Part shown: positions 1 to 64,000 of the stretch, piece by piece
How the letters are laid out: each line of letters starts with the position of its first letter
Numbering within the stretch: position 1 is the first letter of the stretch
Assembly (NCBI GenBank): GCA_021814615.1
Contig: JAKAHZ010000002.1
Span: 17,011-81,010, forward strand
Source of the DNA: Nitrospirota bacterium
Lineage (GTDB): Bacteria; Nitrospirota; UBA9217
Reading direction: 5' to 3'
DNA: 64,000 bases
Translations under genes and position numbers: made by a program
Notes under the pieces: model-generated
What the model was told of the DNA's origin: nothing
The model's database searches: none
The model's input: the letters and a program-made list of their open reading frames with translations, nothing else

Positions 1-16
1 GGAGCACAGGGCGAAC

Positions 17-1285
17 TCAATCCAGGTCAGAGCCATGGTCCTCCTTCCTTCCGCCGTGCGCTGTTGGCGATGCATCCGACCGACTGCGTCCTGCGGCTTC
101 GCGCAGCATGAAACGCATGGCCAGGGGCGCAAGCAGCGTCGTCAGCGCGACGACGAAGACCACGACGGCATAGGACGCATCGTCGAAGATCGCGCTCCGC
201 TTCCCCACTTCGGCAAAGATGAGCCCGACCTCGCCGCGCGGAACCATGGCGATTCCCGTCGAGAGTTTTTCCCTGAATCCGCCCGGCGCCCATATGCCGC
301 TCGCCATTTTGCTTACCACGGCGACGACCGTCAGGACGCCGGCGAATCCCCAGAATGCGCCCGATGTCATGTCGATGGCCCGCAGGTTGATCGAGACGCC
401 GACCATGACAAAGAAGACCGGCACAAAGAGATCGATGATCGGCGTCATGCTTGCCTCAAGCTGCTCGGCAAGCCGATGGCTGTAATGGTCGATGCTCGCT
501 CCCAGAGGGAGAAAGAACCGTCGCGCCAAAGCTATGCCCGCGGCAAAGGAGCCCAGGATCTCGGGAGCGCCCACGCGGTGCGAAATGACCGCAAGTCCGA
601 GGATCAGCGATACGATCAGCGTCGGGATCATCCCCTTGGTCCGGCCCGAATCGGCCAGTCTCGCCAGAAGGGGCACGAACAGCTTGGCGATCACCGGCGC
701 GAGAATGAGAAAGATGAGAATAAAAACGAGGATCCGCAAGGTCGCTGCGATGCTGACGGTCCCCTGCACCGCAAAATCGTAGAGTACCGCCAGAACCACC
801 ACCCCGATCACGTCATCCAAGACCGCCGCGCCCAGCACAATGCGCGCCATGCGGCCGGTATGCCGGTTCAAATCCTTGAGCACGCGCACCGTGATGCCGA
901 TGCTCGTGGCCACGATCGTACCTCCGACAAAGAGCGCGGGGATCGTCGCCATGCCGAACCCATAGCGGGACACCCAATAGCCGAAGGCGCCGGGGACAAC
1001 GACTCCCGTCACGGCGACCAGCGTCGACCGGACGCCCTCCTTCACGAGCTGCCCCACATCCGTCTCGAGCCCCACCTCGAAGAGCAGCAGCAGGATCCCG
1101 ATCTCCGCGAGCAGGTGCAAAGGCGTTTCGGGCGCGACAAAGCCCAGGACGCTGGGACCGATCACCAGCCCCGCAACCACCTCGCCCAGCACCGACGGAA
1201 TCGCCAGCCGGCTGGCGGACTCCGCGAACAGCTTGGCGGCCAGGAGGATCACCAGCAGTTTGAGAAAGAAATCGGAAGCCTCCAT
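17..1285 (-). CDS. Monovalent cation:proton antiporter (CPA2, KefB/NapA-like)
   Basis: Polytopic hydrophobic protein with LLLFEVGLE, ATSIGIT, GAAVLDDV and MVPRGEVGLI motifs; start moved to MEASDFF (ATG at 1285). Confidence 0.9.
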   Translation of the reverse strand: MEASDFFLKLLVILLAAKLFAESASRLAIPSVLGEVVAGLVIGPSVLGFVAPETPLHLLAEIGILLLLFEVGLETDVGQLVKEGVRSTLVAVTGVVVPGAFGYWVSRYGFGMATIPALFVGGTIVATSIGITVRVLKDLNRHTGRMARIVLGAAVLDDVIGVVVLAVLYDFAVQGTVSIAATLRILVFILIFLILAPVIAKLFVPLLARLADSGRTKGMIPTLIVSLILGLAVISHRVGAPEILGSFAAGIALARRFFLPLGASIDHYSHRLAEQLEASMTPIIDLFVPVFFVMVGVSINLRAIDMTSGAFWGFAGVLTVVAVVSKMASGIWAPGGFREKLSTGIAMVPRGEVGLIFAEVGKRSAIFDDASYAVVVFVVALTTLLAPLAMRFMLREAAGRSRSDASPTAHGGRKEDHGSDLD

Positions 1286-1312
1286 CGCGCCTGCACCCCC
1301 CCTGTACAAAAC

Positions 1313-1354
1313 AAAAAAGGCCGGCAGAAGCATTTGTCATGCCCTTTGCCAGCC
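1313..1354 (-). terminator. Intrinsic terminator inside the antiporter 5' leader (attenuator-like)
   Basis: Minus-strand stem GGCTGGCA...TGCCGGCC followed by TTTTTTGTTTT, about 28 nt before the start codon. Confidence 0.7.
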
Positions 1355-1419
1355 CCCTTTCCCGCGAAACAGCTTTTCGCGAGCGCGTCAGTCCGCCAAA
1401 AAACCCTATGTTCGCTTTT

Positions 1420-1448
1420 AGTATACGCACGAGAGCATCCCCTGTCAA
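1420..1448 (-). promoter_or_regulatory. Sigma70-type promoter
   Basis: Minus strand TTGACA-17 nt-TATACT. Confidence 0.75.
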
Positions 1449-1470
1449 CTGCGTGGATTGTTCCTCGGCA

Positions 1471-2478
1471 TTATCTCTCATTGACGACGTGTCCCGGAAT
1501 TGCCTTGCAGACCACAAACCAGAACAGGAACGGTGCGGCGATTCCGAATCCCCGGACGGTCCACATCACCGTAATCAGTGAAGGCTGATCCAAACCGCTC
1601 GCAAAAGCCACCGCGTATGCGGCGAGGGTTGCACTATGCTGAACACATAACAATCCGACGGCCAAAGCTCCGCGTTGAGCCGCTGTTGCTCCCTGGTTGA
1701 AGGGAAGGGAACCGCCGACGAGAGCGGCAACAATGATGCCGTTAAAAACCTCAAAAAACAGATCCACGTGCAGGATGCCGCCGGCCGTGCGCAACAGCAC
1801 TACTCGCCCCCGGCTCGCGACCTCCAGCCCTGCGCTTGCTCCCGCTCCCACGATGTGCAGCAGCCCGTTCGTTGCCGCAGCAATACACCGCGCATAATCG
1901 TCGATTGCCAGAAGCATCAGCCCCAAAGCGCAGAGGCCGGCAAGAACCGACAAACCGACGGCCTTCGCGGTTTTTCTCGTGATTCGGACGCTTCTCGCAA
2001 CCCAGAGATACCAGGTGACGAACACGGCGACGGCAAAAACGCCTTGCAGCAGGTAGGCATGGACGAGATCAAAGAGATTTCGCGCATAGTTCCCGACCAT
2101 GCCAAGCACGCCGATACGGATGATATTCATCGAAAAGACCACCGCGACGCCCGCTGCTATGCCGACGCCGCGATACGCTCGGGAATATGCCGGATGCGCG
2201 ACAACACCGGCGCTGAATATCGCCAGGTAATGCAAGGCCGTGCACTCGTGCGTAATTTCCATGGGAAAGGCAAACAGCGTCAGATAGGGCCCCGACTGCG
2301 CAACGGGGCCCGCAAAAAGCCCCCAGAATCGCGCAGCGACGCCGGCGGTGAAGCTGTTCAGCCAGGCAAGCGAAAGCAGCTGCGCAAGCGCCAGGAATGC
2401 GGTCGCATAGAGGGCGAACAGAAGAACGAATCGTCCGTTCAGACTGACGGCCTCCCAAGTGTCTGCATGGTTCCGCAT
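1471..2478 (-). CDS. Exosortase/archaeosortase family protein (XrtH-like) with an extra C-terminal membrane domain
   Basis: Catalytic-triad motifs ITHECTA (Cys), MNIIRI (Arg) and LVHAYL (His) in a multi-TM protein; AGGAG RBS before ATG 2478. Confidence 0.8.
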   Translation of the reverse strand: MRNHADTWEAVSLNGRFVLLFALYATAFLALAQLLSLAWLNSFTAGVAARFWGLFAGPVAQSGPYLTLFAFPMEITHECTALHYLAIFSAGVVAHPAYSRAYRGVGIAAGVAVVFSMNIIRIGVLGMVGNYARNLFDLVHAYLLQGVFAVAVFVTWYLWVARSVRITRKTAKAVGLSVLAGLCALGLMLLAIDDYARCIAAATNGLLHIVGAGASAGLEVASRGRVVLLRTAGGILHVDLFFEVFNGIIVAALVGGSLPFNQGATAAQRGALAVGLLCVQHSATLAAYAVAFASGLDQPSLITVMWTVRGFGIAAPFLFWFVVCKAIPGHVVNER

Positions 2479-2588
2479 AGGACTCCTCCCCTCCTTTCCC
2501 GGCAGTGGCACCCGAGACCCGCGGTCGATGAATGCCGATCCGCACGGGCCGGGAGAAACCTCCCGCCCGCCGGATCGACTTGCTCTCT

Positions 2589-4292
2589 CTAGCGTGTTTC
2601 AGCCCGCTTCTTGCGACTCCGCTGGGTAACGAAAAGCACCATGCCGGCGGCAAGGACTGCATAGACATACGCATTTCCGGCTGGTGACTGTGTTACGCCC
2701 GCAGGCGGTGCACCTGTTCCGACCGTGGACGAGACCGTGCTGCTCGTAACCGCCCCGTGGTTCGCATCCGCTGCCGTGGTAACGCTGGTTGTCGTGCTGG
2801 ATCCGTTCGCCGCGCCCGCCGTCGCGCTGACCGTGAGATTCGTCGTCTGGAAGGATCCCCCCGTGATGGGGCCGATCGTCGCTGCCAGCGTCGAGGCGTT
2901 GAAATTCGCGTTGGGCGCTGCAGGAACATCGGCGGACGACAACGCAAAGGTCGTGTCCGCGCAGGACGCACTGTCATTGTTCGTAACCTGGACAACGTAG
3001 GTGATCGATCCGCCCGGAGCCAGGGTTTGCGAGGCCGGCGACAGGGTTATCGCGGGATTCGCCCGGGTGCAGACCGGGGCAGAGATGGTCAACGTGGCCG
3101 ATGCCGTATCGCTGTAGGTCGGCGTTCCGAGGGTTCCGGACGCGCCCGTGACCCGCGCGCCCAGAGTGTTCCCGACGGTCGCGCCCGACGCTATATTCGC
3201 GGTGATGAGATAGTTCGCGGTCGCTGTGGAAACGTTCTCCGGCGACGTGAAGGTCACCGTGGCCGTTCCCGCTCCGATCGAGAACGAACTCGGGACCAAC
3301 GTATCGACGCCTGCGTCATATACGCCGAGCGTGCCGGCATCCAGGTAAACGCCGATATTCGTCACATTTGCCGCCGTGAACTGCGCGCTCGTCGTGAGCG
3401 TGAGGGTGTTGATCTGACCGGCGCCGGACGACATGGCCGTGGTGAAGCTGTCGATTGCATTGTTGGTCGAGCCCTGCTGAGCGTTCGCATTTGCCACTGA
3501 CGCGCCGTCGCCGACGGTAAGATTGCCGGAAGCGCCGGATGCGGGATTGATGGTCGTGAACGCGAGACCGGCATAGGTGTTACCGGTCCAGGTGAGTGCC
3601 GGTCCCGTTGCGCCGGCGCTGGGAAAGGATTTAACGGCCACGCAGGAATACGCGGTGCCGACCGTTTGAGGCGTGTTCCCGGTGTATGATTCGTTGTTCG
3701 TGGGAGCCCCGGCCAGGCTCTGGGTGGATCCGAAGATGCCGTATCCGCCCGCGTTGACGTTGAGCGTGCCGAGCGTGACGGATGCCGTATTGCTGTTGTA
3801 GATCTGGTAGGTCCCGTTGATCGGGGTCGTCTGGTCCACGCCCGCGAGCGTTGCGATATATACGCTCATTCCGCTTCCCACGTTGTTGTTTGTCACAGTG
3901 ACGGTAGTTCCCGACGCGGCGGCGATGTCGGATTCGTTGAGGTAAAAGAACCAGCTCTGCCTTCGTTGATTATTCGGCGAGTTCACGATCGCGCGAGCGG
4001 GAATGTTATTGGTTCCGTAGGAGACAGTGATCGTCGTTGCCGTCGTGTTGTTGGTGTGATCGTGAACGCTGATCAGGACGATCCTGTTCGAACCCGCCGA
4101 GGGCGTGAACGACGTCGTGGCGGGTGATGCGGCGACATTGGCGATCTGAGGCGCGGCAGGCCAGGGATCCAGCTCCGATACGGCGGCTTGAGCCTGTTGC
4201 GGGGCAATCCATCCCGTCGACGCCAGCGCGCAGAAGACGGCGGCCAGCAGCAGGATAACTATGTGTCGATTGTTCCGTGTATATTCGTTCAT
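2589..4292 (-). CDS. Secreted Thr/Ser/Ala/Asn-rich surface protein with C-terminal sorting signal (probable exosortase target)
   Basis: Signal peptide ending AQA-A, beta-rich Ig-like domains, tail SPAGN + hydrophobic helix + RSRKKR; GAGGAG RBS before ATG 4292. Confidence 0.85.
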   Translation of the reverse strand: MNEYTRNNRHIVILLLAAVFCALASTGWIAPQQAQAAVSELDPWPAAPQIANVAASPATTSFTPSAGSNRIVLISVHDHTNNTTATTITVSYGTNNIPARAIVNSPNNQRRQSWFFYLNESDIAAASGTTVTVTNNNVGSGMSVYIATLAGVDQTTPINGTYQIYNSNTASVTLGTLNVNAGGYGIFGSTQSLAGAPTNNESYTGNTPQTVGTAYSCVAVKSFPSAGATGPALTWTGNTYAGLAFTTINPASGASGNLTVGDGASVANANAQQGSTNNAIDSFTTAMSSGAGQINTLTLTTSAQFTAANVTNIGVYLDAGTLGVYDAGVDTLVPSSFSIGAGTATVTFTSPENVSTATANYLITANIASGATVGNTLGARVTGASGTLGTPTYSDTASATLTISAPVCTRANPAITLSPASQTLAPGGSITYVVQVTNNDSASCADTTFALSSADVPAAPNANFNASTLAATIGPITGGSFQTTNLTVSATAGAANGSSTTTSVTTAADANHGAVTSSTVSSTVGTGAPPAGVTQSPAGNAYVYAVLAAGMVLFVTQRSRKKRAETR

Positions 4293-4514
4293 GTTTTCCG
4301 AACTCCTCATGTTATTGACAGGCTCGCTGCACGGACGAGGGGCCGTGCTCGTCAAGGCCGGAATGCCGCCTGCAGGCGCATCCGTTCCTTTTCGCCGCAG
4401 CGGGGGCAAAACCGCATGGCGAGGTCAACGGGCGCGCATGCCGTCCTCGGCGCACCTCCGCTGTCAGCGCGGGCCGTCATGGTTTTGGGAAAGGGATTGA
4501 AAATGCTGTTGTGT

Positions 4515-4973
4515 CTAGGAAAGCAACGCGGGGGGAGACAAGCCGGTATTCAGTACGAGATAGCCGTCAGTTTCACGCAGGAGCGGGGCCGGTGTTTCGC
4601 GGAAAATAACGGATGCCGTTTCCGTCTCAAAACTGCTCTGAGGAAGAATGAGGATCCTGATGGTTGGTCTGAGGTCGAGGCGCTGGCGCACGATGGTGCG
4701 TTTCTTCCTGACCAGCACAATATCTCCGTCCTGCTGTGTACCGATGGCCTGGGTGTCGCCGGAAGGAGGCTCATAAGCGTCGTCATCATCGGACAGACAG
4801 GCAAAAATAATGTTCTCCCAGACAATATCGGAGGGGGAATGCTTGACCGCCTTGCCGGACTTCGTCCCGAAGCACTGCCCCGCACCGACGGCGTACATGG
4901 ACACCGGAGTCAGTGCATAGAGAGCATAGAAAAGGAAAAAAATCCGACCGATTACGCGCGTTTTATGCAGCAT
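4515..4973 (-). CDS. Membrane-anchored hypothetical protein ending GLSPPALLS (paralog of 7693-8133)
   Basis: N-terminal TM; shares FLxYxxYAxxP, IVWxN, DGxxxLxxKKR and GLSPP with the ORF at 7693-8133. Confidence 0.75.
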   Translation of the reverse strand: MLHKTRVIGRIFFLFYALYALTPVSMYAVGAGQCFGTKSGKAVKHSPSDIVWENIIFACLSDDDDAYEPPSGDTQAIGTQQDGDIVLVRKKRTIVRQRLDLRPTIRILILPQSSFETETASVIFRETPAPLLRETDGYLVLNTGLSPPALLS

Positions 4974-5048
4974 GGGTCATTGTACCATGTTTTATACTGC
5001 CCAACAAGTTTTATTATACTTTACTATTTTTTCGTGAACGTCATGTCT

Positions 5049-6836
5049 TCACGCCAGCCCGCCCTCTTTCCGGAGGACCTCCCGGTTGTACGCCGCGATC
5101 ACGTCCCTGCGCCGCACCATGCCGATGACGCTTTTCGAACCTGCCTCCCGCACCACGGGAATCTCCTCGATATCCTTGACCGAGAACTTTTCCATGGCCT
5201 TGTTCAAATCATCGTCAGGCGTGAGCACCATCACCTTTTCCGTGGCGATGTCCCCCGCATTCACGATGCGGGTGATCCGTTCCTCGAGCAGCACGGGACG
5301 CACGTCGTGGATGGAAACGATCCCCAGGAGGTCGCCCGACGCATCGACCACGGGGAGATAAAACCGCTCCTGCTCGACCATGATCTCCAGCAGACGGCGC
5401 AACGGCGTCTTGGGCAGGACCGTCGTTACGTCGGAAACCATGACCTGGGCGACCTTGATGCGGCCCATGACCGATCGTTCCTTGCCCGCATGAAGCCGGA
5501 TGCCTCTTCTCGCGAGTTCCGCCGTGTCGATGGAGTCATGGTACAGGCGTTTTGCGATCATGGTGCCGATGATGGCGCTGAACATGAGCGGGACAATGAT
5601 CCGATAGTTGCCCGTCATTTCAAAGAGCAGGAATATGCCGGTGAGCGGAGCATGGGTTGCCGCTGCCAGGAACGCGCCGATCCCCACGGTCGCATAGGCG
5701 CCGGGAGTCGCCGTTGCCTGGGGGAACAGGGCATGCGCCACATACCCGAAACTGCCGCCGGTCATTGCTCCGATGAAAAGCGCCGGCGCAAACACGCCGC
5801 CCGCTCCGCCGGAACCCAGGGTGATGGATGTGGCCGCGATCTTCATGAGCACCAGGAGGGCCAGGACGGGAAAGAGCATGTCTTGTCGCAGCGCCGACTC
5901 AATGACGCCGTAGCCGTTTCCCATGACCTGCGGCAGGAATATGCCGATGCACCCCACCAGAAACGCTCCAAGGACGGGCTTCAGTTGCGGATGGAGCCTC
6001 AGGGCGTCGAACTCGTCCTTCAGACGATAGAAGGTCCGGATATAGAAGACAGCGGCCAGACCGGTGACCACGCCGAGCAGGAGATAGAGCGGGAGTTCAG
6101 CGATACTCTGGAGCTCGTACTGCGGAACAAGGAACGCGGGATTGGCCCCGTAGTAACCGCGGGAGACTACCGTCGCCATGCCCGAGGCGATCACAATGGC
6201 GGCGAAGGAAGCGATCTCGTAATCGCCGAGCAGCACGATCTCGGTGGCGAACATGACGCCGGCAATCGGCGCGTTGAAGGTTGCGGCAATGCCGGCCGCC
6301 GACCCGGCTGCGATCAGGAGCTTCGTGCGGCCTTCCGATGTGCCGAGGAAGCGCCCGACCGCTGAGCCCACGGTCCCGCCGATGATGGCGATCGGCCCTT
6401 CGACGCCCGCCGAACCGCCGGAGCCGATGGTAAGCGCCGGCCCGAGGATCTTGAGCATGATATTCCGGAGTTTCAGGAACCCGCCCCGGATGTTCACCGC
6501 TTCGAGAAAGCCTGCGAATCCGTACCCGTTCACTTCGCCGGGAAAGCGGAGGGACAGGGGAATGAGCAAGAACGCGCCGGTCATGGGCAGAAGCGGGAGG
6601 AGCAGGCTGCGCCAGCCTCCCGATGCGACACCGAGCAACCGGGACCCCTGCTCGAACACGACCATATGGACGAAATGGAGGGTGGAACGGAACAGGATGT
6701 TCGCTGCAGCGGCCAGGAGCCCGACTATGACGGAGGAGAACACGAGGAACATGCCTTCGTTCGCCCGCATGTCCGCTCCCAGGCCCTGGACCCGGCGCAG
6801 CATCTTCCTCAAGTGCGTGGACACGTCATCATTCAT
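5049..6836 (-). CDS. CLC chloride channel/transporter with C-terminal CBS pair
   Basis: GSAGVEGP, AATFNAPIAG and GGVFAP motifs, then two CBS domains. Confidence 0.92.
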   Translation of the reverse strand: MNDDVSTHLRKMLRRVQGLGADMRANEGMFLVFSSVIVGLLAAAANILFRSTLHFVHMVVFEQGSRLLGVASGGWRSLLLPLLPMTGAFLLIPLSLRFPGEVNGYGFAGFLEAVNIRGGFLKLRNIMLKILGPALTIGSGGSAGVEGPIAIIGGTVGSAVGRFLGTSEGRTKLLIAAGSAAGIAATFNAPIAGVMFATEIVLLGDYEIASFAAIVIASGMATVVSRGYYGANPAFLVPQYELQSIAELPLYLLLGVVTGLAAVFYIRTFYRLKDEFDALRLHPQLKPVLGAFLVGCIGIFLPQVMGNGYGVIESALRQDMLFPVLALLVLMKIAATSITLGSGGAGGVFAPALFIGAMTGGSFGYVAHALFPQATATPGAYATVGIGAFLAAATHAPLTGIFLLFEMTGNYRIIVPLMFSAIIGTMIAKRLYHDSIDTAELARRGIRLHAGKERSVMGRIKVAQVMVSDVTTVLPKTPLRRLLEIMVEQERFYLPVVDASGDLLGIVSIHDVRPVLLEERITRIVNAGDIATEKVMVLTPDDDLNKAMEKFSVKDIEEIPVVREAGSKSVIGMVRRRDVIAAYNREVLRKEGGLA

Positions 6837-6974
6837 GTGGTTCAGCGACGGCGCGGAGCGAACTCCCGGCGCATCTGCTGTGCCGACAGCTTAGCAAGTT
6901 CTCCCGGAAAAGGCAACCGTTGGCGATCGCTCGTGGGCGATCGCTCGCGAGATCGGGGCGCTTCAGTCTCTGCC

Positions 6975-7010
6975 AAGAAAACAGGGTGCCGGATCATGCT
7001 TCCGGCACCC
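6975..7010 (-). terminator. Intrinsic terminator after pal
   Basis: 10-bp stem GGGTGCCGGA/TCCGGCACCC followed by TGTTTTCTT on the minus strand. Confidence 0.65.
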
Positions 7011-7034
7011 GCATACGATGGGCTGCTTCGGTTT

Positions 7035-7583
7035 CTATTGCGCCACGAAATCGTCGCGCCGGTTCTTCTGCCAGCATGCGTCCGTATCCTCGGTGCACGC
7101 AGGCTTTTCCTTCCCGTAGCTGACAAGCGAAATGCGCTTCGCCGTGATCCCCATGGCGGTCAGATACTTCTTTGCCGATGAGCTCCGGCGCTGCCCGAGC
7201 GCCTGATTGTATTCGATGGTGCCGCGGTCGTCGCAGTTCCCTTCGATGGAGATCTTCATCTTCGGATTTGCCTTGAGATACTCCGCGTTCGCCTTCATTG
7301 CCGCCTTCGCGTCCTCCCGGATCGTTGCGCGGTCATAATCGAAATATACGGCCTGCAGGCCTGCGTTGGCGCGTGCCGCGGCCTCCTTTGCCTGTTCCTC
7401 CTCCGCTTTCCGCGCGGCGGTCGGTTCGCTGCTTTTCGCTCCCTCGGCAGCCGCAGGCGCGGGCGCGGCCGCCACCTTCTGAGCCTCCGGCGTGGAACTT
7501 ACTTCCGTTTTCTTGGGACAGCCGGCAAGGACGACAAGTCCGAGACCGGCGATCATCATCAGAAACCAATGCGTCATCTTCAT
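7035..7583 (-). CDS. pal: Peptidoglycan-associated lipoprotein (OmpA-C domain)
   Basis: Lipobox LAGC; VYFDYD, IEGNCDDRGTIEYNQALGQRR, SYGKEKP and KNRR motifs; AAAGGAGG RBS. Confidence 0.92.
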   Translation of the reverse strand: MKMTHWFLMMIAGLGLVVLAGCPKKTEVSSTPEAQKVAAAPAPAAAEGAKSSEPTAARKAEEEQAKEAAARANAGLQAVYFDYDRATIREDAKAAMKANAEYLKANPKMKISIEGNCDDRGTIEYNQALGQRRSSSAKKYLTAMGITAKRISLVSYGKEKPACTEDTDACWQKNRRDDFVAQ

Positions 7584-7692
7584 GCGATCCTCCTTTGATC
7601 GGTTGTTCCGGGGCGTCGACCGGCGTCCGCGCGCCGCGTACGGCGGCGGAGCGTCATCGTCTCCGGAAGGATGGGACTGATGCGTTGCGATA

Positions 7693-8133
7693 TCAGAGGA
7701 ACAGAGGAGGAGAAAGGCCGAGGTGGCGCGACAGCGCCTGATCATCATAGGGAGAAAAGAGATGCAGGGAAATCTCGCGTGCCCGCGGAGGCAGGCCCTG
7801 CATGTTCAATCCATCGGCACGTACCGTCGCTCCGAACAGCGGCTCGATGCGAAGCGAATCGGGAAGGACCGCCCGTTTCTTCTTGATGAGGATGAATTCA
7901 CCGTCCCGATCATCGGGGTCCCCGCTCTCGATGGCGGGCCGCTCCGGCCGGTCATGATCGACCAGGGAGGCAAGCAGCGCATTGACCCAGACGATTCCCA
8001 CGGTCACGCCTGACCCTCCCGCCGTCAAATCGCTTCTCCCGACAAAGGCGGAAGCATAGATCGGCGAGACGGCATAGACGGAATACAGCAGGAAGACGAC
8101 AACCTGAACCGCATATTTTATTCGCGCGTTCAT
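7693..8133 (-). CDS. Membrane-anchored hypothetical protein ending GLSPPLFL (paralog of 4515-4973)
   Basis: Start at MNARIKY; same motif order as 4515-4973. Confidence 0.75.
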   Translation of the reverse strand: MNARIKYAVQVVVFLLYSVYAVSPIYASAFVGRSDLTAGGSGVTVGIVWVNALLASLVDHDRPERPAIESGDPDDRDGEFILIKKKRAVLPDSLRIEPLFGATVRADGLNMQGLPPRAREISLHLFSPYDDQALSRHLGLSPPLFL

Positions 8134-8279
8134 CGGTGATATAGTAGCGCGGCCGGCAGCGCGCGGCAAGTAATTTCTCCCGCCCCGCCGTTTTCCGCGG
8201 CTGCGTGAATCCCTTCGGTTTTTCGGGCTGTCCGTCCCGATCCGCGATCTTCCCGGATTCTGCTGCCCGCGATTCACTC

Positions 8280-8311
8280 TTGCCTGACGTTATTCCCTGT
8301 GATATATTACG
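8280..8311 (+). promoter_or_regulatory. Promoter overlapped by a ModE-box-like inverted repeat
   Basis: TTGCCT-17-TATATT; overlapping CGTTAT-N9-TATATTACG resembles ModE operators. Confidence 0.5.
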
Positions 8312-8315
8312 ACTC

Positions 8316-8690
8316 ATGTCAAAACCTTCGCGCAGGAGCCACCGAAGCGTCTCCGCGAAGCCGGACCTCCGCGGCCGCGTATGGATCGACGGGCCGGAAG
8401 GAACCTTCTTCGGCCATGGCAGGGCGGTCCTGCTCGAGCGGATCATCGAATACGGTTCGATCACGAAAGCCGCGAAATCGATGAAGATGGCGTACCGCCA
8501 TGCCTGGGATCTGGTGGACTCCATGAACCGCCAGGCAAAGGAGCCCTTTGTCGAAGTCGCCACAGGCGGCAGGGGCGGCGGCGGGGCTACGGTGACGGCG
8601 GCGGGAAAACGCACAATCAGGCTTTTCTGGAAGTTCCAGAAGGACCTCGCTGACTTTTTGAAAAAAGAAGAAAAGAAACTCAAGCTCTAA
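8316..8690 (+). CDS. modE: ModE-family regulator, N-terminal winged-helix domain only
   Basis: FGHGRAVLLERIIEYGSITKAAKSMKMAYRHAW and GGRGGGGATVT motifs; lies upstream of tup genes. Confidence 0.85.
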   Translation: MSKPSRRSHRSVSAKPDLRGRVWIDGPEGTFFGHGRAVLLERIIEYGSITKAAKSMKMAYRHAWDLVDSMNRQAKEPFVEVATGGRGGGGATVTAAGKRTIRLFWKFQKDLADFLKKEEKKLKL

Positions 8691-8710
8691 GCATGCTCAG
8701 GAGGACCACC

Positions 8711-9562
8711 GTGAAAAAATTCTTTCTGGCGATGTGCTTCGCCGCGGCTGCGCTCACCCTCATATGCGGTCCCGTCCCCGCGGACGAACCGTCGCCGAAA
8801 AAAATCATGCTCGCCAGCACCATCGGCCCCATCGACGCGGGCATCGTCGGCGCGCTGGAAAGCGCCTTCACGAAGAAGACCGGCATCGTTGTCGAGCATA
8901 CCGGCGCCGGCACGGGCCAGGCGCTCAAACTGGCGGAAACGGGTAACTACGATCTCGTGCTAGTGCATGCCAAGGCGCTGGAGGAGAAATTCGTTGCCGC
9001 AGGCTTCGGCACGAAGCGCTATGACCTCATGTATAACGACTTCGTCATCCTCGGCCCGGCCGCAGATCCTGCGAAGATCCGGGGAATGAAGGACGCCGCC
9101 GCTGCGCTCAGAAGGATCGCGGAAACGCAGGCTGCCTTCATCACTCGCGGCGACAAGTCGGGCACGCATGTCAAGGAACTGGAGGTCTGGAAAAAGGCGG
9201 GCATCGACCCGAAGGGTGCCTGGTACGCGGTCTTTCCCGAAGGCGCGAAAGGAAATGCCGCAACGCTCGCCTACACGAACGACAAGCAGGCCTACACCAT
9301 CATGGACCGCGCCACCTGCATCACTCTGAAAGCGAAGATTTCCCTCCAGACACTGGTGGAACGAGACGATATTCTGCTGAACTACATCACCTTGATCCCC
9401 GTCAACCCTGCCAAATTCCCGCAGGTCCGTCATGCCGAGGCCATGCAGTTCGTGGACTGGCTCCAGGGCAGGGAAGCGCAAACCATCATCCGCGATTTCG
9501 GCAAGGACCAGTACGACGAGCCGCTCTTCTTTCCCAACGCACCGGAGGGAAAGAAGTTGTAA
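8711..9562 (+). CDS. tupA: Tungstate/molybdate ABC substrate-binding protein, TupA family (variant motif STIGP)
   Basis: GTGQAL, MYNDFVILGP and RGDKSGTH motifs; signal peptide; GTG start after GAGG (ORF track start 8693). Confidence 0.82.
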   Translation: MKKFFLAMCFAAAALTLICGPVPADEPSPKKIMLASTIGPIDAGIVGALESAFTKKTGIVVEHTGAGTGQALKLAETGNYDLVLVHAKALEEKFVAAGFGTKRYDLMYNDFVILGPAADPAKIRGMKDAAAALRRIAETQAAFITRGDKSGTHVKELEVWKKAGIDPKGAWYAVFPEGAKGNAATLAYTNDKQAYTIMDRATCITLKAKISLQTLVERDDILLNYITLIPVNPAKFPQVRHAEAMQFVDWLQGREAQTIIRDFGKDQYDEPLFFPNAPEGKKL

Positions 9563-9619
9563 CCCTGCCGACGATGGATTCGCCCCGTCTCGCCGATCTC
9601 ATCTTCCGAGGAGGAACGC

Positions 9620-10435
9620 ATGTTGAAAAGAATTGTTCTGTCCGCCCTGACGCTGATCCTGATCGCCGCCGCTGTCGCAACGGCCGAGACGCGCATCCGC
9701 ATGGCCTCGACCACCAGCACCCAGAATTCCGGTCTCTTCGAATACCTGCTGCCGATCTTCGAGAAAAAGACGGGCATCAGGATCGATGTGGTTGCCGTGG
9801 GCACCGGCGCAGCGATCGAGATCGGAAAGCGCGGCGACGCGGACCTGGTCTTCGTCCATGCCAGGGAGCAGGAGCTGAAAGCGGTGGAGGAAGGGTTCTT
9901 CGTGAACCGGCACGACGTGATGTACAACGATTTCGTGATCATCGGGCCGCCCGCCGATCCCGCCAGGGTAAAAGGCATGCGATCGGCTGCCGACGCTCTG
10001 AAGGCGATCGCCGCTTCGGGCGCTCCCTTCGTATCGCGCGGCGACAAATCGGGCACGCACACGAAAGAGCTCTCGCTCTGGAAAAAGGCCGGCATCGAGC
10101 CGGCAGGCCAGAAATGGTATCTCGAGGTCGGCCAGGGCATGGAGAAGACCCAGCGCGTGGCCGACGAGAAGCGGGCATATACGCTCACGGACCGCGGAAC
10201 CTGGCTCGCGACAAAGGACAAGGATAAGCTGGACCTTGCCCTGCTCCTTGAAGGCGACCCCGCGCTCTTCAACCAGTACGGCGTCATGGCGGTGAATCCC
10301 GAAAAGAGCAAAGGCGTAAAATATAAGGAAGCCATGGAATTCGTGAACTGGATCATCTCGAAGGAGGGCCAGGACGCTGTCGCGGCCTTCAAGGACAAGA
10401 ACGGGAACCCGCTCTTCATTCCGAACGCGAAATAA
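9620..10435 (+). CDS. tupA: Tungstate ABC substrate-binding protein
   Basis: MASTTSTQNSGL, VGTGAA, MYNDFVIIGP and SRGDKSGTH motifs. Confidence 0.92.
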   Translation: MLKRIVLSALTLILIAAAVATAETRIRMASTTSTQNSGLFEYLLPIFEKKTGIRIDVVAVGTGAAIEIGKRGDADLVFVHAREQELKAVEEGFFVNRHDVMYNDFVIIGPPADPARVKGMRSAADALKAIAASGAPFVSRGDKSGTHTKELSLWKKAGIEPAGQKWYLEVGQGMEKTQRVADEKRAYTLTDRGTWLATKDKDKLDLALLLEGDPALFNQYGVMAVNPEKSKGVKYKEAMEFVNWIISKEGQDAVAAFKDKNGNPLFIPNAK

Positions 10436-10446
10436 TAGCTTCAGCT

Positions 10447-10514
10447 GGCCCGGACCGGCGCGGAACACGGACCGATACCCCCCCTGGCCCTCCAGCCGGG
10501 TCCGGGTCTTTTTC
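10447..10514 (+). terminator. Intercistronic stem-loop/terminator after the second tupA
   Basis: GGCCCGGACC...GGTCCGGGTC followed by a T run. Confidence 0.5.
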
Positions 10515-10519
10515 GATAG

Positions 10520-11224
10520 ATGACCGCACTTCTTGACGGATTTCTTCAGGCGTTGCAGCTGATCCTCCGCCTCGACCGGCAGCTCGTCGAGATTATCCTG
10601 CTGTCCCTGGAGGTTTCCGGCCTCGCGCTTGCCATCGCCACGCTTGTCGGCCTTCCGCTGGGCGCCCTGCTCGGTCTTCGCCGGTTTCCGGGCAAAGACC
10701 TCGTCGTAAGCTCCGTCAACACCCTGATGGGCCTTCCTCCGGTGGTTGTCGGGCTCTTCCTCTATCTACTGCTGTCCCGCAAGGGAACGCTGGGGTTTCT
10801 CGGCCTGCTCTACACCCCCTCCGCCATGATCATTGCCCAGACAATCCTGGCCTTGCCCATCGTGATCGCGCTCTGCCATGCCGCCATCGTGGCCGTTGAT
10901 CCGCTCCTGCACCAGGCGGCCCGCACCCTGGGAGCGACGAAGCGACAGCTGACGATCACGATCATCAACGAGGCGCGATACGGCATCCTGTCGGCAGTCA
11001 TCGCTGCATTCGGACGCGTGGCGGCCGAGGTTGGCTCCATCCTGATCGTGGGCGGCAACATCGCGGGGTATACGCGGGTCATGACGACGACGATCGCCCT
11101 GGAGACGGACAAGGGCAACTTCGAGCTGGCGCTCGCCCTGGGGATCATCCTGCTTCTGCTTTCCTTCCTCGTGAATGCGCTGTTACATTTCGTCCAGCAG
11201 AGAGGTCTGACGGGCCGGCCATGA
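10520..11224 (+). CDS. tupB: Tungstate ABC permease
   Basis: LMGLPPVVVGL, AFGRVAAEVG and GGNIAGYTRVMTTTIALET motifs. Confidence 0.92.
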   Translation: MTALLDGFLQALQLILRLDRQLVEIILLSLEVSGLALAIATLVGLPLGALLGLRRFPGKDLVVSSVNTLMGLPPVVVGLFLYLLLSRKGTLGFLGLLYTPSAMIIAQTILALPIVIALCHAAIVAVDPLLHQAARTLGATKRQLTITIINEARYGILSAVIAAFGRVAAEVGSILIVGGNIAGYTRVMTTTIALETDKGNFELALALGIILLLLSFLVNALLHFVQQRGLTGRP

Positions 11225-11871
11225 TCCTGTCGCTCGATGACATAGCAAAACAGTACGAAGGCAAGCCCGTTCTCCGGAGATGCTCGTTCACCTTCGAGCG
11301 CCGCGGCATTCATGTGCTCATGGGATCGAACGGCAGCGGCAAATCCACGCTTCTCCGGATCATGGCGCTCCTGGAAGCGCCGGACAGCGGAGCGGTCCTC
11401 TACCGTCAGCCGGACCGTATCCTCGCACAGGATCTGGATCTGCGGCGCAGGATCACGCTCGTCCTTTCCCGCACCGGCGTGTTCAATACGACGGTATTCC
11501 GGAACGTGGCATACGGACTGAAGATCCGCGGCATCCATTCCGCATACCTGGAGGAACGGGTCGTCAAGGCGCTCGGCCAGGTCGGCCTGGACGGTCAACG
11601 CGATCAGCGGGCCCTCACCCTTTCGAGCGGCGAAACCCAGCGATTGGGCCTCGCGCGCGCCCTGGTCATCGAACCCGACATCCTCTTCCTCGACGAGCCC
11701 ACGGCATCCATCGACGACGAGAACACGGCGATCATCGAATCGATCATCCTCGGCCTGAAGAATGAAAAGAGGACCATGGTCGTGATGACGACCCACGATA
11801 AGGATCAGGCCGAGCGGCTGGCGGACCGGTTGATCATGCTGAAGAACGGGGTGCTGGAGGCGGTGAAGTGA
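11221..11871 (+). CDS. tupC: Tungstate ABC ATPase
   Basis: Walker A GSNGSGKST, LSSGETQR, Walker B LFLDEPT; start overlaps the tupB stop. Confidence 0.88.
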   Translation: MILSLDDIAKQYEGKPVLRRCSFTFERRGIHVLMGSNGSGKSTLLRIMALLEAPDSGAVLYRQPDRILAQDLDLRRRITLVLSRTGVFNTTVFRNVAYGLKIRGIHSAYLEERVVKALGQVGLDGQRDQRALTLSSGETQRLGLARALVIEPDILFLDEPTASIDDENTAIIESIILGLKNEKRTMVVMTTHDKDQAERLADRLIMLKNGVLEAVK

Positions 11872-12068
11872 GATGAGAAGAGCCGGACCGATGACAGAAA
11901 CGCGTTCTTTTCCCGCGGAACGCAGAGAAAACAAAGGCTGAAATCCCTGGATCCCCGATAGAGTCATTGGGGAATGACGATCAGGGGCCAGATCCGCCGT
12001 TATCCGCGTTCATCCGCGTCTCAAACATTCCTTGCGTCTTCGCGTCTGCGATCTTGTCCTGAAAGAAC

Positions 12069-12716
12069 CTACCGGAAGGCGAAATTCCCCATGAAGATCT
12101 GATAGCAGCTGAAGGCGATCAGGATGCCGCCGGTCACGTACCGGATGAGCGCTTCCTGCCGCGCCATCTTCCTGAGCGCATGCTGCAGCAGGTGGGAAGT
12201 ATACGCCACGGCCAGCATGGGAATGGCCAGGCCGAGGGAGTAGAACCCGAGCAGGATGACGCCCTTCAGGAGCTGCCCGCTCGTGCCGACCATGGTCAGG
12301 ATGCTCGACAGGAACGGACCGATGCACGGAACCCAGACCAGCCCCAGGGCCATGCCCAGGACCAGCGCACTCCACCGCCCCTCGCCCTTCACCCGGATGT
12401 TCGAGAGCTGATAGAACCGCTTGAAGATGTTGATGTTGAACAGGACCAGGATGCCCATGATCATGATGATCGCTGCGCCGGCGAGCTCGATGTACCGGGT
12501 GCGTCCGATCAGGAGCGCGCCGAAGAGCGACGACACCGCGCCCATGAGCATGAAGGTGAGCGATAGTCCGAAGACCACCAGAAGCGGACGGAGCCGGTCA
12601 TCCTTCTCCGCGCCTCCGGCGACCACCACAGGAACGACAGGCAGCACGCAGGGAGAGAGCACGCTCGCCAGGCCCGCGCCCACGGCGAGCAGAATATTGG
12701 AAATGCCGAGGTCCAT
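12069..12716 (-). CDS. ccdA: CcdA/DsbD-like transmembrane electron carrier
   Basis: LSPCVLP and WVPCIGP cysteine motifs in a multi-TM protein. Confidence 0.9.
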   Translation of the reverse strand: MDLGISNILLAVGAGLASVLSPCVLPVVPVVVAGGAEKDDRLRPLLVVFGLSLTFMLMGAVSSLFGALLIGRTRYIELAGAAIIMIMGILVLFNINIFKRFYQLSNIRVKGEGRWSALVLGMALGLVWVPCIGPFLSSILTMVGTSGQLLKGVILLGFYSLGLAIPMLAVAYTSHLLQHALRKMARQEALIRYVTGGILIAFSCYQIFMGNFAFR

Positions 12717-12719
12717 CTG

Positions 12720-13124
12720 TTATTTCGTCTTGTCCAGGGTCGCGGCCAGGGTTTCGTAGGACTGAATGCCCGGCGGGAAAAACTGTGCGATCTTGCCTTT
12801 CTTGTCCACGATCACCAGCGTGGGAAGACTGCGAATGCCGTACTCGTAGAACGCCTGCTGATCTTCCTGCTTCATGGTGCTCACCACCGCGACGTTGAAG
12901 TTGCCGCCCCGGTCCTTGAACAGCTGGTCGATGATCTGTTTCTGCGCATTGCACGGGCCCCCCATGGGATTCGCGAAGAATACAATGGTGTTCTTCTTGC
13001 CCGACCCGATGACCTTCTTGAGCTCCGGCGTGCTGAGCGGAGCAGCCGTGCCGCCGGCTGTTGCCGGACCCGCTGCAACGAACAGCGCAGCCACAAAGGA
13101 CAGAACCACGATCATTCTTTTCAT
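12720..13124 (-). CDS. Exported thioredoxin-fold protein with single-Cys motif (GGPC)
   Basis: Signal peptide, FFANPMGGPC, YGIRSLPTLVIVD (cis-Pro loop); directly upstream of ccdA. Confidence 0.8.
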   Translation of the reverse strand: MKRMIVVLSFVAALFVAAGPATAGGTAAPLSTPELKKVIGSGKKNTIVFFANPMGGPCNAQKQIIDQLFKDRGGNFNVAVVSTMKQEDQQAFYEYGIRSLPTLVIVDKKGKIAQFFPPGIQSYETLAATLDKTK

Positions 13125-13162
13125 GACATTCTCCTTCAGAGACAGTTTCAACATATTGCGAC

Positions 13163-13191
13163 ATAGTACCAACCCTTTACGGCAGTGTCAA
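13163..13191 (-). promoter_or_regulatory. Sigma70-type promoter of the thioredoxin-ccdA pair
   Basis: Minus strand TTGACA-17-TACTAT. Confidence 0.6.
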
Positions 13192-13437
13192 TAAAACAGA
13201 TGTCACATTTCGGCGTTTTTCATGGGAAGCGCTTTGTTTTATCCTGGAGAACGTTGTTTCGTTCGCATCCGTCAACCGAACATGACAATCAAGTGCTTCC
13301 GCACGCTGCATCGCGCGGGATTGTCTTTGTGTTCTCTTCTCTATATAATAAGCTTCGAATTGACGCCCGCTTGCATGTTGACAGCGGTCCGGCTAACTCG
13401 CCGAAGCCGGCGATGTGAATGCCGGGAGAGGATGTGC

Positions 13438-14115
13438 ATGGCCCAACCGTGGCAGACAATCGAGAAGGTAGGCACGCCCGACGGAGTGCTCGAACTCCGC
13501 AGGCGGGGAGACGGTGTTTTCCTGATCCTGGTCAACGGCCGAGTGCTCATGAACAGCTATGCGAACCGCTCGGAGCTCGCGCTGGGCGAACTGGCAGCCA
13601 CAGCGGTTTCCTCCCGGCCCCGGCCGCGGGTGCTGATCGGCGGACTCGGCATGGGCTTGACGCTCAGGGCGACGCTCGATAAGCTGCCCGGCGCCGCAGA
13701 GGTCGTGGTGGCTGAACTGAATCCCGTCGTCGTCACGTGGTGCAACGGTCCGCTTGCGGAGCTGAACAAGAACGCCGTCGCTGATCCTCGCGTCCGGATT
13801 GCCATCGATGATGTCGCAACGGTCATCGCTACGGCGGCCTTGCCGGCCTCTGAACGGTTTGACGCCGTCATCATCGATCTCTATGAGGGACCAGGCGCGT
13901 CAACCGATGCTGTCAACGATCCCTTTTACGGGAATCGCGCGCTCACGACAACGAAGGCGGCGCTTTCTCCGGGAGGCGCGTTTGCGGTATGGGGCGAGAA
14001 TCCTGATGCAGGGTTTGAAAAGAGGCTCTCAAGCGCGGGCTTCACTTTTCAGCGGCTTCGGCCGGGAAAAGGCGGTCTCCGGCATGTGGTGTATCTGGCG
14101 AGGAAGGAACGGTAG
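13438..14115 (+). CDS. Spermidine-synthase-like SAM-dependent transferase
   Basis: VLMNS, VLIGGLGMG, VAELNP and FDAVIIDLYEGP motifs; start MAQPW. Confidence 0.85.
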   Translation: MAQPWQTIEKVGTPDGVLELRRRGDGVFLILVNGRVLMNSYANRSELALGELAATAVSSRPRPRVLIGGLGMGLTLRATLDKLPGAAEVVVAELNPVVVTWCNGPLAELNKNAVADPRVRIAIDDVATVIATAALPASERFDAVIIDLYEGPGASTDAVNDPFYGNRALTTTKAALSPGGAFAVWGENPDAGFEKRLSSAGFTFQRLRPGKGGLRHVVYLARKER

Positions 14116-14281
14116 GGCGCTCAATTTCCGGCGTTTTGCGTTTTTTCCCGGAAAGCGCAATCGAGGCGTTTCTCAAGACCTCGCCGCGCTTCCACGATCA
14201 CCAGGATATTCAGGTAAGATTCAGTTAAGCAAAATCCTATCTCTGTGTGCTCTGTGGCAAACTTTATTTACTCCGGCTCCA

Positions 14282-14737
14282 TTACCGATGGTCGAGCGAC
14301 CAGATGAGCTTCGACGTCCCCTCGCCGAATCGGATGATCTTCCTGCCCTTGTGCTCTCGTAAAAACTGCTTCGCATCCGCTTCCGTTGTGAAGGGAATGG
14401 GCTCGTTCCCCATGGGGCCGAAGACATCGCTGCCGATCACGTAGAAGGCCTTCTTCGCATCGATCTCCTTCTTGGTGACATAATCCTTCACCGTAATGGA
14501 CGCCACATCCGCAGCGGTCTTGCCGGGAGCGTATTTCTTCACGTCGAGATAATACTTGAACGTGTCTTTCGGCCCGTCCATGACCGCACGGGTCGCATCG
14601 TTGAACGTGACGGTGCCCTGCCAGTCATGGTACGCATCGATGTACATGCCACAGACCGGGCAGCGCGCCCGCTCCTCGGCAAATGCAGGCGAGACGACAA
14701 GAAGCAGAAGAATTATGGCGAAAACGTGCCGTTGCAT
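14282..14737 (-). CDS. nosL: NosL-family periplasmic metal (Cu) chaperone
   Basis: CPVCGM and AFYVIGSDVFGPMG motifs. Confidence 0.85.
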   Translation of the reverse strand: MQRHVFAIILLLLVVSPAFAEERARCPVCGMYIDAYHDWQGTVTFNDATRAVMDGPKDTFKYYLDVKKYAPGKTAADVASITVKDYVTKKEIDAKKAFYVIGSDVFGPMGNEPIPFTTEADAKQFLREHKGRKIIRFGEGTSKLIWSLDHR

Positions 14738-14817
14738 GTTCGACTCCCCGCTCTCCCTGCGGCCACGTCATCCTGCCCGCCCGGCCCGCTGCGGACGGGC
14801 AGCATGACGCATGATAC

Positions 14818-15360
14818 CTACATCTTGTGTTCCATATGTTCCATGTGTTCCATGGACTTCATCTTCTTCATCTTCCGCTTGTCACGGATCATCTTCGTGT
14901 CTTCGTACATGTCCTCGTAAGCCAGCTTCATCGCTTCCTCGAAGGTAGCGAGCTTGCCCTGGTTGGTCTTGAGGAAATGCTCCGCATCCTCTTTCTTCTC
15001 AAAGGCCCATTTTCCCCGCTTCGACATCACGCCGGGCTTGTTCCCGCCCACGACCCAAAAGGCCTTCTCCGCGTCGATCAGCTGCTTGGTGTTGAAGTCG
15101 CCAACCATGATGGACTTCGGGGTCTTGTCGATATTCGTCGCCATGTCGATGGCAGCACAATGGATGCTGCAGGCGCCCATCTGGCTGCCGTCGTCATACT
15201 CCACCAGCATCCGCGAATAATCGAACATGCCCCGGTCCATGCCGCAAAACTTGCACGACTTGTGCGCTGCAACATCACTCTGCGCCAGCTGCGCAACAGC
15301 AATCCCCGCCACAACCACGCAGACTGCGAGAACCAAACCCAGAACCGGCAACCGTTTCAT
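14818..15360 (-). CDS. nosL: NosL-family protein with Met/His-rich tail
   Basis: CKFCGM, CSIHC, AFWVVGG..PGVMS; tail MEHMEHMEHKM. Confidence 0.85.
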   Translation of the reverse strand: MKRLPVLGLVLAVCVVVAGIAVAQLAQSDVAAHKSCKFCGMDRGMFDYSRMLVEYDDGSQMGACSIHCAAIDMATNIDKTPKSIMVGDFNTKQLIDAEKAFWVVGGNKPGVMSKRGKWAFEKKEDAEHFLKTNQGKLATFEEAMKLAYEDMYEDTKMIRDKRKMKKMKSMEHMEHMEHKM

Positions 15361-15507
15361 GATGCACCTCCAGAAGATTTGGTCACATACACTGTCAAGT
15401 GTAGCGTGTCGGCGGTGTATGTCAAGGTTGAGTTTGAAAATCGGGATGCAGGTGATAGGGAAAGCGCAGGAGACCGCGGAACAGGATGTTTGAAAGACAG
15501 CCGGGAA

Positions 15508-16053
15508 TCAACGTCGGGAGCCGATCGCCTGCTCCAGCTTGATCTCGATGGTATTCTTTTCATCGGAAACCCAGGCTTGTCCTTCCTGAATGGTAACCTG
15601 CAGGCGCATGCTCCGGCCAGCCATCCCGGCAAGAGCCTTGGTGGCAGCAGGCGGCAGAACGGTCACGCTCAGGTTCTCCGTTCGCGCCGGCAGGCTTTTC
15701 ATCCCTTCGAGCCATGGGCCGTTGCCGCTCCCGTAGGCGTACACCACCACCTGCCTGCTTCGGCCGCAGGCCTTGCGAAGCCGCTTTTCATCGGGCTGGC
15801 CCACGTCGATCCAGAGTTCCAGGGCCCCGGTAAGGTCCTTGCGCCACAGTGACGGTTCGTCCTCGTTCGCCACGCTGTCGCCCAGCGCCAGGGCCTCATC
15901 CGCATGCAGGGCGAAGGCCAGCAGCCGGACCATCATGCGTTCGTCGTTCTCCGAGGGGTGGCGCGCGAGCGTGACGCTATGGTCCGCGTAGTAGTTCCGC
16001 ACCATGTCCGAGATGTTGAGCTCCGCCTTGAAGATCGTGGATCTGAGCGCCAT
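15508..16053 (-). CDS. yaeQ: YaeQ family protein
   Basis: MALRSTIFKAEL, ARHPSENDERMMVRLLAF and WIDVGQPDEKR motifs. Confidence 0.93.
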   Translation of the reverse strand: MALRSTIFKAELNISDMVRNYYADHSVTLARHPSENDERMMVRLLAFALHADEALALGDSVANEDEPSLWRKDLTGALELWIDVGQPDEKRLRKACGRSRQVVVYAYGSGNGPWLEGMKSLPARTENLSVTVLPPAATKALAGMAGRSMRLQVTIQEGQAWVSDEKNTIEIKLEQAIGSRR

Positions 16054-16166
16054 GGGAACCTCCGGTCGAGCCAGATTATACGGCGGGCGGGAGCGAAAAG
16101 ATAGGCATTCCGCGGCCTATCCTTGCCGTTGCGGTTTGGCGCCATATTGTGTAAGATTCCAGCAAT

Positions 16167-17102
16167 ATGCTGCGCTACATCGCCAAACGGCTGCTGCTTG
16201 CCGTTCCCACACTCTTCGGGATCACTCTCATTACCTTCCTGCTCATGCATTCCCTTTCCGGCGATCCGGTAATGAACATGGTGGGAGAGCGTGCGAGCCC
16301 GGAAACGATCGCGCGGATCCGGGCCGAGCTCGGGGCGGATCGCTCCCTGCCGCTCCAGTACCTGGGCTACCTGAAACTCCTGGGCCAAGGCGAGCTCGGC
16401 CGCTCGCTCTACACGAACCGGAAGGTAAGCGACGATCTCCTCCAGAAGTTCCCGAACACCCTCAGGCTCGCTGCAGCCGCCATCCTCTTCGCCTCCCTGG
16501 GAGGCATCGTTCTCGGGATCATTTCCGCCGCGCTGCGCGGAACCTTCTGGGACCGGCTGGCCTCGCTCATTTCGATCGGAGGAATTTCCATCCCCGTGTT
16601 CTGGCTCGGCCTGACGCTCATGCTTGTCTTCGCGCTCTCCCTGCGCTGGCTCCCGCCCTCCGGCATGGGCAACAACGACCCTGCCTATCTCATCCTGCCC
16701 GCCATGACCCTGGGCGCCTTTTCCCTGGCCTACATCGCGCGGGTGACGCGTTCCTCGATGATCGAATCGCTTTCCCAGCCCTACGTTGCCGCCGCCCGCG
16801 CCAAGGGATTGCGGGAGATCGCGGTTGTGGGAAAGCATGCCTTCCGCAATTCGCTTATCCCCGTGGTCACGCTGATCGGTCTCGATCTGGGCTCCTACCT
16901 GAACGGCGCGGTCCTGACGGAAACGATCTTCGGCTGGGACGGCCTCGGCCGCTACGCGCTGGACGGCATCCTGAAGCGGGACTATCCGGTCATCATGGGC
17001 GTCGTGCTCTTCGGCGCCATGGTCTTCGTCGTCATGAACCTGCTCGTGGATATTTCCTATCACTACCTTGACCCGCGCATCCGGGTCAAGGCGGAATCGT
17101 AG
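16167..17102 (+). CDS. Peptide/nickel ABC permease (DppB/OppB-like)
   Basis: GDP, SIPVFWLG, ARAKGL..HAFRNSLIP, ETIF and RDYPVI motifs. Confidence 0.92.
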   Translation: MLRYIAKRLLLAVPTLFGITLITFLLMHSLSGDPVMNMVGERASPETIARIRAELGADRSLPLQYLGYLKLLGQGELGRSLYTNRKVSDDLLQKFPNTLRLAAAAILFASLGGIVLGIISAALRGTFWDRLASLISIGGISIPVFWLGLTLMLVFALSLRWLPPSGMGNNDPAYLILPAMTLGAFSLAYIARVTRSSMIESLSQPYVAAARAKGLREIAVVGKHAFRNSLIPVVTLIGLDLGSYLNGAVLTETIFGWDGLGRYALDGILKRDYPVIMGVVLFGAMVFVVMNLLVDISYHYLDPRIRVKAES

Positions 17103-17138
17103 ACACCAGTTGCGAGGGAACATGCGGGAATCCGGAGC

Positions 17139-17984
17139 ATGATCAAAACGCTTGTCAAAGACAGCACGGGCAATCTCCCGGTCCTCATCGCCGGCATCGT
17201 TGTCGCGCTTCTGGCGCTGACCGCGCTTTTCAGTCCCCTGCTCACGGCCTATGTCATCAAGCAGGATCCCCTTGCCATGGACCTGGACAGCCTGCGCGTG
17301 CCGCCCGGAAAGGCGCACCTGCTCGGCACGGACAGCAAGGGGCGGGACATCCTGAGCCGCATCATCGCAGGATCCAGGATCTCCCTTGCCGTGGGTCTCG
17401 CTGCCACAGCCCTGTCGCTGACCATCGGCGTCCTGCTCGGCCTGGCAGCGGGCTACTTCGGCGGCGCCGTCGATGCGGTGCTGTCCCAGATCTTCGATGT
17501 CTTCCTGGCTTTTCCGAGCCTGCTGCTCGCCATCGGCATCAGCGCCGTGCTGCAGCCGGGGCTCGCATCGGCCATGCTGGCCATCACGCTCGTGAGCTGG
17601 GCCGGATTCGCCCGGCTCGTCCGCGGCATCGCGCTCTCGCTCCGCGAACAGACCTACGTCGAGGCCTCCCGCGCACTGGGTGCGTCATCCGCCAGGATCC
17701 TCTTTCGCCATATCCTGCCGAACGCTTTGCCGCTGTTGCTCGTTGCGGCCAGCCTTCGTGTCGGCGGGTTCATCCTGCTCGAGGCCGCTCTGTCCTTCCT
17801 GGGCCTGGGCGTCCAGCCGCCCACTCCCACCTGGGGCTCCATGATCAGCCTGAACCGCGCGTATATCAGTTCGGCGCCCTGGACCGTCCTCTTCCCGGGG
17901 CTCACGATCAGCGTCAGCGTGATCGCCTTCAATATTATCGGCGATTACCTGCGGGACAAGCTCGACCCGAGGTTCCAGGCGTGA
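17139..17984 (+). CDS. Peptide/nickel ABC permease (DppC/OppC-like)
   Basis: HLLGTDSKGRDI, EASRALGA, HILPN and SFLGLGVQPPTPTWG motifs. Confidence 0.92.
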   Translation: MIKTLVKDSTGNLPVLIAGIVVALLALTALFSPLLTAYVIKQDPLAMDLDSLRVPPGKAHLLGTDSKGRDILSRIIAGSRISLAVGLAATALSLTIGVLLGLAAGYFGGAVDAVLSQIFDVFLAFPSLLLAIGISAVLQPGLASAMLAITLVSWAGFARLVRGIALSLREQTYVEASRALGASSARILFRHILPNALPLLLVAASLRVGGFILLEAALSFLGLGVQPPTPTWGSMISLNRAYISSAPWTVLFPGLTISVSVIAFNIIGDYLRDKLDPRFQA

Positions 17985-18096
17985 TCCGATTCAGGCGCCG
18001 ATATACACTTCGATTCGAAAGAGCCGGTGAATCTCCTGGGCTGGAAGCGATTTTCTTCGAGCCTTCCCGTCTTCGCGGCAGGCAGTTTGCTTTATC

Positions 18097-18909
18097 ATGA
18101 CCGAACGCATCCAAGCAAAGAAATCCCTGGGCCAGAATTTCCTGAAGGATCCGCATTACCTTTCCCGGATCGCCGAAGCGGCGCACATCGCGCCGGATTC
18201 GCAGGTGATCGAGATCGGGCCGGGGATGGGGGACCTGACCCGCGAGCTTCTGCGGCGTGCCGGAAAACTGCTCCTGATCGAGCTGGACGACCGGCTGATC
18301 CCGTTGCTGCGGAAGGAGTTCGGCGCTGATCCGCGCGTGACCATCGTGCATGCCGATGCCATGGAATTCGATTTCCGAGGACTTTCCGGGACCTGGTCCG
18401 TCGTGGCAAACCTTCCCTATTACGTGGCAACGCCGCTGATCCAGCGGATGCTCCTCTTGCGCGGCACCCTCGGCTCCCTCACGCTCATGCTGCAGCAGGA
18501 GGTGGCCGACCGCATTTGCGCCGCGCCGGGCGGAAAGGAATACGGCTATCTTTCCGTGATCAGCCAGATGGATGCGGTACCTCGCAAGGAATTCTCCGTT
18601 CCGCCTGCCGCATTTCAGCCCACGCCGAAGGTCTTCTCCGCGGTCATTACGCTTTCCCTCAGGCCGGAGTCGCTGGTGCCTGACAGGGACCGCGATCTTT
18701 TCGTGCGCATGATCAAAGCCGGCTTCTCGCTGCGGCGCAAGACGCTCCGGAACGCCCTCGGCCAGCTGGGCATCCCGTCTGACGCCTGGGACGGCATTGC
18801 GACAGCGTCAGGCATCGATCCCCGTCGGCGCGCAGAAACGCTTTCCATCGCCGAATTCCTCCGGCTTCTCGCCGCCCTGCAGCCATATGTGCAGAGCCCC
18901 TCTTCCTAG
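18097..18909 (+). CDS. rsmA: 16S rRNA adenine dimethyltransferase (KsgA)
   Basis: KKSLGQNFL, EIGPGMG, VANLPYY, FQPTPKV and RRKTLRN motifs. Confidence 0.95.
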   Translation: MTERIQAKKSLGQNFLKDPHYLSRIAEAAHIAPDSQVIEIGPGMGDLTRELLRRAGKLLLIELDDRLIPLLRKEFGADPRVTIVHADAMEFDFRGLSGTWSVVANLPYYVATPLIQRMLLLRGTLGSLTLMLQQEVADRICAAPGGKEYGYLSVISQMDAVPRKEFSVPPAAFQPTPKVFSAVITLSLRPESLVPDRDRDLFVRMIKAGFSLRRKTLRNALGQLGIPSDAWDGIATASGIDPRRRAETLSIAEFLRLLAALQPYVQSPSS

Positions 18910-18967
18910 CAGAACCAGCCTTGAACGGAACGCAGAGGCCTGCAAAAGAAAAGGAAACATGAAAAAC

Positions 18968-18995
18968 TTGACAAACCCAAAAAACGTGCTATTCT
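18968..18995 (+). promoter_or_regulatory. Sigma70 promoter (extended -10) upstream of a candidate sRNA
   Basis: TTGACA-16-TATTCT with TG just upstream of the -10. Confidence 0.65.
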
Positions 18996-19000
18996 TACCA

Positions 19001-19116
19001 TAACAGATTCCTTCAACCCTCGGCTCGCGGCGCTCTCAAGCGATTGGGCGCTGCGGGCGGGGTTCCCTCCCACAGCCCCGGCAAATCCAGCTTCGTTGCC
19101 GGGGCCCTGCTTTTTC
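19001..19116 (+). ncRNA. Candidate small RNA (two hairpins, own promoter and terminator-like end)
   Basis: 12-bp stem CTCGCGGCGCTC/GGGCGCTGCGGG, 10-bp stem GCCCCGGCAA/TTGCCGGGGC, then TTTTT; no ORF; gmhA has its own promoter downstream. Confidence 0.5.
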
Positions 19117-19127
19117 CGCGGATCAGC

Positions 19128-19155
19128 TTGACATTTCACCACTGTGTTTTATAAT
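19128..19155 (+). promoter_or_regulatory. Consensus sigma70 promoter of gmhA
   Basis: TTGACA-16-TATAAT. Confidence 0.8.
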
Positions 19156-19181
19156 GACCCATCCCTGCAAGGAGCATCTGC

Positions 19182-19760
19182 GTGAATCAGCGAATCATCG
19201 GCATCTTTGAAGAAAGCGCCCGCGTCAAGACCGCCTTCGTCCGGGACAATGCGGACCGGATCGAGGACGTGGTCCGCCTGATCGCGGCTTCCTTTCGCGA
19301 CGGAAAAAAGGTGATCCTCTTCGGCAACGGCGGAAGCGCCACCGACGCATCGCACATCGCCGCGGAATTCGTGAACCGCTTCCTGATGGACCGCCCGCCC
19401 CTGCCCGCCATCGCCCTGAACACCGATCCGGCGGTCATCACGAGCATCGGCAACGATTTCGGTTTCGACCAGCTCTTTGCAAAACAGCTCGCCGCCCTGG
19501 GGCAGGAGGGCGACGTGGTCATCGCCATCAGCACGAGCGGGAATTCGCCCAACGTGCTCAAGGCGCTGGACGTGGCGAAACGGAAAAGCATGAAGACCGT
19601 GGTCCTGACCGGCGGCACGGGCGGCAAGATGGCCAATCTCGCGGACCATACCTTCATCGTTCCCTCGACGCACACGCCGCACATCCAGGAAACCCATATC
19701 ACCCTCGGCCATGTCATCTGCCAGATGGTCGACGAGCTGCTCTTCGGCGGAAAAGGGTAA
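19182..19760 (+). CDS. gmhA: Phosphoheptose isomerase
   Basis: GNGGSATDASHIAAE, NDFG, ISTSGNSPNV and IQETHI motifs. Confidence 0.95.
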   Translation: MNQRIIGIFEESARVKTAFVRDNADRIEDVVRLIAASFRDGKKVILFGNGGSATDASHIAAEFVNRFLMDRPPLPAIALNTDPAVITSIGNDFGFDQLFAKQLAALGQEGDVVIAISTSGNSPNVLKALDVAKRKSMKTVVLTGGTGGKMANLADHTFIVPSTHTPHIQETHITLGHVICQMVDELLFGGKG

Positions 19761-19762
19761 AC

Positions 19763-20698
19763 ATGAGCGAATTCGACCCTTCGAAGATCAGGACCTATTC
19801 CCTCAAGGACCGGCCGAGCAAGGTGCGCATCAACGAACTTGCAACGCCGCACCGCAGGGGGGGAAGCTTCCGCGGCTTTATCGATTCCCTCCCGGACATC
19901 CTTGCCGCAAAACACCTGAAAGATGTCGCCGCGGCGGTTGTGCAGGCGCGGAAGGACGGGCGGCCGGTCATGTTCGGCATGGGCGCCCATGCCATCAAGG
20001 TCGGCCTGAATCCCGTGATCATCGACCTCCTGGAGCGGCGCATTCTGACCAGCCTCCACCTGAACGGCGCCGGCGTGATCCATGATTTCGAACTTGCCTT
20101 CATCGGCCAGACGTCCGAGGATGTGGACAAGGAGATCCTCACCGGCGCCTTCGGCATGGCCGAGGAGACCGGAAGCATGATCAACGGGGCGGTGAAGGCC
20201 GGCGCGGCCAGGGGCCTGGGGATCGGGAAATCGGTGGGAACGATGATCCAGGAAGGATCCTTCCCCTATCGGGACAAGAGCCTGCTGGCGGCATGCAGCC
20301 GGCTGAACGTGCCGGTCACCGTCCATGTTGCCATCGGCACCGACATCATCCACATGCATCCCTCCTTCGACGGCAGGGCAACCGGCGAGGCGGCGCAGAC
20401 CGATTTTCGCGCCTTCTGCTCCCTTGTCGCGGACCTGGAGGGCGGCGTGTACATCAACCTCGGTTCGGCGGTCCTGCTTCCCGAGATCTTCCTCAAAGCA
20501 GTGACCCTCTGCCGGAACCTCGGTCATAGGCTGCAGCACTTCACCACCGTGAATATGGATTTCATCCAGCATTACCGGCCGAACACCAATGTCGTGCGCC
20601 GGCCCACGCTCGGCGGAGGCAAAGGTTTCGCCCTCACCGGCCACCACGAGATCCTTCTTCCGCTCCTGGCAGCAACGGTCATCGAGCTGTCGGAATAA
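19763..20698 (+). CDS. Conserved hypothetical protein, deoxyhypusine-synthase-like fold
   Basis: GMGAHAIKVGL, NGAGVIHDFE, VAIGTDIIH, GSAVLLPEIFLKA and GHHEI motifs. Confidence 0.7.
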   Translation: MSEFDPSKIRTYSLKDRPSKVRINELATPHRRGGSFRGFIDSLPDILAAKHLKDVAAAVVQARKDGRPVMFGMGAHAIKVGLNPVIIDLLERRILTSLHLNGAGVIHDFELAFIGQTSEDVDKEILTGAFGMAEETGSMINGAVKAGAARGLGIGKSVGTMIQEGSFPYRDKSLLAACSRLNVPVTVHVAIGTDIIHMHPSFDGRATGEAAQTDFRAFCSLVADLEGGVYINLGSAVLLPEIFLKAVTLCRNLGHRLQHFTTVNMDFIQHYRPNTNVVRRPTLGGGKGFALTGHHEILLPLLAATVIELSE

Positions 20699-20888
20699 CC
20701 ATCTCCCCAAGACATTTCCGGGATTGTGACGAGGTAACCGCAAGAACGGCGCGGCATTGCCGCCGACGTGACGGGTTCATGCGGTGACGCGCCTGCGCGC
20801 GGCGCGAAGGGAACAGCTCAATCGCAGAATGGGCTGAAGAATGCGCAGGGAAGGAGGCGAGCTTCTCGGCCTGCCCGCCTGCGGCTGG

Positions 20889-21989
<1,101 letters not shown>

Positions 21990-22859
21990 TCATCCGTTCC
22001 GCCGGTGCACCGTGGAAATGATCCGCCGGAGCGGCAGATCGAAGCCGTGGATGCTCTCGGAATGCCCGAGGAAGAGATAGCCGTCGGGCCGGAGCACCCG
22101 GCAGAAACGGCCGAGCAGCCGCTCCTGGATCGCCCGGTCAAAATAGATGATCACGTTCCTGCAGAATATGGCATCGAACGGCTCTGTCGCCGTGATGCCT
22201 TCCTCCATCAGGTTCAGACGCCGGAACTGCACCTGCGACCGCAGGGACGGCACGATGCGAACGATGTTCTTCGCGGGGTCCTTGCTCCGGAGGAGATACT
22301 TTTTCTTGAGTTCCAAGGGAACGCCGGCAACGCGGTCCGCATCGTAGACGGCTTCCTTTGCGCGGTCGAGGACCTTCGTCGAAATGTCCGTCGCCAGGAT
22401 GGAGAAGCGAAAACCGGGGTGCCGTTCGGCGTATTCCGTCAGGACCATGGCCAGGGTGTACGGTTCTTCGCCCGTGGAGCACCCGGCGCTCCAGACCAGA
22501 AAGGGATGTTCGTCCCCCGTTCCCGGCCCGTGGTCCTCCAGGAACTCGGGCAGGATGGTCTGCTCGAGGTACTGGAAGTGCGTCGGCTCCCGGAAGAAGT
22601 CGGTCTTGTTCGTCGTGACCGCGTTGAGCATGTGCACCAGCTCGTCGCGGCCGTCCTCTCCCGTCAGCCGTTCGAAATACTCGCCGAAGGAATCGATGCC
22701 GAGCGTCCGGAGCCGCTTTGCCAGCCTGGCCTCCAGCATCACTTTCTTGCTTTGCGGCATCTTGATGCCGCACTGGCTGCTGATGAACTCGCTGTAGCGG
22801 CTGAACTCGGCCTGCGTCATCGGCTTGACCGGATGGACGGAAAATCCCCTTTGTTCCAT
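21990..22859 (-). CDS. cheR: Chemotaxis methyltransferase
   Basis: TTNKTDFFRE, WSAGCSTGEEPYT, IFCRNVIIYF and GHSES motifs. Confidence 0.95.
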   Translation of the reverse strand: MEQRGFSVHPVKPMTQAEFSRYSEFISSQCGIKMPQSKKVMLEARLAKRLRTLGIDSFGEYFERLTGEDGRDELVHMLNAVTTNKTDFFREPTHFQYLEQTILPEFLEDHGPGTGDEHPFLVWSAGCSTGEEPYTLAMVLTEYAERHPGFRFSILATDISTKVLDRAKEAVYDADRVAGVPLELKKKYLLRSKDPAKNIVRIVPSLRSQVQFRRLNLMEEGITATEPFDAIFCRNVIIYFDRAIQERLLGRFCRVLRPDGYLFLGHSESIHGFDLPLRRIISTVHRRNG

Positions 22860-22878
22860 ATCGTCGCCGGACCCGCCG

Positions 22879-23376
22879 CTACGAGGCGCTCGCCGCCGTC
22901 TCGCCGGCCTGCACCAGGGCCAGCTCGTCCGCGGAGAACACCCGGTCGACATCGAGGATGATGATGAACCGGTCGTCCCGCTTCCCCATGCCCTTGATGA
23001 ACTCGGTCCGGAGCTTCGTCCCGATCCGGGGCGGCGCGGAGATGCTCGCGGCGTCGAGCTCGATCACCTCCTGCACCGAATCGGCGAGCGCCCCCAGAAT
23101 GGTCGTGTCGTCATCCACCGTCACTTCCGTGATGATCACGCAGGTGTTCACCGTTTTCTCGGTCATGGTCAGGCCGAACTTGAGCCGGAGGTCAACCACC
23201 GGCACCACGCTCCCGCGGAGATTGATGACGCCCCGCATGAAATCCGGCGTGCGCGGCACCTTGGTCACCGTGGTGAAATCCAGCACCTCGCGCACCTTGC
23301 CGATGTCCAGGGCATAGACCTCGTCGGAGAGTTTGAAGGTCAGATATTGTGTCGTCATGGTTTCCGTTACGGCCAT
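22879..23376 (-). CDS. cheW: Chemotaxis coupling protein
   Basis: VPRTPDFMRGVINLRGSVVPVVDLR motif. Confidence 0.95.
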   Translation of the reverse strand: MAVTETMTTQYLTFKLSDEVYALDIGKVREVLDFTTVTKVPRTPDFMRGVINLRGSVVPVVDLRLKFGLTMTEKTVNTCVIITEVTVDDDTTILGALADSVQEVIELDAASISAPPRIGTKLRTEFIKGMGKRDDRFIIILDVDRVFSADELALVQAGETAASAS

Positions 23377-23394
23377 GGAAGCCTCCTGGTGAGG

Positions 23395-23478
23395 CAGGAG
23401 ACAGGAGTCAGAAGTCAGTAGTCAGAAGAATTATTCGGCCTTCTCCTGGCTCCTGGATTCTGTATTCGGTCTCCTGTC
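23395..23478. repeat. Heptamer-tandem inverted-repeat hairpin
   Basis: CAGGAGA/CAGGAGT/CAGAAGT/CAGTAGT arm facing a CTCCTGG/TTCTG/CTCCTGT arm between the MCP gene and cheW. Confidence 0.6.
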
Positions 23479-23481
23479 TTT

Positions 23482-25188
23482 TTAGAACTTCTCAAACTCC
23501 TTGTCCTTGGCATCGCCCTTTGGGGCGGACTTGCCCATGTCAAGATGCACGCCCTTTGCGGCGGGCTCGGTCTTAGAATGGAGATGGGCCACATGGACCT
23601 TCGATGCCGCAGGCAGAGCCTTTCTCTGAACCTCGCGGAACGCCTTCCGGTCGAGCCGATCACCCCCGGCCCCGGTCTTGAAGAAGGCGACCGTGGTCTG
23701 GAGCTGGTCCGCCTGGGAGGAAAGTTCCTCTGCCGTGGAGGCCATCTCCTCCGCGGCGCCGGCGTTCTGCTGCACCACCTGGTTCAGCTGCTGGATCGCG
23801 CCGTTGATCTGGTCCGCACCCGATGCCTGTTCCTTGGACGACGCGCTGATCTCCTGCACCAGTTCCGAAGTCTTCTGGATATCCGGCACCAGCTTGGCCA
23901 GCATGGCGCCCGCCCGCTCGGCCACTTCCACGCTCGAGCCCGAGAGCTGGCTGATCTCCGCCGCAGCGGTCTGGCTCCGCTCCGCGAGCTTCCGCACTTC
24001 CGCGGCGACCACGGCGAAGCCCTTCCCGTGCTCGCCCGCCCGGGCAGCCTCGATCGCCGCGTTCAGGGCCAGGAGGTTGGTCTGGCGCGCGATCTCCTCG
24101 ATGATGCCGATCTTCTCGGCGATCTGCTTCATGGCGACCACCGCGTCCGTCACCGCCCTGCCGCTCTCCTGCGCGTCGGCAGCCGATTTCTGCGCGATTT
24201 TCTCGGTCTGCATGGAGTTGTCGGCGTTCTGCCGGATCGTGGCATTCATCTCCTCAATCGACGACGATGCCTCTTCTGTGGACGCTGCCTGCTCCGTGGT
24301 ACCCTGGGACATCTGCTGCGCGCCCGCAGAGAGCTGCTCGCTGCCCGAGGCCACGTTGTCCGCGGCGGTCTTCACATCGGCGACCACGGTCCGCAGCCGC
24401 TCCACCATGCCCTTCATGGTCATGAGCAGCTGGCCCAGTTCATCCTTGCCCCAGGCCGACACTTCCACGGTCAGGTCGCCGTTCGCCAGCTTGTCCGCGA
24501 TATTCATGCCCTTCTGGAGCGGCAGCGTGATGGCCCGCGAAATGATCATGCTCGTCACGATGCTTAAGACAAGTGCGGTCAACGTCAGGATCGCCATGAT
24601 CCAGGTGGTTCGGCTCGTGATCCCTTCGATCAACGGCTGTTCTTCATCCATGCGCTTGTTCGCCGCGTCGGCAAGCTCCTGTGCGGTTTTCTCGAGTTTG
24701 TGAATCGATTCCTTGTATTCATTGATCGCAGCATTGCCGTCTTGCGGCGTCGTGATCTTCTGGGTCTGGACCATGCCGAACACCTTGGCCATGCCGTTGG
24801 CATAGCTGTCCAGTTCCGCGCGCATCGTCCGGACCGCATCGGTATCCTCTTTCTTCTGGTCAGTGTATTCCGCTGCCTTTTCGATGTCGTTCAGCCGCGC
24901 GGTCAGATGCTCTTTCTGCTCGTTCCAGTCCTTCCAGTATCCCTGCTCCTTTTCGGCGTTCCCAATGTTCAGGAAGAGGTCTTTTTCAAAGCGCCTCAGA
25001 CCGAGCACGTTCGCCCGGGCGCGCGCGGCATGCTCCGCAACGGTTGCATCGCCCTGAAGCAGATGAATCGTCGTGCCCGAGATGGAATGGACACCCCAGT
25101 AGCCGAGCCCTCCCAGCAGCAGGAGAAAGACCAGCAAAACACCGAACCCGATTCCCAGCTTCATTCCCACTTTCAAGTTCGAAAGCAT
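23482..25188 (-). CDS. Methyl-accepting chemotaxis protein
   Basis: TM-periplasmic-TM-HAMP layout, [31 protein letters not shown]-terminal pentapeptide EFEKF. Confidence 0.96.
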
Positions 25189-25272
25189 GGCCAGCTACCT
25201 CCTTCGGTATGAGTGCCTCCCCTCACGCACAGGTTGATGATGCTCTTCCTTCGATCCCTTCGTCGTGCGGGA

Positions 25273-27408
25273 TCATGCGATGCCCGTCTCCTCCCGCTCC
25301 ACGCCCTGCACCAGCTTCGGCACGTCGAGGATCAGCGCCACGCTGCCGTCGCCCAGGATCGTTGCGCCCGACAGCCCCTCCACGCCCTTGTACATCTTTC
25401 CGAGGCTCTTGATCACCGTCTGATGCCCGCCGACGATATGGTCCACCACGAAACCGACGCGCAGGGCGTCCACCTTCACAATCACCACCTGTTCGATGGG
25501 CGGCCGCGCTCCCTCCACGGCGAACCGGTCGCGCAGCAGAATATAGGGAACGAGTTCGCCGCGCACCGGGAGGAGCGTGCGGCCGCTGGCGGACCGCTCC
25601 TCCGACGCCTTGAGCTCCACGCACTCATCGACAAGCGAGAGCGGGAACACGAAGTATCCACCGCCGATCTTGGTGAGGAACCCGTCGATGATGGCGAGGG
25701 TCAACGGCAGGGAAAGGGTGATCGTGGTCCCGGCACCCCGCGTGCTTTCGATGTCGATCGTGCCGCGCAGGGCGTCGATGGCCTGCTTCACCACGTCCAT
25801 GCCCACGCCCCGGCCCGACACATCGGTCACCTGGCTGGCGGTGGAGAACCCCGGCAGCAGGACCAGCGAGAAGAGCTCCTTTTCGCTCAGGGAATCCTCG
25901 GGCGTGATCAGCTCCTTTTCGAGCGCCTTCTTTCTGATGGAGTCGGTGTTCATGCCACCGCCGTCGTCGCTGATGGTGATCAGCACGTGGGCGCCGGAAT
26001 GCACCGCCGAGAGGTGAATGGTCCCGTGCCGCGGCTTGCCTGCCGCGACGCGGTCGCCGGGCATCTCGATGCCGTGGTCGATGCAGTTGCGGATCAGGTG
26101 CACGAGCGGATCGTGCAGCTTCTCGATCACCGTCTTGTCCAGCTCCGTCTCCGTGCCTTCCATGACCAGCTCGACCGCCTTGCCCAGGTTCTGCGAAAGG
26201 TCCCGGGCAACGCGCTTGAACTTGTTGAAGATCGTCCCGATGGGCAGCATGCGGATGCTCATCGTGTTGTCGCGAAGCTCGGCGGTGAGACGCTCCACTT
26301 CCTCGGCGATGGAGATGAAGGTCCCGTCGTTGGCGATCAGGGATGCCTGGCTCAGCCTCGCCTGGACCGTCACCAGTTCTCCCACAAGGTCCACGAGCTT
26401 GTCCAGTTTGGGCGACGCGACCCGGATGCTGGACATCTCCTCGGTCTTCTGGCGCTCGCGCCTCAGCTCGCGCACATGCTGCTGCTCCGTGAGCGCGGTC
26501 TCGACCTGATCGTGCTGCACCAGGCCCTTTTCGACGAGAACCTCGCCGATCTTCTTCTGCCCCACGTTGAGCCCTTTGATGTCCTCGGGCCGGAGGTCGC
26601 CGCGCTCGACCAGGATATCGCCGAGCCGCTGGGCTTCCTCGCCGCCCGAAAGCAGCGCGTCCACGTCGAACTGCTCGATCTTTACCTCGCTCACATCCTC
26701 GACGAAGATGAAGACGTCCTTGATCGCATCCAGTCCGCGGTCCGTGGTCAGGATGATGTCCCAGTAGACGTAGCACTGCTCCGCCTCGAGTCCGTCGAGG
26801 CCGGGGATCTCGTTCAGCTGCGCCACGATCTTGCAGGAGCCGAGTCCGCGCAGCTCTTCCAGCACCCGCCCCGGATCGGTGCCGAGCTGGAAGATATTGT
26901 GGGCCGGCCGGAACCGGATGCGGTAGGTCGCCTGCATCCGGACCTCCGGGACCACCACGACCGGCGGCGCGGGTTTCGGCTTTTTGGATTTGCCAACATA
27001 GCCCGCCGGCAGGAACCGCCTCAGCTGAACGGCGACCTGTTCCGTGGCGTCGTCCTGCGCATCTCCCAGGTTGTAATGCCGGTTGAAGAGCGCGGTGATC
27101 TGGTCGCGCGCCGCGAGCGTGGCATTGATGATCTCCTTCGTCACTGCCAGCTGGTCGTTCCGGATAGCGTCGTAGACCGCCTCGACTTCGTGGGCGAAAT
27201 TGGATATGTCTTCGAAGCCGCAGGCCCCGCCCGATCCCTTGATGGTGTGCAGCGCCCGGAACACGCGGCCGATCAGGTCCTTGTCCTGCGGCGACTGGTC
27301 GAGGGCGAGCAGCGCGCTCTCGAGTTCGGCCACGAGCTCATAGGCCTCGGCCTTGAACATCTCCCTGAGCACATTCAGGTCAAAACCGTCATTCAGATCG
27401 TCGCTCAT
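25273..27408 (-). CDS. cheA: Chemotaxis histidine kinase
   Basis: Hpt FRALHTIKG, HLIRNCIDHG, DVSGRGVGMDVV and a C-terminal CheW domain. Confidence 0.96.
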   Translation of the reverse strand: MSDDLNDGFDLNVLREMFKAEAYELVAELESALLALDQSPQDKDLIGRVFRALHTIKGSGGACGFEDISNFAHEVEAVYDAIRNDQLAVTKEIINATLAARDQITALFNRHYNLGDAQDDATEQVAVQLRRFLPAGYVGKSKKPKPAPPVVVVPEVRMQATYRIRFRPAHNIFQLGTDPGRVLEELRGLGSCKIVAQLNEIPGLDGLEAEQCYVYWDIILTTDRGLDAIKDVFIFVEDVSEVKIEQFDVDALLSGGEEAQRLGDILVERGDLRPEDIKGLNVGQKKIGEVLVEKGLVQHDQVETALTEQQHVRELRRERQKTEEMSSIRVASPKLDKLVDLVGELVTVQARLSQASLIANDGTFISIAEEVERLTAELRDNTMSIRMLPIGTIFNKFKRVARDLSQNLGKAVELVMEGTETELDKTVIEKLHDPLVHLIRNCIDHGIEMPGDRVAAGKPRHGTIHLSAVHSGAHVLITISDDGGGMNTDSIRKKALEKELITPEDSLSEKELFSLVLLPGFSTASQVTDVSGRGVGMDVVKQAIDALRGTIDIESTRGAGTTITLSLPLTLAIIDGFLTKIGGGYFVFPLSLVDECVELKASEERSASGRTLLPVRGELVPYILLRDRFAVEGARPPIEQVVIVKVDALRVGFVVDHIVGGHQTVIKSLGKMYKGVEGLSGATILGDGSVALILDVPKLVQGVEREETGIA

Positions 27409-27421
27409 ACGCCCCCGTCCC

Positions 27422-27772
27422 CTAGTGCGCGCCCTGCTTGCAGAGCCAGAAGCACGTGGTTCGCGTCGTTTCCCGGCATCCCACGTGCCGGGTGAACCCC
27501 ATCTGGCCGATCAGCCGGACCAGCGGCTCCTGATCCAGTCCCTTGACGACCAGCTTCTTGCCGTGGTCGGCTGCGGAGCGGTGCGCAGAACAGAGGAGCT
27601 GCAGCACCGTCAGGTCCGCGTCCCCGATCGCCTCGAAGGTCAGCTCGACCTCTCCCGCCTGCTGAAAAGCGGACAGCAGGACCTGCTTCAGCGATGCCGC
27701 CTCCGCCACGGTCGCCGCCCCGCTCACGGAAATGATCTCGCGATCGCCGTTCCGATGCTGCTTGATGTTCAC
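27422..27772 (-). CDS. STAS domain protein
   Basis: DADLTVLQLLCSAHRSA motif; located between cheY and cheA. Confidence 0.8.
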   Translation of the reverse strand: MNIKQHRNGDREIISVSGAATVAEAASLKQVLLSAFQQAGEVELTFEAIGDADLTVLQLLCSAHRSAADHGKKLVVKGLDQEPLVRLIGQMGFTRHVGCRETTRTTCFWLCKQGAH

Positions 27773-27781
27773 CTCTACCTC

Positions 27782-28147
27782 CTACGCCAGGAAGCGCCGC
27801 ACCACATCGAGGATCTGCTCGGCGGAAAAGGGCTTCACGATCCAGCCGCTCGCTCCGGCTGCGCGGCCTTCCCGCTTCTTCGCGTCCTGCACTTCCGTGG
27901 TCAGCATGATAATGGGAGTGAATTTGTAGTCCGTCATGCCCCGGAGCATGCGGATGAACTCGATGCCGTCCGTCTCGGGCATGTTGAGATCGGTAATGAC
28001 GAGGTCGAATTTGCGGCTGGAGAGAAGCGACAACGCCTCTTTCGGGCCCGATGCCGTAACCACATCGTACCCCGAGCCCTTGACAGCCAGGGTTACGAGC
28101 TGCCGGATCGCGGCGGAATCGTCAACAACCAGGAACGCCTTATCCAT
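27782..28147 (-). CDS. cheY: Chemotaxis response regulator
   Basis: LVVDDS, ITDLNMP, MLTTE and WIVKPF; start MDKAF (upstream extension spurious). Confidence 0.92.
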   Translation of the reverse strand: MDKAFLVVDDSAAIRQLVTLAVKGSGYDVVTASGPKEALSLLSSRKFDLVITDLNMPETDGIEFIRMLRGMTDYKFTPIIMLTTEVQDAKKREGRAAGASGWIVKPFSAEQILDVVRRFLA

Positions 28148-28521
28148 GCATCTTATCCTTCCTGCCGAGAGATTCGGCAACCGCTTCCTGCGTGCATCTG
28201 CTGCCTGCCGGCAACGGACCGATGGCCGGCCGGCGTGAGGGTTCCTGCCGCGAATGGTCCTGCCCGATGGGCGCTCAGAAAGATCGGGGATTGTACTACC
28301 TTCGACCGGGTTGACTGCGTACCTCAGCGCGCGCGTAGGATCTTCAGGGACTGTGACTCCTATTATAGCGAACAATTGCAGAGGCGCTATGCTTTTTTTC
28401 CATCCTGTCGGGAAAGCTGGGGAACCGTGATTTTTGAATAACAAGAGGTTACGCGGGGGAAACGGACGGTTGTCGCGGAAGGGAACAGCTGGTCCTTGGG
28501 GGGCGCGGCGAACTCCCCGTC

Positions 28522-29319
28522 TTACGCGGGAAGTTCGCCCATCGGCACGAACAGAACGGGCCACCGGAGCCGTTCCGGCTCATCCTGAAGCATTGCCGAA
28601 GCTTTTGCCAGCTCCGACGGCGTTGCGCTTCCTGTGGGCAGAAGAACGAGCGACACCGTTTCGTCGGCGGCGGCACGCAGGATCTCTTCATCGGGATATC
28701 CGGCTCGCTGCAGCGTTTTCGCTTCGATGCCCCGGGCTCGGAGCGTCTTTTGCAGAGCAAGAACGGCGTCGGTAATCCGCTCCTGCACGCGGCCGAGCTC
28801 TTCGCGCTCGGCGGGGCTGTAGAGATGAACGGGAACGATCCCGAGCACGAGCACCGTTGATCCCGTTGCCTTGGCTTCCTGCTCGATCAGATCGATTTCC
28901 GCGGCAGGCGTTCCTGCGCTGTCCACAGGCGCCAGGATCGTGCCGGGGATCACCGCGACCGGCCGGTCGGACATGCGCGACACTGCTTTGTACTGGGGAG
29001 TGACCAGCACGAGATCCGGTTTGAGCGTTGCCGACTGGCCGAGAATGGCGGAAAGGGGATCGCCCTCTGCTGAAAGAAAACGGACCTCGAATCCCCCGGC
29101 CTGCTCGGACACGATACTCCTTGCCTCGGCCTGGAACCGGGAGAACTCGGCCCGGGCCATTTCCTCTGCCCTCGGCCCGGCATCGTAATCGATAAACAGC
29201 GAAGGGTCGAACACCTGCAGGACCGTAATGTCGCCGCCACGGTCCTGCACCTTGCTCATGCCGTAGCGCAAGGCTTTCTTGGCGTGAAGTGTTCCGTCAT
29301 ATGCGATCAAGAGTTTCAT
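28522..29319 (-). CDS. Tandem-domain universal stress protein
   Basis: LLIAYDGT...GDP and a second ILAPVDS...GYPDEEIL domain. Confidence 0.85.
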   Translation of the reverse strand: MKLLIAYDGTLHAKKALRYGMSKVQDRGGDITVLQVFDPSLFIDYDAGPRAEEMARAEFSRFQAEARSIVSEQAGGFEVRFLSAEGDPLSAILGQSATLKPDLVLVTPQYKAVSRMSDRPVAVIPGTILAPVDSAGTPAAEIDLIEQEAKATGSTVLVLGIVPVHLYSPAEREELGRVQERITDAVLALQKTLRARGIEAKTLQRAGYPDEEILRAAADETVSLVLLPTGSATPSELAKASAMLQDEPERLRWPVLFVPMGELPA

Positions 29320-29375
29320 GGCGCTCTTCCTTTAATATAATATCAATTAATTACCGCAACATCTTCAGACAGCGC

Positions 29376-29392
29376 TGCAGGATATTGTTGCA
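29376..29392. promoter_or_regulatory. NtrC-type enhancer-binding site
   Basis: TGCA-N9-TGCA upstream of a sigma54 promoter; IHF-consensus AATCAATATGTTA at 29428-29440 lies between them. Confidence 0.55.
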
Positions 29393-29444
29393 TCTTATCT
29401 TTTTAAATAAAAGTTAAATAAAAGCGAAATCAATATGTTAGCCA

Positions 29445-29460
29445 TGGCACAGCGCTTGCT
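29445..29460 (+). promoter_or_regulatory. Sigma54 promoter (-24/-12)
   Basis: TGGCAC-AGCGC-TTGCT. Confidence 0.8.
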
Positions 29461-29505
29461 TTACCACTTGTTAGTCATTCATCTCCGGTGCAAGGGAGCG
29501 AACCC

Positions 29506-29724
29506 ATGAACCTGTCGATCAGCATCCTGCATCAGGCAGTCTGCATGTTCGGAATCCTGTTCACGCTGGCTGCCCTTCAGCCCGAGGCTGCTCTTTCGGC
29601 AGCCAGGCCTTTTCTTTCCCTCTGGCTCGCCTTCAAACGGTACCGACAATCGCTTGCCGTCAGATTCAAAAGCAACCGGTCCGAACGTTTCTGGGAGATC
29701 GATATGACCAAGTTCGAACCATGA
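29506..29724 (+). CDS. Small hydrophobic hypothetical protein (72 aa)
   Basis: GGGAG RBS; first ORF after the sigma54 promoter; hydrophobic N-terminal half. Confidence 0.55.
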   Translation: MNLSISILHQAVCMFGILFTLAALQPEAALSAARPFLSLWLAFKRYRQSLAVRFKSNRSERFWEIDMTKFEP

Positions 29725-29909
29725 TGTTTCCGTACATCGTCGATAGAGTTTATACTGATTGCCGCAAGCTTTAAAGGGGCGCGAAAAAATTCGTTCAGAA
29801 TACATCCGATTGCTGACCTTGATCCCGACTTCCTCGCGAGCTTCACTCCTTCGCGGTAAACAGTTTCCTTCTCCGTAAAAAATACCATCATAATGACCAT
29901 GAACCTGCA

Positions 29910-30113
29910 CTAGGACAACTTCGAAACCTCGTAGAGCATGTACAGCAAGAGACTGAAGGGTCCGATGGTCACCACAAGCGATGCGGTGGCGCTCAAGAAC
30001 TTTCGGTACAGGTCCGCTCTTCCCATTGCCCCCGGCATCATCACCGATCCCAGGAACAGCAGCTGCAGCGCAAGCGCAAACCCGGAACTATGAAACAGGT
30101 ACTCTAACTCCAT
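29910..30113 (-). CDS. Small two-TM hypothetical protein (67 aa)
   Basis: GGAGG RBS; two hydrophobic segments; downstream of a USP gene. Confidence 0.6.
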   Translation of the reverse strand: MELEYLFHSSGFALALQLLFLGSVMMPGAMGRADLYRKFLSATASLVVTIGPFSLLLYMLYEVSKLS

Positions 30114-30170
30114 GCCTTCCTCCAAAGGACAGCCCCTCCCGCAGGAAGGGCGTGATGGTCCGTCCGTTCA

Positions 30171-30599
30171 TTACATCGACTTCTTCGATACCGCCAGCGA
30201 GGCTACCTGCATCTTCGCCGTCTCGCTCTCCAGTTCGACGAACTGCCGATAATTGCCGATCACGGAGCGGAACTTCGGCGGGCAGAGCAACACATCGACC
30301 TTCTCGCTCTTCGCGAAATCGATGACCTGCTGTTCGGGGTCGCCTTCGGTGCTGTACAGGCTCGCCGGGACGCCCTTCGCCGCGCCGGCGATGATCGCTT
30401 TCGCTTCATCGATGAACCGGCCCGCCTCGGCGCGCGCCGCGTTCCGCGCGTTCGGCGTTGCGTCATAATCCGCCATTGCCGAGCTGTCGAAGACATGCAG
30501 CGCCACGACCTCGCCGCCCTTTACCCGTGCCTTCTCGATCCCGTACGCCAGCGCTTCCTTTGCCTGCAGCGTTCCGTCGTATGCCACCATGATCTTCAT
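30171..30599 (-). CDS. Universal stress protein (UspA)
   Basis: IMVAYDGT and EGDPEQQVIDFAKSEKVDVL; similar to the N-terminal domain of 28522-29319. Confidence 0.88.
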   Translation of the reverse strand: MKIMVAYDGTLQAKEALAYGIEKARVKGGEVVALHVFDSSAMADYDATPNARNAARAEAGRFIDEAKAIIAGAAKGVPASLYSTEGDPEQQVIDFAKSEKVDVLLCPPKFRSVIGNYRQFVELESETAKMQVASLAVSKKSM

Positions 30600-30651
30600 T
30601 GTCTGCCTCCTTACGAGAGATTGGTTTGTTTGCTTTCTTGACCTCTCTTAT

Positions 30652-30667
30652 AGCAGGAGGCGTGCCA
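30652..30667 (-). promoter_or_regulatory. Sigma54 promoter for the USP gene
   Basis: Minus strand TGGCAC-GCCTC-CTGCT (GG-N10-GC); TGCA-N9-TGCA site at 30732-30748 upstream. Confidence 0.7.
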
Positions 30668-30945
30668 AAAAAGGCAGCTGAAAAAACAAGGGGTTATAGC
30701 GCCGGCGCAGTGAAAAAACTGCGATAGAGCCTGCAAGGATATACTGCAGGATAAGCAAATGTTCTTGACCGGCAAAGCCATTTCCGATATTCTCGCGCTA
30801 TCGGGAGACATTGCCCGGCAGTGCCTTCTTCATCAAGACTCTCCCGCAGCATGCAGAAGAACCCCGGAAATCAAGAGACCGCGAGGTCACTGAACAGAAA
30901 CAGATCAGGAACATATCAGAATCTGCGATCCTGGGGAGGTTCGCC

Positions 30946-31359
30946 ATGAAGAGCTTCACGATCACGAGGATGATTGCAGCGCCAACGGAGAAAGTGTGGT
31001 CAACGGTAAAGGATTTCCATCGTACGCCCGGACCGGGGGTGAAGGTCGAGATGGTGACGGCCGGCAGCGGCCCGGAAGGCGCGGGCGCGGAGCGGACCAT
31101 CACGATCGGAAGCGTCAAGGTGCGTGAGCGGCTCCTGTCCATGGGCCCGGGAACAACGTTCACCTACCGCATCCTCGCCGGTGCGCCGATGAAGGACCAT
31201 AAGGCCACGGCAACATTAGCACCGAACGGGACATCGACCGAGATCCGCTGGGACGTGTCGTTTACGCCGAAGGTCCCGGGGATCGGCTGGATCGTGGCGA
31301 TGGTGACGAAGAAAGCGGTGAACCAGTACCTCGATGCCGTCGAACGGTCGATAAGGTAA
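30946..31359 (+). CDS. SRPBCC/polyketide-cyclase-like protein
   Basis: IAAPTEKVW, GAERTI, RERL and TEIRWDVSF pattern. Confidence 0.82.
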   Translation: MKSFTITRMIAAPTEKVWSTVKDFHRTPGPGVKVEMVTAGSGPEGAGAERTITIGSVKVRERLLSMGPGTTFTYRILAGAPMKDHKATATLAPNGTSTEIRWDVSFTPKVPGIGWIVAMVTKKAVNQYLDAVERSIR

Positions 31360-31538
31360 AAGGTAGACCCGAACGACGTTATCAAATGGACCCTGCTGGG
31401 TCATTCCGGCATGTCCGGAATCTTTCTTCGACATTGCTCTCCACGCCTCACCTTTCACACGGCAACTCTAGCCCTTTACCCCTCACCGTTTCATCCCCCC
31501 CTACCCGAACGGGCAGTGCTCCCGCCCCGTACTGTTCT

Positions 31539-31590
31539 GCAGTTTTTTCTTGCCACTCATAAGGGAAAATAGTATCCTCGCATTTGCAGG
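31539..31590 (+). repeat. 52-bp promoter-containing direct repeat, copy 1 (copy 2 at 32061-32112)
   Basis: Identical GCAGTTTTTTCTTGCCAC...CATTTGCAGG containing TTGCCA-17-TATCCT. Confidence 0.92.
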
Positions 31591-31696
31591 GCGCAGAAAA
31601 GCGCGTAGTCATCGCGCGGGTCACGCAAGGGACGGACGAGAGTGGTGGCGCAGGCGGAAGGTCTCCCTAATTGTCGAATGACATGAAGGAGAAGTA

Positions 31697-32020
31697 ATGG
31701 CTATTACCCGAAAGTTCAGAACAACGATCCTGCAGCGTGCGGAGTCGGATGCGGCATTCCGGCGGCATATGCTGACCGAGGCGGTCAATGAACTGCTTGC
31801 CGGGGATCTCGCCGCAGGCAAGGCCATGCTTCGCGACTATATCAACGCGACCATCACGTTTCAGCAGCTGGCGAAGAAGCTCAAGAAAACGGATAAGAGC
31901 GTTCACCGCATGCTCGGACCGCGCGGCAATCCCCGGGCGGACAATATCCTGGAGATCATCAAGATCCTGCAGGTAAATGAGCGAGTTACACTGCGGGTGG
32001 AAGCGAAGAGGGCGGCATAG
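31697..32020 (+). CDS. Addiction-module antidote-type HTH protein (orphan antitoxin)
   Basis: GKAMLRDYINATITF and SVHRMLGPRGNPRADN motifs; no intact toxin upstream. Confidence 0.85.
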   Translation: MAITRKFRTTILQRAESDAAFRRHMLTEAVNELLAGDLAAGKAMLRDYINATITFQQLAKKLKKTDKSVHRMLGPRGNPRADNILEIIKILQVNERVTLRVEAKRAA

Positions 32021-32056
32021 GAGAAACATAAACATTAAAGACCTGACCCCCGAGCG
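32011..32056 (+). repeat. Cassette-end repeat with GACCTGACCCC (second copy 32472-32512)
   Basis: GGCGGCRTAGGAGAAAYATAAACATTAAAGACC(TGACC)CCCGAGCG after both antitoxin genes. Confidence 0.88.
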
Positions 32057-32060
32057 CTCC

Positions 32061-32112
32061 GCAGTTTTTTCTTGCCACTCATAAGGGAAAATAGTATCCT
32101 CGCATTTGCAGG
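32061..32112 (+). repeat. 52-bp promoter-containing direct repeat, copy 2
   Basis: Identical to 31539-31590. Confidence 0.92.
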
Positions 32113-32199
32113 ACACAGAAAGACGCGAAAAGCGCGCAACAGCTCAGAAGAACACAACCAGAAGATCGGCGGAGAATTGCAGGCTCAAGGAGATTTGAT

Positions 32200-32481
32200 A
32201 TGGCATGGAAGGAAGTAACTGCTGAAGAACTGGCAAAGACCCTGGGAGCGAACGTAGCCGAGGTCCGGGAGAAGCAGAGGCTGGTCAAGGTGATCGTCAA
32301 GACGCGGAAAGAAAAAGACCTGTCACAGGCTGCTCTGGCAAAGAAGCTCGGGATCAGCCAGGCGCGGGTGGCGCAGATCGAGTCCGGCATAGGCACCGCG
32401 AAGGTCACATTCGATGTGCTCTTCAACATGCTTGTCGCCCTGGGGCTGGACTATAAGGTAGTGACGAAGAAGGCGGCGTAG
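32200..32481 (+). CDS. XRE-family HTH protein (HigA-like orphan antitoxin)
   Basis: RKEKDLSQAALAKKLGISQARVAQIESG; preceded by a degenerate toxin-like tail ...RLKEI-stop. Confidence 0.85.
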   Translation: MAWKEVTAEELAKTLGANVAEVREKQRLVKVIVKTRKEKDLSQAALAKKLGISQARVAQIESGIGTAKVTFDVLFNMLVALGLDYKVVTKKAA

Positions 32482-32600
32482 GAGAAATATAAACATTAAA
32501 GACCCCCGAGCGTTGGTGGCGTAGGCGGAAGAAGCGAGTCTGGCGAGACATAAATATTCAATACCTGACCCTCAGGGTCTTTTTGAACAGGGATATAAGA

Positions 32601-34058
32601 ATGAAAGTCCTTTTCTTCTGGATTGATATTGGTTCCGGCCATAAGCCCAGTTTTCATCATGGGATTGCATGGATATCGGGTAGGCTCATTTCCGAAGGAC
32701 ATGAAGTGAAATGCATGAGGGTGACGCAAGTGGATGATTTGAGCCCATACGGCCAGATTGTTGCAGACTTGCGTCCAGATGTCGTGGGCATATCGATAAC
32801 GACCAACCAAAGAAAATATTTGGAAACCGTAGTGGCGGAGGTCAGAAAAAGGCATTCAACGCCCATTGTCGTCGGTGGTGTGCACTGTATCCTGGATCCT
32901 GCAGATGTGATCGCGTGCGATGGGATCGACGGGGTCTGCGTTGGTGAGGGTGATCTGCCGATGTCCGTGTTGATGAGTAAGCTCTCTCGTGCCGAGGGCT
33001 ATAGTGATACTCCTTCTTTTTGGTGGAAGATTAAAGGCCTGCAAGAAAATAAGACGGAGATTGTAAAGAACGCATTAGCTCCTTTCGAGGATGATCTCAA
33101 TTCATTGCCACTTCCGAATTACTCGGTGTTCGACGCGGACGCGCTCTTAAAAGAGCTGGCCGGCTATTTCAATGTGATGGTGAGCCGGGGTTGCCCGTAT
33201 AATTGTAGCTATTGTTGCAATCACGCGATCAGGTCGGCTTATCGACGGCTAAGCGGATACTTCAGGATTCTTACTCCGTCAAATGCCGTCTCTCTTATAA
33301 AGGGCTGCATGGATCGTCATTCCGGGATAAGAGGATTTATCTTTGAGGATGATCTCCTCCTTTGGGACAAAAACTGGTTTCTGGCCTTTGCCGATGAATA
33401 TCGAATGAAAATAGGCCTTCCCTATATCTGTAACGGCCATATAAATTCTGTCGACCAAGACATAGTGAACGCACTTGTAATGTCAGGATGCAGATCTGTT
33501 ATGCTTGGCCTGGAAAGCGGAGATGAAGAACTACGTGCTACGCTCTTGCGACGCCACTACAGTAATGAAAAGGTTATGGCTGTAGCCAACCTATTTCATA
33601 AAAGTGGCATTCAATTTTTTACCTACAATATTTTCGGTTTTCCTTTTGAGACAAAAGAACAGATGGCGCGCACAGTGCAGATCAATACTGCAATCAGACC
33701 TCATTCCGGACAGGCGTTCTTTTTCTATCCTTATCCAGGAACTGATTTATATAATCTCTGCAAAGAGCATAATTTGCTTAATCGTTCCGAAATGGAATCA
33801 GTTTCAGGATATCGCGAAAAGCCAACGATTAGATTAACTAATTGCAGCATCGAAGACTGTATACGTCAACACAACACGCTGCAGCTATACTTCATTTCTC
33901 GCAGATTTGCAAGAGTGTTGAGTCTGGATAGTAAACTGCTGGACAAAACGATCCATTCGTTATTAATGATATATCCCTCCTTCCTTGTGAGGTTGTTCTC
34001 CAAAGAAAATGTTATTAAAAAGGTTCTTCGATGGATCCAATACAGATTCTTGAGATAA
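32601..34058 (+). CDS. Cobalamin-binding radical SAM protein
   Basis: B12-binding region (VGGVH, VGEGD), SRGCPYNCSYC, FEDD, GLESG and PYPGT; AT-richer than flanks. Confidence 0.92.
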   Translation: MKVLFFWIDIGSGHKPSFHHGIAWISGRLISEGHEVKCMRVTQVDDLSPYGQIVADLRPDVVGISITTNQRKYLETVVAEVRKRHSTPIVVGGVHCILDPADVIACDGIDGVCVGEGDLPMSVLMSKLSRAEGYSDTPSFWWKIKGLQENKTEIVKNALAPFEDDLNSLPLPNYSVFDADALLKELAGYFNVMVSRGCPYNCSYCCNHAIRSAYRRLSGYFRILTPSNAVSLIKGCMDRHSGIRGFIFEDDLLLWDKNWFLAFADEYRMKIGLPYICNGHINSVDQDIVNALVMSGCRSVMLGLESGDEELRATLLRRHYSNEKVMAVANLFHKSGIQFFTYNIFGFPFETKEQMARTVQINTAIRPHSGQAFFFYPYPGTDLYNLCKEHNLLNRSEMESVSGYREKPTIRLTNCSIEDCIRQHNTLQLYFISRRFARVLSLDSKLLDKTIHSLLMIYPSFLVRLFSKENVIKKVLRWIQYRFLR

Positions 34059-34076
34059 TCGGCCTTTCAGAGCGAA

Positions 34077-34147
34077 AGGCCTCAGGGTCCTGCGGTTTGA
34101 CATTTTGTCTTACGAGAACCAATAGGTTCCTCACCTTCCCCCCACCC
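34077..34147 (+). repeat. About 70-bp direct repeat (copy 2 at 34480-34554)
   Basis: AGGCCTCAGGGTC(AGGTC)CTGCGGTTTGACATTTTGTCTTACGAGAACCAATAGGTTCCTCACC. Confidence 0.9.
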
Positions 34148-34158
34148 AGGGACGGTCT

Positions 34159-34228
34159 GGGGTCAGGCTTCAGAATTAGTATTTGAGCAGATATTATGAT
34201 GAGAATATGAATATTGAAGTCTGACCCC
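34159..34228. repeat. REP/REPIN-like 70-bp inverted repeat
   Basis: GGGGTCAGGCTTCA...TGAAGTCTGACCCC with an AT-rich interior. Confidence 0.75.
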
Positions 34229-34237
34229 AAACGGACT

Positions 34238-34477
34238 CGGTTCCGCTTTTCTTCGCAGCAACCCCACCGACAGCACCGCTACCCTGGGGGAAGATTCGCG
34301 TCCTGCAGCAGCTTCCTTCCTTCATCAAATACGTGTATAATTTGGAAGGCCTCTATGCCGCTGGATTGCCTGCGGACCCGGAAACCACACGGGCAATTCC
34401 GATCCGGAGCAATGGTCGTGTTCAACGGAGGAATGATCCGGTGAAATCCGAAACAAGCACCTGGTTTACCTTTTATG
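34238..34477 (+). repeat. 240-bp direct repeat of 38794-39033 (promoter plus truncated gene start)
   Basis: Near-identical sequence including TGTATAAT, GGAGGA RBS and the first ~12 codons of the 38997 CDS. Confidence 0.92.
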
Positions 34478-34537
34478 GGAGGCCTCAGGGTCAGGTCCTG
34501 CGGTTTGACATTTTGTCTTACGAGAACCAATAGGTTC

Positions 34538-34704
34538 CTCACCTCCCCCCACCCGGTTCCTCCTTTCTCCTCAGCAGCCCCACCGGCAGCACTGCTATCC
34601 ACAGCATCACCACCCCCAGCATCATCCGCGTTCTCTGCACTCTCGGCGAATAACGTTGCACGGCTTTTGACGTCCTCTGTTTTTCTCTGTGATCTCTGTG
34701 GCAA
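34538..34704 (+). repeat. Dispersed ~160-bp repeat (also 48438-48594; partial copies at 38778 and 34238)
   Basis: CTCACCTCCCC..CCCGG.TCC.CCTTTCTCC.CAGCAGCCCCAC.G.CAGCAC.GCT...CTCTGTG..CTGTGGCAA. Confidence 0.85.
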
Positions 34705-34711
34705 GGATTTC

Positions 34712-34729
34712 CCCCTACCCGTTCGGGTA
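34712..34729. repeat. 18-bp palindrome-containing direct repeat (copy at 35670-35687; variant 31498-31513)
   Basis: CCCCTACCCGTTCGGGTA occurs exactly twice. Confidence 0.8.
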
Positions 34730-35211
34730 ATACCCATCCCACCCGGTATCCAGTACATTACTTCACATCACGAACCCGCGAATTGCGAGCGGGAGATAAT
34801 TCCATGCCTATATCTCTTTTTAGATATGTCGACGTATTTGGTTATCCGGAGTCCGATCCGGCCACGGTTCTGGAGATGTTGTCGCAGTTCGAAGGGGAGA
34901 AACATCATTCATCCCCGCACTATATCTTTCGAAGGCCGTCTACTGAAAAAGGTGATACACGGAAATCCTCGGCAGATTCTGCGGTATCATTCTTCCCAGC
35001 CGACCCTGGAATCTAGCTGCCTTCCTTCCGACGTTTTATCGGCCTGTCTACGCACTATCGATAAGCCATCATTCTTTCTATGTCTGCTCAAATAAAGCAC
35101 AGACGATTAGTTCGTCGTTGCAGAAAGGAGCAAATAAAATGGTCAATCACAAAATATATTGACATTGGGTAATCTCGACCGTAATATCATTGCTGCGACG
35201 CCCAAACAATC

Positions 35212-35628
35212 ATGGCCTCTATTCCTGTAAAACTTCTTCATTCTCCTTGTCAGTCCTTCGAGGCCCGTCTCGCTCCCGAGACCGGATCAGCCTGGGATAT
35301 ATCTCACGCGTCGCTCGCGCTGAACGGTTTGTCCTTCGGTAATCGCCGGTTCGGCTGGCATGGCGCCTGGTCGTCCTGTTCGCGCTACTTCATGATAAAC
35401 GAGTGGCTCAATGTGCACACCGCCAGATGCCCGGACATGCAGCTACTGGTCATCGATGTCCACGAAGGGAAGGAGTCCATTGTCGAAAAGGTCAGCTCTG
35501 GATTCATTGAACCGATGGGCTTCCGAGATGAAGAAATAAAGTACTGCAAAATCGCATCTGGCATTGGCAATCGTTCTGTTCACCATCTCCCTGTAAGCGC
35601 TCTCACCGAATGGCGCGTTGTTCGTTAG
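35212..35628 (+). CDS. Hypothetical protein
   Basis: 138-aa ORF with beta-rich pattern (WSSCSRYF, QLLVIDV); TTGACA-17-TAATAT promoter at 35159-35187. Confidence 0.5.
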   Translation: MASIPVKLLHSPCQSFEARLAPETGSAWDISHASLALNGLSFGNRRFGWHGAWSSCSRYFMINEWLNVHTARCPDMQLLVIDVHEGKESIVEKVSSGFIEPMGFRDEEIKYCKIASGIGNRSVHHLPVSALTEWRVVR

Positions 35629-35810
35629 CATCGAACACGCGCCAATTTCTTTCCCCAGTTCATTTTGCACCCCTACCCGTTCGGGTACAATCGGGGTATT
35701 GACCCTCTAGATCGTTTCTGTTTTAATTGATTTCATCATGAATATGTCAGTCGAGATGCACTTCGTTGCAGCATTTTCGACCACACACAATTCTTGACGA
35801 GGAGGATCCC

Positions 35811-36878
35811 ATGCCCGCGAAGAAGGTTGGTACGGCCGGAGCGAAGCAGCGCCAGCGTCTTGTCAAGAAGCACGGAGTCACGACCAGTGAGAACGACAAC
35901 CTCTCGAAGGGAATGTCGAGCCTCGTCCCGAAGGATTACCGGGATTCCGGTCGTTTCATCGACAGCGTTCAGTGGAACCTTGAGTGGTTCGGCGCGGCCA
36001 AGTCGCGCGAGAAGGACAAGCGGCGGTTCGATCTCGTGGTCGACATCCTGGCCACGCTGAACAGCGACCTCTTCGTACTCCAGGAAGTCGCCGGCCCGTC
36101 CGAGGACGGCCGGTATCCCGGGATCATGGACAGCGTAGCCGAGGAGCTGACCAGACGCGTCGCCGGGGATTACCGCGTCGCCTATACCAATACCGGCGGG
36201 GAGCAGCGCGTGGCCATGATGTGGGACAGCGACTGGCTCCGTTCCAAGAGCGAGGTTGCAGAGCTGTTCGAGAGGGGACACTATGCCGGCAATAAAAAGA
36301 AGGACCCCTTCGCAGGTCGGACCCCGCTCCTGGGCTATTTCTCCCTCCGGATCCCTTCGGGCAAGAAACAGGAGCCTGGCGCCGACCGGTTCGACTTTCA
36401 GAACCTCGGCGTTCACTTGAAGGCAATGGAAGAGGGTGCAGCGCAGCGGCTCGAATCAGCCGGGATCCTCGCGGACTGGCTCAAGAACAAGGCCCCGCTC
36501 ACCGATAACGACGTCATGATCATGGGTGATTGGAACGTCCCGCCGGACGCCGCCTGCTGGAAGCCCTTCCACGACATGGAGAGGGCGGACACCAACGTCC
36601 ACTTCACCGACATCAACGACCAGAGCGACTTCTCCTATCTCTGGCACGCGAACCGCGACCAGAAGTTCGTGTCGCGCATTGATCTGACCGTCATGAGCCT
36701 GTCCTCGGAGACGGAGTATAAGATGGCCGGCAGGGTTGTCCGCTGGAAACCGATCCAGGACGCCATCAAGGAATCGAAGAACATCACGGACAAGAAGGTG
36801 AAGGACGTGATGAAGGAGCTCAAGGACACCATCAGCGATCACATGCCGACGATTAGCAGGTTCTCCATTGCAAAATAA
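35811..36878 (+). CDS. Endonuclease/exonuclease/phosphatase (EEP) family protein
   Basis: QWNLEWF, LQEV, VHLKA, MGDWN, RID and SDHMP motifs; GAGGAGG RBS. Confidence 0.9.
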   Translation: MPAKKVGTAGAKQRQRLVKKHGVTTSENDNLSKGMSSLVPKDYRDSGRFIDSVQWNLEWFGAAKSREKDKRRFDLVVDILATLNSDLFVLQEVAGPSEDGRYPGIMDSVAEELTRRVAGDYRVAYTNTGGEQRVAMMWDSDWLRSKSEVAELFERGHYAGNKKKDPFAGRTPLLGYFSLRIPSGKKQEPGADRFDFQNLGVHLKAMEEGAAQRLESAGILADWLKNKAPLTDNDVMIMGDWNVPPDAACWKPFHDMERADTNVHFTDINDQSDFSYLWHANRDQKFVSRIDLTVMSLSSETEYKMAGRVVRWKPIQDAIKESKNITDKKVKDVMKELKDTISDHMPTISRFSIAK

Positions 36879-36956
36879 CTTATGAGCAGAATCCAATACA
36901 GATCAAAAACAGATGAGGTCTTCGTACGACCTGTCAATGTAGAAGAGGAGATAATT

Positions 36957-37436
36957 ATGCAACAGCAGATTGAACAGATAGAAATTCCAGCAGAAGAAAT
37001 TGAGAAAGAAACCAAAGCAGCAGGGGAATCATCACTCGCTGAAAAGATCGTACAACAGAAATATCGTCAGTATTTGAAAAACAGCCGGATGTACAAAAAG
37101 CTGTATTATTCGACTCGTCTTTTGGCAGCATTATCCGCTGGGCTCTTGCCATTCGTCGTTACGACGAAACCTTCGTTAGCTACTGCCCTATCAATAGTAA
37201 TTGTACTTTGTGCTGTCACTGACACTGTGTTCGATCCAAGAAGCAAATGGAGGCTTTATTCTAAAGCAACAGATCTTCTTGCTGTTGAAATGATTAAGAG
37301 CCGAGGTGAATATGAAAAATATCAAAGGAATCTCGAAATACTGCTGGCCACCGAGGGAAAAGAGTTAGCCGGTTTGAAAGGGTTGGAAGAGATACTGCAA
37401 AGCATGCAGAAGGGGCAAAAAAATCCAACTCCTTAG
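36957..37436 (+). CDS. Two-TM SLATT/DUF4231-like protein
   Basis: Helical N-terminus, two TM helices, then KWRLYSKATDLLAVE; AT-rich; alternative start 36882. Confidence 0.7.
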   Translation: MQQQIEQIEIPAEEIEKETKAAGESSLAEKIVQQKYRQYLKNSRMYKKLYYSTRLLAALSAGLLPFVVTTKPSLATALSIVIVLCAVTDTVFDPRSKWRLYSKATDLLAVEMIKSRGEYEKYQRNLEILLATEGKELAGLKGLEEILQSMQKGQKNPTP

Positions 37437-37561
37437 CCTTGTGGATTGATTGAATTATTCGCTGTGATAGTGAAAATCCGTTCGCTATAAGCCAGGTGGA
37501 GCTTAAACGATCGAGATAGAAATGTCCGCTCTTAGCTTTTCATTTGCATTGAGGGGGAGAC

Positions 37562-38236
37562 ATGCCGCTCAGTAATGGCTACGGTGTCGTGATCGGCACC
37601 ATCGGCAACTACTATCGCGATCCGCCGGACAACTACGGAAAATATTATCACGGCAATGTCTACGTGAACACGCCGGCGGGGGACTATCACTGCGCGATCG
37701 ATGTCGATTCGAAGAAATCCTCGATCGGCGTCGAACGCCGGATCGTGCCCCTGACCAGCAGTCAACTAGCGAACCTCATCATGCTCGGGACCGGCTATCA
37801 TTCCCTGGCGTCGAATTCCATTTCCGGCGCGATCGATTACGTGCGGAGTCCCCTGCTGCCCCAGAGCATCACGCTCAGATGCCCCTACCTCTTCAGGGCG
37901 ATGAGAGCGATCCTGCCCCTAGAGCTGGTCATAAAGTTTCCCTGGAAAAAAGGCACGGACATCGAGGCGCTCGGTGACCTGGAACCTCTGGTCTTTACCA
38001 CGAAGAACAACGGGCTGAAGGCCTACATCTTCGGCGAGCCCTTCACGTCCGGACTCGGCGTTCACAATATCCATCAGAACCAGGGAGACCCGGCGGGAAC
38101 GACGTGGTGGGCGGAGAACGGCATCTGGCAGGACGGGTGCACCATTCTCCAGCAGAGCAGCGATCTCTATATGGCCTTTTTGAACAAGTTCACATCACAA
38201 TCCTATCTGACTGATGATAACGGACATCCCCTATAG
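37562..38236 (+). CDS. DUF2278/YukJ-family protein
   Basis: YGV, GAIDYVR, FGE, GVHNIHQNQG and NGIWQDG motifs. Confidence 0.82.
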   Translation: MPLSNGYGVVIGTIGNYYRDPPDNYGKYYHGNVYVNTPAGDYHCAIDVDSKKSSIGVERRIVPLTSSQLANLIMLGTGYHSLASNSISGAIDYVRSPLLPQSITLRCPYLFRAMRAILPLELVIKFPWKKGTDIEALGDLEPLVFTTKNNGLKAYIFGEPFTSGLGVHNIHQNQGDPAGTTWWAENGIWQDGCTILQQSSDLYMAFLNKFTSQSYLTDDNGHPL

Positions 38237-38244
38237 ACAACGAT

Positions 38245-38616
38245 ATGCTCACGATGAACATACGACGGCTCTCGGCGGCTCTGGTGTTCATGATCTCTGG
38301 CTGCGCAGATCGATCTGACTGGAAGATGCTGTTTCGTTCGAATGACGGGTATATGTTCTTCTTCGCTCTTCTGTCGTATTTTATCGGCGGAATACTGATC
38401 ATCAAACCGCCAAGCCTCTCAAGATGGAAACGTTCGCTGCAACGCATTCTTATTGGAGCATTCATTGCCCTTTTATTCGGAAATCTGATCGCCTGGTTTT
38501 ATGCGCAAGGGACCGACAGGGGCGACACTGCCAGTGACATCCTGGTGGCGTTTTCCTACATGTTTGTTCTGCTCGCGATCATAGTCAACCATGAGTGGTA
38601 TGAAATAAAGAAATAA
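38245..38616 (+). CDS. Hypothetical membrane protein (possible lipoprotein signal)
   Basis: ISGC lipobox-like segment followed by three hydrophobic helices. Confidence 0.55.
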   Translation: MLTMNIRRLSAALVFMISGCADRSDWKMLFRSNDGYMFFFALLSYFIGGILIIKPPSLSRWKRSLQRILIGAFIALLFGNLIAWFYAQGTDRGDTASDILVAFSYMFVLLAIIVNHEWYEIKK

Positions 38617-38996
38617 TGTGTCCGTTCTTGAGCGACCGATGGCGCTGACAGCCGCGGTCCCGCAACGTCTTCCCCAGAGGCTGCCCCCCAGCCTCTGCAA
38701 CTTGGCCCTCTTCCCCGACCATGACCCGGGGAGGAGGGCATTCTTCGCGGGCCAGACACCACCGTTCTGCTCCCCCACTCACCTCCCCGCACCCGGTTCC
38801 GCCTTTCTCCTCAGCAGCCCCACTGACAGCACCGCTATCCTGGGGGAAGATTCGCGTCCTGCAGCAGCTTCCTTCCTTCATCAAATACGTGTATAATTTG
38901 GAAGGCCTCTATGCCGCTGGATTGCCTGCGGACCCGGAAACCACACGGGCAATCCCGATCCGGAGCAATGGTCGTGTTCAACGGAGGAATGATCCG

Positions 38997-39296
38997 GTGA
39001 AATCCGAAACAAGCACCTGGTTTACCTTTTATGTGATCCTGGTGACGTATGCATTCATCTCGAAACTGATGGTGAACGAGATGGCAAAAAAAGTGATGAA
39101 AACAAAACAATGGCCGCCGCCGGACGCTTCTCCCGATCCTTCCCGGAAAGGTTCGGTCCTGGATTCCCTCAGGCAGCCGCTGTTCGGCGAACCTGCGATC
39201 AAGACCGCCAAGCGGTACGTGATCATGGCCGATGTCTTCCTGTGGTGCGTCGCGGGGTCGTTCGTTCTCTATGGGCTCTTCTTCCAGCGGTCCTAA
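38997..39296 (+). CDS. Small two-TM hypothetical protein
   Basis: GTG start after GGAGGA RBS; two hydrophobic helices. Confidence 0.65.
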   Translation: MKSETSTWFTFYVILVTYAFISKLMVNEMAKKVMKTKQWPPPDASPDPSRKGSVLDSLRQPLFGEPAIKTAKRYVIMADVFLWCVAGSFVLYGLFFQRS

Positions 39297-39302
39297 CGTC
39301 CC

Positions 39303-39890
39303 ATGAGCACGCTCATCAGGCCGTTCACGAACGACCGTGCCGAAAACCGCCCGGGCGTCGAGCTGTTCATCTGGCGGGCCGGCGTTCTTTGCGTCCTGCT
39401 TGCCGCCACCGTCGTTCTCTTTGCTTTCCAGCTCGACCGCATGTCCCTTGCCAGGAAGGCTGTCACGGGGTCTTGGTGCCTTCTTCTGCTGCTCCTGCTT
39501 CTGTATCACCTCCATCTTATCTTCCTGTTCAAGAAGCTCTGCATTACCGTCGCGGCCGACAGCCTGACCATTCGATCCTTTCTGGTTCACGAGGAGATAC
39601 CGTTCCGCGACATCCGGGAGCTGAAAAGCCTGGCAAAGGAGAAGCTGGAGATCAGGAAGAAGGGGCTCTTTTCCTATTTCCGGGAGGCGCCGCAGATCGT
39701 CTATCCCGTGGCGCAGATCGGCTCCTGCACCCTGGAGAAGTTCGGCACGGTGAGGTTCTACAGTTTTCTGGACAGTCTCGGGCAGCCCAAAGACCTGCTC
39801 TTGATCAGAACCGGCGAAGACCGTCGGTTTGCTGTATCCCTGATCAACGCCGATGAGCTCAGGGACGCGATCGACCGGTCCAGGGGCTGA
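39303..39890 (+). CDS. Membrane protein with bacterial PH-like domain
   Basis: Two TM helices, then DSLTIR..IPFRDIRE and FAVSLINADEL patterns. Confidence 0.65.
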   Translation: MSTLIRPFTNDRAENRPGVELFIWRAGVLCVLLAATVVLFAFQLDRMSLARKAVTGSWCLLLLLLLLYHLHLIFLFKKLCITVAADSLTIRSFLVHEEIPFRDIRELKSLAKEKLEIRKKGLFSYFREAPQIVYPVAQIGSCTLEKFGTVRFYSFLDSLGQPKDLLLIRTGEDRRFAVSLINADELRDAIDRSRG

Positions 39891-39947
39891 TCCTTTTCAG
39901 CAGGGACGCCCGAGGCGGGAAGGCGTGGAGTACCGGTCCCTGCAGTG

Positions 39948-41375
39948 TCATCCGCGCTCGTCCCCTTCTTCCTCGTTCTTATCGTCTTTCCGGAAAGCAG
40001 CCGAGGCAATGCCGTACTTCCGCATGATGTGCTGGAGCGATTGTCGCTCCATACCGGCGGACTGGGCAGCCAGGGAGACATTGCCCTGGCTCCGCCGGAG
40101 CAGGTTCGAGATATATTCGATGTTGAAGGAGGCGAGCACCTCCCTGCGCGCGTCCCGGTACGCGAGGCCGTCGGTCTCCGGTGCGGCGTTCCGCGCGACG
40201 ACGGGTTCGGCGTTCGCGCGGAAGTCGGACGGGGAGAGCATCTCGCTCTTCGAGAAGATGACGGCCCGCTTTATCTCGTTCTGAAGTTCCCGCGCGTTGC
40301 CCTTCCACTGGCGCGAAACAAGGAACTGGATCGCCTCTTCCGTCAGCCGCTTCCGGTCCAATCCAAGCTCGCTGCAAAAGAGGGAGAGAAAGTGGTAGGC
40401 GATGAGGGGGATGTCCTCCGGGATGTCCCTGAGCGGCGGGGTATTGACCGAAACGACGTTGAGCCGGTAGTAGAGATCGGACCGGAACAGTCCGGCAGCC
40501 ACGTTCCCGGCGAGGTCCCGGTTCGTTGCCGCAATGACCCGCACATCGACCCTCCGCGTGGCCGTATCGCCCAGCGGCTTCAGCTCCCGTTCCTGCAGGA
40601 CCCGCAGCAGCTTCGCCTGCAGGGAGGAGGAGATGTCGCCGATCTCGTCCAGGAGCAGCGTGCCGCCCTGCGCCACCTGAAAAAGACCTTCCCGGTCCGT
40701 CAGGGCCCCCGTGAACGCGCCTTTGCGATACCCGAAGAGCTCGCTTTCCAGGATGGTCTCGGGGATCGCCGGACAGTTGACCGCCACAAAAGGCTTGCCC
40801 GTCCTGCCGCTGAGATTGTGGATCATGCGGGCCGCCAGTTCCTTGCCCGTGCCCGTTTCGCCGGTGATGAGCACGGTAACGTCCGCCCTGGCCACCAGCC
40901 TGATGGTGTCGATGAGCTCCTGCATGCGAGGCGACTCGCCGACGAAAAAGGTTTCCTTCTCCTTCTTTCGGATCCTTCTCTCGAGATCGGTGTTCTTGCG
41001 CCGGAGGTCCTCATGCTCCAGCGCCAGCCGCACCGTGTGCAGCAACCGCTCCTCCTCGAAGGGCTTGGTGATGAAGTCGTAGGCCCCCTCTTTCATGGCC
41101 TCCACCGCCGTTTCGATGGCGCCATACGCCGTCATGATGATCACCGGGACGGGGGCGTCTTGCTTCCTGACCTGCCGCAGGAGCTCCATGCCTCCCATGC
41201 CCGGCATCTTCATATCCACGAGCAGGCAGTTGACGATGTGCTCCCTGAGGACCCGCAGCGCCTCTTCCGCGCTGCCGGCAGCAAGGGTCTCCGCGTGCAG
41301 GGTGCTTCCGATCAGCCGCTCGAGCAGCCGGGTCATGTCCCGGTTGTCGTCAACGATAAGAACCTTCTGCTTCAT
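39948..41375 (-). CDS. Sigma54-dependent response regulator (NtrC family)
   Basis: Receiver domain, GETGTGKE, ESELFG..GAFTGA, FRSDLYYRLNV and Fis-type HTH. Confidence 0.95.
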   Translation of the reverse strand: MKQKVLIVDDNRDMTRLLERLIGSTLHAETLAAGSAEEALRVLREHIVNCLLVDMKMPGMGGMELLRQVRKQDAPVPVIIMTAYGAIETAVEAMKEGAYDFITKPFEEERLLHTVRLALEHEDLRRKNTDLERRIRKKEKETFFVGESPRMQELIDTIRLVARADVTVLITGETGTGKELAARMIHNLSGRTGKPFVAVNCPAIPETILESELFGYRKGAFTGALTDREGLFQVAQGGTLLLDEIGDISSSLQAKLLRVLQERELKPLGDTATRRVDVRVIAATNRDLAGNVAAGLFRSDLYYRLNVVSVNTPPLRDIPEDIPLIAYHFLSLFCSELGLDRKRLTEEAIQFLVSRQWKGNARELQNEIKRAVIFSKSEMLSPSDFRANAEPVVARNAAPETDGLAYRDARREVLASFNIEYISNLLRRSQGNVSLAAQSAGMERQSLQHIMRKYGIASAAFRKDDKNEEEGDERG

Positions 41376-42981
41376 CCTTCTCTCCCGCAAGGGGGAGCCA
41401 CAGCGTGAACGCCGACCCCTTTCCCTTTTCGCTCGCCACCGTAAGCTCTCCCCGGTGCTCCTTCACGATCCCGTAGCTAACCGCCAGCCCCAGCCCGGTT
41501 CCCTCGCCCGGGGGCTTTGTCGTAAAGAAGGGCTCGAAGATCTTGTTCCGGATCTCCTCGGGAATGCCGCAGCCGGTGTCGGAAAAGACGATCCTCGCGC
41601 CCCTTCCTTCCCTGTCCCAGGAGGTCCTGACGGTAAGACGCCCCCCGGGCTGCATGGCCTGAAAGGCGTTCAGCAGGAGATTCGTGAAGATCCGCTTCAG
41701 CTTGTCCTCGTCGGCGGCGACACGGGGCAGGCCGGGGGCGTACTCGCGGGTGACGGCGATCCCCCCGCTGCGGAACGTCTCTTCCAGTGGCACCAGCGCC
41801 GCCTCGACAGCGGCGTTGATGTCGGTGGGGATGAGAGTGGTCGTTGTCTGGCGCGAAAAGTAGAGAAGGTCCTCGACGATCTTCTTGCACAGCCGGGCGT
41901 TCTTGTAAACGATGTCCAGGTCTTCCCTGACCTGCTGCGTCGCGTTGCATTCCTTGCGCAGCATGTTCGTATAGCCGAGGATCAGGCTGAGCGGATTGTT
42001 GATCTCGTGGGCCACGCCAGCGCCGAGCCTGCCGATGGACGCCAGCTTGTCGGCCTGCAGCACGCGCTCCTCCATCGCCATGCGCTCCTCCTCGGAGGTC
42101 TTCAGGTGCGCCATCATGCGATTGAAGGACCCGGCCAGCTCCGACACCTCGTGGTAGTCCGGCGCGTCGAAATGAATGTCCAGGCCCCGGTGCCGGTTCA
42201 CCACGTCCTTGAAGAAGGAGCTCATCCGCTTCATGGGAAGGACCGCCACGCGGTAATGGAAGTAGTTGAGGAGGACGAACAGCATCCCGATGACCGCGAC
42301 TCGGATAAGGAAGAAGGAAAGGGCGGCGTGCCTCAGCTGCCTGAAGGCGCCGCTCACCGGCGCCGCGATCGACTCAAGGCCGACTACCTCGCCCACCTTC
42401 CAGTGACGGCCGTGTACCGTGCCGTAGTGCCGCGTGATGGACTCCGGGGAAGAGGCGGGGTTCCCGTGGCAGAGCAGGCACTCTTCCTCCGCAACGACCG
42501 CCTTCACGTGCAGAAAATAATCCTCGCCGTTCCTCGAGACCAGGCCCTTCCATTGCCGCTCGGAACCCGCTTCGGTGCGGAATCGCCTGATAAAGCCTTC
42601 CTCAAAGGCATCGGCCTTGTTCTTAGGATTCATGGGGTCGAGGGCCACCCGCCGGTAGATGTAGTGGGGAAAGCGCTGCTTGAACCGCTTCATGATCCCC
42701 ATGTTCATGAAGGTGCTGGACATGACCTGCTGAATGAAGACGTTCCCGGGGAGGGCGTGGAATATCTGGGGCCGGAGCTCGTCGCGGGCATAGGCCATGG
42801 TGGCGTCGATATGCCCGAGCACGATGTCCGTCTTCTCGTAGGCTTCATTGATGTACATCTTCTTCTGATATTCGTAGGTGAGAAAGGAGAGGAGGGCGAT
42901 AGCGCACAGAAGGAGAATGCTCAGGCCGATCATGAACTTGACCGAAAGCGTCAAGCCGCCCCGTTTTGGAATGCTGTTCAA
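41350..42981 (-). CDS. Sensor histidine kinase with periplasmic heme-c (DUF3365-like) domain
   Basis: Periplasmic CLLCH, HAMP, HEINNPL, DTGCGI and GTGLGL motifs. Confidence 0.92.
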
Positions 42982-43209
42982 GGGTGAACCTCAAAAACCG
43001 GAACAACGATCCTGCGACAACGAAAAGGAGCCGAATACAACCGCTTGTTTAGAATACTGAGGTTTTCGAAATAATGCAACACATTCCGGGACCAGTGAAC
43101 TGCAGAAATCAGATGGCAGTGCCAGCGATTTCTTGCTGCAAGAAAACGATCCGCCGAAAAGCCGCACAATAAAGCATCGTAATAACAATGTATTGGCAGC
43201 GGCCCGATC

Positions 43210-43225
43210 TGGCACGGCTATTGCT
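43210..43225 (+). promoter_or_regulatory. Sigma54 promoter (-24/-12)
   Basis: TGGCAC-GGCTA-TTGCT, divergent from the sigma54 two-component pair. Confidence 0.82.
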
Positions 43226-43282
43226 CTATGCACCGTCCGGGTAGGGATAGTCAGCACGATCTTGAACACACGGGGTACTGAA

Positions 43283-45022
43283 ATGAGACCGAACGTGGAA
43301 AGAATACGAAAACGCATTCATGAACATGCCGGCGGGAAGTGGTTTCTGCTCTTCACCGTCCTGCTCGGCGCGGCCATGTCCGCGGTCGATGTCAGCATCG
43401 TCAACGTGGCCCTGCCGACGCTCAAGCATACCTTCGGGGTCCCCATGGCAGTCATCGAGTGGGTCGCGCTGGCCTACATGCTCACGCTGACCATCTTTCT
43501 TCCGCTCTTCGGCAGGCTCGCCGATATGTTCGGACGGTCGCGGCTCTACCACACGGGGTTCGTGGTTTTCACCGGGGGGTCGCTGCTCTGCGGCATGTCG
43601 CCCGGCGCGGGCTTCATGATCGCCGCCCGCGTCGTCCAGGCTGTCGGGGCCGGGCTGTTGCAGGCCAATTCCGTCGCCCTTCTTACGGACGCATTTCCCG
43701 CGCAGGAGCGGGGCAAGGTCATCGGCATCCAGGCCGCCGTACAGGCAATAGCGATGTCGATCGGTCCTTTCATCGGCGGCATCCTGATCGCCACTGTGGG
43801 CTGGCAGGCCATCTTCTACGTAAATATCCCCATCGGCATCGCGGCGACGATCGCCGCCCTGTTCATCCTTCCACGCGACCGGAAGGCCGAGAAGAAGGAA
43901 AAAGTCGATTACCTCGGGGCGCTGCTCCTGGCCGCGGGACTGGCATGCATCGTCCTGGCCTTCAACGAGGGAGTAACGATCGAATCGGGCTCATCCACGA
44001 CCATCGTGTTCCTCATGCATGCCGGCATCCTGCTCAGCCTGTTCATGATGACCGAGCTGCGGGTGGAACATCCGCTGATCGACCTCGCGCTGTTCCGGAA
44101 CCGCACGTTTCTCATCGGCAACCTGACCAGCATGCTTTCCTATTTTGTCCTGTTCGCGGTCATGTTCCTCATGCCCTTCTATCTGGAAAAAGCCCTGGGC
44201 TGCAGCGTCACCCTCACCGGCGCGCTCCTGACCCCGCTGCTCCTTGCGATGGCGGTCACGGCCCCGTTCTCGGGCCACATCTCGGACCTCTACGGACCGC
44301 GGCTCATCACCACGGCGGGCATGCTCCTGTCCGCAGCGGCCTGCTTCGCGCTCCTGCGGATGGGGGCCTCCGCGCAGCTGCCCCTGCTGGCGGTGGTCCT
44401 GGCCCTTCTCGGCGTGGGCATGGGGATGTTCATTACGCCCAACAACAGCGCCGTCATCGGTTCGGCTCCCCAGGGAAAGCTGGGGGTGGCGGGCGGCGTC
44501 CTGAACATGATGCGGTCCCTCGGGCTTGTCTTCGGCGTGAATATCTCGGGACTGATCTTCACCACGCTGGAGCGCAGATACCTCTCCGACAACGGCTATC
44601 CGAACATCGAACGCGTATTCGTGAACACCAGCATTCCCCTGTCGCTCAAATCCGGCGCGTTCATGCACGGGTTCATGATGGTGATCATGGTCCTTATGGC
44701 GGTTACCGTGCTGTCGGCGTTCCTTTCGTCCGTCAGGAACGTCGGGACAGCCCCCATCGTGGACCCTGAAGCAACGGAAAGGACGCTCGTCTCATCGGGA
44801 TTCTTCAACGGCTTCAGCCGGGAGAGCAAGGGAATGGCCCTGTTCATCATGCTCCTTCTTGTTGCCGGGGTCACCGGAGCCTTCGCCTCTTCCCGGCTGG
44901 TCGATACGGCCTTTGCCGCCTCGAAAACGGCGCAGGGCCCGCAAGCCCGCTACCAGGACGGCCAGGGGCACAAGCCCGGCATGCGGGAATGGGCCTACGA
45001 CCTGTTCAGCAACGTCAATTAA
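43283..45022 (+). CDS. MFS transporter, DHA2 (EmrB/QacA) family, with C-terminal extension
   Basis: DVSIVNVALP, GRLADMFGR, GPFIGG, IFYVNIPIG and HPLIDLALF motifs. Confidence 0.92.
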   Translation: MRPNVERIRKRIHEHAGGKWFLLFTVLLGAAMSAVDVSIVNVALPTLKHTFGVPMAVIEWVALAYMLTLTIFLPLFGRLADMFGRSRLYHTGFVVFTGGSLLCGMSPGAGFMIAARVVQAVGAGLLQANSVALLTDAFPAQERGKVIGIQAAVQAIAMSIGPFIGGILIATVGWQAIFYVNIPIGIAATIAALFILPRDRKAEKKEKVDYLGALLLAAGLACIVLAFNEGVTIESGSSTTIVFLMHAGILLSLFMMTELRVEHPLIDLALFRNRTFLIGNLTSMLSYFVLFAVMFLMPFYLEKALGCSVTLTGALLTPLLLAMAVTAPFSGHISDLYGPRLITTAGMLLSAAACFALLRMGASAQLPLLAVVLALLGVGMGMFITPNNSAVIGSAPQGKLGVAGGVLNMMRSLGLVFGVNISGLIFTTLERRYLSDNGYPNIERVFVNTSIPLSLKSGAFMHGFMMVIMVLMAVTVLSAFLSSVRNVGTAPIVDPEATERTLVSSGFFNGFSRESKGMALFIMLLLVAGVTGAFASSRLVDTAFAASKTAQGPQARYQDGQGHKPGMREWAYDLFSNVN

Positions 45023-45242
45023 GGATCAGAGCGCATCATTTTCACCAGGATATCCATCACAGGAGGTCATCGAAGAATGAGCGGTCCCCGAAGTCTTCAT
45101 CCGTTCTTGTCGGGTTAGGTGCATAAAGCTTCCTTTCCGCGCCTGTCAGCCGAAACCTGGCAGCATGCCGGCAGGAGACGCTCCTCTCGGCGCTGGCTTG
45201 TATTGAATCGCATAAAAAATACCATCTCATGGAGGTCGCATC

Positions 45243-46007
45243 ATGGCAGCAAGTTGGCTTTTCTTACTCACCTGCAGTTTAAGCGGCGCTTTCCTGTCCA
45301 GTCTGCTCGGGATCGGTGGCGCCATCTTCATCATCCCGATCATCATGTTCTTTCAAAAGAGCGTGGGCCTGGACCTCGGGATGCATCAAATAAGCGCCCT
45401 GACCACCCTTTTTGTCTTTGTCGCGGGGGTCATCGGCTTCTGGGCGCACGGCCGGCATTACAAAATAGAAAAACGGCTGGTGATCATCACGGGCGCCTGC
45501 GCATCGGTCGGGGCGCTTGCAGGAGGAGTGGTCCAGTTCTATCTGCCGCATACGGTGATCCTGGCGACGTTCATCGGCCTTCTGTTCCTCATCGGCGGCC
45601 TGATGATCTGGCCGATCAAGAACGAGAACACCGAGATTCCCGATTATTCGCTGACGAAGACGATCATCGGCTGCGTGACCGGCGGCTTCCTGGCGGGCAT
45701 GGTGGGCATCGGGGGAGGCACGATCCTCGTTCCCTTCATGATCGTCTTCCTCCGCATCCCCACGCGGCCGGCGATCTCGACCGGCCTGGCCCTGGTGATG
45801 CTGGCGGGCTTCTTCGGATTGCTCGGCCGGCTGGGACATGCCTCCTCCGTTCCCTGGTCCCTGGGCATTCCCCTGGTGCTCGGGATCCTGCCGGGCAGTC
45901 TGCTGGGGACCTATACCAACAAGCGCATGCCGACTGCCGTGCTGCGCAAGAGCTTTGCGGTGGTGATCCTGGGCCTGGCAGTCCAGCAGGTCACGAGCTT
46001 GTTCTGA
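45243..46007 (+). CDS. TSUP (TauE/SafE) sulfite-exporter family permease
   Basis: LLGIGGAIFIIP and GMVGIGGGTILVP repeat halves. Confidence 0.88.
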   Translation: MAASWLFLLTCSLSGAFLSSLLGIGGAIFIIPIIMFFQKSVGLDLGMHQISALTTLFVFVAGVIGFWAHGRHYKIEKRLVIITGACASVGALAGGVVQFYLPHTVILATFIGLLFLIGGLMIWPIKNENTEIPDYSLTKTIIGCVTGGFLAGMVGIGGGTILVPFMIVFLRIPTRPAISTGLALVMLAGFFGLLGRLGHASSVPWSLGIPLVLGILPGSLLGTYTNKRMPTAVLRKSFAVVILGLAVQQVTSLF

Positions 46008-46035
46008 TCGATTTTTCAAAGGAGCGTGGGGAAGC

Positions 46036-47649
46036 ATGTCAATCAAGGGAAACGGATCGCCATCCGGAAGCTATATACGGAAACTATTGGAGCACTGGCG
46101 GGATTTCCGTCTGAAGCTGTTCTTTGAAGGTATCCTTGCGGGGGCCTTTGCCGGACTCGTCGTGGTCGGGTTCCGGCTGGTCCTGGCCTGGGCAGGGCCG
46201 GCGCGGGACCGTCTGTTCGGCGCTCTCCGGTCAAGCGCGCCCGGCTGGACCGCGCTCTGGGTGGTCTGTCTCATCGGCATCGCCGTGATCCTGGCGTGGC
46301 TGATCGAGAAAGTTCCGATGTCCACGGGCAGCGGGATTCCCCAGGTCAAGGGCATCCTTGCCGGACTGCTCCAGGCAGCGAGCTGGATCAAGATCGTGGG
46401 GGCGAAGTTCGCCGGCGGTTTCCTGGGCATCGGGGCCGGGCTTTCCCTCGGCCGGGAAGGTCCGTCGGTACAGCTGGGCGCCGCCGCGGGCCAGGGGGTG
46501 AGCCGGCTTCTCGGCCGGCCCGCGCTGGAGGAGCGATATATGCTCACCTGCGGGGCCAGCGCCGGACTGTCGGCAGCCTTCAACGCGCCGCTGGCGGGCG
46601 TGGTATTCGCGCTCGAGGAACTGCACAAGACCTTTTCCCCGGCGCTGCTTACCTCCGCTATCGGGGCTTCGGTCACGGCGGACCTGGTCAGCCGGTTCGT
46701 TTTCGGGCAGGGTCCGGTCTTCGACTTTCACAATATTCCGCTGATGCCGTTTCCGTATTACCTGCTCATCGTCATCCTCGGTCTCGTGGTCGGGGCCTTC
46801 GGGGTCCTGTTCAACGCGACCCTGGTCAATTCGCAGAAATTCTACGAGAAACTGCCGCTGCCCGCGCGGCTGAAGCCCGCGCTTCCTTTGCTCACGGCGG
46901 GGGTGCTCGGATTCGTTCTGCCCCAGGTGCTGGGCGGCGGCGCGAGACTGATCAACTCCTTGCCGCAGATGCATTACGCGCTCTCCCTGCTCCTGGTCAT
47001 CCTTGCGGTGAAATTCCTGTTCACGATGCTGAGCTACGGAACGGGTGCGCCCGGCGGCATCTTCATGCCTCTCCTGACCATCGGCGCAGTGGCCGGCACC
47101 GTATACGGAAGCGTGGCAGCGCAGTATCTGCATATCGACCCGCTGTACATCAACAACTTCAGCATGCTGGCCATGGCCGCATACTTCAGCGCCATCGTCA
47201 AGGCGCCGGTTACCGGCAGCATCCTGATCCTGGAAATGACCGGCAACATCGAGCAGCTCCTGCCGCTCATCACGGTCTGCATGTCCGCATACATCGCGAG
47301 CGACCTCCTGGAAGGCAAACCGGTCTACGATGTCCTCCTGAATCGGATGCTGGCCAGACGAAGGCCGATCCCGGAGCAGGCCCTTCCGCAGCCCGATGGG
47401 GAGATGCAAATTCTGGAAAAGGTGGTCGGCCTCGAGGCGCCCGTCTGCGACAAGCGGATTTGCGATATCGACTGGCCGGAGCACAGTCTGCTGGTGGGGA
47501 TCCGGCGCGGGGAGGAAGACCTGATCCCGGCGCGGGATACGGTCATTTATCAGGGCGACTATCTGATCGTGATATCCGGGTCGGGAAAACTGTCCCGGGT
47601 GCACTCCTGCCTGCAGGAGCTGACCGGTGAAGAAAAGACCGTATCCTGA
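46036..47649 (+). CDS. CLC H+/Cl- exchanger with C-terminal TrkA-C/RCK_C domain
   Basis: Canonical GSGIP, GREGP, FALEE and GGIFMP; tail LLVGIRRGEEDLIP..DTVIYQGD. Confidence 0.92.
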   Translation: MSIKGNGSPSGSYIRKLLEHWRDFRLKLFFEGILAGAFAGLVVVGFRLVLAWAGPARDRLFGALRSSAPGWTALWVVCLIGIAVILAWLIEKVPMSTGSGIPQVKGILAGLLQAASWIKIVGAKFAGGFLGIGAGLSLGREGPSVQLGAAAGQGVSRLLGRPALEERYMLTCGASAGLSAAFNAPLAGVVFALEELHKTFSPALLTSAIGASVTADLVSRFVFGQGPVFDFHNIPLMPFPYYLLIVILGLVVGAFGVLFNATLVNSQKFYEKLPLPARLKPALPLLTAGVLGFVLPQVLGGGARLINSLPQMHYALSLLLVILAVKFLFTMLSYGTGAPGGIFMPLLTIGAVAGTVYGSVAAQYLHIDPLYINNFSMLAMAAYFSAIVKAPVTGSILILEMTGNIEQLLPLITVCMSAYIASDLLEGKPVYDVLLNRMLARRRPIPEQALPQPDGEMQILEKVVGLEAPVCDKRICDIDWPEHSLLVGIRRGEEDLIPARDTVIYQGDYLIVISGSGKLSRVHSCLQELTGEEKTVS

Positions 47650-47674
47650 AGACCACGGCCCGGAAGAGGCGACC

Positions 47675-48199
47675 ATGTCGGGAACAATTGTGCGGGATAT
47701 CATGTCCGCAGTTGACGGTTACGGCGCCGTGCATGACGGAGCGGACCTCGGAGAAGCGATACGAGTTCTCCAGCGGTCCTTCTACCGTGACGACAAAGGA
47801 GTCGTGTGCGGCCACCCCTCCGTCCTGGTGACCGATCAGGACGGCGAATTGACGGGCATTCTGACCATCCAGGACATCCTCAAGGCCCTGGAAAGAAAAT
47901 CGGCGGAACGGAGTCTGCCGACCGGCGGCCTCTTTAGCCGGCTTTCGCTTCTCCACGATACGCTGGCCCAGGTGCTGGTACGGGATGCCATGACTCCCGT
48001 CGCAAAGGCGGGAGTGGAAGAGAATGAACGCGCCGGCCGGGTCATCCGCAGACTGGTGGAGAGCGCCGATGCGCTGTTGCCGGTAACCAGCGAAGGGAAA
48101 ACGGTGGGCATCGTACGGGCCATCGACCTGGTAGAGCGTATCGTCCGCCTGTTGGCGGAAAAGCAGGAAGTCATCCTGAGCTTCCTCACCGTCTCCTGA
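47675..48199 (+). CDS. CBS domain protein
   Basis: VRDIMS, VLVTDQDGELTGIL and LPV...VGIVRAIDL. Confidence 0.85.
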   Translation: MSGTIVRDIMSAVDGYGAVHDGADLGEAIRVLQRSFYRDDKGVVCGHPSVLVTDQDGELTGILTIQDILKALERKSAERSLPTGGLFSRLSLLHDTLAQVLVRDAMTPVAKAGVEENERAGRVIRRLVESADALLPVTSEGKTVGIVRAIDLVERIVRLLAEKQEVILSFLTVS

Positions 48200-48437
48200 C
48201 GCAGACGGAGGATGTTTCCGCGAATTCGGAAAGACCTCTCATGGAATCATCTGGGGAGCGAATCTACCGCAGATCACCAAGGCGCTTTTCCGTGGAGATC
48301 CCGGAAACGGCCCGCCGCCAACTCGAAGGAGGAGCGGCTGGAGCGGCGGCGGAGATCGTGAATCATGGCAGAGGGGACACCACCTTCTGCCCCATCCGGG
48401 ATCATCGAAGACCTGTTCTGATTTACCTCCTGCCCCG

Positions 48438-48594
48438 CTCACCTCCCCCCGCCCGGCTCCGCCTTTCTCCGCAGCAGCCCCACCGACAGCACCGCTTTAT
48501 CCAAAGCATCACCCCTCAGCATCCTCGGCGCTCTCGGCGGTTAACATTCCGTGTCTTTTGACTTCCTCTGTGTTCTCTGTGCTTTCTGTGGCAA
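48438..48594 (+). repeat. Dispersed ~160-bp repeat (copy of 34538-34704)
   Basis: Colinear similarity; its 3' part recurs at about 48615-48671. Confidence 0.85.
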
Positions 48595-48732
48595 AGCTTC
48601 TCTGGGTTCTCGATGGTTAACATTCCGCGGCCCTTGACTTCCTCTCTATCCTCCGTGATGTCTGTGGCAAACATTTCGGCCTCAACAGCTCGGTTCACCT
48701 ATGCAACCGGATACGGTATAATAAGTACCGTC

Positions 48733-50223
48733 ATGGACATCCGGACCGACCACGAACTGCACCACGATATCTTCGGCTCCATCCTCGACCAGACCGAGAT
48801 GACGCCCTTCCTGCTGCAGCCTGCGACTGACTATTTCACGTCGCTCAAGCAGGCAACGCAAATGATGGCCAACCGGGGATTCGACACCCTGGGCAGCGAC
48901 ACGCTCCGATCCAGCGAGCGCGAGCGGGCGTCCCGGTATATCCGCCGCGCCTACGACTACTGCTTCAAGGCGCTTTTTCCCTTCGTGAACCCCCAGCTCG
49001 ATGGGCTCGCGTCGCTCCGTTCTCCCAACGAATCGCTCTACCGGACCTGCCTCGCCGGAATCGACGCCGTATCGGCGATCCTGGACGACCCGTTCTTCCT
49101 GGCCCTCCTGGACGAAGACCCCCGCCATCTGCTCCTGCTCGCCTCGTCGCGCAAGTACTCCTTCGTCTTCACCGGGTACCAGGGACGGGACTTCGCGATC
49201 CCCCCGTACTGGCAGGAAGCGGCCTGCTGCCTGCTCAAGACGATCCACCTGATCAAGTCGGTGGAGGAGGACAGCCAGGACATCAACGACGTGGCGCAGC
49301 TGGGGTTCTTCTTCGAGGACCGGTCCATCGGGCTCGACGACCTGTACCGGTTCGACTGGGAGCATCCGGCCGCCGTCCCGGACACGGAACCGGCGCAGCG
49401 CGCCTTTGTGAAGATCGCGACGTTCTTTCACCGCCTGAACGAGTCCCTGGGCTTCGACCGGAACAAGGGCTGCCTGGTCTTCAACAGCGGAGACGGCGTG
49501 GAGGTCGAGATCGCGGAGGTGAAAGCGCGGCTCAAGAGCCCCGAGAGCATGGTCACCAAGCTCGGCAAGAGCGTCGAGGGCGAGGCCTTCGACATCCGGG
49601 ACATCCTGGCGATCACCTTCATCCAGAAGGACAAGCACGATACGCTGAAGTTATTCCACGCGCTCCAGAAACAGGGCGTGATCCTGCAGGAGAACACGGT
49701 GTCCCATTCGATCACCCAGACGCTCTTCGACGATCCCGCTGGCATGCACGAAGCCGTGCGGCGGCTGGTGGTGAGCCTGGCCAAAGGCAGGGGGCGGGAC
49801 GAGCTGCCGGACGACGGCCAGGTGACGGCCGAGGCAACGTCGTTCTTCGAGGCATTGAGCAAGAACGCGGACAGCAACGCCCATACGGGGCAGGGGCACC
49901 GGAAGTTCCAGTGCAAGATCGGCTTCTCCGTGCCGATCCACCGGGCGATCGCCACGAACGAGATCCTGACCCCCGGCACGGCGCGGTATGCCGGCCGCGA
50001 CAGCGTGAGCAAGAAAACGGAGCAGCACACGCTGGGCGTGGAACTGCGCATCTCGGACGTGACGAGCTGGCGGGAGTCGGAACAGACCGGCGAGTCCCAT
50101 CATGACGCCTATAAATTCCGGCAGCTCCTCTCGGTCATGAACCGGCTGTTCAAGAACATGTTCCACTTCCCCGGATCGCAGGCGGCCCAGCTGCGCAAGG
50201 ACCAGGCAGCCCTCTTTTCCTGA
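48733..50223 (+). CDS. Divergent RelA/SpoT-like nucleotidyltransferase domain protein (TIGR04552/04562-like)
   Basis: ARLKSPESMVTKL, DIRDILAITF, VELRI and GESHHDAYK line up with synthetase motifs. Confidence 0.68.
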   Translation: MDIRTDHELHHDIFGSILDQTEMTPFLLQPATDYFTSLKQATQMMANRGFDTLGSDTLRSSERERASRYIRRAYDYCFKALFPFVNPQLDGLASLRSPNESLYRTCLAGIDAVSAILDDPFFLALLDEDPRHLLLLASSRKYSFVFTGYQGRDFAIPPYWQEAACCLLKTIHLIKSVEEDSQDINDVAQLGFFFEDRSIGLDDLYRFDWEHPAAVPDTEPAQRAFVKIATFFHRLNESLGFDRNKGCLVFNSGDGVEVEIAEVKARLKSPESMVTKLGKSVEGEAFDIRDILAITFIQKDKHDTLKLFHALQKQGVILQENTVSHSITQTLFDDPAGMHEAVRRLVVSLAKGRGRDELPDDGQVTAEATSFFEALSKNADSNAHTGQGHRKFQCKIGFSVPIHRAIATNEILTPGTARYAGRDSVSKKTEQHTLGVELRISDVTSWRESEQTGESHHDAYKFRQLLSVMNRLFKNMFHFPGSQAAQLRKDQAALFS

Positions 50224-50300
50224 CGCCCCGGAGTCTCTTCGGGGGGATTCCGGCCAAGGAGGTAGAATATAAGAAAAAGATTCAGAAGGAGGTAATAACC

Positions 50301-50759
50301 ATGCCTACAGGTACTGTGAAGCTTCACCGCGTGTTGCGCGCCGCGCCCGAGCGGGTCTACCGCGCGTTCCTCGATGCCGATGCCATGGCCAAATGGCTTC
50401 CGCCCGACGGATTTACGGGAAAGGTCCATGAGCTCGTTCCGAAGAAAGGCGGGATCTACCGCATGTCCTTCACCAATTTCACGACAGGCAAGAGCCATTC
50501 GTTCCACGGCGAGTATATCGATCTGGTCCCGAATGAGCGGCTGGTGTACACGGACAAATTCGATGATCCCGGCCCCGTGGGCGAGATGCGGACGACCGTG
50601 CAGCTCAGGAAGGTCTCCGTGGGGACCGAGGTGGATATCGTGCAGGAAGGCATACCCGCCGTGATCCCGCTGGATGCCTGCTATCTCGGGTGGGAGGAGT
50701 CGCTAGCGCTCCTCGCCAAGCTTGTCGAGCCCGAGATCCCCGAGGACATCGCCGCGTAA
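50301..50759 (+). CDS. SRPBCC/AHSA1-like protein
   Basis: LHRVLRAAPERVYRAF, KWLPP and CYLGWEESL motifs. Confidence 0.9.
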   Translation: MPTGTVKLHRVLRAAPERVYRAFLDADAMAKWLPPDGFTGKVHELVPKKGGIYRMSFTNFTTGKSHSFHGEYIDLVPNERLVYTDKFDDPGPVGEMRTTVQLRKVSVGTEVDIVQEGIPAVIPLDACYLGWEESLALLAKLVEPEIPEDIAA

Positions 50760-50779
50760 GAAACGAGAATCGCCATCCG

Positions 50780-50807
50780 GGCCGGAGGGGAAACCTTCCG
50801 GCCTTTT
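50780..50807 (+). terminator. Intrinsic terminator
   Basis: GGCCGGAGGG-GAAA-CCTTCCGGCC followed by TTTT. Confidence 0.7.
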
Positions 50808-50913
50808 CTGTGAGCTTGACAGCTCCTTCCCGACCTTCAAACCAATTGCAATACGCCTTTTTTCCGGTTTATAATGCGCTACCTTTTGTAACTCTTCCTC
50901 TGAGGAGCGGCCC

Positions 50914-52257
50914 ATGCACTGGAATAAAGAAGAATCCCTGTCCCGGCAAGACATGTCCAAACTCCAGAGCGAGCGCCTGAAGAAAGCCTGCGAGCGGGTC
51001 TACGATCGCGTGCCCTTCTACAAAAAGAGCTTCGACGCCAAGGGCGTGAAGCCGTCGGATATCAAGGATATCAAGGACGTCGTAAAGCTGCCCTTCACGA
51101 AGAAGTCCGATCTCCGCGACAACTACCCTTACGGACTCTTTGCCGAGAAACTCGACGACATCGTGCGCATCCACGCCTCCTCGGGCACGACGGGCAAGCC
51201 CACGGTCGTTGCCTACAACCGGAACGACATCAACCTCTGGGCCGAGGTCATGGCGCGCACCTTCACGGCAGCGGGCGCCACGAACAAGGACGTGGTCCAG
51301 AACGCCTACGGTTACGGCCTCTTCACCGGCGGCCTGGGCGCGCACTACGGCGCCGAGCGCGTGGGCGCCGCGGTCATCCCGATCTCCGGCGGCAACACGC
51401 AGAAGCAGATCATGCTGCTGCAGGATTTCGGCAGCACCGTCATCACCTGCACGCCGTCCTTCGCCCTCTATCTCTACGACGTGGCCGTGGACATGAAGAT
51501 CAACTTCGACACCATCAAGCTCAGGGTCGGCCTCTTCGGCGCGGAGCCCTGGACCGAGGAGATGCGGAAGGAAATCGAGGAGCGGCTGCGGCTCAAGGCC
51601 ATCGACATCTACGGTCTCTCGGAGATCATCGGCCCCGGCGTCTCGTCGGAGTGCATCGAGGCGCAGGACGGCCTGCACATGAACGAGGACCACTTCTACC
51701 CCGAGATCATCGATCCCGCCACGGGCGAGCAGCTGCCCTACGGCAAGGAGGGCGAGCTCGTGATCACGAGCATGTCCCGCGAGGCCATGCCGCTCATCCG
51801 GTACCGCACCGGCGACATCACGAGCCTGAATCCCGAGACCTGCGCCTGCGGCAGGACCACGGTCAGGATGCGGCGCATCCGCGGCCGCGCCGACGACATG
51901 CTGATCATCCGCGGCGTCAACGTGTTCCCGTCGCAGGTGGAGTCGGTGCTGCTCCGGTCCAAGGAAGTGGCTCCGCACTACATCATCGAGGTGAACCGCA
52001 AAGGCCGCATGGACGAGATGAACGTGAAGGTCGAGGTGACCCAGGACGTGATGGACAAGATGGCTGCCAAGGTGCTCACCACGGACCTCAAGGCCTTTGC
52101 CCAGGAAGAGGAAGAGCTGATCAAGATCAAGCGCGAGATCCAGAAGAACATCAAGGACATCATCGGCGTGACCACCGACATCACCCTCGTTCCGCCGGCC
52201 TCGGTCCAGCGGAGCGAAGGCAAGGCCAAACGGGTGATCGACAACAGGCCGAAGTGA
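50914..52257 (+). CDS. paaK: Phenylacetate-CoA ligase
   Basis: [39 protein letters not shown] and [11 protein letters not shown] motifs. Confidence 0.94.
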
Positions 52258-52354
52258 TCATAGGGTCCAGGGGCAAGGGCCCAGGGTCCGGGAAAACCGT
52301 CGTTCTTTTCCTGGCCCCCGGCTACTGGACCCCGGACCCGCTTTGAGGTGTTTT

Positions 52355-54103
52355 GTGACTAAAGCCATTCTATCCGGCAACGAAGCGATCGCCCGCGGGT
52401 TCCTCGAAGCGGGCGGCAAGGTGGCGGCGGCCTATCCCGGCACGCCGAGCACCGAGGTGCTCGAGATCCTCTCGCGCGAGAAGCAGATACACGCCGAATG
52501 GTCCACGAACGAAAAAGTGGCGCTCGAAGTGGCGATCGGCGGGTCGCTCGCCGGCGTCCGGGCCCTGGCCTGCATGAAGCACGTGGGCGTGAACGTGGCC
52601 GCGGACCCGCTCATGACCATCGCCTACACGGGCGTGAACGCAGGCCTCGTGCTCATGGCCGCGGACGACCCGGGCATGTTCAGCTCCCAGAACGAGCAGG
52701 ACACGCGCCACTACGCCCGCATGGCCAAGATCCCCTGCATCGAGCCGGCGGACTCGGGGGAGGCAAAGGCCTTTGTGCGAGCAGCCTTCGAGCTCTCTGA
52801 GTCCTACGATACGCCGGTCATCCTCCGGACCACGACTCGCGTCTCGCACTGCAAGAGCGTGGTGGAGACGGCGGAGCCCGTCGCCGTCAAGGACCGCGAC
52901 CTTGCGAACAACGTTCCCAAGTACGTGATGCTGCCGGCGAACGCCAAGAAGCGGCACCTCCTCGTCGAGGAGCGGACCAGCAACCTCCGCGACTGGGCAG
53001 AAGCGACGGAGCTGAACGTCGTGCAGCAAGGCACCACGGATGTCGGTTTCATCGCCAACGGCGTGGCCTACCAGTATGTGCGCGAAGCCTTCCCGGACGC
53101 CGCGGTGCTCAAGCTCGGCGTTACCTGGCCGCTGCCGGAGAAGAAGATCAAGGCCTTTGCGGCGACCGTCAAGAAGCTTGCGATCGTCGAGGAGCTCGAC
53201 GGCTTCGTCGAGGAGCAGGTGAAGGCCATGGGCGTGACCGTTCACTACGGCAAGGCGCACTTCCCGCCCTGCGGCGAGCTCACGTCGCGGCTTATCCACG
53301 AATCGGTCACCGGAAAGCCGCTCGTCTGCAAGGCGCCGGTGCCGGGCCTCATCATGCGGCCCCCCACGTTCTGCCCCGGTTGCTCGCACCGCGGGCTCTA
53401 CACGGTCATCGCCAAGCTCAAGCTCTTCGTCTCCGGCGACATCGGCTGCTATACGCTCGGCGCCCTTCCGCCTTTCTCGTCCATGCACACCTGCATCTGC
53501 ATGGGCGCAAGCATCTCGGCTGCCCACGGCATGGCGAGGGGCCTCGCGCTCAAGGGTGTCACGCAGAAGCCCGTGGCAGTGATCGGCGACTCCACGTTCC
53601 TTCACTCCGGCATCACCGGGCTCATCGACATGGTCTACAACGGCGGCGACGCGCTGGTCGTCATCATGAACAACGATACGACCGGCATGACCGGCGGCCA
53701 GGAGCATCCCGGCACGGGCAGGAGGGCGGGCGGAGCCGATGCGCCGAAGCTTTCCATCGAGAAGCTCTGCCAGGTCATCGGCGCAAAACGCGTCCGCGAG
53801 ATCGACGCCTACAACCTGAAGGACCTCGAGAAGATCATGAAAGAGGAGCTGGCAGCTCCGGGTCCTTCGGTCCTGGTGTCGAACCAGCCCTGCGTGCTCC
53901 GGTACAAGGTCGCGAAGAAGGCGCTCGGCGTGGACCGGAAGACCTGTGTGGGATGCAAGGCCTGCCTCAAGGCGGGCTGCATCGCGCTTTCCTTCGTGGC
54001 CGAAGGCAAGACCGGGTATGCGGAGATCGATCCCTTGCTCTGCAACGGCTGCGGCGTCTGCGCCCAGCTTTGCGCGACGAAGAGCATCGTAGAGCCGAAA
54101 TAA
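52355..54103 (+). CDS. iorA: Indolepyruvate:ferredoxin oxidoreductase alpha subunit
   Basis: GNEAIARG, YPGTPSTE, MKHVGVNVAADP, CPGCSH, GDIGCY, GDSTF and a C-terminal ferredoxin. Confidence 0.95.
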   Translation: MTKAILSGNEAIARGFLEAGGKVAAAYPGTPSTEVLEILSREKQIHAEWSTNEKVALEVAIGGSLAGVRALACMKHVGVNVAADPLMTIAYTGVNAGLVLMAADDPGMFSSQNEQDTRHYARMAKIPCIEPADSGEAKAFVRAAFELSESYDTPVILRTTTRVSHCKSVVETAEPVAVKDRDLANNVPKYVMLPANAKKRHLLVEERTSNLRDWAEATELNVVQQGTTDVGFIANGVAYQYVREAFPDAAVLKLGVTWPLPEKKIKAFAATVKKLAIVEELDGFVEEQVKAMGVTVHYGKAHFPPCGELTSRLIHESVTGKPLVCKAPVPGLIMRPPTFCPGCSHRGLYTVIAKLKLFVSGDIGCYTLGALPPFSSMHTCICMGASISAAHGMARGLALKGVTQKPVAVIGDSTFLHSGITGLIDMVYNGGDALVVIMNNDTTGMTGGQEHPGTGRRAGGADAPKLSIEKLCQVIGAKRVREIDAYNLKDLEKIMKEELAAPGPSVLVSNQPCVLRYKVAKKALGVDRKTCVGCKACLKAGCIALSFVAEGKTGYAEIDPLLCNGCGVCAQLCATKSIVEPK

Positions 54104-54125
54104 GAAGGAACCAAAACTATCAGCT

Positions 54126-54223
54126 TTGACACTGATAATGGCCGATGAAGGCCTATGAAAAAGCAGTAAGACTGATCATTATCATGCTCCTTCATAGCAG
54201 TTCTCAGTGTCCATCAGTGTCAA
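54126..54223. repeat. Long intergenic inverted repeat
   Basis: TTGACACTGAT...ATCAGTGTCAA between iorA and iorB. Confidence 0.55.
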
Positions 54224-54247
54224 GGATTTTTCGACGCGAGGTCTAAC

Positions 54248-54823
54248 GTGAACGTATTCAACATTCTCATCGCAGGCGTCGGCGGACAGGGCGTGCTGCT
54301 GACGAGCAAGATCATCGCCGAGGCGGCGCTTCTGGCCGGGCTCGACGTGAAGCAGAGCGAGGTGCACGGCATGGCGCAGCGCGGCGGCAGCGTGCTCTCC
54401 CAGGTGCGCTTCGGCGACAAGGTCTTCTCCCCCATCGTGAACGAAGGGGAGGCGGACCTCCTGATCGGCTTTGAGCCGCTCGAGACGGCGCGGTACCTGC
54501 ACTTCCTGCGCGACGGCGCCAGAGTCATCTACAACACGCGGCCCATCGGCACCATCGGCGTGTCCATCGGCAAGGAGACCTATCCGGCTGACATCCACGA
54601 GACGATCAAACAGCACGCCCCTGCCGCGCAGGCCTTCGATGCCACGGCAGCAGCCGTGACGGTCGGCGAAAAGCGCGCCGTGAACCTGGTGCTGCTCGGC
54701 GCGGCGCTGCGCCATCTGCCGATCGATCCGGCCGTCGTGGAGCAGGCGATCACGAATTCGGTGCCCAAGAAGACCCTGGAGATCAACCGAAAGGCTTTCT
54801 TTGCCGGAAAGGCCCAGGCGTAA
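54248..54823 (+). CDS. iorB: Indolepyruvate:ferredoxin oxidoreductase beta subunit
   Basis: GVGGQG and SEVHGMAQRGGSV motifs. Confidence 0.95.
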   Translation: MNVFNILIAGVGGQGVLLTSKIIAEAALLAGLDVKQSEVHGMAQRGGSVLSQVRFGDKVFSPIVNEGEADLLIGFEPLETARYLHFLRDGARVIYNTRPIGTIGVSIGKETYPADIHETIKQHAPAAQAFDATAAAVTVGEKRAVNLVLLGAALRHLPIDPAVVEQAITNSVPKKTLEINRKAFFAGKAQA

Positions 54824-54952
54824 GGATCTCCGGCAGGGAGCCGCTTTTCATTTTCTTGACATTCTTGGGAATGTGTTGTATCTAATAATCAGCATTACCG
54901 TCGGCGGGCATCCGCCGGCCGTGCTGCGCCTGAGAAGGAGGCCGCCGGGTCT

Positions 54953-55726
54953 ATGATTGCCCTGCCCGATGCGAACATCCAGGACGCCTGCAAGGCTCTG
55001 TTCGGACCTGACACCTGCGTGTCTCCGTCATTCCTGCTTTCCCTCAAACCCAACACGATCAAGACAGCGTTCCGCAAGAAGGCCAAGGAAACCCATCCCG
55101 ACCTGTTCACCGCCCATGATCCTGCGGTGCAGAAGCGCCAGGCAGAGATGTTCCGGGTGGTGAACGACGCCTACGAGATCATGCGGCGGTACTGCGAACG
55201 GCGCGACCGCATGCGCGTCCATCCGGTGCGGCGCACCCATGACACCCCCCGGAAACAGCGCACTGCAGACGCCACGAGGACCTTCCGCGTCGATGAGGAA
55301 GGGTGGCTGTACCGGGGCATCGTGCCCGAGCGGCGGCTCGAGATCGGCAGGTACCTCTATTATCGCGGCCGCATTCCCTATCATACGCTGCTGCGCGCCC
55401 TTGCCTGGCAGATGAAGCAGCGGCCGACCCTGGGAGCGATCGCCAAATCCTGGGGCTGGCTGAGCGACGACCAGGTGCGTACGATCCTGGGCCTCCGCAG
55501 CTACACGAGCCGTTTCGGCCAGCGGGCGCTCCAGCTCGGCTTCCTGTCGTCCTACCAGGCGCGGCTCCTGCTCTCCTACCAGCGCACGCTCCAGAAGAAG
55601 CTCGGCCAGTATTTCGTCGAGCACGGCCACTTCACCCAGACGGAAATGGACGACCTCGTTGCCGACCTGACCCGTCACAATGCACGCTTCCCGCTCATGT
55701 CCGTCGCCGAGTGGCGGCGGTCCTGA
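54953..55726 (+). CDS. J-domain (DnaJ-like) protein
   Basis: IKTAFRKKAKETHPD...VNDAYE, with C-terminal helical repeats. Confidence 0.85.
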   Translation: MIALPDANIQDACKALFGPDTCVSPSFLLSLKPNTIKTAFRKKAKETHPDLFTAHDPAVQKRQAEMFRVVNDAYEIMRRYCERRDRMRVHPVRRTHDTPRKQRTADATRTFRVDEEGWLYRGIVPERRLEIGRYLYYRGRIPYHTLLRALAWQMKQRPTLGAIAKSWGWLSDDQVRTILGLRSYTSRFGQRALQLGFLSSYQARLLLSYQRTLQKKLGQYFVEHGHFTQTEMDDLVADLTRHNARFPLMSVAEWRRS

Positions 55727-55980
55727 TTCTTTCCTCAAAGCCTTTACCGCGAAGACGCCAAGACACGAAAAGTCCTTTGGACGCGGATGAACACGGATAG
55801 CCTGCATGCTTATATCCGTGTCATACTAATGATCCGCGTTTCGCAACTGCGAACCTCCATCGGGACAATTTATTCATTGCACTACCTTGCCATTGTTCCA
55901 TTCCTTTGCTAGGCTCTTGATTGTTGCCGTTGATTCGCTCATGGGAATCCCGGGGAGGAATCTCATATCGAGGAGGAGCT

Positions 55981-56262
55981 ATGAAGAGGATCGTCGCTGT
56001 TGCCGTGCTGTTGCTGTTCGTTGCTGCACCGGTCTTTGCCGCAGATACCGTGACCTTGAAGGCCAAGATGGGGGACGTGACCTTCAATCACAAGGTCCAC
56101 GGCGAGAAGTTCGGATGTAAGTCTTGCCATCCCACGGAGCCTGCTGCCAAGTTCGAAGTGGGCGGCAAGGACCCGGGACACAAGATGTGCCAGGGATGCC
56201 ATACGGAGAAGAAGGCGGGGCCGCAGGCCTCGAAATGCATGGAATGCCATAAGAAGAAGTAG
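55981..56262 (+). CDS. Periplasmic triheme cytochrome c7 (PpcA-like)
   Basis: Signal peptide, VTFNHKVH, and three CxxCH (CKSCH, CQGCH, CMECH). Confidence 0.92.
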   Translation: MKRIVAVAVLLLFVAAPVFAADTVTLKAKMGDVTFNHKVHGEKFGCKSCHPTEPAAKFEVGGKDPGHKMCQGCHTEKKAGPQASKCMECHKKK

Positions 56263-56278
56263 CGGTGGGCAATCCCTC

Positions 56279-56317
56279 AAAAAGGCCGGTCTGACAAAGT
56301 CAAGACCGGCCTTTTTT
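56279..56317. terminator. Bidirectional intrinsic terminator
   Basis: AAAAAGGCCGGTCT...AGACCGGCCTTTTT between convergent genes. Confidence 0.8.
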
Positions 56318-56325
56318 ACGATTGC

Positions 56326-57600
56326 TTACTCACTCATGAGCACCGGTTGGCTGCCCACGGAAATTTTTCTTGCATCGGTCGTCTTCGCTATTCCCAACAG
56401 GGTTTCGATCGACACAACATTCAGTTCTTTTGGAATCACCCAATCCCGCGCCGCAGATTGTGTTGTCCAGAGAATCCATTTTCTTCTGCTGTTCTTTTTG
56501 AGACTGCATATCCAGAGATCCTGCTCATTCCGGCAACCGAGGAACTCCGCCCCTTCCAGCCAGTTTACGACCTTCCCGTATGCCAGGCCGGCATCCTTAA
56601 TCTTCCTGGCTCTCGGTTCAACAAGGCCGACGCCGGCATGGTCCCAGGAGTACCAGAAATACCTGTCCAATCCTGTAGACCTTCCGAGTACAAGCGATCT
56701 CGCCACATACGCCGCGGCGGTATTTGCATCGAGTTTCGTCCAGGCTTTGGGATCTATCCATGTTGGAGTGGGCGTTCCATCCGTATTTTCTATCCACCAG
56801 CCCATCTCGGTATTCCATAGCGGTTTTTTATCCGCCCCATAACGTCGCAGGACGGTTCTCACGGTATGCATTCTCTCGACGATTGCTTCCGGGGGATTAT
56901 TCGTCGAATAGAAGTGTATGCCGATGATATCGGCATACTCTCCACCGCCGGCGGCGAGATATCTGTCGAGCCAGCCCGCATAATCGGCATGTTCCGTGCT
57001 AACCGACGCCGACACCAGAACACAACCCGGATCGTTTTCTTTCAGGATGGCATAGGTTCGTTTCTGGAGATCTACCAGCGTGGCAATATTGCCGGTGTAG
57101 TATTTTTTCAGATTCACTCCATTCCAGAATTCATAATATTTAATCTTTTTCCTATATCTTCGCGCGACTGCTTCGACATACTCTTCCCAATCGCTGAAAT
57201 TCTTCGGTTCCGAGGCATTCCCCGGCCCATAAGCGGACGGTTCCAGGGGGCGCTTTGCCGCCCACGCAGGCGTCACTCCCAACGGAAGCACCAGCTCAAC
57301 ATGATTCTGTTGAGCCAGCGCCACGTATTGATCCAACTTTTCGAAGCGCCACTGTCCGGGCTGAGGCTCCAGATCGCGCCAGCTGACGTTCGCATCCCAC
57401 AGTCGCCAGCTTCCGAATCGCACTTTGGGCCACTCCTCTCGTGCATTCTGCATATGAAGTCCGAAATACTGTATCGGGACCGGATTCTGCTGATTATCGA
57501 TACTTGAAGCACCCGTGGCCGCTGGTACGGGCAGACTTTGAGCAATAAACACGATCATCGTAATGACTACATATGCCGTTTTAGTGGTAAAGCTCATCAT
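56326..57600 (-). CDS. Secreted clan GH-A glycoside hydrolase (GH39/GH5-like)
   Basis: RLWD...W..LEP, TPAWA, YEFWN, IHFY and LWNTEMGW motifs; AT-richer than flanks. Confidence 0.82.
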   Translation of the reverse strand: MMSFTTKTAYVVITMIVFIAQSLPVPAATGASSIDNQQNPVPIQYFGLHMQNAREEWPKVRFGSWRLWDANVSWRDLEPQPGQWRFEKLDQYVALAQQNHVELVLPLGVTPAWAAKRPLEPSAYGPGNASEPKNFSDWEEYVEAVARRYRKKIKYYEFWNGVNLKKYYTGNIATLVDLQKRTYAILKENDPGCVLVSASVSTEHADYAGWLDRYLAAGGGEYADIIGIHFYSTNNPPEAIVERMHTVRTVLRRYGADKKPLWNTEMGWWIENTDGTPTPTWIDPKAWTKLDANTAAAYVARSLVLGRSTGLDRYFWYSWDHAGVGLVEPRARKIKDAGLAYGKVVNWLEGAEFLGCRNEQDLWICSLKKNSRRKWILWTTQSAARDWVIPKELNVVSIETLLGIAKTTDARKISVGSQPVLMSE

Positions 57601-57832
57601 GCGGTCTCCATTTCTCATTTCTTAAGGTAATGAAAGGCGGGGGAGGGCATCAAGAACGCTTCGTTGTTCGCCGGCTGAAACGGATCGTTTGGATTACGGG
57701 CATTGCGCTTCGACGATGATCAGATCACAGCATATCAGCTTGACGAAGCAAGCGCGTCTTCCTTCGACAGTTCTGCCAAAATCTCTTTATCTTGAATCAC
57801 GTAATACGGGCGACTGGCGTCCCGGTGCCGGA

Positions 57833-59221
57833 TCAAACCGGAGAAACCGAGGAAAGGTCGATGTCCAGGAGCCGGATCTTCTGCTGCAGGTTCTGGCGGT
57901 GGATGCGGAGGATGCGCGCGGCCTCGGAGATGTTGCCGCCCGATTCGATCAGGGCCGCCATGATCAGGCTTCGCTCGAACTGGTATTTCGCGTCCTTGAG
58001 CGGCATGAGCGGGATCTTCTGCGCTTCGCCGGAGAGCTTCTTCTCTTCGAGGGTGTACTTCGGCAGATCCTCGCGAAGGATCACCGGCCCGGCGGTGAAG
58101 GCGATAGCGTATTCGACGGAGTTCTCGAGCTCGCGGATATTGCCGGGATAATGGTAGTTCATCAAGGCCTGCATCGCTTCCTTGGCAATGCCCGTGAGCT
58201 GCTTCTCCTCGGCCTTGCCCTTGTGCTTCTCCAGGAAATGGTTCACCAGGAGCGGAATATCCTCCGCTCGCCGGCGGAGCGGCGGCAGCTCGATGGGGAT
58301 CACGTTCAGGCGGTAGTAAAGGTCCTCGCGGAAGGTCTTGTCGACGATGCACTTCTTCAGGTCCCTGTTCGTGGCCGCAACGACGCGTACGTTCACGCGC
58401 CGGGGCTGGGTGTCGCCGATGCGCAGGAACTCGCCCTCCTGCAGGAGCCGCAGGAGCTTCACCTGGAGCGGCGTGGCCAGCTCGCCGATCTCGTCCAGGA
58501 AGAGCGTGCCCTTGTCCGCCTCCTCGGCCAGGCCCTTCTTGTCGGCGATGGCGCCGGTGAATGCGCCCTTCACATGCCCGAAGAGCTCGGACTCGATCAG
58601 GCCGTCGGGGATCGCGCCGCAGTTCACCGTCACGAACCTCCTGCGGGCGCGGACGCTGTTGGAATGGATCGCCCGGGCCACGAGCTCCTTGCCCGTGCCG
58701 CTCTCGCCCGTGACCAGGACCGTGGATTCGCTCGACGCGGCATGGCGCATGACCCGGAAGACCTCGCGGATCTCCGGGCTGTTCCCGATGATGCTCTGGA
58801 AGGAGTAGCGCGTCTCGATCTGCGTCCGGAGCGCCAGGTTCTCCTGCTCCAGCCGTTTCTTCTCGAGCGCCCGGCGGATGGGGATGCGCACCTCGTCGGG
58901 CGTGAAGGGCTTGGGAATGTAATCGTAGACGCCCTTCTTGATTGCGTCCACTGCCGAGGGGATCGTGCCGAAAGCGGTGATGATGATGAAGACGCTGTCC
59001 GATTCGATCTCGCGCACCTTGTCGTAGAACTGGATGCCGTCCATGCCGGGCATCTTGAGGTCGGACACGATCAGGTCGAAGACGGATTTTTTGACCTTTT
59101 CCACGCCGTCGGCGCTGCTGGTCGTCGTCACGACATCGAGCCCCTCGATCTCGAGGATCGCCTTGACCGCCTCGCACACGCTGGCCTCGTCGTCCACCAC
59201 GAGCGCTTTCAGTTTATCCAT
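57833..59221 (-). CDS. Sigma54-dependent response regulator (NtrC family)
   Basis: Receiver domain, GESGTGKE, ESELFGHVKGAFTGA, FREDLYYRLNV and HTH. Confidence 0.95.
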   Translation of the reverse strand: MDKLKALVVDDEASVCEAVKAILEIEGLDVVTTTSSADGVEKVKKSVFDLIVSDLKMPGMDGIQFYDKVREIESDSVFIIITAFGTIPSAVDAIKKGVYDYIPKPFTPDEVRIPIRRALEKKRLEQENLALRTQIETRYSFQSIIGNSPEIREVFRVMRHAASSESTVLVTGESGTGKELVARAIHSNSVRARRRFVTVNCGAIPDGLIESELFGHVKGAFTGAIADKKGLAEEADKGTLFLDEIGELATPLQVKLLRLLQEGEFLRIGDTQPRRVNVRVVAATNRDLKKCIVDKTFREDLYYRLNVIPIELPPLRRRAEDIPLLVNHFLEKHKGKAEEKQLTGIAKEAMQALMNYHYPGNIRELENSVEYAIAFTAGPVILREDLPKYTLEEKKLSGEAQKIPLMPLKDAKYQFERSLIMAALIESGGNISEAARILRIHRQNLQQKIRLLDIDLSSVSPV

Positions 59222-60878
59222 AGAGCGGCAGCCTCACCCGGAACGTGGTCCCCTTCCCCACGGTGCTCTCCACGGCGATCTCGCCGCCGTGTTTCTGTAT
59301 GATACCATAACTGACCGCAAGCCCCAACCCCGTTCCCTTCGTGGCGTCCTTGGTGGTGAAGAAGGGATCGAAGATCTTGTGCAGGTGCTCCTCGGGGATG
59401 CCCTTGCCCGTGTCGGAAAAGACGATCTCCACGTGCCGTTCAGTCCTGCGCGTCCTCACCTCGATCCTGCCGGGAAGCGTGATGGCATGGATGGCGTTCA
59501 GCAGGATGTTCAGGACCACTTGACCCACCTGCGCAGGATCGGCGTAGACCTCGGGCAGGTCGTCGGCAAGCTCCACGGACAGGTCGATCCCCTTGAAGGC
59601 CTCCTGGGCTGCCAGCGATTCGGTGATCTCGCCCACGGGCCGGTTGATGTTGATCTTTTCCGGCTTGATCACGCTCTCGCGCCCGAAGTTCAGGAGCTGC
59701 CGCACGATCGTGCGGGCCCGGTCCGTCTCTCTGGCCATGAGCTTGAGCTTCTCGTGGCGGGGATCGCTCGGGGGGCACTGCTCCAGCATGAGGTTGGAAA
59801 AGGTGAGGACCGAGGTCAGCGGGTTGTTGATCTCGTGGGCGATCCCGGCAGCCAGCTTGCCGATGGAGGCCAGCTTCTCCGCCTCCACGAGGCGCGCCTG
59901 CTTTTCCTGGATCTGCTTGATCACGTCCTCGAGCGCCCCCAGGGTGTGGTCCAGCTTCCGCTCCATCTGGTTGAAGGAGTCGGCCAACGCTGCGATCTCG
60001 TCATGCCCCGCGACCTTGATGGTCTCGGAAAAATCGCCGCGGGCGATCTTCTTGGTCACGCGCTCCAGGTCGTGGATGGGATCGACGATGCTCTTGGCAA
60101 GCTTGATGTTCACGACCGTGCCGGTGCCGATGATCGCGGCAAGGGCGAGGAAGAGCAGCATGATCGACGTCTTGATCTTGGCCTCCACCTCCTCCCGCTC
60201 GCGTCGGGAGATATTCTCGGTGAAGGTCTGGATGTTCCGGGCCGTGCCGCGCATGCTCTCCACGGACGCGGCCTCGTCGCGGTACAGGCGGTAGAGGCGC
60301 TCCACCATTTCCGCATAGACGCCGACTGCCACATTGCCCTTGAGCGCGGCGCTTGCGACCGCGGTCCGGAACCGTTCGAAAGCGGCATCGTTCCGGTCGA
60401 GCATGACATTCTTCTCGTGCCGCCGGAGATTCAGAAATGCCTCATGAAGCCCCGGCGCCAGTCCTTGTTCCACCGCCCTGCCGCGGCGCCGCACCAGTTC
60501 TGCCAGCTCGCCCTGGGAGTTGTAATTCGCGGCGATGAGCTCGAAGATCCGTTCGTACTCGGCAAGCGTACGCTTGAGCATCGTGAAATCGTCGATGCCG
60601 ATCTCCGTGATGATCTCCGCCTGAATATTGTCGATCGAATCCTTGAGCGTTCCGAGGTAGCTTCTGAGGGCGTCGAGATTGGCGGGGTCCCGGTATAGCA
60701 GGAAATTCTTCTCGAACCGGCGCACTTCCAGCATGGTGTTCGTGATGTCGTCCGCCGTTTCGACGAGCTTCAGCCGCGTCCCGATGGTGCGCAGCTCCTT
60801 GTAGGCGAAAAAGCCGAGCACGACGGCGAGCAGCATGTAGAGGCCGAACCCCACCAGCAGTTTTTCTCGGATTTTCAT
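59214..60878 (-). CDS. HAMP sensor histidine kinase
   Basis: RRFEKNFLL periplasmic repeats, HEINNPL and GTGLGL motifs. Confidence 0.93.
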   Translation of the reverse strand: MKIREKLLVGFGLYMLLAVVLGFFAYKELRTIGTRLKLVETADDITNTMLEVRRFEKNFLLYRDPANLDALRSYLGTLKDSIDNIQAEIITEIGIDDFTMLKRTLAEYERIFELIAANYNSQGELAELVRRRGRAVEQGLAPGLHEAFLNLRRHEKNVMLDRNDAAFERFRTAVASAALKGNVAVGVYAEMVERLYRLYRDEAASVESMRGTARNIQTFTENISRREREEVEAKIKTSIMLLFLALAAIIGTGTVVNIKLAKSIVDPIHDLERVTKKIARGDFSETIKVAGHDEIAALADSFNQMERKLDHTLGALEDVIKQIQEKQARLVEAEKLASIGKLAAGIAHEINNPLTSVLTFSNLMLEQCPPSDPRHEKLKLMARETDRARTIVRQLLNFGRESVIKPEKININRPVGEITESLAAQEAFKGIDLSVELADDLPEVYADPAQVGQVVLNILLNAIHAITLPGRIEVRTRRTERHVEIVFSDTGKGIPEEHLHKIFDPFFTTKDATKGTGLGLAVSYGIIQKHGGEIAVESTVGKGTTFRVRLPLYG

Positions 60879-60963
60879 GGTGTGGCGCTATTATAGCGTA
60901 TGCCCCCGTCAAAAGGAAGGGGCCCGGCGCATGCGCGCCGGACCCCCGGGGGAGAGCGATGAA

Positions 60964-61407
60964 TCAGACCCAGCAGGGCTCTTTCACGACGTAGACGCAG
61001 CAGGGACTGTGGCGCACGACCCGCGCGGCAACGCTTCCAAGCTGAAATCTGCCGCTTCCGTTTCTTCCCCGGCTGCCGATAACGACGATGTCGATCTTTT
61101 CCCGCTCGGCGAAAGCGATGATCTCCTGCGCCGGCGAGTCGCCTATGGCAAGGACCGCGTTCACCGTGCCGCGGCAGGCGGTCCGGAGCGGGCCGGTCGA
61201 CCGCTCCAGAAGATCTTCCGCCCGGCGTTTCATGCTTTCGAGCAGGCGGTCCCGCTCGGACGCCGTGAGCTCCAGATCGATGTCCGCAACCGACGGAACG
61301 ATCGTCATCACGAACACTGTTGCGGGACGATTGTCCGCCAGGGCCGATACCACCTTGAGTCCCTCCGCCGCCTGCTGGGAACCGTCGACGGGCACCAGTA
61401 TCTTCAT
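60964..61407 (-). CDS. Universal stress protein (UspA)
   Basis: ILVPVDGS and VVIGSRG...LGSVAARVV motifs. Confidence 0.9.
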   Translation of the reverse strand: MKILVPVDGSQQAAEGLKVVSALADNRPATVFVMTIVPSVADIDLELTASERDRLLESMKRRAEDLLERSTGPLRTACRGTVNAVLAIGDSPAQEIIAFAEREKIDIVVIGSRGRNGSGRFQLGSVAARVVRHSPCCVYVVKEPCWV

Positions 61408-61415
61408 GGCAACGC

Positions 61416-62132
61416 CTACACTTCCTTCTTCACCTTGGCCTTCTTCATCGTCAGGCCCAGGCCTTCAAAAAGATAGAAGATGGCGAATCCCCACCACATG
61501 GTATACATCACATAGAAGATGAGCAGCCCGATCATGATGCCGGCCTTTTCCGAGACCTTCTGGCCTTCGATCTTGTAGAAGTTGTAGGCGGGCTCGACGG
61601 CTTTCTTCATCACATCGGACACAATCTTCGATTCCGGGATCATGCCCTGCTTCTTCAGTTCCTTGTCCATGACCTTCAGAATATTCCACCACGAGGTCAT
61701 GACCTCTCGTTCGTCCACGCCGTAGCGGCCGGCGACCTTGTCGCCGTCGTTCCTGAACATGTCGTCGGCGTCGGTCAGGATCTGCGCCATGATCAACCCC
61801 AGGTTGCCGTTCATCTTGATCTCGGGGCTTGCCGTGTTGGCCTGGGCGCCGGCGGCAGCAAGGAGCCGAAGCGCCAGGGGATTCATCTGATCGGGTTTGT
61901 CGAGCTTGACGGTGAGAGCAACGCTCACGGTCTTGAAGTTTTCATTCTTCTTTATAACGTCCGGGATGAAATAGGACGACCCCTTGGACAAGCGGTTGAA
62001 CATATCATCGGAGAACTGCAGGCCGTTTTTCCCGTCGCCGAAGACGGGCGAGAAGATCAGGACCAGAACACCCAGGAATGTCACGGCGAGGAAAGCGCCG
62101 ATGCCCAGTGCTTTTGTATTGAGTGCAGCCAT
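61416..62132 (-). CDS. Conserved membrane protein associated with a TSUP permease
   Basis: DDMFNRLSKGSSYFIP, VEPAYNFY and YTMWWGFAI; start MAALN. Confidence 0.75.
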   Translation of the reverse strand: MAALNTKALGIGAFLAVTFLGVLVLIFSPVFGDGKNGLQFSDDMFNRLSKGSSYFIPDVIKKNENFKTVSVALTVKLDKPDQMNPLALRLLAAAGAQANTASPEIKMNGNLGLIMAQILTDADDMFRNDGDKVAGRYGVDEREVMTSWWNILKVMDKELKKQGMIPESKIVSDVMKKAVEPAYNFYKIEGQKVSEKAGIMIGLLIFYVMYTMWWGFAIFYLFEGLGLTMKKAKVKKEV

Positions 62133-62133
62133 G

Positions 62134-63381
62134 TTATGCCTCCTCCCTGAGTGTCTTGACGTTCTGGAAGAACTTACTGAAGATCCAGAGCCCGAAAATC
62201 GCCACCACGATCCAGAACACGATATTGCCGACGAATTCAATAGCGTTGATGGTCGACTTGGACATGGTGATGTATTCCAACTCCACCATTTTCTTCGGCA
62301 GCGTCGCTGCCCGGTTGATGAATCCGGCGATGATCGAAACAGCGTAGAACCCGCGGATGTGAACACCCTTCACCACCTTGGTCGTCAGCGCGCCCACCTG
62401 GATGCCGATGAGCGAACCGATCAGCATGCCCATGGCAAGAGTGTAGAACACGTACCCGTAGATCGCGTACTGCGCGATCGAGGCGAGGCCGGCCGTGAAG
62501 ATGATCTGCAGGATGTCGGTGCCGACCGTCGTGGCCGTGGAGACGCCGAAGGTATAGACGAACATGGGAAAGGTCACGAAGCCGCCGCCCACGCCCATGA
62601 TCGCGGCCAGGATGCCGACCACCGCGCCGCCCAGGGCCACGAACACGCCGGAGATCTTCTTGCCCCCTTCCACATAGTCCTCGTCGAAGGTGATCATGGG
62701 CGGGATGTGCATTTTCTGGAGCTTGAGCGCGAATTCCGTCGTTCCCGCAGGTCCCCCGTGCGCATCGCCGCCCGAAGCGCCTTTCCGGGATTTCCAGAAA
62801 TCCATGAGCGCGTACACGCCGAGGAAGCCCAGGAGCACTGCGTAGACCAGGCTGATGAATGCCTCGGACAGGATCGGGTCCTTGTCATAGAGCACCCGGT
62901 TGATCGCACCGCCGACGAAGGTGCCGCCCGCCGACCCGACGAGGAATGCGATCGCCAGTTTGGTGGATACATTGCCCAGTTTCTTGTGAACCGTTGTCCC
63001 CATGATGGCTTTCGCGAAGATGTGGAACACGTCGGTTCCCACCGCGAGGATGCCCTTGACGCCCGCAGCCATGAGTGCCGGCGTGATGATGAAGCCGCCA
63101 CCCGCCCCGATGCAGCCCGTGATCAGGCCGGCAGCGAGGCCGATGGCAATGGACACCAGAAAGATGTTCGTGGAATAGAACGCCGGCGCGTACGCCGTCT
63201 TGCTTCCCAGCATGTTGCCCGCGTCCGCCAGCGTGACCAGGAGGATCGGCAGCAGCATAAGAAACAGGATCAGCATCTTCTTTCTGTTCTTCACGATACT
63301 CATCGACACCTCGTAATCCCACCTGGCATGCGCTACCGATGCCGCTTTCAAAAACTCGTATGTGGATCTCAACACTCCCAT
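62134..63381 (-). CDS. TSUP (TauE/SafE) family permease, long form
   Basis: GCIGAGGGFIITP, AVGTD and IMGVGGGFVTFP motifs. Confidence 0.9.
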   Translation of the reverse strand: MGVLRSTYEFLKAASVAHARWDYEVSMSIVKNRKKMLILFLMLLPILLVTLADAGNMLGSKTAYAPAFYSTNIFLVSIAIGLAAGLITGCIGAGGGFIITPALMAAGVKGILAVGTDVFHIFAKAIMGTTVHKKLGNVSTKLAIAFLVGSAGGTFVGGAINRVLYDKDPILSEAFISLVYAVLLGFLGVYALMDFWKSRKGASGGDAHGGPAGTTEFALKLQKMHIPPMITFDEDYVEGGKKISGVFVALGGAVVGILAAIMGVGGGFVTFPMFVYTFGVSTATTVGTDILQIIFTAGLASIAQYAIYGYVFYTLAMGMLIGSLIGIQVGALTTKVVKGVHIRGFYAVSIIAGFINRAATLPKKMVELEYITMSKSTINAIEFVGNIVFWIVVAIFGLWIFSKFFQNVKTLREEA

Positions 63382-63420
63382 GTGAAACCTCCCTCCTCGT
63401 GATATTGGCATTCGTAATGA

Positions 63421-64000
63421 TCAGCCGATCTGAACCAGTTCGGTCTGCAACTTGTACTTCGTGCCGCTTCCCATGAGCCGCGTATACGCGAGCGCCCGTC
63501 CGCCGTGCCCCACGAACAGCCGGTGCAGGAGCAGCATGGACGAGCCTTTCTCATTCTTCAGGATCGAGGCGGCATCCTCGCTCATTTCGCCCAGTTCGAT
63601 CATCTGCACGACCTTCTGGATCTTCTTCGTCGCCCGTTCCTGCACGAGCTCGTAGAGCGGCGTCTGACAGACATCCGCCTGATCAATGTCCGGCATCACC
63701 TCCAGGGGAATGAAGGATTCCTCGAGATAGGCCGGCTCGCCGTTCACCATGCGTTTGCACAGGATGTAGTACACTTCGCCGGCCGCGCCCAGATGGGTCT
63801 TGATCTCCTCCGTCGGTGCCTTGGGACCGCGCATGAGCAGTTCCTTCCGCGCCACCACCCCCTCTCCGAACATGTCCTCGGTCAGCAGGGTCTTCATGGT
63901 GATCCCGTGGTTGGGCAGGCACTGGCTGACAAAGGTTCCCCGTCCCTGGTGCTTGCGGAGATAGCTGCTGCGCACGAGCTCGGCGATGGCCATGCGCACC
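63421..64000 (-). CDS. GntR/HutC-family regulator with UTRA domain (5' end outside the window)
   Basis: AIAELV...RKHQGRGTFV helix-wing end followed by a UTRA-like domain. Confidence 0.88.
   Translation of the reverse strand, partial: VRMAIAELVRSSYLRKHQGRGTFVSQCLPNHGITMKTLLTEDMFGEGVVARKELLMRGPKAPTEEIKTHLGAAGEVYYILCKRMVNGEPAYLEESFIPLEVMPDIDQADVCQTPLYELVQERATKKIQKVVQMIELGEMSEDAASILKNEKGSSMLLLHRLFVGHGGRALAYTRLMGSGTKYKLQTELVQIG

Follow-up and report, generated by a model that had tools for sequence, protein, structure and literature searches.

Does a pair of genes in a Nitrospirota genome encode a dedicated protein-sorting system with a sorting signal of its own? The question arises from the window, a stretch of 64,000 nucleotides (JAKAHZ010000002.1, positions 17,011 to 81,010 of the forward strand), where an earlier note had read, one after the other, genes for a secreted, beta-rich protein of about 567 residues with a tripartite C-terminal tail and for an exosortase. 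It had proposed a one-enzyme/one-target system with a new C-terminal (CTERM) signal, possibly a distant variant of XrtH/IPTL-CTERM. The two genes are indeed consecutive on the minus strand, and the target is laid out as follows (positions in the window).

2589..4292, minus strand: target surface protein gene, 567 aa plus stop, with a signal peptide-like N-terminus, three beta-rich domains and a tripartite tail
4182..4292, minus strand: signal-peptide-like N-terminus, residues 1-37, ending AQA-A, as read from the sequence
3543..4178, minus strand: N-terminal beta domain, residues 39-250, supported by homologues and a pLDDT of ~80-90
2673..2687, minus strand: signature motif SPAGN (family consensus V-P-[AVI]-G-[NS])
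2625..2672, minus strand: predicted hydrophobic transmembrane segment of the tail, 16 residues, AYVYAVLAAGMVLFVT (from sequence; AlphaFold2 helix 541-566)
2592..2624, minus strand: basic cluster QRSRKKRAETR at the C-terminus, from sequence

The ATG at 4292 has a GAGGAG Shine-Dalgarno sequence 5' of it, and the protein opens with the signal-peptide-like sequence MNEYTRNNRHIVILLLAAVFCALASTGWIAPQQAQAA, in which the AlphaFold2 model places a helix at residues 2-27. The same model (pLDDT 70) predicts an all-beta fold as far as residue ~525 and a terminal helix at residues 541-566, so that coordinates, N-terminus and predicted fold agree with the description of a secreted beta-rich protein. The target matches no family in Pfam or NCBIfam, and Foldseek searches with its model returned generic strings of Ig-like/beta-sandwich surface proteins and nothing more specific.

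The tail itself is organized in the three parts of a sorting signal: motif, hydrophobic helix and, at the very end of the protein, a basic cluster. When five VPxGN-type tails were scanned alone, none of the five matched any NCBIfam CTERM model at E<=10, while IPTL control tails in the same scan scored 40.0 and 22.1 bits against the TIGR04174 cut-off of 20.5, in agreement with the proposal that the signal lies outside existing models. A model was built from the tails beside orthologous exosortases, as the earlier note had suggested, and a motif, [V/S/T]-P-[A/V/I]-G-[N/S], is conserved across 18 non-redundant tails. The proline and the glycine are present in all 18 (and are invariant in the 11 aligned tails); the first position is V in 16 tails and S and T in one each, the third is A in 14, V in three and I in one, and the last is N in 14 and S in four. 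The signal had been called "PAG-type", and while its novelty stands, that choice of core does not: the conserved core is xPxG[N/S], the consensus is VPAGN, and the S that opens the motif in the window is a minority state. A search of 5.8 billion proteins with the tail profile gave 19 matches, all of which carry the motif.

A preprint on tripartite sorting signals (10.1101/2023.06.07.544157) describes such tails as occurring on dissimilar proteins whose homologues carry another signal or none. Outside the tail, BLASTP finds no similarity between P0001 and five tail-bearing proteins (P0165-P0168 and P0176). Conversely, P0015 combines a domain homologous to the N-terminal domain of the target with a true IPTL-CTERM, and two passenger homologues, P0008 and P0009, are devoid of any tail signal. 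Judged by these sequence comparisons, the VPxGN tail is modular, being found on otherwise dissimilar proteins while homologues of its passenger bear IPTL-CTERM or no tail.

The neighbouring gene encodes an exosortase with the following features.

1471..2478, minus strand: long-form exosortase gene, 335 aa plus stop from the ATG at 2478 (the database record also has 335 aa)
1984..2436, minus strand: exosortase catalytic domain, residues ~15-165 (TIGR04178, PF09721)
2242-2244, minus strand: Cys79 of the catalytic domain
2116-2118, minus strand: Arg121 of the catalytic domain
2059-2061, minus strand: His140 of the catalytic domain
1474..1965, minus strand: putative fused C-terminal membrane domain, residues 172-335, a relative of the separately encoded exosortase H-associated membrane protein

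Its ATG is preceded by GGAGG, and an alternative GTG at 2511 would yield 346 aa. The protein passes the generic exosortase/archaeosortase signature TIGR04178 (42.6 bits, cut-off 23) and Pfam PF09721 (30.9 bits, cut-off 25.7), and Cys79, Arg121 and His140 are invariant in alignments of 4 and of 30 sequences, which bears out its identification by the Cys/Arg/His motifs. The scoring against NCBIfam models that had been proposed thus gave a generic exosortase that belongs to no named subfamily, with no CTERM match for its target. The best named model, XrtH (TIGR04177), reaches 64.7 bits, under its cut-off of 86, and the scores for exosortase X (NF046081, 53.6 bits) and archaeosortase B (TIGR04144, 50.0 bits) are below the cut-offs of 170 and 150. 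A word-based homologue search found only the enzyme itself and one relative, and an exhaustive profile search found more, with ~60 other long-form representatives. None of 54 long-form homologues passes any named subfamily model, the best being P0027 with 83.1 bits for XrtH against 86. In a tree, the 11 tail-linked enzymes fall on one side of a branch within the starred long-form clade (99/92), which adjoins short exosortases whose neighbours bear IPTL tails. The monophyly of the tail-linked enzymes has moderate support (92/78, not starred).

How strictly are the two genes associated? At 11 non-redundant loci, that of the window and 10 more, the tail gene is the immediate upstream neighbour of the enzyme gene, with both on one strand and 4-189 nt apart; all 11 non-redundant tail genes are directly 5' of an orthologous enzyme. 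Of the 10 high-scoring enzyme places in the phylum sample, nine have a VPxGN tail gene. Within the genome of the window, the tail profile matches exactly two of 28,383 ORF ends (59.2 and 56.9 bits; the next scores 11.0), and each of these two tail genes adjoins one of the genome's two exosortase genes. Across 401 genomes of the phylum there are nine strong tail matches (55-76 bits) in seven genomes, and the next match, at 21.7 bits, covers the hydrophobic part only. The loci in which the profile scores highly are also those from which it was made, so its independent support lies in the absence of further matches and in eight of the matched database tails that are outside its model set. The enzyme clade is present in 7/7 genomes with strong tail matches, and in six of these the tail count equals the copy number of the enzyme clade (two in the window's own genome and in G369, one each in G003, G239, G311 and G179). 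Since the genomes with the cassette are kin, falling into three family codes (f1, f11 and f24), these counts overstate the independence of the co-occurrence. The earlier note had considered the opposite outcome, targets that share no motif and do not occur together with the enzyme; what we found instead is a conserved motif and the enzyme clade in every tail-bearing genome. A scan of genome contigs with the enzyme returned one locus. Scanning positions 1200-5300 for promoters and terminators gave three promoter-like sites (1.2 expected) and three terminator-like sites (4.2 expected), none of them informative for the limits of an operon.

The adjacency of the pair is therefore upheld, and with it the one-to-one relation of enzyme and target, in that copy numbers agree in six genomes and the genes are always adjacent. 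The description as a pair needs correction in two respects: the genome has two such pairs, and the cassette contains a third conserved gene.

4515..4973, minus strand: small conserved membrane protein, 152 aa, putative third cassette gene

In nine of the 10 assessable VPxGN loci, the gene just upstream of the target encodes a homologue of this protein (~150 aa). Its N-terminal transmembrane helix bears a Y..SP motif; KK.R stands in the central part and G-L-S-P-P at the C-terminus. P23, K90, R92, G144, P147 and P148 are invariant in its alignment. It belongs to no Pfam or NCBIfam family, and the ESM Atlas gave no usable family.

Based on these results, we propose, with a probability of about 0.8, that the locus is a dedicated surface-protein sorting cassette of three genes, the small membrane protein, then the target, then the exosortase, and that the target is processed by analogy with known systems. 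The proposal draws directly on the genes, the conserved motif, the catalytic residues, the fusion within the enzyme, the strict adjacency and the genome-wide co-occurrence. By analogy with archaeosortase A (ArtA) we infer the rest: how the target would be exported, where and through which acyl-enzyme chemistry it would be cut, its acceptor and the place where it ends up. The target would leave via its N-terminal signal peptide, after which its C-terminal helix would keep it in the cytoplasmic membrane while the basic cluster faces the cytoplasm. The neighbouring exosortase would then recognise [V/S/T]-P-x-G-[N/S] at the outer membrane face, and its Cys79/Arg121 centre would remove the helix and basic tail. 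The mature protein could be passed to an acceptor (lipid or glycan) or released for display at the cell surface. The fused domain presumably acts with the catalytic domain as one unit.

ArtA of Haloferax volcanii, with its PGF-CTERM targets, is the sole experimentally grounded mechanistic model used here. According to the review PMC9263693, Cys173 and Arg214 are critical, and the tripartite signal is cleaved before a lipid is attached. The two systems share the superfamily signature, the tripartite logic of the signal and the conserved Cys and Arg, whose spacing of 42 residues in the window's exosortase and 41 in ArtA suggests that they are equivalent. ArtA differs in being a larger, archaeal enzyme that has many targets, a PGF motif and a prenyl lipid as acceptor. 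For its third residue, Arg253, the window's enzyme family shows no evident invariant equivalent and has an invariant His instead. With regard to gene organization, there is a parallel in dedicated systems such as JDVT-CTERM, which, according to 10.1101/2023.06.07.544157, are recognised because an enzyme and a lone target are regularly adjacent, not because one genome has many targets. In JDVT-CTERM, too, an enzyme gene and one target gene are adjacent, but there the enzyme is a CPBP/Rce1-type glutamic protease and the signal has an invariant Cys, whereas the window's cassette has an exosortase and a motif without Cys.

The tail might instead be a permanent, uncleaved membrane anchor, with the exosortase-like protein acting on another substrate or non-proteolytically. 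We regard this as unlikely. It gains from the finding that some long-form clade members, in one genome (G128) and at two metagenome loci (L042, L044), lack a VPxGN neighbour, indicating that the enzyme can exist without such a tail. Yet a plain anchor would need no proline and glycine just outside the helix that are invariant over 18 tails on unrelated passengers. Nor would it be expected to keep a one-to-one relation with the enzyme, orphan tails being absent from all 401 genomes, and the catalytic Cys and Arg are conserved.

The dedicated cassette must also be weighed against the closest named system. Judging by the model names, XrtH presumably pairs with IPTL-CTERM; our literature search found no study of the XrtH/IPTL-CTERM system (TIGR04177/TIGR04174). 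Both systems have a minimal catalytic domain of ~150 aa and a signal in which a V/I-P dipeptide comes first, then a helix and a basic cluster, and the XrtH partner membrane protein (NF041730) has a likely relative here in the fused domain. ORFs 3' of short exosortases match positions ~165-325 of the long-form profile, and two of seven such downstream ORFs pass NF041730. The C-terminal domain family aligns with these ORFs with an hhalign probability of 97.1% (E 6.8e-11), while the C-terminal half of the window's enzyme alone has no match to NF041730 at E<=1. Profile comparison thus indicates that the enzyme is an XrtH-like exosortase naturally joined to a domain akin to the exosortase H-associated membrane protein, and this fusion would account for its length, twice that of XrtH.

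Is the cassette, then, an ordinary XrtH/IPTL-CTERM member, merely too diverged for current cut-offs, so that no new class is needed? We consider this quite improbable. That XrtH is the top named match, that the fused domain is akin to the XrtH-associated protein, that P0027 nearly reaches the XrtH cut-off and that P0015 couples the same passenger domain to a true IPTL tail all speak for kinship, as does the position in the tree, and the suggestion of a distant XrtH/IPTL relative is well founded. However, the window's enzyme stays below the XrtH threshold (64.7 against 86 bits), none of the 54 long-form homologues passes a named model, the tail-linked enzymes form a clade of their own, and the IPTL model misses all five tails while recognising the controls. 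The residues after VP are AGN rather than T[LM][ST]EWG, so that VPxG[NS] stands against IPT[LM][ST]EWG, and hhalign compares the VPxGN tails with IPTL at a probability of 60.6% over the hydrophobic part only. Furthermore, the cassette differs from the XrtH system in uniting enzyme and partner in one polypeptide, in having strictly one target per enzyme and in the extra small gene upstream. We therefore describe the enzyme, from its sequence, as an unclassified relative of exosortase H.

Archaeosortase B with its VPXXXP-CTERM likewise has a short exosortase-type domain and a signal that opens with VP, and in a metagenome scan with a profile of 10 closer sequences, neighbours of short homologues carry VPLFSP, VPLLSP or VPVLMP tails. 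The resemblance ends with the enzyme's score (50 bits against 150) and with the second proline, which is absent here; an invariant or near-invariant G-[NS] is found instead. Tail profile comparison gives 78.0% for VPxxxP, in a set that included one IPTL tail (L064), and 37.3% for PALGxW; being weak and short, comparisons of this kind do not settle which of the known signals is the nearest one. The idea that PALGxW-tailed targets are sedolisin-like was dropped, as Pfam finds only a divergent InlB B-repeat domain on the available fragment.

That the locus is a decaying remnant or a chance adjacency is very improbable, for in spite of a rare and patchy distribution (7/401 genomes) and one copy (G369:C8) whose enzyme frame matches the first domain only and may therefore be broken, both frames in the window are intact and preceded by Shine-Dalgarno sequences, two diverged paralogous pairs (46% and 67% identity) are kept in one genome, and gene order is conserved over the three family codes.

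What is new in the dedicated cassette is a VPxGN-type signal that no current catalogue model recognises, together with what sequence comparison indicates is its cognate enzyme clade; the principle of exosortase-type C-terminal sorting was already known and is left unchanged. The exosortase catalogue thereby gains a class of sorting signal with its enzyme. Database records label the tail-bearing proteins only "hypothetical" or "Calx-beta domain-containing", so a new pair of HMMs would improve the annotation of Nitrospirota. The natural fusion is evidence, of the Rosetta-stone kind, for a physical cooperation between XrtH-type exosortases and the "XrtH-associated membrane protein". It also bears on how minimal exosortases work, for which PDB searches found no solved structure of this kind (no sequence match to the exosortase at E<=1, and no Foldseek match to its model at E<=0.001). 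Bacterial exosortase cleavage is so far largely a matter of inference, and a one-enzyme/one-target cassette with a short motif is a good test case for its biochemistry.

The secondary-structure order H-H-EEE-H-H-H occurs twice in the AlphaFold2 model of the enzyme, and hhalign of its N-domain against its C-domain (probability 29%, E 5.8e-4) suggests, rather than demonstrates, an internal duplication; in the C-terminal domain the exosortase fold may be repeated in degenerate form. We tentatively speculate, in an extension that we hold to be doubtful, that this domain is a catalytically dead copy forming an obligatory pseudo-dimer with the catalytic domain, that the small protein is a third component (for instance acceptor, carrier or chaperone of the cleaved protein), and that the system may place part of a redox or mineral-contact surface outside the cell. 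If the pseudo-dimer were real, free XrtH and its associated membrane protein would work as a heterodimer. Complex prediction for the enzyme and small protein families scored 0.00, which is no evidence either way. The speculation about redox or mineral contact stems from the passenger, since homologues of its N-terminal domain are elsewhere joined to multihaem cytochrome modules, as well as to Calx-beta repeats or an IPTL-CTERM tail. ESM Atlas structural neighbours of the same domain (TM 0.71-0.79), some of them in Laminin_G_3 clusters, serve as a lead only.

The earlier note had described a beta-rich surface protein of ~567 aa with a tripartite tail, followed by an exosortase as the next gene, and this description is accurate because the coordinates, the tail, the model scores and the invariant Cys79, Arg121 and His140 of the enzyme agree with it. 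The features discussed here are as follows.

1471-2478, minus strand: exosortase gene, 335 aa (346 aa if the GTG at 2511 is used)
2589-4292, minus strand: target ORF, from the ATG at 4292 to the stop at 2589-2591, 567 aa
Target residues 1-37, minus strand: signal-peptide-like N-terminus with AQA-A at its end, read from the sequence
2673-2687, minus strand: SPAGN motif of the target
2625-2672, minus strand: hydrophobic tail segment of the target, 16 residues
2592-2624, minus strand: basic C-terminal cluster of the target, QRSRKKRAETR
4515-4973: small-protein ORF directly upstream of the target, 152 aa
7696-8145, minus strand: small-protein paralogue, just upstream of an OmpA-family (Pal-like) gene at 7038-7583
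G000:C129:8784-9275, minus strand: small-protein paralogue of the same genome, outside the window

A Shine-Dalgarno sequence (GAGGAG) lies ~10 nt 5' of the target ATG, and GGAGG lies ahead of the enzyme ATG. In an AlphaFold2 model of the target (13 homologues as input, mean pLDDT 70), residues 39 to ~525 are all-beta and a helix at 541-566 ends the protein. Pfam holds no family for the whole target and NCBIfam no relevant one. The N-terminal domain is also found with a true IPTL-CTERM in the database protein P0015, while in P0008, P0009 and P0014, from other organisms, it is joined, without any tail, to multihaem cytochrome modules (PF14522, PF14537 and PF22113 in precomputed Pfam), fusions that hint at a function on an extracellular redox surface.

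That the neighbouring gene encodes an exosortase is borne out by its passing both the generic exosortase/archaeosortase signature TIGR04178 (42.6 bits vs 23) and Pfam PF09721 (30.9 vs 25.7), with Cys79, Arg121 and His140 invariant in two alignments, one of 4 homologues and one of 30. It scores below every named subfamily cut-off (XrtH, 64.7 bits vs 86; XrtX, 53.6 vs 170; ArtB, 50.0 vs 150), and the exosortase match spans only residues ~27-175, the remainder having no match. When 1.84 billion representatives were searched exhaustively with a profile, 2536 relatives were recovered at E<=0.001 and 40 at E<=1e-30; among the best 150 of the 2536, 68 are long forms of 290-450 aa and 77 are shorter than 260 aa. 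All 54 scanned long forms pass the generic signature and fall short of every named cut-off (best XrtH score 83.1); the XrtH cut-off is passed by two of the six scanned short forms.

Directly downstream of short enzymes lies an ORF resembling the second half of the long-form profile (seven ORFs, 21.7-41.0 bits), and two of these seven exceed the cut-off of 35 for NF041730, 'exosortase H-associated membrane protein', the other five falling below it. Profile-profile comparison of the second half of the long forms with these ORFs gave a probability of 97.1% (E 6.8e-11, 144 columns), compared with 33% for the first half as a control. From the downstream-ORF matches and this comparison we infer that in the window's enzyme an XrtH-like exosortase is naturally fused to a domain like the XrtH-associated membrane protein. 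Its AlphaFold2 model is confident (pLDDT 88.4, pTM 0.77) and twice presents the order helix, helix, three strands, three helices; at the sequence level an internal duplication has weak support (probability 29%), and structure and sequence searches found no solved structure resembling the model.

The pairing of one enzyme with one target, as the earlier note proposed, is upheld by gene order and by copy number. The enzyme gene begins 110 nt downstream of the target gene. In the window's genome, which is 94% complete, two exosortase genes and no more exceed the signature cut-off. The second is a paralogue on another contig (46% identical), and before it comes a paralogous target whose tail is made up of TPAGN, helix and basic cluster. 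Across 28,383 ORF ends of this genome, a tail HMM matched only the tails of these two targets (59.2 and 56.9 bits; next 11.0). The enzyme-family profile, applied to 401 genomes of the phylum, picked out ten high-scoring long-form places (E<=1e-63) in eight genomes, nine of them directly preceded by a VPxG[NS]-tailed gene, the exception being genome G128. A metagenome scan added two paired loci (L039 and L041; the L040 tail is the same as that of G003 and was counted once), and in all 11 non-redundant loci the tail gene and the enzyme lie on the same strand, 4-189 nt apart. A search of these 401 genomes with the tail profile yielded nine strong matches (55-76 bits) in seven genomes, and since the profile was made from the loci it scores, only the absence of extra matches is independent; the next match (21.7 bits) covers the hydrophobic part only. 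All seven tail-bearing genomes carry the enzyme clade, being exactly the eight enzyme-bearing genomes minus G128, and in six genomes tail and enzyme copy counts are equal; a caveat on these counts is that the genomes belong to just three family codes. At L069 (G369:C8, 717-1526, minus strand), the second enzyme copy of its genome has only the first, catalytic domain in frame (270 aa, profile positions 10-178) behind a VPVGS-tailed target, and may be frameshifted or truncated.

The tail was indeed unfamiliar: five of five tails scanned alone had no NCBIfam match at E<=10. The scan is able to detect such short signals, because two IPTL-type tails passed TIGR04174 in it (40.0 and 22.1 bits vs 20.5). 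The same pattern ends target homologues and neighbours of homologous enzymes. Over 18 non-redundant tails, P and G are constant, position 1 is V in 16, S in 1 and T in 1, position 3 is A in 14, V in 3 and I in 1, and position 5 is N in 14 and S in 4, with the helix and basic cluster following. A profile built from 11 tails and searched against 5.8 billion proteins (E<=0.01) returned 19 matches, all with the VPxG[NS]-type motif and eight of them outside the model. Where given, source names were 'hypothetical protein' or 'Calx-beta domain-containing protein', and named hosts were Thermodesulfovibrio sp., Nitrospirae/Nitrospirota/Nitrospiraceae bacterium and, once, Chloroflexota bacterium. Tail-bearing proteins P0165-P0168 and P0176 had no BLASTP match to the window's target at E<=0.001. 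Judged by sequence, the VPxG[NS] tail is thus a conserved module that sits on unlike passengers and lies outside the known models.

The curator of these families states in a preprint (10.1101/2023.06.07.544157) that regular enzyme-target adjacency is what identifies dedicated one-to-one systems, and regular adjacency of a single target and enzyme is the pattern of the VPxGN loci. A review (PMC9263693) describes ArtA as cleaving a tripartite PGF signal, with lipid attachment following, and its Cys173, Arg214 and Arg253 as critical. By analogy with archaeosortase A, the experimentally grounded model used here, we propose that the target would be exported via Sec and retained in the membrane by its C-terminal helix, that VPxG[NS] would be recognised at the outer membrane face and attacked by Cys79, and that the target, losing helix and basic tail, would be passed to an acceptor or released.

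The suggestion of a distant XrtH/IPTL variant is upheld. XrtH is the highest-scoring named model, and the fused domain resembles the XrtH partner; the cassette would also work like XrtH/IPTL-CTERM, yet the window's enzyme and tail both score below the cut-offs of that system, the motif differs after VP, and the enzyme is fused and has one target only. The NCBIfam release of June 2026 holds no model matching this system, and a search of one literature library found no paper on XrtH or IPTL-CTERM, which does not prove that there is no earlier description. The cassette embodies no new principle; its value lies in annotation and in what it tells about XrtH and the XrtH partner protein.

The 152-aa small protein combines an N-terminal helix with a KK.R motif and a GLSPP C-terminus, and neither Pfam nor NCBIfam has a family for it. 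In nine of the ten VPxGN loci with upstream sequence, a homologue lies in the same place (the exception is G369:C8; upstream sequence is missing for L041), five of the nine being recovered by an HMM built without them (E 2e-17 to 6e-14). The family also adjoins the long-form enzymes of G128 and L044. Two further copies in the window's genome lie away from any exosortase, so the role of the family extends beyond the cassette. The flanking genes (a Na+/H+ exchanger, a CLC channel with CBS domains and an OmpA-family protein) offer no functional hint.

A maximum-likelihood tree built from 54 exosortase domains places all 11 enzymes that have VPxGN neighbours on one side of a branch (ultrafast bootstrap 92, SH-aLRT 78; not starred), with four long forms lacking such neighbours (L016, L042, L043, L044) as sister; together they make up a well-supported long-form clade (99/92). 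This clade adjoins same-phylum short enzymes, several with IPTL-tailed neighbours, through a join that is weak in a quick tree (support 77). Elsewhere in the tree lies a separate long-form group (L006 in G005, L025 in G151, L026 in G161) whose upstream neighbours carry tails of [T/V]PALG.W followed by helix and basic cluster, one such tail scoring just over the IPTL-CTERM cut-off (22.1 bits vs 20.5), so the fused long form is not confined to the VPxGN clade. At L016/L067 (G128:C66) and L044, whose enzymes belong to the VPxGN-containing clade and lack a VPxGN neighbour, the small protein is accompanied by a 700-741-aa Big_5-containing protein ending in PWK.YFILN....HTLT[IL]Q without a membrane helix, which may be another kind of partner or signal. 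Among metagenome loci with short exosortase homologues (L048, L053, L054, L056-L059, L061), upstream neighbours have VPXXXP-like tails (VPALSP, VPLLSP, VPLFSP or VPVLMP, with helix and basic cluster); several also have an XrtH-associated-like ORF downstream, and the partner protein therefore also accompanies VPXXXP-type systems.

Follow-up and report, generated by a model that had tools for sequence, protein, structure and literature searches.

The locus analyzed here carries two orphan antitoxin genes of different families in tandem. They are probably best read as a decayed pair of neighbouring toxin-antitoxin (TA) modules, combined with a local duplication of one sigma-70-like promoter. The window, i.e. 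the whole stretch of 64,000 nt that was analyzed, belongs to a metagenome-assembled draft genome of 3.49 Mb in 211 contigs that is 94% complete. Each of the two units consists of an identical block of 52 nt, a spacer, an antitoxin gene and an end module, as stated in a preliminary description of this DNA made from its letters; all elements of that description were present and needed small corrections only (Table 1). The toxin genes that precede homologues of both genes in related genomes are gone here. The end module is a transposase-associated repeat distributed throughout the family, and the 52-nt block was found at the array only.

The two small, co-directional genes are located between an SRPBCC/polyketide-cyclase-like gene and a B12-binding radical-SAM gene. 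Genomes of the same genus have the left-hand Usp genes in common with this locus; synteny ends at the Usp gene and the composition beyond it differs. The GC content decreases from approximately 0.63 to 0.41-0.52 over 32.5-38 kb, with a low-GC island beginning at about 32.5 kb. Based on this drop, which goes along with the end of the same-genus synteny, we consider the locus to sit at the edge of a variable island. A scan of positions 30000-36000 against Rfam (E<=1) revealed no RNA family. Small frames inside the 52-nt block as well as antisense frames over both genes were judged to be spurious, since nothing related to them was found.

Table 1. Features of the array and its neighbourhood, and inverted repeat pairs on other contigs of the assembly (positions of the latter refer to the contig named).
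Feature	Position	Strand	Remarks
SRPBCC/polyketide-cyclase-like gene	30811-31359		left neighbour of the array
Promoter block copy 1	31539-31590	+	TTGCCA 31550-31555, 17-nt spacer, TATCCT 31573-31578; identical to copy 2
Spacer 1	31591-31696	+	apart from the ~21 nt adjoining the ATG, toxin remnant not detectable
Orphan antitoxin gene 1	31697-32020	+	107 aa, ends KRAA-stop; in relatives partner of TIGR02683/Gp49-type RelE/ParE toxins
End module 1	32004-32056	+	last codons of gene 1 and repeat (…ATAAACATTAAAGACCTGACCC…), then CCCGAGCG; repeat model 32013-32057, 31.9 bits, E 1.1e-8
Promoter block copy 2	32061-32112	+	identical to 31539-31590; 522 nt from copy 1
Spacer 2	32113-32199	+	last 19 nt (32181-32199): conserved end of the deleted Gp49-type toxin gene, reading RLKEI-stop
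Orphan antitoxin gene 2	32200-32481	+	93 aa, XRE-type HTH, ends KKAA-stop
End module 2	32465-32512	+	same repeat without the 5-nt TGACC; repeat model 32474-32514, 24.2 bits, E 2.9e-6
Third repeat copy, no gene in front	32513-32587	+	weaker; model match 32535-32581, 30.5 bits; ends in hairpin GACCCTCAGGGTC and T-run
B12-binding radical-SAM gene	32583-34058		right neighbour of the array
Further repeat copy	34075-34114	-	inverted relative to the three array copies, without TGACC; just behind the B12/radical-SAM gene
Further repeat copy	34480-34520	-	with TGACC
C44 inverted pair	6274-6317/7171-7214	-/+	gene between: NF047646 91.2 bits (cut-off 80), Pfam Y1_Tnp 53.2 bits
C197 inverted pair	8626-8667/9526-9570	-/+	gene between: NF047646 88.4 bits (cut-off 80)
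C166 inverted pair	6761-6797/7672-7709	-/+	gene between: NF047646 98.7 bits (cut-off 80)

Both frames are intact and a ribosome-binding region is present before each gene. The product of gene 2 matched the Pfam models HTH_3 (47.3 bits, cut-off 23) and HTH_37 (42.5 bits, cut-off 27). For the product of gene 1 an HTH is only suggestive, as the match to HTH_24 remained below the Pfam cut-off (20.1 vs 21.9). This product had no match in NCBIfam and no solved relative was found for it; the nearest atlas clusters carry names of HTH regulators. A BLASTP comparison of the two products revealed no similarity at E<=100. The two genes are thus not diverged duplicates, and their earlier assignment to different families was confirmed. 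Pairwise dN/dS values against relatives ranged from 0.055 to 0.115 for gene 1 and from 0.048 to 0.129 for gene 2, comparisons that also include the time before the toxins were lost and cannot show continued selection since then.

When 60 related genomes were searched at the DNA level, both genes had homologues with nucleotide identities of 75-90%, and 15 of these loci were examined. Homologues with 80-88% identity are located directly behind genes of Gp49/RelE-type toxins. These toxins matched Pfam Gp49 with 30.7 and 70.6 bits (cut-off 23.9), and the toxin of the gene-1 type additionally matched TIGR02683, a model of RelE/ParE family toxins, with 106.2 bits (cut-off 62.85). Gene-1 homologues were present at ten loci. 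At six of these a toxin frame of approximately 110 aa was found directly upstream, ending just before the antitoxin start, and in one of the six (L017) it continues into the antitoxin gene. At a further locus (L013) the C-terminal 52 toxin codons are all that remains, and the toxin was absent from three (L009, L014 and L016). Among the five loci of the gene-2 type, two carried an intact toxin of 110 aa ending KRLKEI-stop, one of another genus (L005) carried a 5'-truncated toxin, and at two (L018 and L019) there were only 3' fragments of the antitoxin gene. Toxin loss has recurred independently in these relatives, by several deletions with different end points. The native promoters of the relatives' modules carry their own palindromic operators. 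In the order of the genes and in an antitoxin start beside the toxin stop, these homologues resemble HigBA-like modules, in which a toxin of the Gp49 (PF05973)/TIGR02683 type is followed by an HTH antitoxin. The array differs from such modules in its missing toxin genes and in gene 1, the product of which reached no curated antitoxin model.

Neither upstream of gene 1 nor upstream of gene 2 was a toxin frame found at this locus. As the adjacent toxin is absent here and present in relatives, both genes were filed as orphan antitoxins, in agreement with the toxin-less antitoxins of the preliminary description. The closest relatives of the toxins in the assembly were 48% and 30% identical and were located on contigs C201 and C3; as the draft is incomplete, a cognate toxin may be encoded in what it lacks. 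A possible remnant of the same modules was seen on contig C23 of the host genome.

Homology to the relatives extends only 21 nt upstream of the ATG of gene 1 and 19 nt upstream of that of gene 2. For gene 1, the BLAST alignments of three relatives reached this point (31676). A comparison of spacer 1 with the relatives' toxin genes gave no significant local match (98-374 of 500 shuffles reached the score). The KEK-stop that had been noticed overlapping the ATG of gene 1 belongs to a mini-frame of four codons, MKEK-stop. For gene 2, the alignments of the relatives begin at 32181, and the similarity of the last 19 nt to the 3' ends of the toxin genes was reached by few shuffles (2-10 of 500 and 21-43 of 1000). 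A toxin C-terminus had been read in front of gene 2 as well. This reading holds for RLKEI-stop, which matches the toxin ends of the relatives, and not for the upstream part of spacer 2 ('QKNTT'), where the resemblance to toxin genes was not significant.

At locus L005 a 3' remnant of gene 1, a weak repeat match, the truncated toxin 2 and antitoxin 2 follow each other as the corresponding parts do in the array. This makes it probable that the two modules already lay side by side prior to toxin loss. Given the intact operons and the independent toxin deletions in relatives, we would rather read the array as a decay of neighbouring modules than as a capture. Between genera, the nucleotide identity was 86-88% for gene 2 and 79-85% for gene 1, compared to only 72-75% for the Usp gene within the genus. 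Since the antitoxin genes are more alike across genera than the Usp gene within the genus, a horizontal movement of the TA modules is suggested.

Behind both genes the shared end of about 45 bp with AAAGACC(TGACC) was confirmed, with TGACC present in unit 1 only (32044-32048) and CCCGAGCG next in both units; a third, weaker copy has to be added (32535-32581). The sequences 32004-32043 and 32465-32504 are 93% identical. A short palindrome, GACCC-TCA-GGGTC, is part of the third copy, and no such hairpin was found in end modules 1 and 2. Behind the array, no terminator-like site other than the hairpin at 32567-32579 was found on the + strand. The presence or absence of TGACC recurs in a second pair of copies, the two further ones listed in Table 1, and such a recurring difference of 5 nt fits slippage between GACC repeats.

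The motif …AAGACCTGACCC… was found on other contigs of the assembly too, and 15 copies from the host genome could be aligned to one consensus, GGAGAAATGTCAA..T.CAAGACCTGACCCTATAGG. With a sequence-only model built from these copies, 15 copies were detected in the host genome at E<=0.01. Of the 64 family genomes, 54 had matches to the model, with 1-42 copies each and all 19 genera represented. Directly behind the antitoxin stop of the 15 relatives' loci the repeat was found five times at E<=0.03 and twice weakly (E 0.16-0.96); it was not detected at eight loci. In several genomes repeat subtypes are present behind both antitoxin families and do not track the gene. The expectation that the end module recurs at the 3' boundary of such genes elsewhere was thus correct. 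However, it proved to be a transposase-linked repeat and no cassette recombination site. As the repeat occurs family-wide and is linked to a transposase, the end module is an element of a known kind and no boundary specific to this array.

The link to a transposase is given by three contigs (C44, C197 and C166) on which inverted pairs of the repeat, about 900 nt apart, enclose a gene matching the NCBIfam model NF047646, 'REP-associated tyrosine transposase' (RAYT). On a fourth contig (C149) a fragment of a transposase gene is located between two repeat copies. REP sequences and RAYTs are an established topic (Bertels and Rainey 2011, PMC3116915). As in REP/RAYT systems, a Y1/HUH transposase gene (NF047646) is flanked by inverted short repeats, and the repeats are also found solo in intergenic positions. 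For RAYT groups 1 and 4, passages of Bertels et al. 2017 (PMC5581495) report flanking 16-mers in numbers of only about 12-14 per replicon. The 15 copies of the host genome are similar to the low-copy groups as given in those passages and far below classical REPs. Unlike typical RAYTs, the transposase gene is present in at least three near-complete copies and one fragment per genome, which is an insertion-sequence-like behaviour. Unlike REPs, the copies behind the antitoxin genes are without the short hairpin, and on the 5' side they include the final codons of the gene.

At two of the relatives' loci (L005 and L009) the end point of the deletion adjoins a match to the repeat that is weak in both cases (E 0.04 and 0.086). 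In addition, 18 nt of spacer 1 (31643-31660) match a stretch immediately downstream of end module 2 (32514-32531). Both observations hint at a connection of the deletions with the repeat or its transposase.

The identity between the two promoter blocks comprises exactly 52 nt; the adjoining bases differ and the flanks are only loosely similar. The sigma-70-like site within the block, TTGCCA-17 nt-TATCCT, agrees with the consensus at 9 of 12 positions, a quality for which approximately 0.9 matches are expected by chance in the region. A core of 29 nt was present twice in the window and in none of 100 shuffles. Both block copies of the 3.49-Mb assembly are those of the array. There was no real match in 63 other genomes of the family, where the best hit (E 0.008) was the promoter of an unrelated lipoprotein gene. 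Exact matches were likewise missing from 185,579 species genomes (29-mer) and from a metagenome contig collection (24-mer). A gapped block pattern gave one match, which was located within a coding region and was taken as chance. The block did not show significant similarity to the native promoters of either TA module (153 to 900 of 1000 shuffles reached the score). A degenerate pattern linking it to the native promoter of toxin 2 had at least 120 unrelated matches in AT-rich genomes and was uninformative. Further copies or other cargo, as for a mobile promoter-bearing element (MITE or IS end), were not found. The preliminary description had named the absence of its modules elsewhere with other cargo as a refutation of its reading. 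For the block this is what was seen: it is no general module, as neither the 63 family genomes nor the public collections contained it and its only two copies are at this array.

Since the block exists at these two places only, a recent local duplication or conversion probably produced one copy from the other. The simplest reading would be that about 52 nt were copied very recently from one position in the array to the other, which fits the perfect identity of the blocks and the loosely similar flanks. In both units the block lies about 85-105 nt upstream of the ATG. It would drive the transcription of both genes, as far as the single terminator-like hairpin behind the array. As the native autoregulated promoters have been lost and the same promoter-like block is now situated upstream of both genes, we argue that both genes are kept expressed.

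Taken as a decay of two modules with duplication of one promoter, the history of the locus would have begun with two adjacent type II modules, each with the gene of a Gp49/RelE-type toxin in front of that of an HTH antitoxin. Behind each antitoxin gene there is a copy of the family-wide repeat of about 45 nt, the same that forms the inverted ends of three RAYT gene copies. The toxin genes of both modules have been deleted together with the native promoter/operator regions, with the antitoxin genes left intact; the deletions may have been promoted by the repeat or its transposase. One 52-nt sigma-70-like promoter would have been duplicated or converted locally, and a copy of it now precedes each antitoxin gene. 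The antitoxins may have been kept as neutralisers of incoming cognate toxins (anti-addiction) or as regulators.

A purely neutral decay, in which the genes are functionless leftovers and the block is an inactive promoter that arose as a by-product of illegitimate recombination in repeat-rich junk, is in our view unlikely. It would account for the module fragments found at every stage of decay in relatives (L005, L013, L018 and L019) and for the possible remnant on C23, and a promoter match of only 9/12 with about 0.9 such sites expected by chance is compatible with it. On the other hand, both frames are intact, each with a ribosome-binding region, and their pairwise dN/dS values are low. Furthermore, the native promoters were lost twice and the same promoter-like block is found at a similar distance upstream twice, which is hard to explain by chance.

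Orphan antitoxins and anti-addiction are established topics of type II TA biology (PMC7192599, PMC7354431, PMC10790755). Like other orphan antitoxins, the two genes are without an adjacent toxin and originate from complete modules; the role proposed for such antitoxins is the neutralisation of cognate toxins on incoming mobile elements. Compared with these, the array differs in that two unrelated orphans are found in tandem and that the same duplicated promoter replaces their own autoregulated ones; neutralisation is putative here. The locus represents a clear and datable case of TA decay, in which the toxins are lost first, by independent deletions in different lineages, and the antitoxins survive. 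The same replacement promoter on both orphans would argue indirectly for a benefit of maintaining the expression of orphan antitoxins. Moreover, a low-copy, transposase-associated repeat is documented alongside TA modules across a whole bacterial family. Current concepts are left unchanged by these data; for the anti-addiction hypothesis, the locus provides a useful example.

In integrons, an attC-like imperfect inverted repeat is located behind each cassette. Integron arrays consist of tandem small genes separated by related repeats, with toxin-antitoxin genes as typical cargo. The tandem small genes described here, with related repeats between them, are similar in this respect. The preliminary description had proposed a cassette-like capture or exchange at fixed boundaries, by which a constitutive antitoxin (anti-addiction) array would be built. 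Repeat and block would then delimit a recombination process for the uptake or replacement of antitoxin genes, analogous to an integron. We regard this as quite unlikely, even though the array has three direct repeats, the third without cargo, and the repeat stands behind both unrelated antitoxin families in several genomes with subtypes independent of the gene. The genome also encodes a Y1 transposase for which the repeat could be a substrate, and the greater similarity of the modules between genera than of the Usp gene within the genus (86-88% vs 72-75%, nucleotide level) would be in line with an exchange. However, an integron integrase (IntI, TIGR02249) is absent from the host genome, where the best match had 99.4 bits at a cut-off of 265; 14 control genomes were also below this value. 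An attC-like fold was not found either: the sequences 32015-32075 and 32476-32600, which cover the end modules, did not fold better than shuffled sequences (z -0.18 and +0.80), and no inverted repeat was detected in the modules. On the grounds of the missing integrase and the missing fold the integron reading was rejected. In contrast to integron arrays, there is furthermore a promoter for each unit instead of a common one, and there are only two units. Against any cassette system stand the block, which is without another copy or cargo, the link of the repeat to a transposase, and the eight of 15 relatives' loci without a detected repeat behind the gene. Finally, the relatives carry whole TA operons with their own promoters and with differing deletion end points, which speaks for a decay in place.

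A variant in which the repeat is the 3' edge of exchangeable TA units throughout the family appears very unlikely to us. Here, the Y1 transposase or recombination at the repeat would trim toxins and reshuffle units, and the block would be a portable promoter installed after toxin excision. If true, it would constitute a dedicated route from addiction modules to expressed anti-addiction genes.

That the tandem order is an artefact of mis-joining at the 52-nt repeat, as might be feared for a metagenome-assembled draft in 211 contigs whose k=31 counterparts stop inside the block and leave the order behind it unset, is extremely improbable. The independent k=31 contigs were those of runs X1, X3 and X4 of one study, of which X1 may be the source sample. 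They reproduced the sequence of the array without differences, broken in the block. Run X5 contributed only pieces at a depth of 2-3, with a gap over the block. The loop contig was lower in depth than the flanks in X1 and X3 and higher in X4, and such contig depths cannot be ranked. Contigs of X1 and X3 include the junction of the left flank with block 1 as well as that of end module 1 with block 2. In X1 and X4 a single contig connects block 1 with block 2 and includes everything between them (spacer 1, gene 1 and end module 1). The block itself formed a separate contig of 52 nt with approximately double depth, 15.2 vs 7.8-9.6 in X1 and 11.9 vs 6.1-9.6 in X3. Besides the tandem order, the links between these contigs allow only extra copies of the loop or an excised circle.

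In the source genome the REP-associated tyrosine transposase (RAYT) was represented by three near-complete genes and one fragment. All four copies were bounded at both ends by inverted transposase-associated repeats, the family-wide repeat of about 45 nt which also forms the end modules behind the two orphan antitoxin genes. This multi-copy pattern is insertion-sequence-like, unlike that of a single domesticated RAYT. The copy on C197 appears to interrupt another Y1-transposase-like frame.

Features in the window and on contigs of the source assembly
Feature	Sequence	Position	Strand	Remark
Near-complete transposase gene	C44	6305-7162		C-terminal HTH; inverted repeats at both ends
Near-complete transposase gene	C197	8658-9545		C-terminal HTH; inverted repeats at both ends
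Near-complete transposase gene	C166	6825-7697		C-terminal HTH; inverted repeats at both ends
Transposase gene fragment	C149	1-270		Inverted repeats at both ends
Y1-transposase-like frame	C197	8428-8622		
62-nt direct repeat, first copy	Window	34086-34147		
62-nt direct repeat, second copy	Window	34494-34554		
Short GC hairpin and T-run	Window	31601-31617	minus	Directly behind promoter block 31539-31590
Short GC hairpin and T-run	Window	32123-32137	minus	Directly behind promoter block 32061-32112
30-nt piece	Window	31400-31429		Hairpin ATTCCGGCATGTCCGGAAT at 31403-31421, then T-rich tail
Match to the 30-nt piece	C23	6331-6357		93-97%

In the relatives' loci L007-L019, the two antitoxin families, although unrelated, have the same C-terminal K-A-A-stop, and the DNA coding for it is AAGGCGGCGTAG-like. 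The ending was present even at those loci where the remainder of the transposase-associated repeat was undetected. At the loci L008 (~1825-1900) and L010, the antitoxin stop was followed by the repeat core AAGACCTGACC and then by a sequence common to both, which contains the tRNA T-arm-like GCGGGTTCAAGTCCCGCCC and could be a tRNA-derived attachment-site remnant.

The source genome also carries a stretch rich in toxin-antitoxin genes (C23:6000-9340), comprising a PIN fragment, a HEPN-like and nucleotidyltransferase pair and an AbrB-like and PIN pair. Between these genes the transposase-associated repeat occurs several times, as copies or variants, and the 5' side of one of them, at C23:8209-8257, resembles an antitoxin-gene 3' end.

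Within the window, the two copies of a 62-nt direct repeat were 98% identical with one 5-nt indel; each includes a minus-strand copy of the transposase-associated repeat and about 25 further common bases. In the vicinity, CCCCCTACCCG..CGGG-like motifs at ~31505 and ~34715 look related by eye. The stretch from 32500 to 38000 has a GC content of 0.41-0.52 versus ~0.63, carries B12/radical-SAM, endonuclease/exonuclease/phosphatase-family, DUF4231 and DUF2278 genes, and is probably a horizontally acquired island.

Upstream of the first promoter block, the ATTCCGGCATGTCCGGAAT hairpin with its T-rich tail is a widespread repeat distinct from the transposase-associated repeat. Many sites in relatives matched the 30-nt piece at 93-97%, as did the site on C23, and in metagenome runs its depth on the contig was 314-372x compared with ~9x for the surroundings. 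The two minus-strand hairpins behind the promoter blocks are terminator-like and face these blocks.

Follow-up and report, generated by a model that had tools for sequence, protein, structure and literature searches.

The window analyzed here is the whole stretch of 64,000 nt from a Nitrospirota bacterium (GenBank assembly GCA_021814615.1, contig JAKAHZ010000002.1), and it contains a strain-specific island of about 9.2 kb (30680–39945) with a GC content of 0.526, compared with about 0.62 in the flanks. On one side the island is bordered by a universal-stress-protein gene (30171–30599, reverse strand) and on the other by a sigma-54 response-regulator gene (39948–41390, reverse strand; family taken from the homolog in G003). 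The site is intergenic and varies in a congener too: the island is missing in the congeners G001 and G002, G003 carries a different insert, and the distance between the matches to window positions 30670 and 40512 is 659 nt in G001, 709 nt in G002 and 2579 nt in G003 versus 9842 nt here. An Rfam search of positions 28000–41000 yielded no match.

Two orphan antitoxin-like genes are found in the island, both on the forward strand. Gene 1 (31697–32020, 107 aa) shares 79–83% DNA identity with homologs in six relatives, and the homologs in relatives come after a toxin gene of the RelE/ParE family, which is absent here. In G016 the product of this upstream partner matches TIGR02683 with 103.9 bits (cut-off 62.85), and the toxin gene upstream of the gene 1 homologs shows nested 5′ truncations among the relatives. 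The gene 1 protein itself gave weak HTH matches only and no NCBIfam match. Gene 2 (32200–32481, 93 aa) is of the XRE type (HTH_3, E = 2.1e-12), with all matches to NCBIfam antitoxin subfamilies below cut-off; it is 86% identical at the DNA level to G018:C108, and the G018 homolog is preceded by a 110-aa ORF without a family match. An 81-nt repeat, D3, is present in two forward-strand copies that are 88% identical. Copy 1 (31525–31605) lies upstream of gene 1 and contains a promoter-like TTGCCA-17-TATCCT at 31550–31578, and copy 2 (32047–32127) has such a site at 32072–32100 and starts at the outer tip of the arm D4-1 described below. No covering match to D3 was obtained in 40 relatives.

Downstream of these genes lies a gene for a B12-binding radical SAM (rSAM) protein of 485 aa, counted from the ATG (32601–34058, forward strand; Radical_SAM E = 4.6e-18, B12-binding E = 2.5e-12), which matches no NCBIfam family above cut-off. 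The preliminary description of this DNA had called the gene AT-rich and foreign, and this is borne out by its GC content of 0.446 and by an identity of 31% or less in 61 genomes of the family; among 28 related loci in a collection of species-representative genomes, the closest relative reached 38%. The gene is foreign to this bacterial family. In Logan contigs of the runs X1–X3 it is connected to the arms on either side without a single difference (in X2 over 32083–34115), with the restriction that the four sequencing runs come from one study and that X1 and X2 may underlie the assembly itself. Further downstream, a 249-nt segment (34232–34480, forward strand) is 96% identical to 38788–39036 and is cut off exactly at the start of the next arm.

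The short arms noted earlier around these genes are real and could be recovered as copies of a terminal inverted repeat (TIR) with defined coordinates, all of them within the 9.2-kb island. They had been grouped as one set of seven; five indeed belong to one family, whereas those at 34159 and 34219–34228 are the halves of one hairpin from a different repeat family. The window thus holds three solo 3′-type and two solo 5′-type TIRs of type 1, all on the forward strand, and one 70-nt TIR doublet of type 2. D4-1 (32019–32050) starts at the stop codon of gene 1, has the core GACCTGACCCC at 32040, scores E = 5e-3 with a profile made of 80 TIRs that other genomes contain, and matches G019:C7:10345–10376 at 97%, a site 7 nt past a match to a TIRYT transposase gene. 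D4-2 (32480–32506) is the D4-1 unit without 5 nt (GACCT) and is 93% identical to D4-1 over 40 nt. D4-3 (32544–32580) contains ACCTGACCCT at 32563 and a terminal palindrome, GACCC-TCA-GGGTC, which together with a T-run forms a terminator-like site ending 21 nt upstream of the rSAM start codon; its profile match (E = 0.69) is weak alone, and the stretch is matched at 91–96% in G003, G010, and G017. On the other side of the rSAM gene, the short 5′-type TIR of D5 copy 1 (D5-1, 34077–34110; with its promoter-like TTGACA stretch 34077–34147) lacks 5 nt and starts 19 nt past the stop codon of the rSAM gene, whose terminator-like hairpin it overlaps at the 3′ stem. D5 copy 1 is 92% identical, with a 5-nt gap, to D5 copy 2, the full 5′-type TIR of which (34479–34519; with the promoter-like stretch 34479–34554) scores E = 1e-3 against a profile of the genome's own six TIRs and E = 6.4e-4 against the 80-TIR profile, and is 100% identical over 24 nt to G003:C51:47071–47094, 4 nt from a TIRYT gene. 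Matches to window arms at 97–100% are located within 4–7 nt of TIRYT gene ends in G019:C7, G003:C51, and G002:C122; the two short-form TIRs were recognized only as paralogs of full copies. A 10-nt direct repeat, CCTCAGGGTC, had also been reported on both sides of the rSAM gene. Its copies at 32570 and 34080 are there, but a third one is found at 34483, and the best interpretation of this repeat is the palindrome at the TIR tip, not a target duplication.

The type 2 doublet, GGGGTCAG...CTGACCCC, lies within an insertion of about 92 nt (34148–34239) that is missing from three paralogous copies of the surrounding sequence (34538, 38778, and 48438). Its arms at 34159 and 34219–34228 are 29 nt long, 79% complementary and separated by 20 nt, and the earlier reading of 34159–34228 as a complete 70-bp hairpin agrees with the predicted DNA fold of 34148–34240 (-16.2 kcal/mol, z = -4.16), which none of 200 shuffled sequences equaled. 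The hairpin core GTCTGACCCC defines a repeat family distinct from that of the other five arms. The ends of the transposase gene at C116 are of the GGGGTCAGAC type, and related arms (TTNAAGTCTGACCCC) outnumber the control in G024 (27 vs. 1), G059 (24 vs. 3), and G012 (16 vs. 0). As a gene-less pair of inverted ends inserted into existing sequence the doublet is similar to MITEs; unlike these, it derives from a Y1 and not a DDE element, and it is present as a single copy in the genome assembly.

No Y1 transposase is encoded in the window, as had been noted before: a search with PF01797 detected five genes in the genome, all on other contigs. They include three intact cognate elements (C44, C166, and C197) and one of the second type. 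The three cognate genes encode intact proteins of 282–290 aa and are flanked by inverted TAGGGTCA(G/C)GTC...TTGAC and ...GAC(C/G)TGACCCTA; inverted terminal repeats also bracket the transposase genes at C116 and C134. The C44 protein matches Pfam Y1_Tnp (E = 4e-14) and NCBIfam NF047646, ‘REP-associated tyrosine transposase' (89.4 bits, cut-off 80), and inspection of the transposase translation by eye revealed the HUH motif (HYH) and the GRY tyrosine. Its C-terminal extension yielded HTH_3 (E = 0.0026) as well as HTH_38 and HTH_23 (both about 0.008), all below the Pfam cut-offs, and no solved relative of the protein was detectable by sequence. The earlier suggestion of a RAYT-type system acting in trans is supported by these three genes, each bracketed by inverted copies of the arm core, and the proposed check of arm adjacency to RAYT genes was accordingly positive at C44, C166, and C197. 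For the D4-type TIR, the genome assembly (94% complete) contains no cognate full element. In relatives, the TIR-bracketed architecture was found for 15 of 15 intact ORFs recovered from 30 loci, the motif filter having given no full ORF for the remaining 15 loci. The TIRYT gene occurs in 39 of 61 family genomes with up to 17 matches per genome (G008, including fragments) and three close copies in the genome studied here.

The arms of the window are thus very probably TIRs of TIRYT or “TIRtron” elements, present here without their gene and with tips that are possibly sites of DNA breakage and rejoining. Such an element measures about 1 kb and consists of one gene, encoding a RAYT-like Y1/HUH single-strand DNA transposase, between ends of about 30 bp. 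From the outside in, a TIR comprises a short imperfect palindrome (GAACC-TATA-GGGTC type), AGGTC and an AT-rich stretch. In the 5′ TIR only, the innermost part is a TTGACA box that belongs to a promoter-like site (read by eye as TTGACA-N17-TAnnnT) located just upstream of the transposase start codon. The profile of 80 TIRs gave 15 matches at E < 1 in the 3.49-Mb genome, three of which fall inside the 2.6-kb arm region (Poisson P ~2e-7, for copies that are partly local paralogs and not fully independent). At E < 0.02 there are 13 matches genome-wide, eight at transposase genes or at the C149 contig end and five solo (C142, C23, C3, and two in the window); three further copies in the window were scored weakly or missed by this profile. 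Summed over the 61 family genomes, the 12-mer AGACCTGACCCT occurs 221 times vs. 21 times for its reversed control, and the full-length TIR pattern 75 times vs. 0. The window copies may have been left behind by decayed elements or moved there in trans, or both may apply.

Elements of this kind are already known, and the locus adds new features to their description. TIRYT elements or TIRtrons, the GGGGWSAS motif of their TIRs, and the occurrence of TIR copies singly, as dimers or in groups were defined in 2013 (Di Nocera, De Gregorio and Rocco, 2013; PMC3733652). They have received little study since then, and the parts of the publications considered here report no biochemical test of the proteins. 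TIRYT is the TnpA-Y1 subclass 2.1, corresponding to RAYT group 1 of Bertels (Quentin et al., 2018; PMC6006769), for which flanking 16-mers at about 12 copies were described (Bertels et al., 2017; PMC5581495). A helix-turn-helix or DnaA_C-like domain at the C-terminus characterizes subclass 2.1. Similar to these elements, those in our genome combine a multi-copy Y1/HUH gene of the RAYT-like kind, whose product has a C-terminal extension (HTH matches there are weak), long TIRs instead of hairpin REPs, GGGGWSAS-type tips, and moderately abundant gene-less TIR copies that are single, dimeric or grouped. The tip motif is found as GGGGTCAG in D4-1, both hairpin arms, the C116 ends and C23. The C44 and C197 ends and the D5 arms read AGGGTCAG and the C166 ends read AGGGTCAC, with one and two departures from GGGGWSAS, respectively; all three cognate elements have cores that begin with AGGG and not with GGGG as published. 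Beyond the considered parts of the published descriptions, the locus shows a small palindrome of its own at the TIR tip, the -35 box of a promoter-like site inside the 5′ TIR, a precise and recurrent form of the TIR shorter by 5 nt, and TIRs at the stop codons of three families of antitoxin-like genes; to this it adds the position of tips at rearrangement junctions in a strain-specific island.

The arms had previously been interpreted as REP/REPIN hairpins. Classical REP/REPIN-RAYT systems comprise some 100 or more repeats per genome and a single-copy, vertically inherited RAYT gene, and each REP is a 20–40-nt palindrome with a GTAG tag. The present system resembles those of E. coli (TnpA-REP) and Pseudomonas (REPINs) in its transposase superfamily, the inverted repeats flanking the gene, the dispersal of gene-less copies in trans, the small palindrome on each TIR tip and the one hairpin doublet. 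However, the genome-wide count that had been proposed as a check gave three copies of the exact 11-mer compared with about 1.8 expected per strand, i.e., no enrichment; only about 13–15 profile matches occur in this genome, and any of the 61 genomes contains 20 or fewer exact 12-mers. The copies therefore number tens and not hundreds, the transposase gene is multi-copy, patchy in distribution and accompanied by fragments, inspection revealed a 5-bp terminal palindrome instead of a GTAG-tagged hairpin, and the repeat is a transposon end. An ordinary REP/REPIN population is refuted on copy number, chance GC-rich words are excluded by the profile matches and by the 12-mer and full-length counts, and either reading is very improbable; the arms are neither chance motifs nor classical high-copy REPs. 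With IS200/IS605 elements (IS608 TnpA) the TIRYT elements share Y1/HUH chemistry, and by this analogy single-strand cut-and-paste at small hairpins would be expected. IS200/IS605 elements, however, lack inverted repeats at their ends, and no terminal inverted structure arises when they insert. It is extremely improbable that the arms are recombination sites of another system, such as integron attC with its R″-L″...L′-R′ structure or Xer/dif-like module borders, that merely resemble TIRYT ends. As in integron cassette arrays, small genes, often toxin-antitoxin (TA) genes, are each followed by a site in the same orientation, and TA genes are typical cargo of integrons and dif modules. Yet identical sequences form the ends of Y1 transposase genes, the sites are transposon ends, their resemblance to dif is poor by eye, no integron integrase was found above cut-off in the whole assembly, which is 94% complete (TIGR02249, best 99.4 bits vs. 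265), and movement of units is only hypothesized here.

The preliminary description had further noted that in two repeat pairs one copy lacks the same 5 nt. These gaps are real and, read in TIR orientation, each corresponds to the loss of one unit from a tandem GACCT-GACCC. The short form recurs in other genomes, where 90 matches to the short pattern were obtained; in 15 of them the inner 12-mer is identical to that of a full-length TIR, and these 15 belong to seven subtypes and 12 genomes. The recurrent shorter TIR would be an enzyme footprint if cleavage took place at two positions 5 nt apart on GACCT-GACCC; replication slippage on this tandem can also cause the loss without any enzyme.

At their outer ends, the TIRs separate antitoxin modules, the rSAM gene and the duplicated segment, and tips abut junctions between such blocks at 32050, 32506–32510, 32580, 34077, and 34480, a coincidence observed at one locus in which some repeats are local duplicates of each other. 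We infer that the five tips coincide with junctions of unrelated or duplicated blocks because DNA was broken and rejoined at them, either by insertion beside an existing tip or by deletion starting from a tip. The same activity would explain the mosaic of orphan antitoxins, duplicated segments and an rSAM segment that may have been trimmed to the gene with its ribosome-binding site and terminator. A role of the TIRs in rearrangement is therefore plausible. The foreign segment between the tips measures 1497 nt (32580–34076), and orientation by comparison with intact elements revealed that the outer tips of both neighboring TIRs, D4-3 and D5-1, face the rSAM gene, which therefore lies outside both elements. 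Accordingly, the gene appears to be flanking DNA of two TIR ends and not cargo of a TIR-bounded unit. A TIR-bounded transposon carrying the rSAM gene was considered and rejected, since the inner TIR sides do not face the gene.

The claim of a hairpin-delimited gene-capture platform is not supported in this form. In its revised version, a TIRYT transposase acting in trans would cut a 3′-type tip, so that a unit of gene plus 3′ TIR is excised and pasted beside another tip, which would have brought in the rSAM gene and the antitoxin modules; we regard this as unlikely. It is favored by arrays of TIRs in the same orientation that bracket small genes in G016, G047, G008, G048, and G024, by the trimmed foreign segment, by the recurrent 5-nt variant and by TIRs near the stop codons of three families of antitoxin-like genes. 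For gene 1 homologs, a TIR starts within about 60 nt of the stop codon clearly in five of ten distinct loci, in degenerate or possible form in three, and is absent in two (by eye). Homologs of gene 2 in G018 and G024 also have a TIR near the stop codon, and for the third gene the match runs into the TIR in three of 15 relatives with a homolog, besides the query genome G047. In addition, remnants of antitoxin 3′ ends accompany the TIR (32514–32565; C23:8205–8250), as if the two traveled together. On the other hand, the rSAM gene has no TIR of its own in the orientation required for a gene plus 3′ TIR, and it has no close homolog for a comparison of contexts. Among the TA modules, homology is limited to a stretch that begins about 385 nt upstream of the antitoxin start and ends with the stop codon; the modules carry a promoter/operator of their own and lack a TIR boundary on the upstream side. 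The single inter-TIR unit tested (G047) is not common to relatives as a unit, the homology in 15 other genomes being confined to the antitoxin-like gene and, in six of them, a 69–81-nt upstream piece. Tail-to-tail TIR junctions were absent from 61 genomes, and the contigs of the four runs, which drop rare variants and cannot show absence, contained no alternative or excision junction and no length variant. Finally, in a sample of 40 loci, 22 ORFs end beside a TIR that does not adjoin a TIRYT gene, but only three of these are recognizable as TA genes (PIN, Zeta, and MazE), with three ORF6N, three of other families and 13 without a family. That TIRs captured the antitoxin or rSAM genes is an unproven hypothesis.

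More generally, TIRYT ends might be sites of active recombination through which gene arrays are assembled and worn down, a reading that we consider unlikely. A trans-acting TIRYT protein would then cut at TIR tips, and a stretch ending in a 3′ TIR and having a variable 5′ limit would be pasted beside another tip, or DNA adjacent to a tip would be deleted; the outcome would be arrays similar to those of integrons, in which TA modules and orphan antitoxins are joined now and then by a foreign gene such as the rSAM gene. Should activity of the tips be confirmed, a single-strand transposase would have a simple means of reshaping accessory islands, and a gene-shuffling role would be assigned to a family of Y1/HUH transposases. 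If they are inactive, the region is nothing more than a collection of dead transposon ends, and it would mainly call for caution, as a foreign gene surrounded by short “REP-like” motifs has not necessarily been captured. Apart from rearrangement, the TIR relics may affect how genes next to them are expressed, as the solo 5′ ends keep their promoter-like stretch and the tip of D4-3 is terminator-like.

All arms listed in the preliminary description were found in the sequence. Three units on the + strand read ...A(A/T)ACCTGACCC (32019-32050, 32480-32506, and 32544-32580), two further units read GGGTCAGGTCCTGCGGTTTGACA (34077-34147 and 34479-34554), and a 70-nt hairpin with 29-nt arms, 79% complementary to each other, is located at 34159-34228. 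The DNA fold of 34148-34240 reached -16.2 kcal/mol (z = -4.16), and none of 200 shuffled sequences folded as well. This hairpin doublet sits in an insertion of approximately 92 nt relative to three paralogous copies and, therefore, gene-less units of such kind have moved. At first the arms looked like chance occurrences, since the exact 11-mer was not enriched in the 3.49-Mb assembly (three copies vs. approximately 1.8 expected per strand), and profiles were needed instead. BLAST searches of 29000-40000 against the own genome yielded only local repeats and contig C23, and a search of Rfam with 28000-41000 gave no match at E-values up to 1.

RAYT-like genes with long terminal inverted repeats (TIRs), termed TIRYTs, form units called TIRtrons, whose TIRs have the motif GGGGWSAS in common and occur in moderately abundant families as single, dimeric or grouped copies (Di Nocera et al., 2013, PMC3733652). 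The sequence GGGGTCAG in the window agrees with this motif, and the arms are thus TIRs of TIRtrons, a known but barely studied kind of element, instead of the REP/REPIN sequences they had been taken for. Most TIRYTs were assigned to subclass 2.1 of TnpA-Y1, which has C-terminal HTH or DnaA_C-like domains, lacks classical REPs and takes in 291 of the 292 group 1 RAYTs of Bertels et al. (Quentin et al., 2018, PMC6006769); the 16-mers flanking group 1 genes are found in about 12 copies genome-wide (Bertels et al., 2017, PMC5581495). No integron integrase scored over the cut-off in the genome. The AT-rich part together with the core was also compared by eye with the dif consensus, but the fit was poor and a Xer/dif-like interpretation was dropped.

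A fuzzy search with the core of the arms detected inverted pairs on the contigs C44 and C197, with a spacing of about 900 bp and a single gene inside each pair. In total, five genes matching PF01797 (Y1_Tnp) are present in the genome (C116, C44, C166, C197, and C134) and none on the contig of the window, in accordance with the previous statement that no such transposase is encoded there; the assumption of a RAYT-type enzyme acting in trans is borne out by these cognate genes elsewhere in the genome. C44, C166, and C197 encode intact proteins of 282-290 aa, and their genes lie between TAGGGTCA(G/C)GTC...TTGAC on the upstream side and the inverted ...GAC(C/G)TGACCCTA on the downstream side. The C116 gene has GGGGTCAGACATGA-type ends and the C134 gene a third type. 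The C44 protein matched Y1_Tnp at E = 4e-14 and the NCBIfam model "REP-associated tyrosine transposase" with 89.4 bits (cut-off 80), its C-terminal HTH matches were below cut-off, and no match to sequences of solved structures was obtained at E-values up to 0.01. By eye, the C166 element (C166:6700-7800) is flanked by fragments of an IS200-type transposase and of a group II intron maturase, and two 5′ ends of its subtype lie 150 nt apart at the end of another contig (C149:80-270); this probably reflects collapsed or nested copies.

A profile built from six TIRtron ends of the own genome recovered the window copy at 34487-34513 (E = 1e-3). An independent profile of 80 ends, all taken from other genomes, matched 34479-34519 (E = 6.4e-4), 32019-32050 (E = 5e-3) and 32544-32580 (E = 0.69). 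Over the entire assembly, 13 matches of this profile had E < 0.02, of which eight lie beside transposase genes or at the C149 contig end. Of 61 genomes from the bacterial family, 39 contain matches to the TIRYT gene at E ≤ 1e-40, with a patchy and multi-copy distribution (up to 17 matches, fragments included, in G008). From 30 fetched loci, the filter applied recovered 15 intact ORFs, all of which carry the same ends; the other 15 loci contained no full ORF under that filter. Three stretches of the window have close counterparts beside TIRYT genes of relatives: 32017-32049 is 97% identical to G019:C7:10345-10376 (gene end at 10338), 34487-34510 is 100% identical to G003:C51:47071-47094 (gene end at 47066), and 34480-34511 is 91% identical to G002:C122:7140-7172 (gene end at 7136). 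Across the 61 genomes, the 12-mer AGACCTGACCCT occurs 221 times, with a maximum of 20 per genome, and its reversed version, used as a control, 21 times; for the longer pattern GTCAA-N5-WRGACCTGACCCY, 75 matches compare with none for the control. A second family, the hairpin-like arms TTNAAGTCTGACCCC (up to two mismatches), numbers 27 copies vs. 1 for the control in G024, 24 vs. 3 in G059 and 16 vs. 0 in G012.

In most ends, a small imperfect palindrome takes up roughly the outermost 14 nt; it reads GAACC-TATA-GGGTC in 5′ ends and GACCC-TA(T/A)-(A/G)GGTTC in 3′ ends. Judged by eye, the 5′ end additionally contains a TTGACA box, followed 17 nt later by a TAnnnT box shortly before the transposase gene begins. 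The 3′ end reaches into the final codons of this gene. The TIRYT literature consulted for comparison makes no mention of the tip palindrome, the promoter-like boxes or the overlap with the gene. As the tip is palindromic, two facing ends show it as a direct repeat, which explains the presence of CCTCAGGGTC on both sides of the B12-binding radical SAM (rSAM) gene (32601..34058, +) and, a third time, where the second 5′ end begins. The two flanking copies had been described correctly, but they do not represent a target-site duplication: such an origin is contradicted by the third copy at 34483 and by the match of the sequence to the palindromic outer TIR part in relatives.

The 5-nt gap noted before could likewise be verified, one copy in each of two arm families lacking the same 5 nt; in TIR orientation, both short copies have lost one of the two units of GACCT-GACCC. 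In the 61 genomes, the pattern of the short form, GTCAA-N5-WRGACCCY, matched 90 times, and for 15 of these matches (14 outside the own genome) the inner 12-mer is identical to that of a full-length TIR. As these 15 short forms are spread over seven subtypes in 12 genomes, the same exact loss has recurred. No enzyme would be needed if it arose by slippage on the 5-nt tandem; a cleavage footprint would be the bolder reading. Among loci fetched from relatives (L050, L052, L060, L061, and L064), the outermost 10-35 nt of TIRtron ends are often present in two to three tandem copies, for example GAACCCATAG three times before a 5′ tip or ...GACTTGACCCTTAGGGCAC... repeats after a 3′ tip, and in G048 a 5′ end shows a 72-nt tandem duplication. 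Such tandem tips suggest repeated cutting and rejoining.

The arms lie within an island of about 9.2 kb with a GC content of 0.526 vs. approximately 0.62 in the flanks. In two congeners, G001 and G002, the sigma-54 regulator gene directly neighbors the usp gene, and the distance between the matches to window positions 30670 and 40512 amounts to 659 nt and 709 nt, respectively, compared to 2579 nt in the congener G003 and 9842 nt here. G003 carries a different insert, which shows that insertions at the usp/regulator site have recurred independently of TIRs; this insert (positions 926-2937 of L016, G003:C86:5600-10200) is about 2 kb long and holds one ORF of 414 aa on the minus strand. No TIR was found at the outer borders of the island. 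Its genes encode an SRPBCC-type protein, two antitoxin-like proteins, the rSAM protein (GC 0.446), EEP-family, DUF4231 (GC 0.414) and DUF2278 proteins and small membrane proteins. For the rSAM protein, identity did not exceed 38% among 28 related loci from species-representative genomes or 31% in the 61 family genomes; the foreign segment comprises only 1497 nt, namely the gene with 21 nt upstream and 18 nt downstream. The adjoining EEP-family (endonuclease/exonuclease/phosphatase), low-GC DUF4231 and DUF2278 genes (35766-38236) may form a defence-type module. Moreover, 34232-34480 and 38788-39036 are a 249-nt duplication of 96% identity, of which the latter copy continues into an ORF ending at 39296 (small membrane protein-like by eye) and the former stops at the TIR tip.

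Next to the rSAM gene, the 3′-type TIRs adjoin two orphan antitoxin-like genes, gene 1 (31697..32020, +) and gene 2 (32200..32481, +), each with the 81-nt promoter-like repeat D3 upstream. In relatives, gene 1 homologs are preceded by a toxin gene of the RelE/ParE family (103.9 bits to TIGR02683, cut-off 62.85). Homology of this module between genomes begins approximately 385 nt upstream of the antitoxin start, where it includes the module's own promoter/operator, and ceases 0-12 nt after the stop codon. In several relatives, the 5′ part is truncated in a nested manner, with the remaining sequence starting at -138, -60, and -20, and in the window copy the toxin gene is wholly lost. By eye, a same-orientation TIR starting within about 60 nt of the gene 1 stop is clear in five of ten distinct loci (window, G010, G016, G019, and G047), possible and degenerate in three (G003, G021, and G048) and absent in two (G014 and G008). 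TIR placement at gene 2 is alike in G018 and G024, and for a third antitoxin-like gene, from G047, the match extends into the TIR in three of 15 other relatives with a homolog. The neighbors of solo TIRs were sampled in 40 loci, picked from the motif matches in the order of listing; of the 72 TIR cores in these loci, 14 lie at TIRYT genes. After exclusion of six of 28 candidate ORFs, which share sequence with an oppositely oriented TIRYT gene, an ORF was found to end beside the TIR for 22 of the remaining 58 cores. These ORFs encode PIN (1), Zeta toxin (1), MazE (1), ORF6N (3) and other families (3) or match no family (13). With only three toxin-antitoxin genes among 22, a general link to such modules is weak. 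A toxin-antitoxin-rich region of the own genome (C23:5600-9000; by eye VapBC-like, a nucleotidyltransferase pair and an AbrB/PIN-like pair) contains same-orientation TIR copies or remnants between modules at about 7227, 7286, 8153, and 8238.

The cluster of arms is best read as transposon ends, single or in a doublet, that lie in a variable island. That the TIRs act as gene-capture sites organizing cargo, as the preliminary description proposed, appears unlikely to us and is kept as a minority hypothesis. It would account for the coincidence of TIR tips with five junctions, at 32050 (start of D3 copy 2), approximately 32510, 32580 and 34077 (start and end of the foreign segment), and 34480 (truncation point of the duplicate of 38788-39036), and it is in line with the shortness of the foreign segment, the insertion bearing the hairpin doublet and the arrays of TIRs, all in one orientation, that surround small genes in no fewer than five other genomes. 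However, the outer tips of both TIR ends face the rSAM gene, the toxin-antitoxin modules are without an upstream TIR boundary, and few toxin-antitoxin genes occurred in the neighbor sample. The one direct test was negative, as the inter-TIR cassette of G047 is common as a unit to none of the 15 genomes with homologs. Insertion of the rSAM gene into a pre-existing tail-to-tail TIR palindrome is unsupported: removing 32580-34089 would restore ACCTGACCC-TCA-GGGTC, and no tail-to-tail TIR junction exists in the 61 genomes. Logan contigs from four runs of one study reproduce the structure with no alternative joint and no indel, but contigs cannot show rare variants and are uninformative on rare excision; five further runs, which contained a fraction of 0.11 or less of the words, were left out. 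The TIR tips are probably rearrangement-prone.

Additional repeats are present in the window. After the SRPBCC-type gene, a terminator-like palindromic repeat, GTCATTCCGG-N5-CCGGAATC (31397-31426), is found, which has five copies in the own genome (up to four mismatches) and many copies of 93-97% identity in relatives (five in G008 and six in G021 among the matches listed) and is a separate REP-like family. A local family, CTCACCTCCCCCCACCCGGTTCCGCCTTTCTCC...CAGCACCGCTATCC, is confined to the contig of the window (34538-34600, 38778-38840, 48438-48594, and also 34222-34284); two copies of another repeat, GGTTAACATTCCG...TTGACTTCCTCT...TGTGGCAAA, come after it at 48497-48660.
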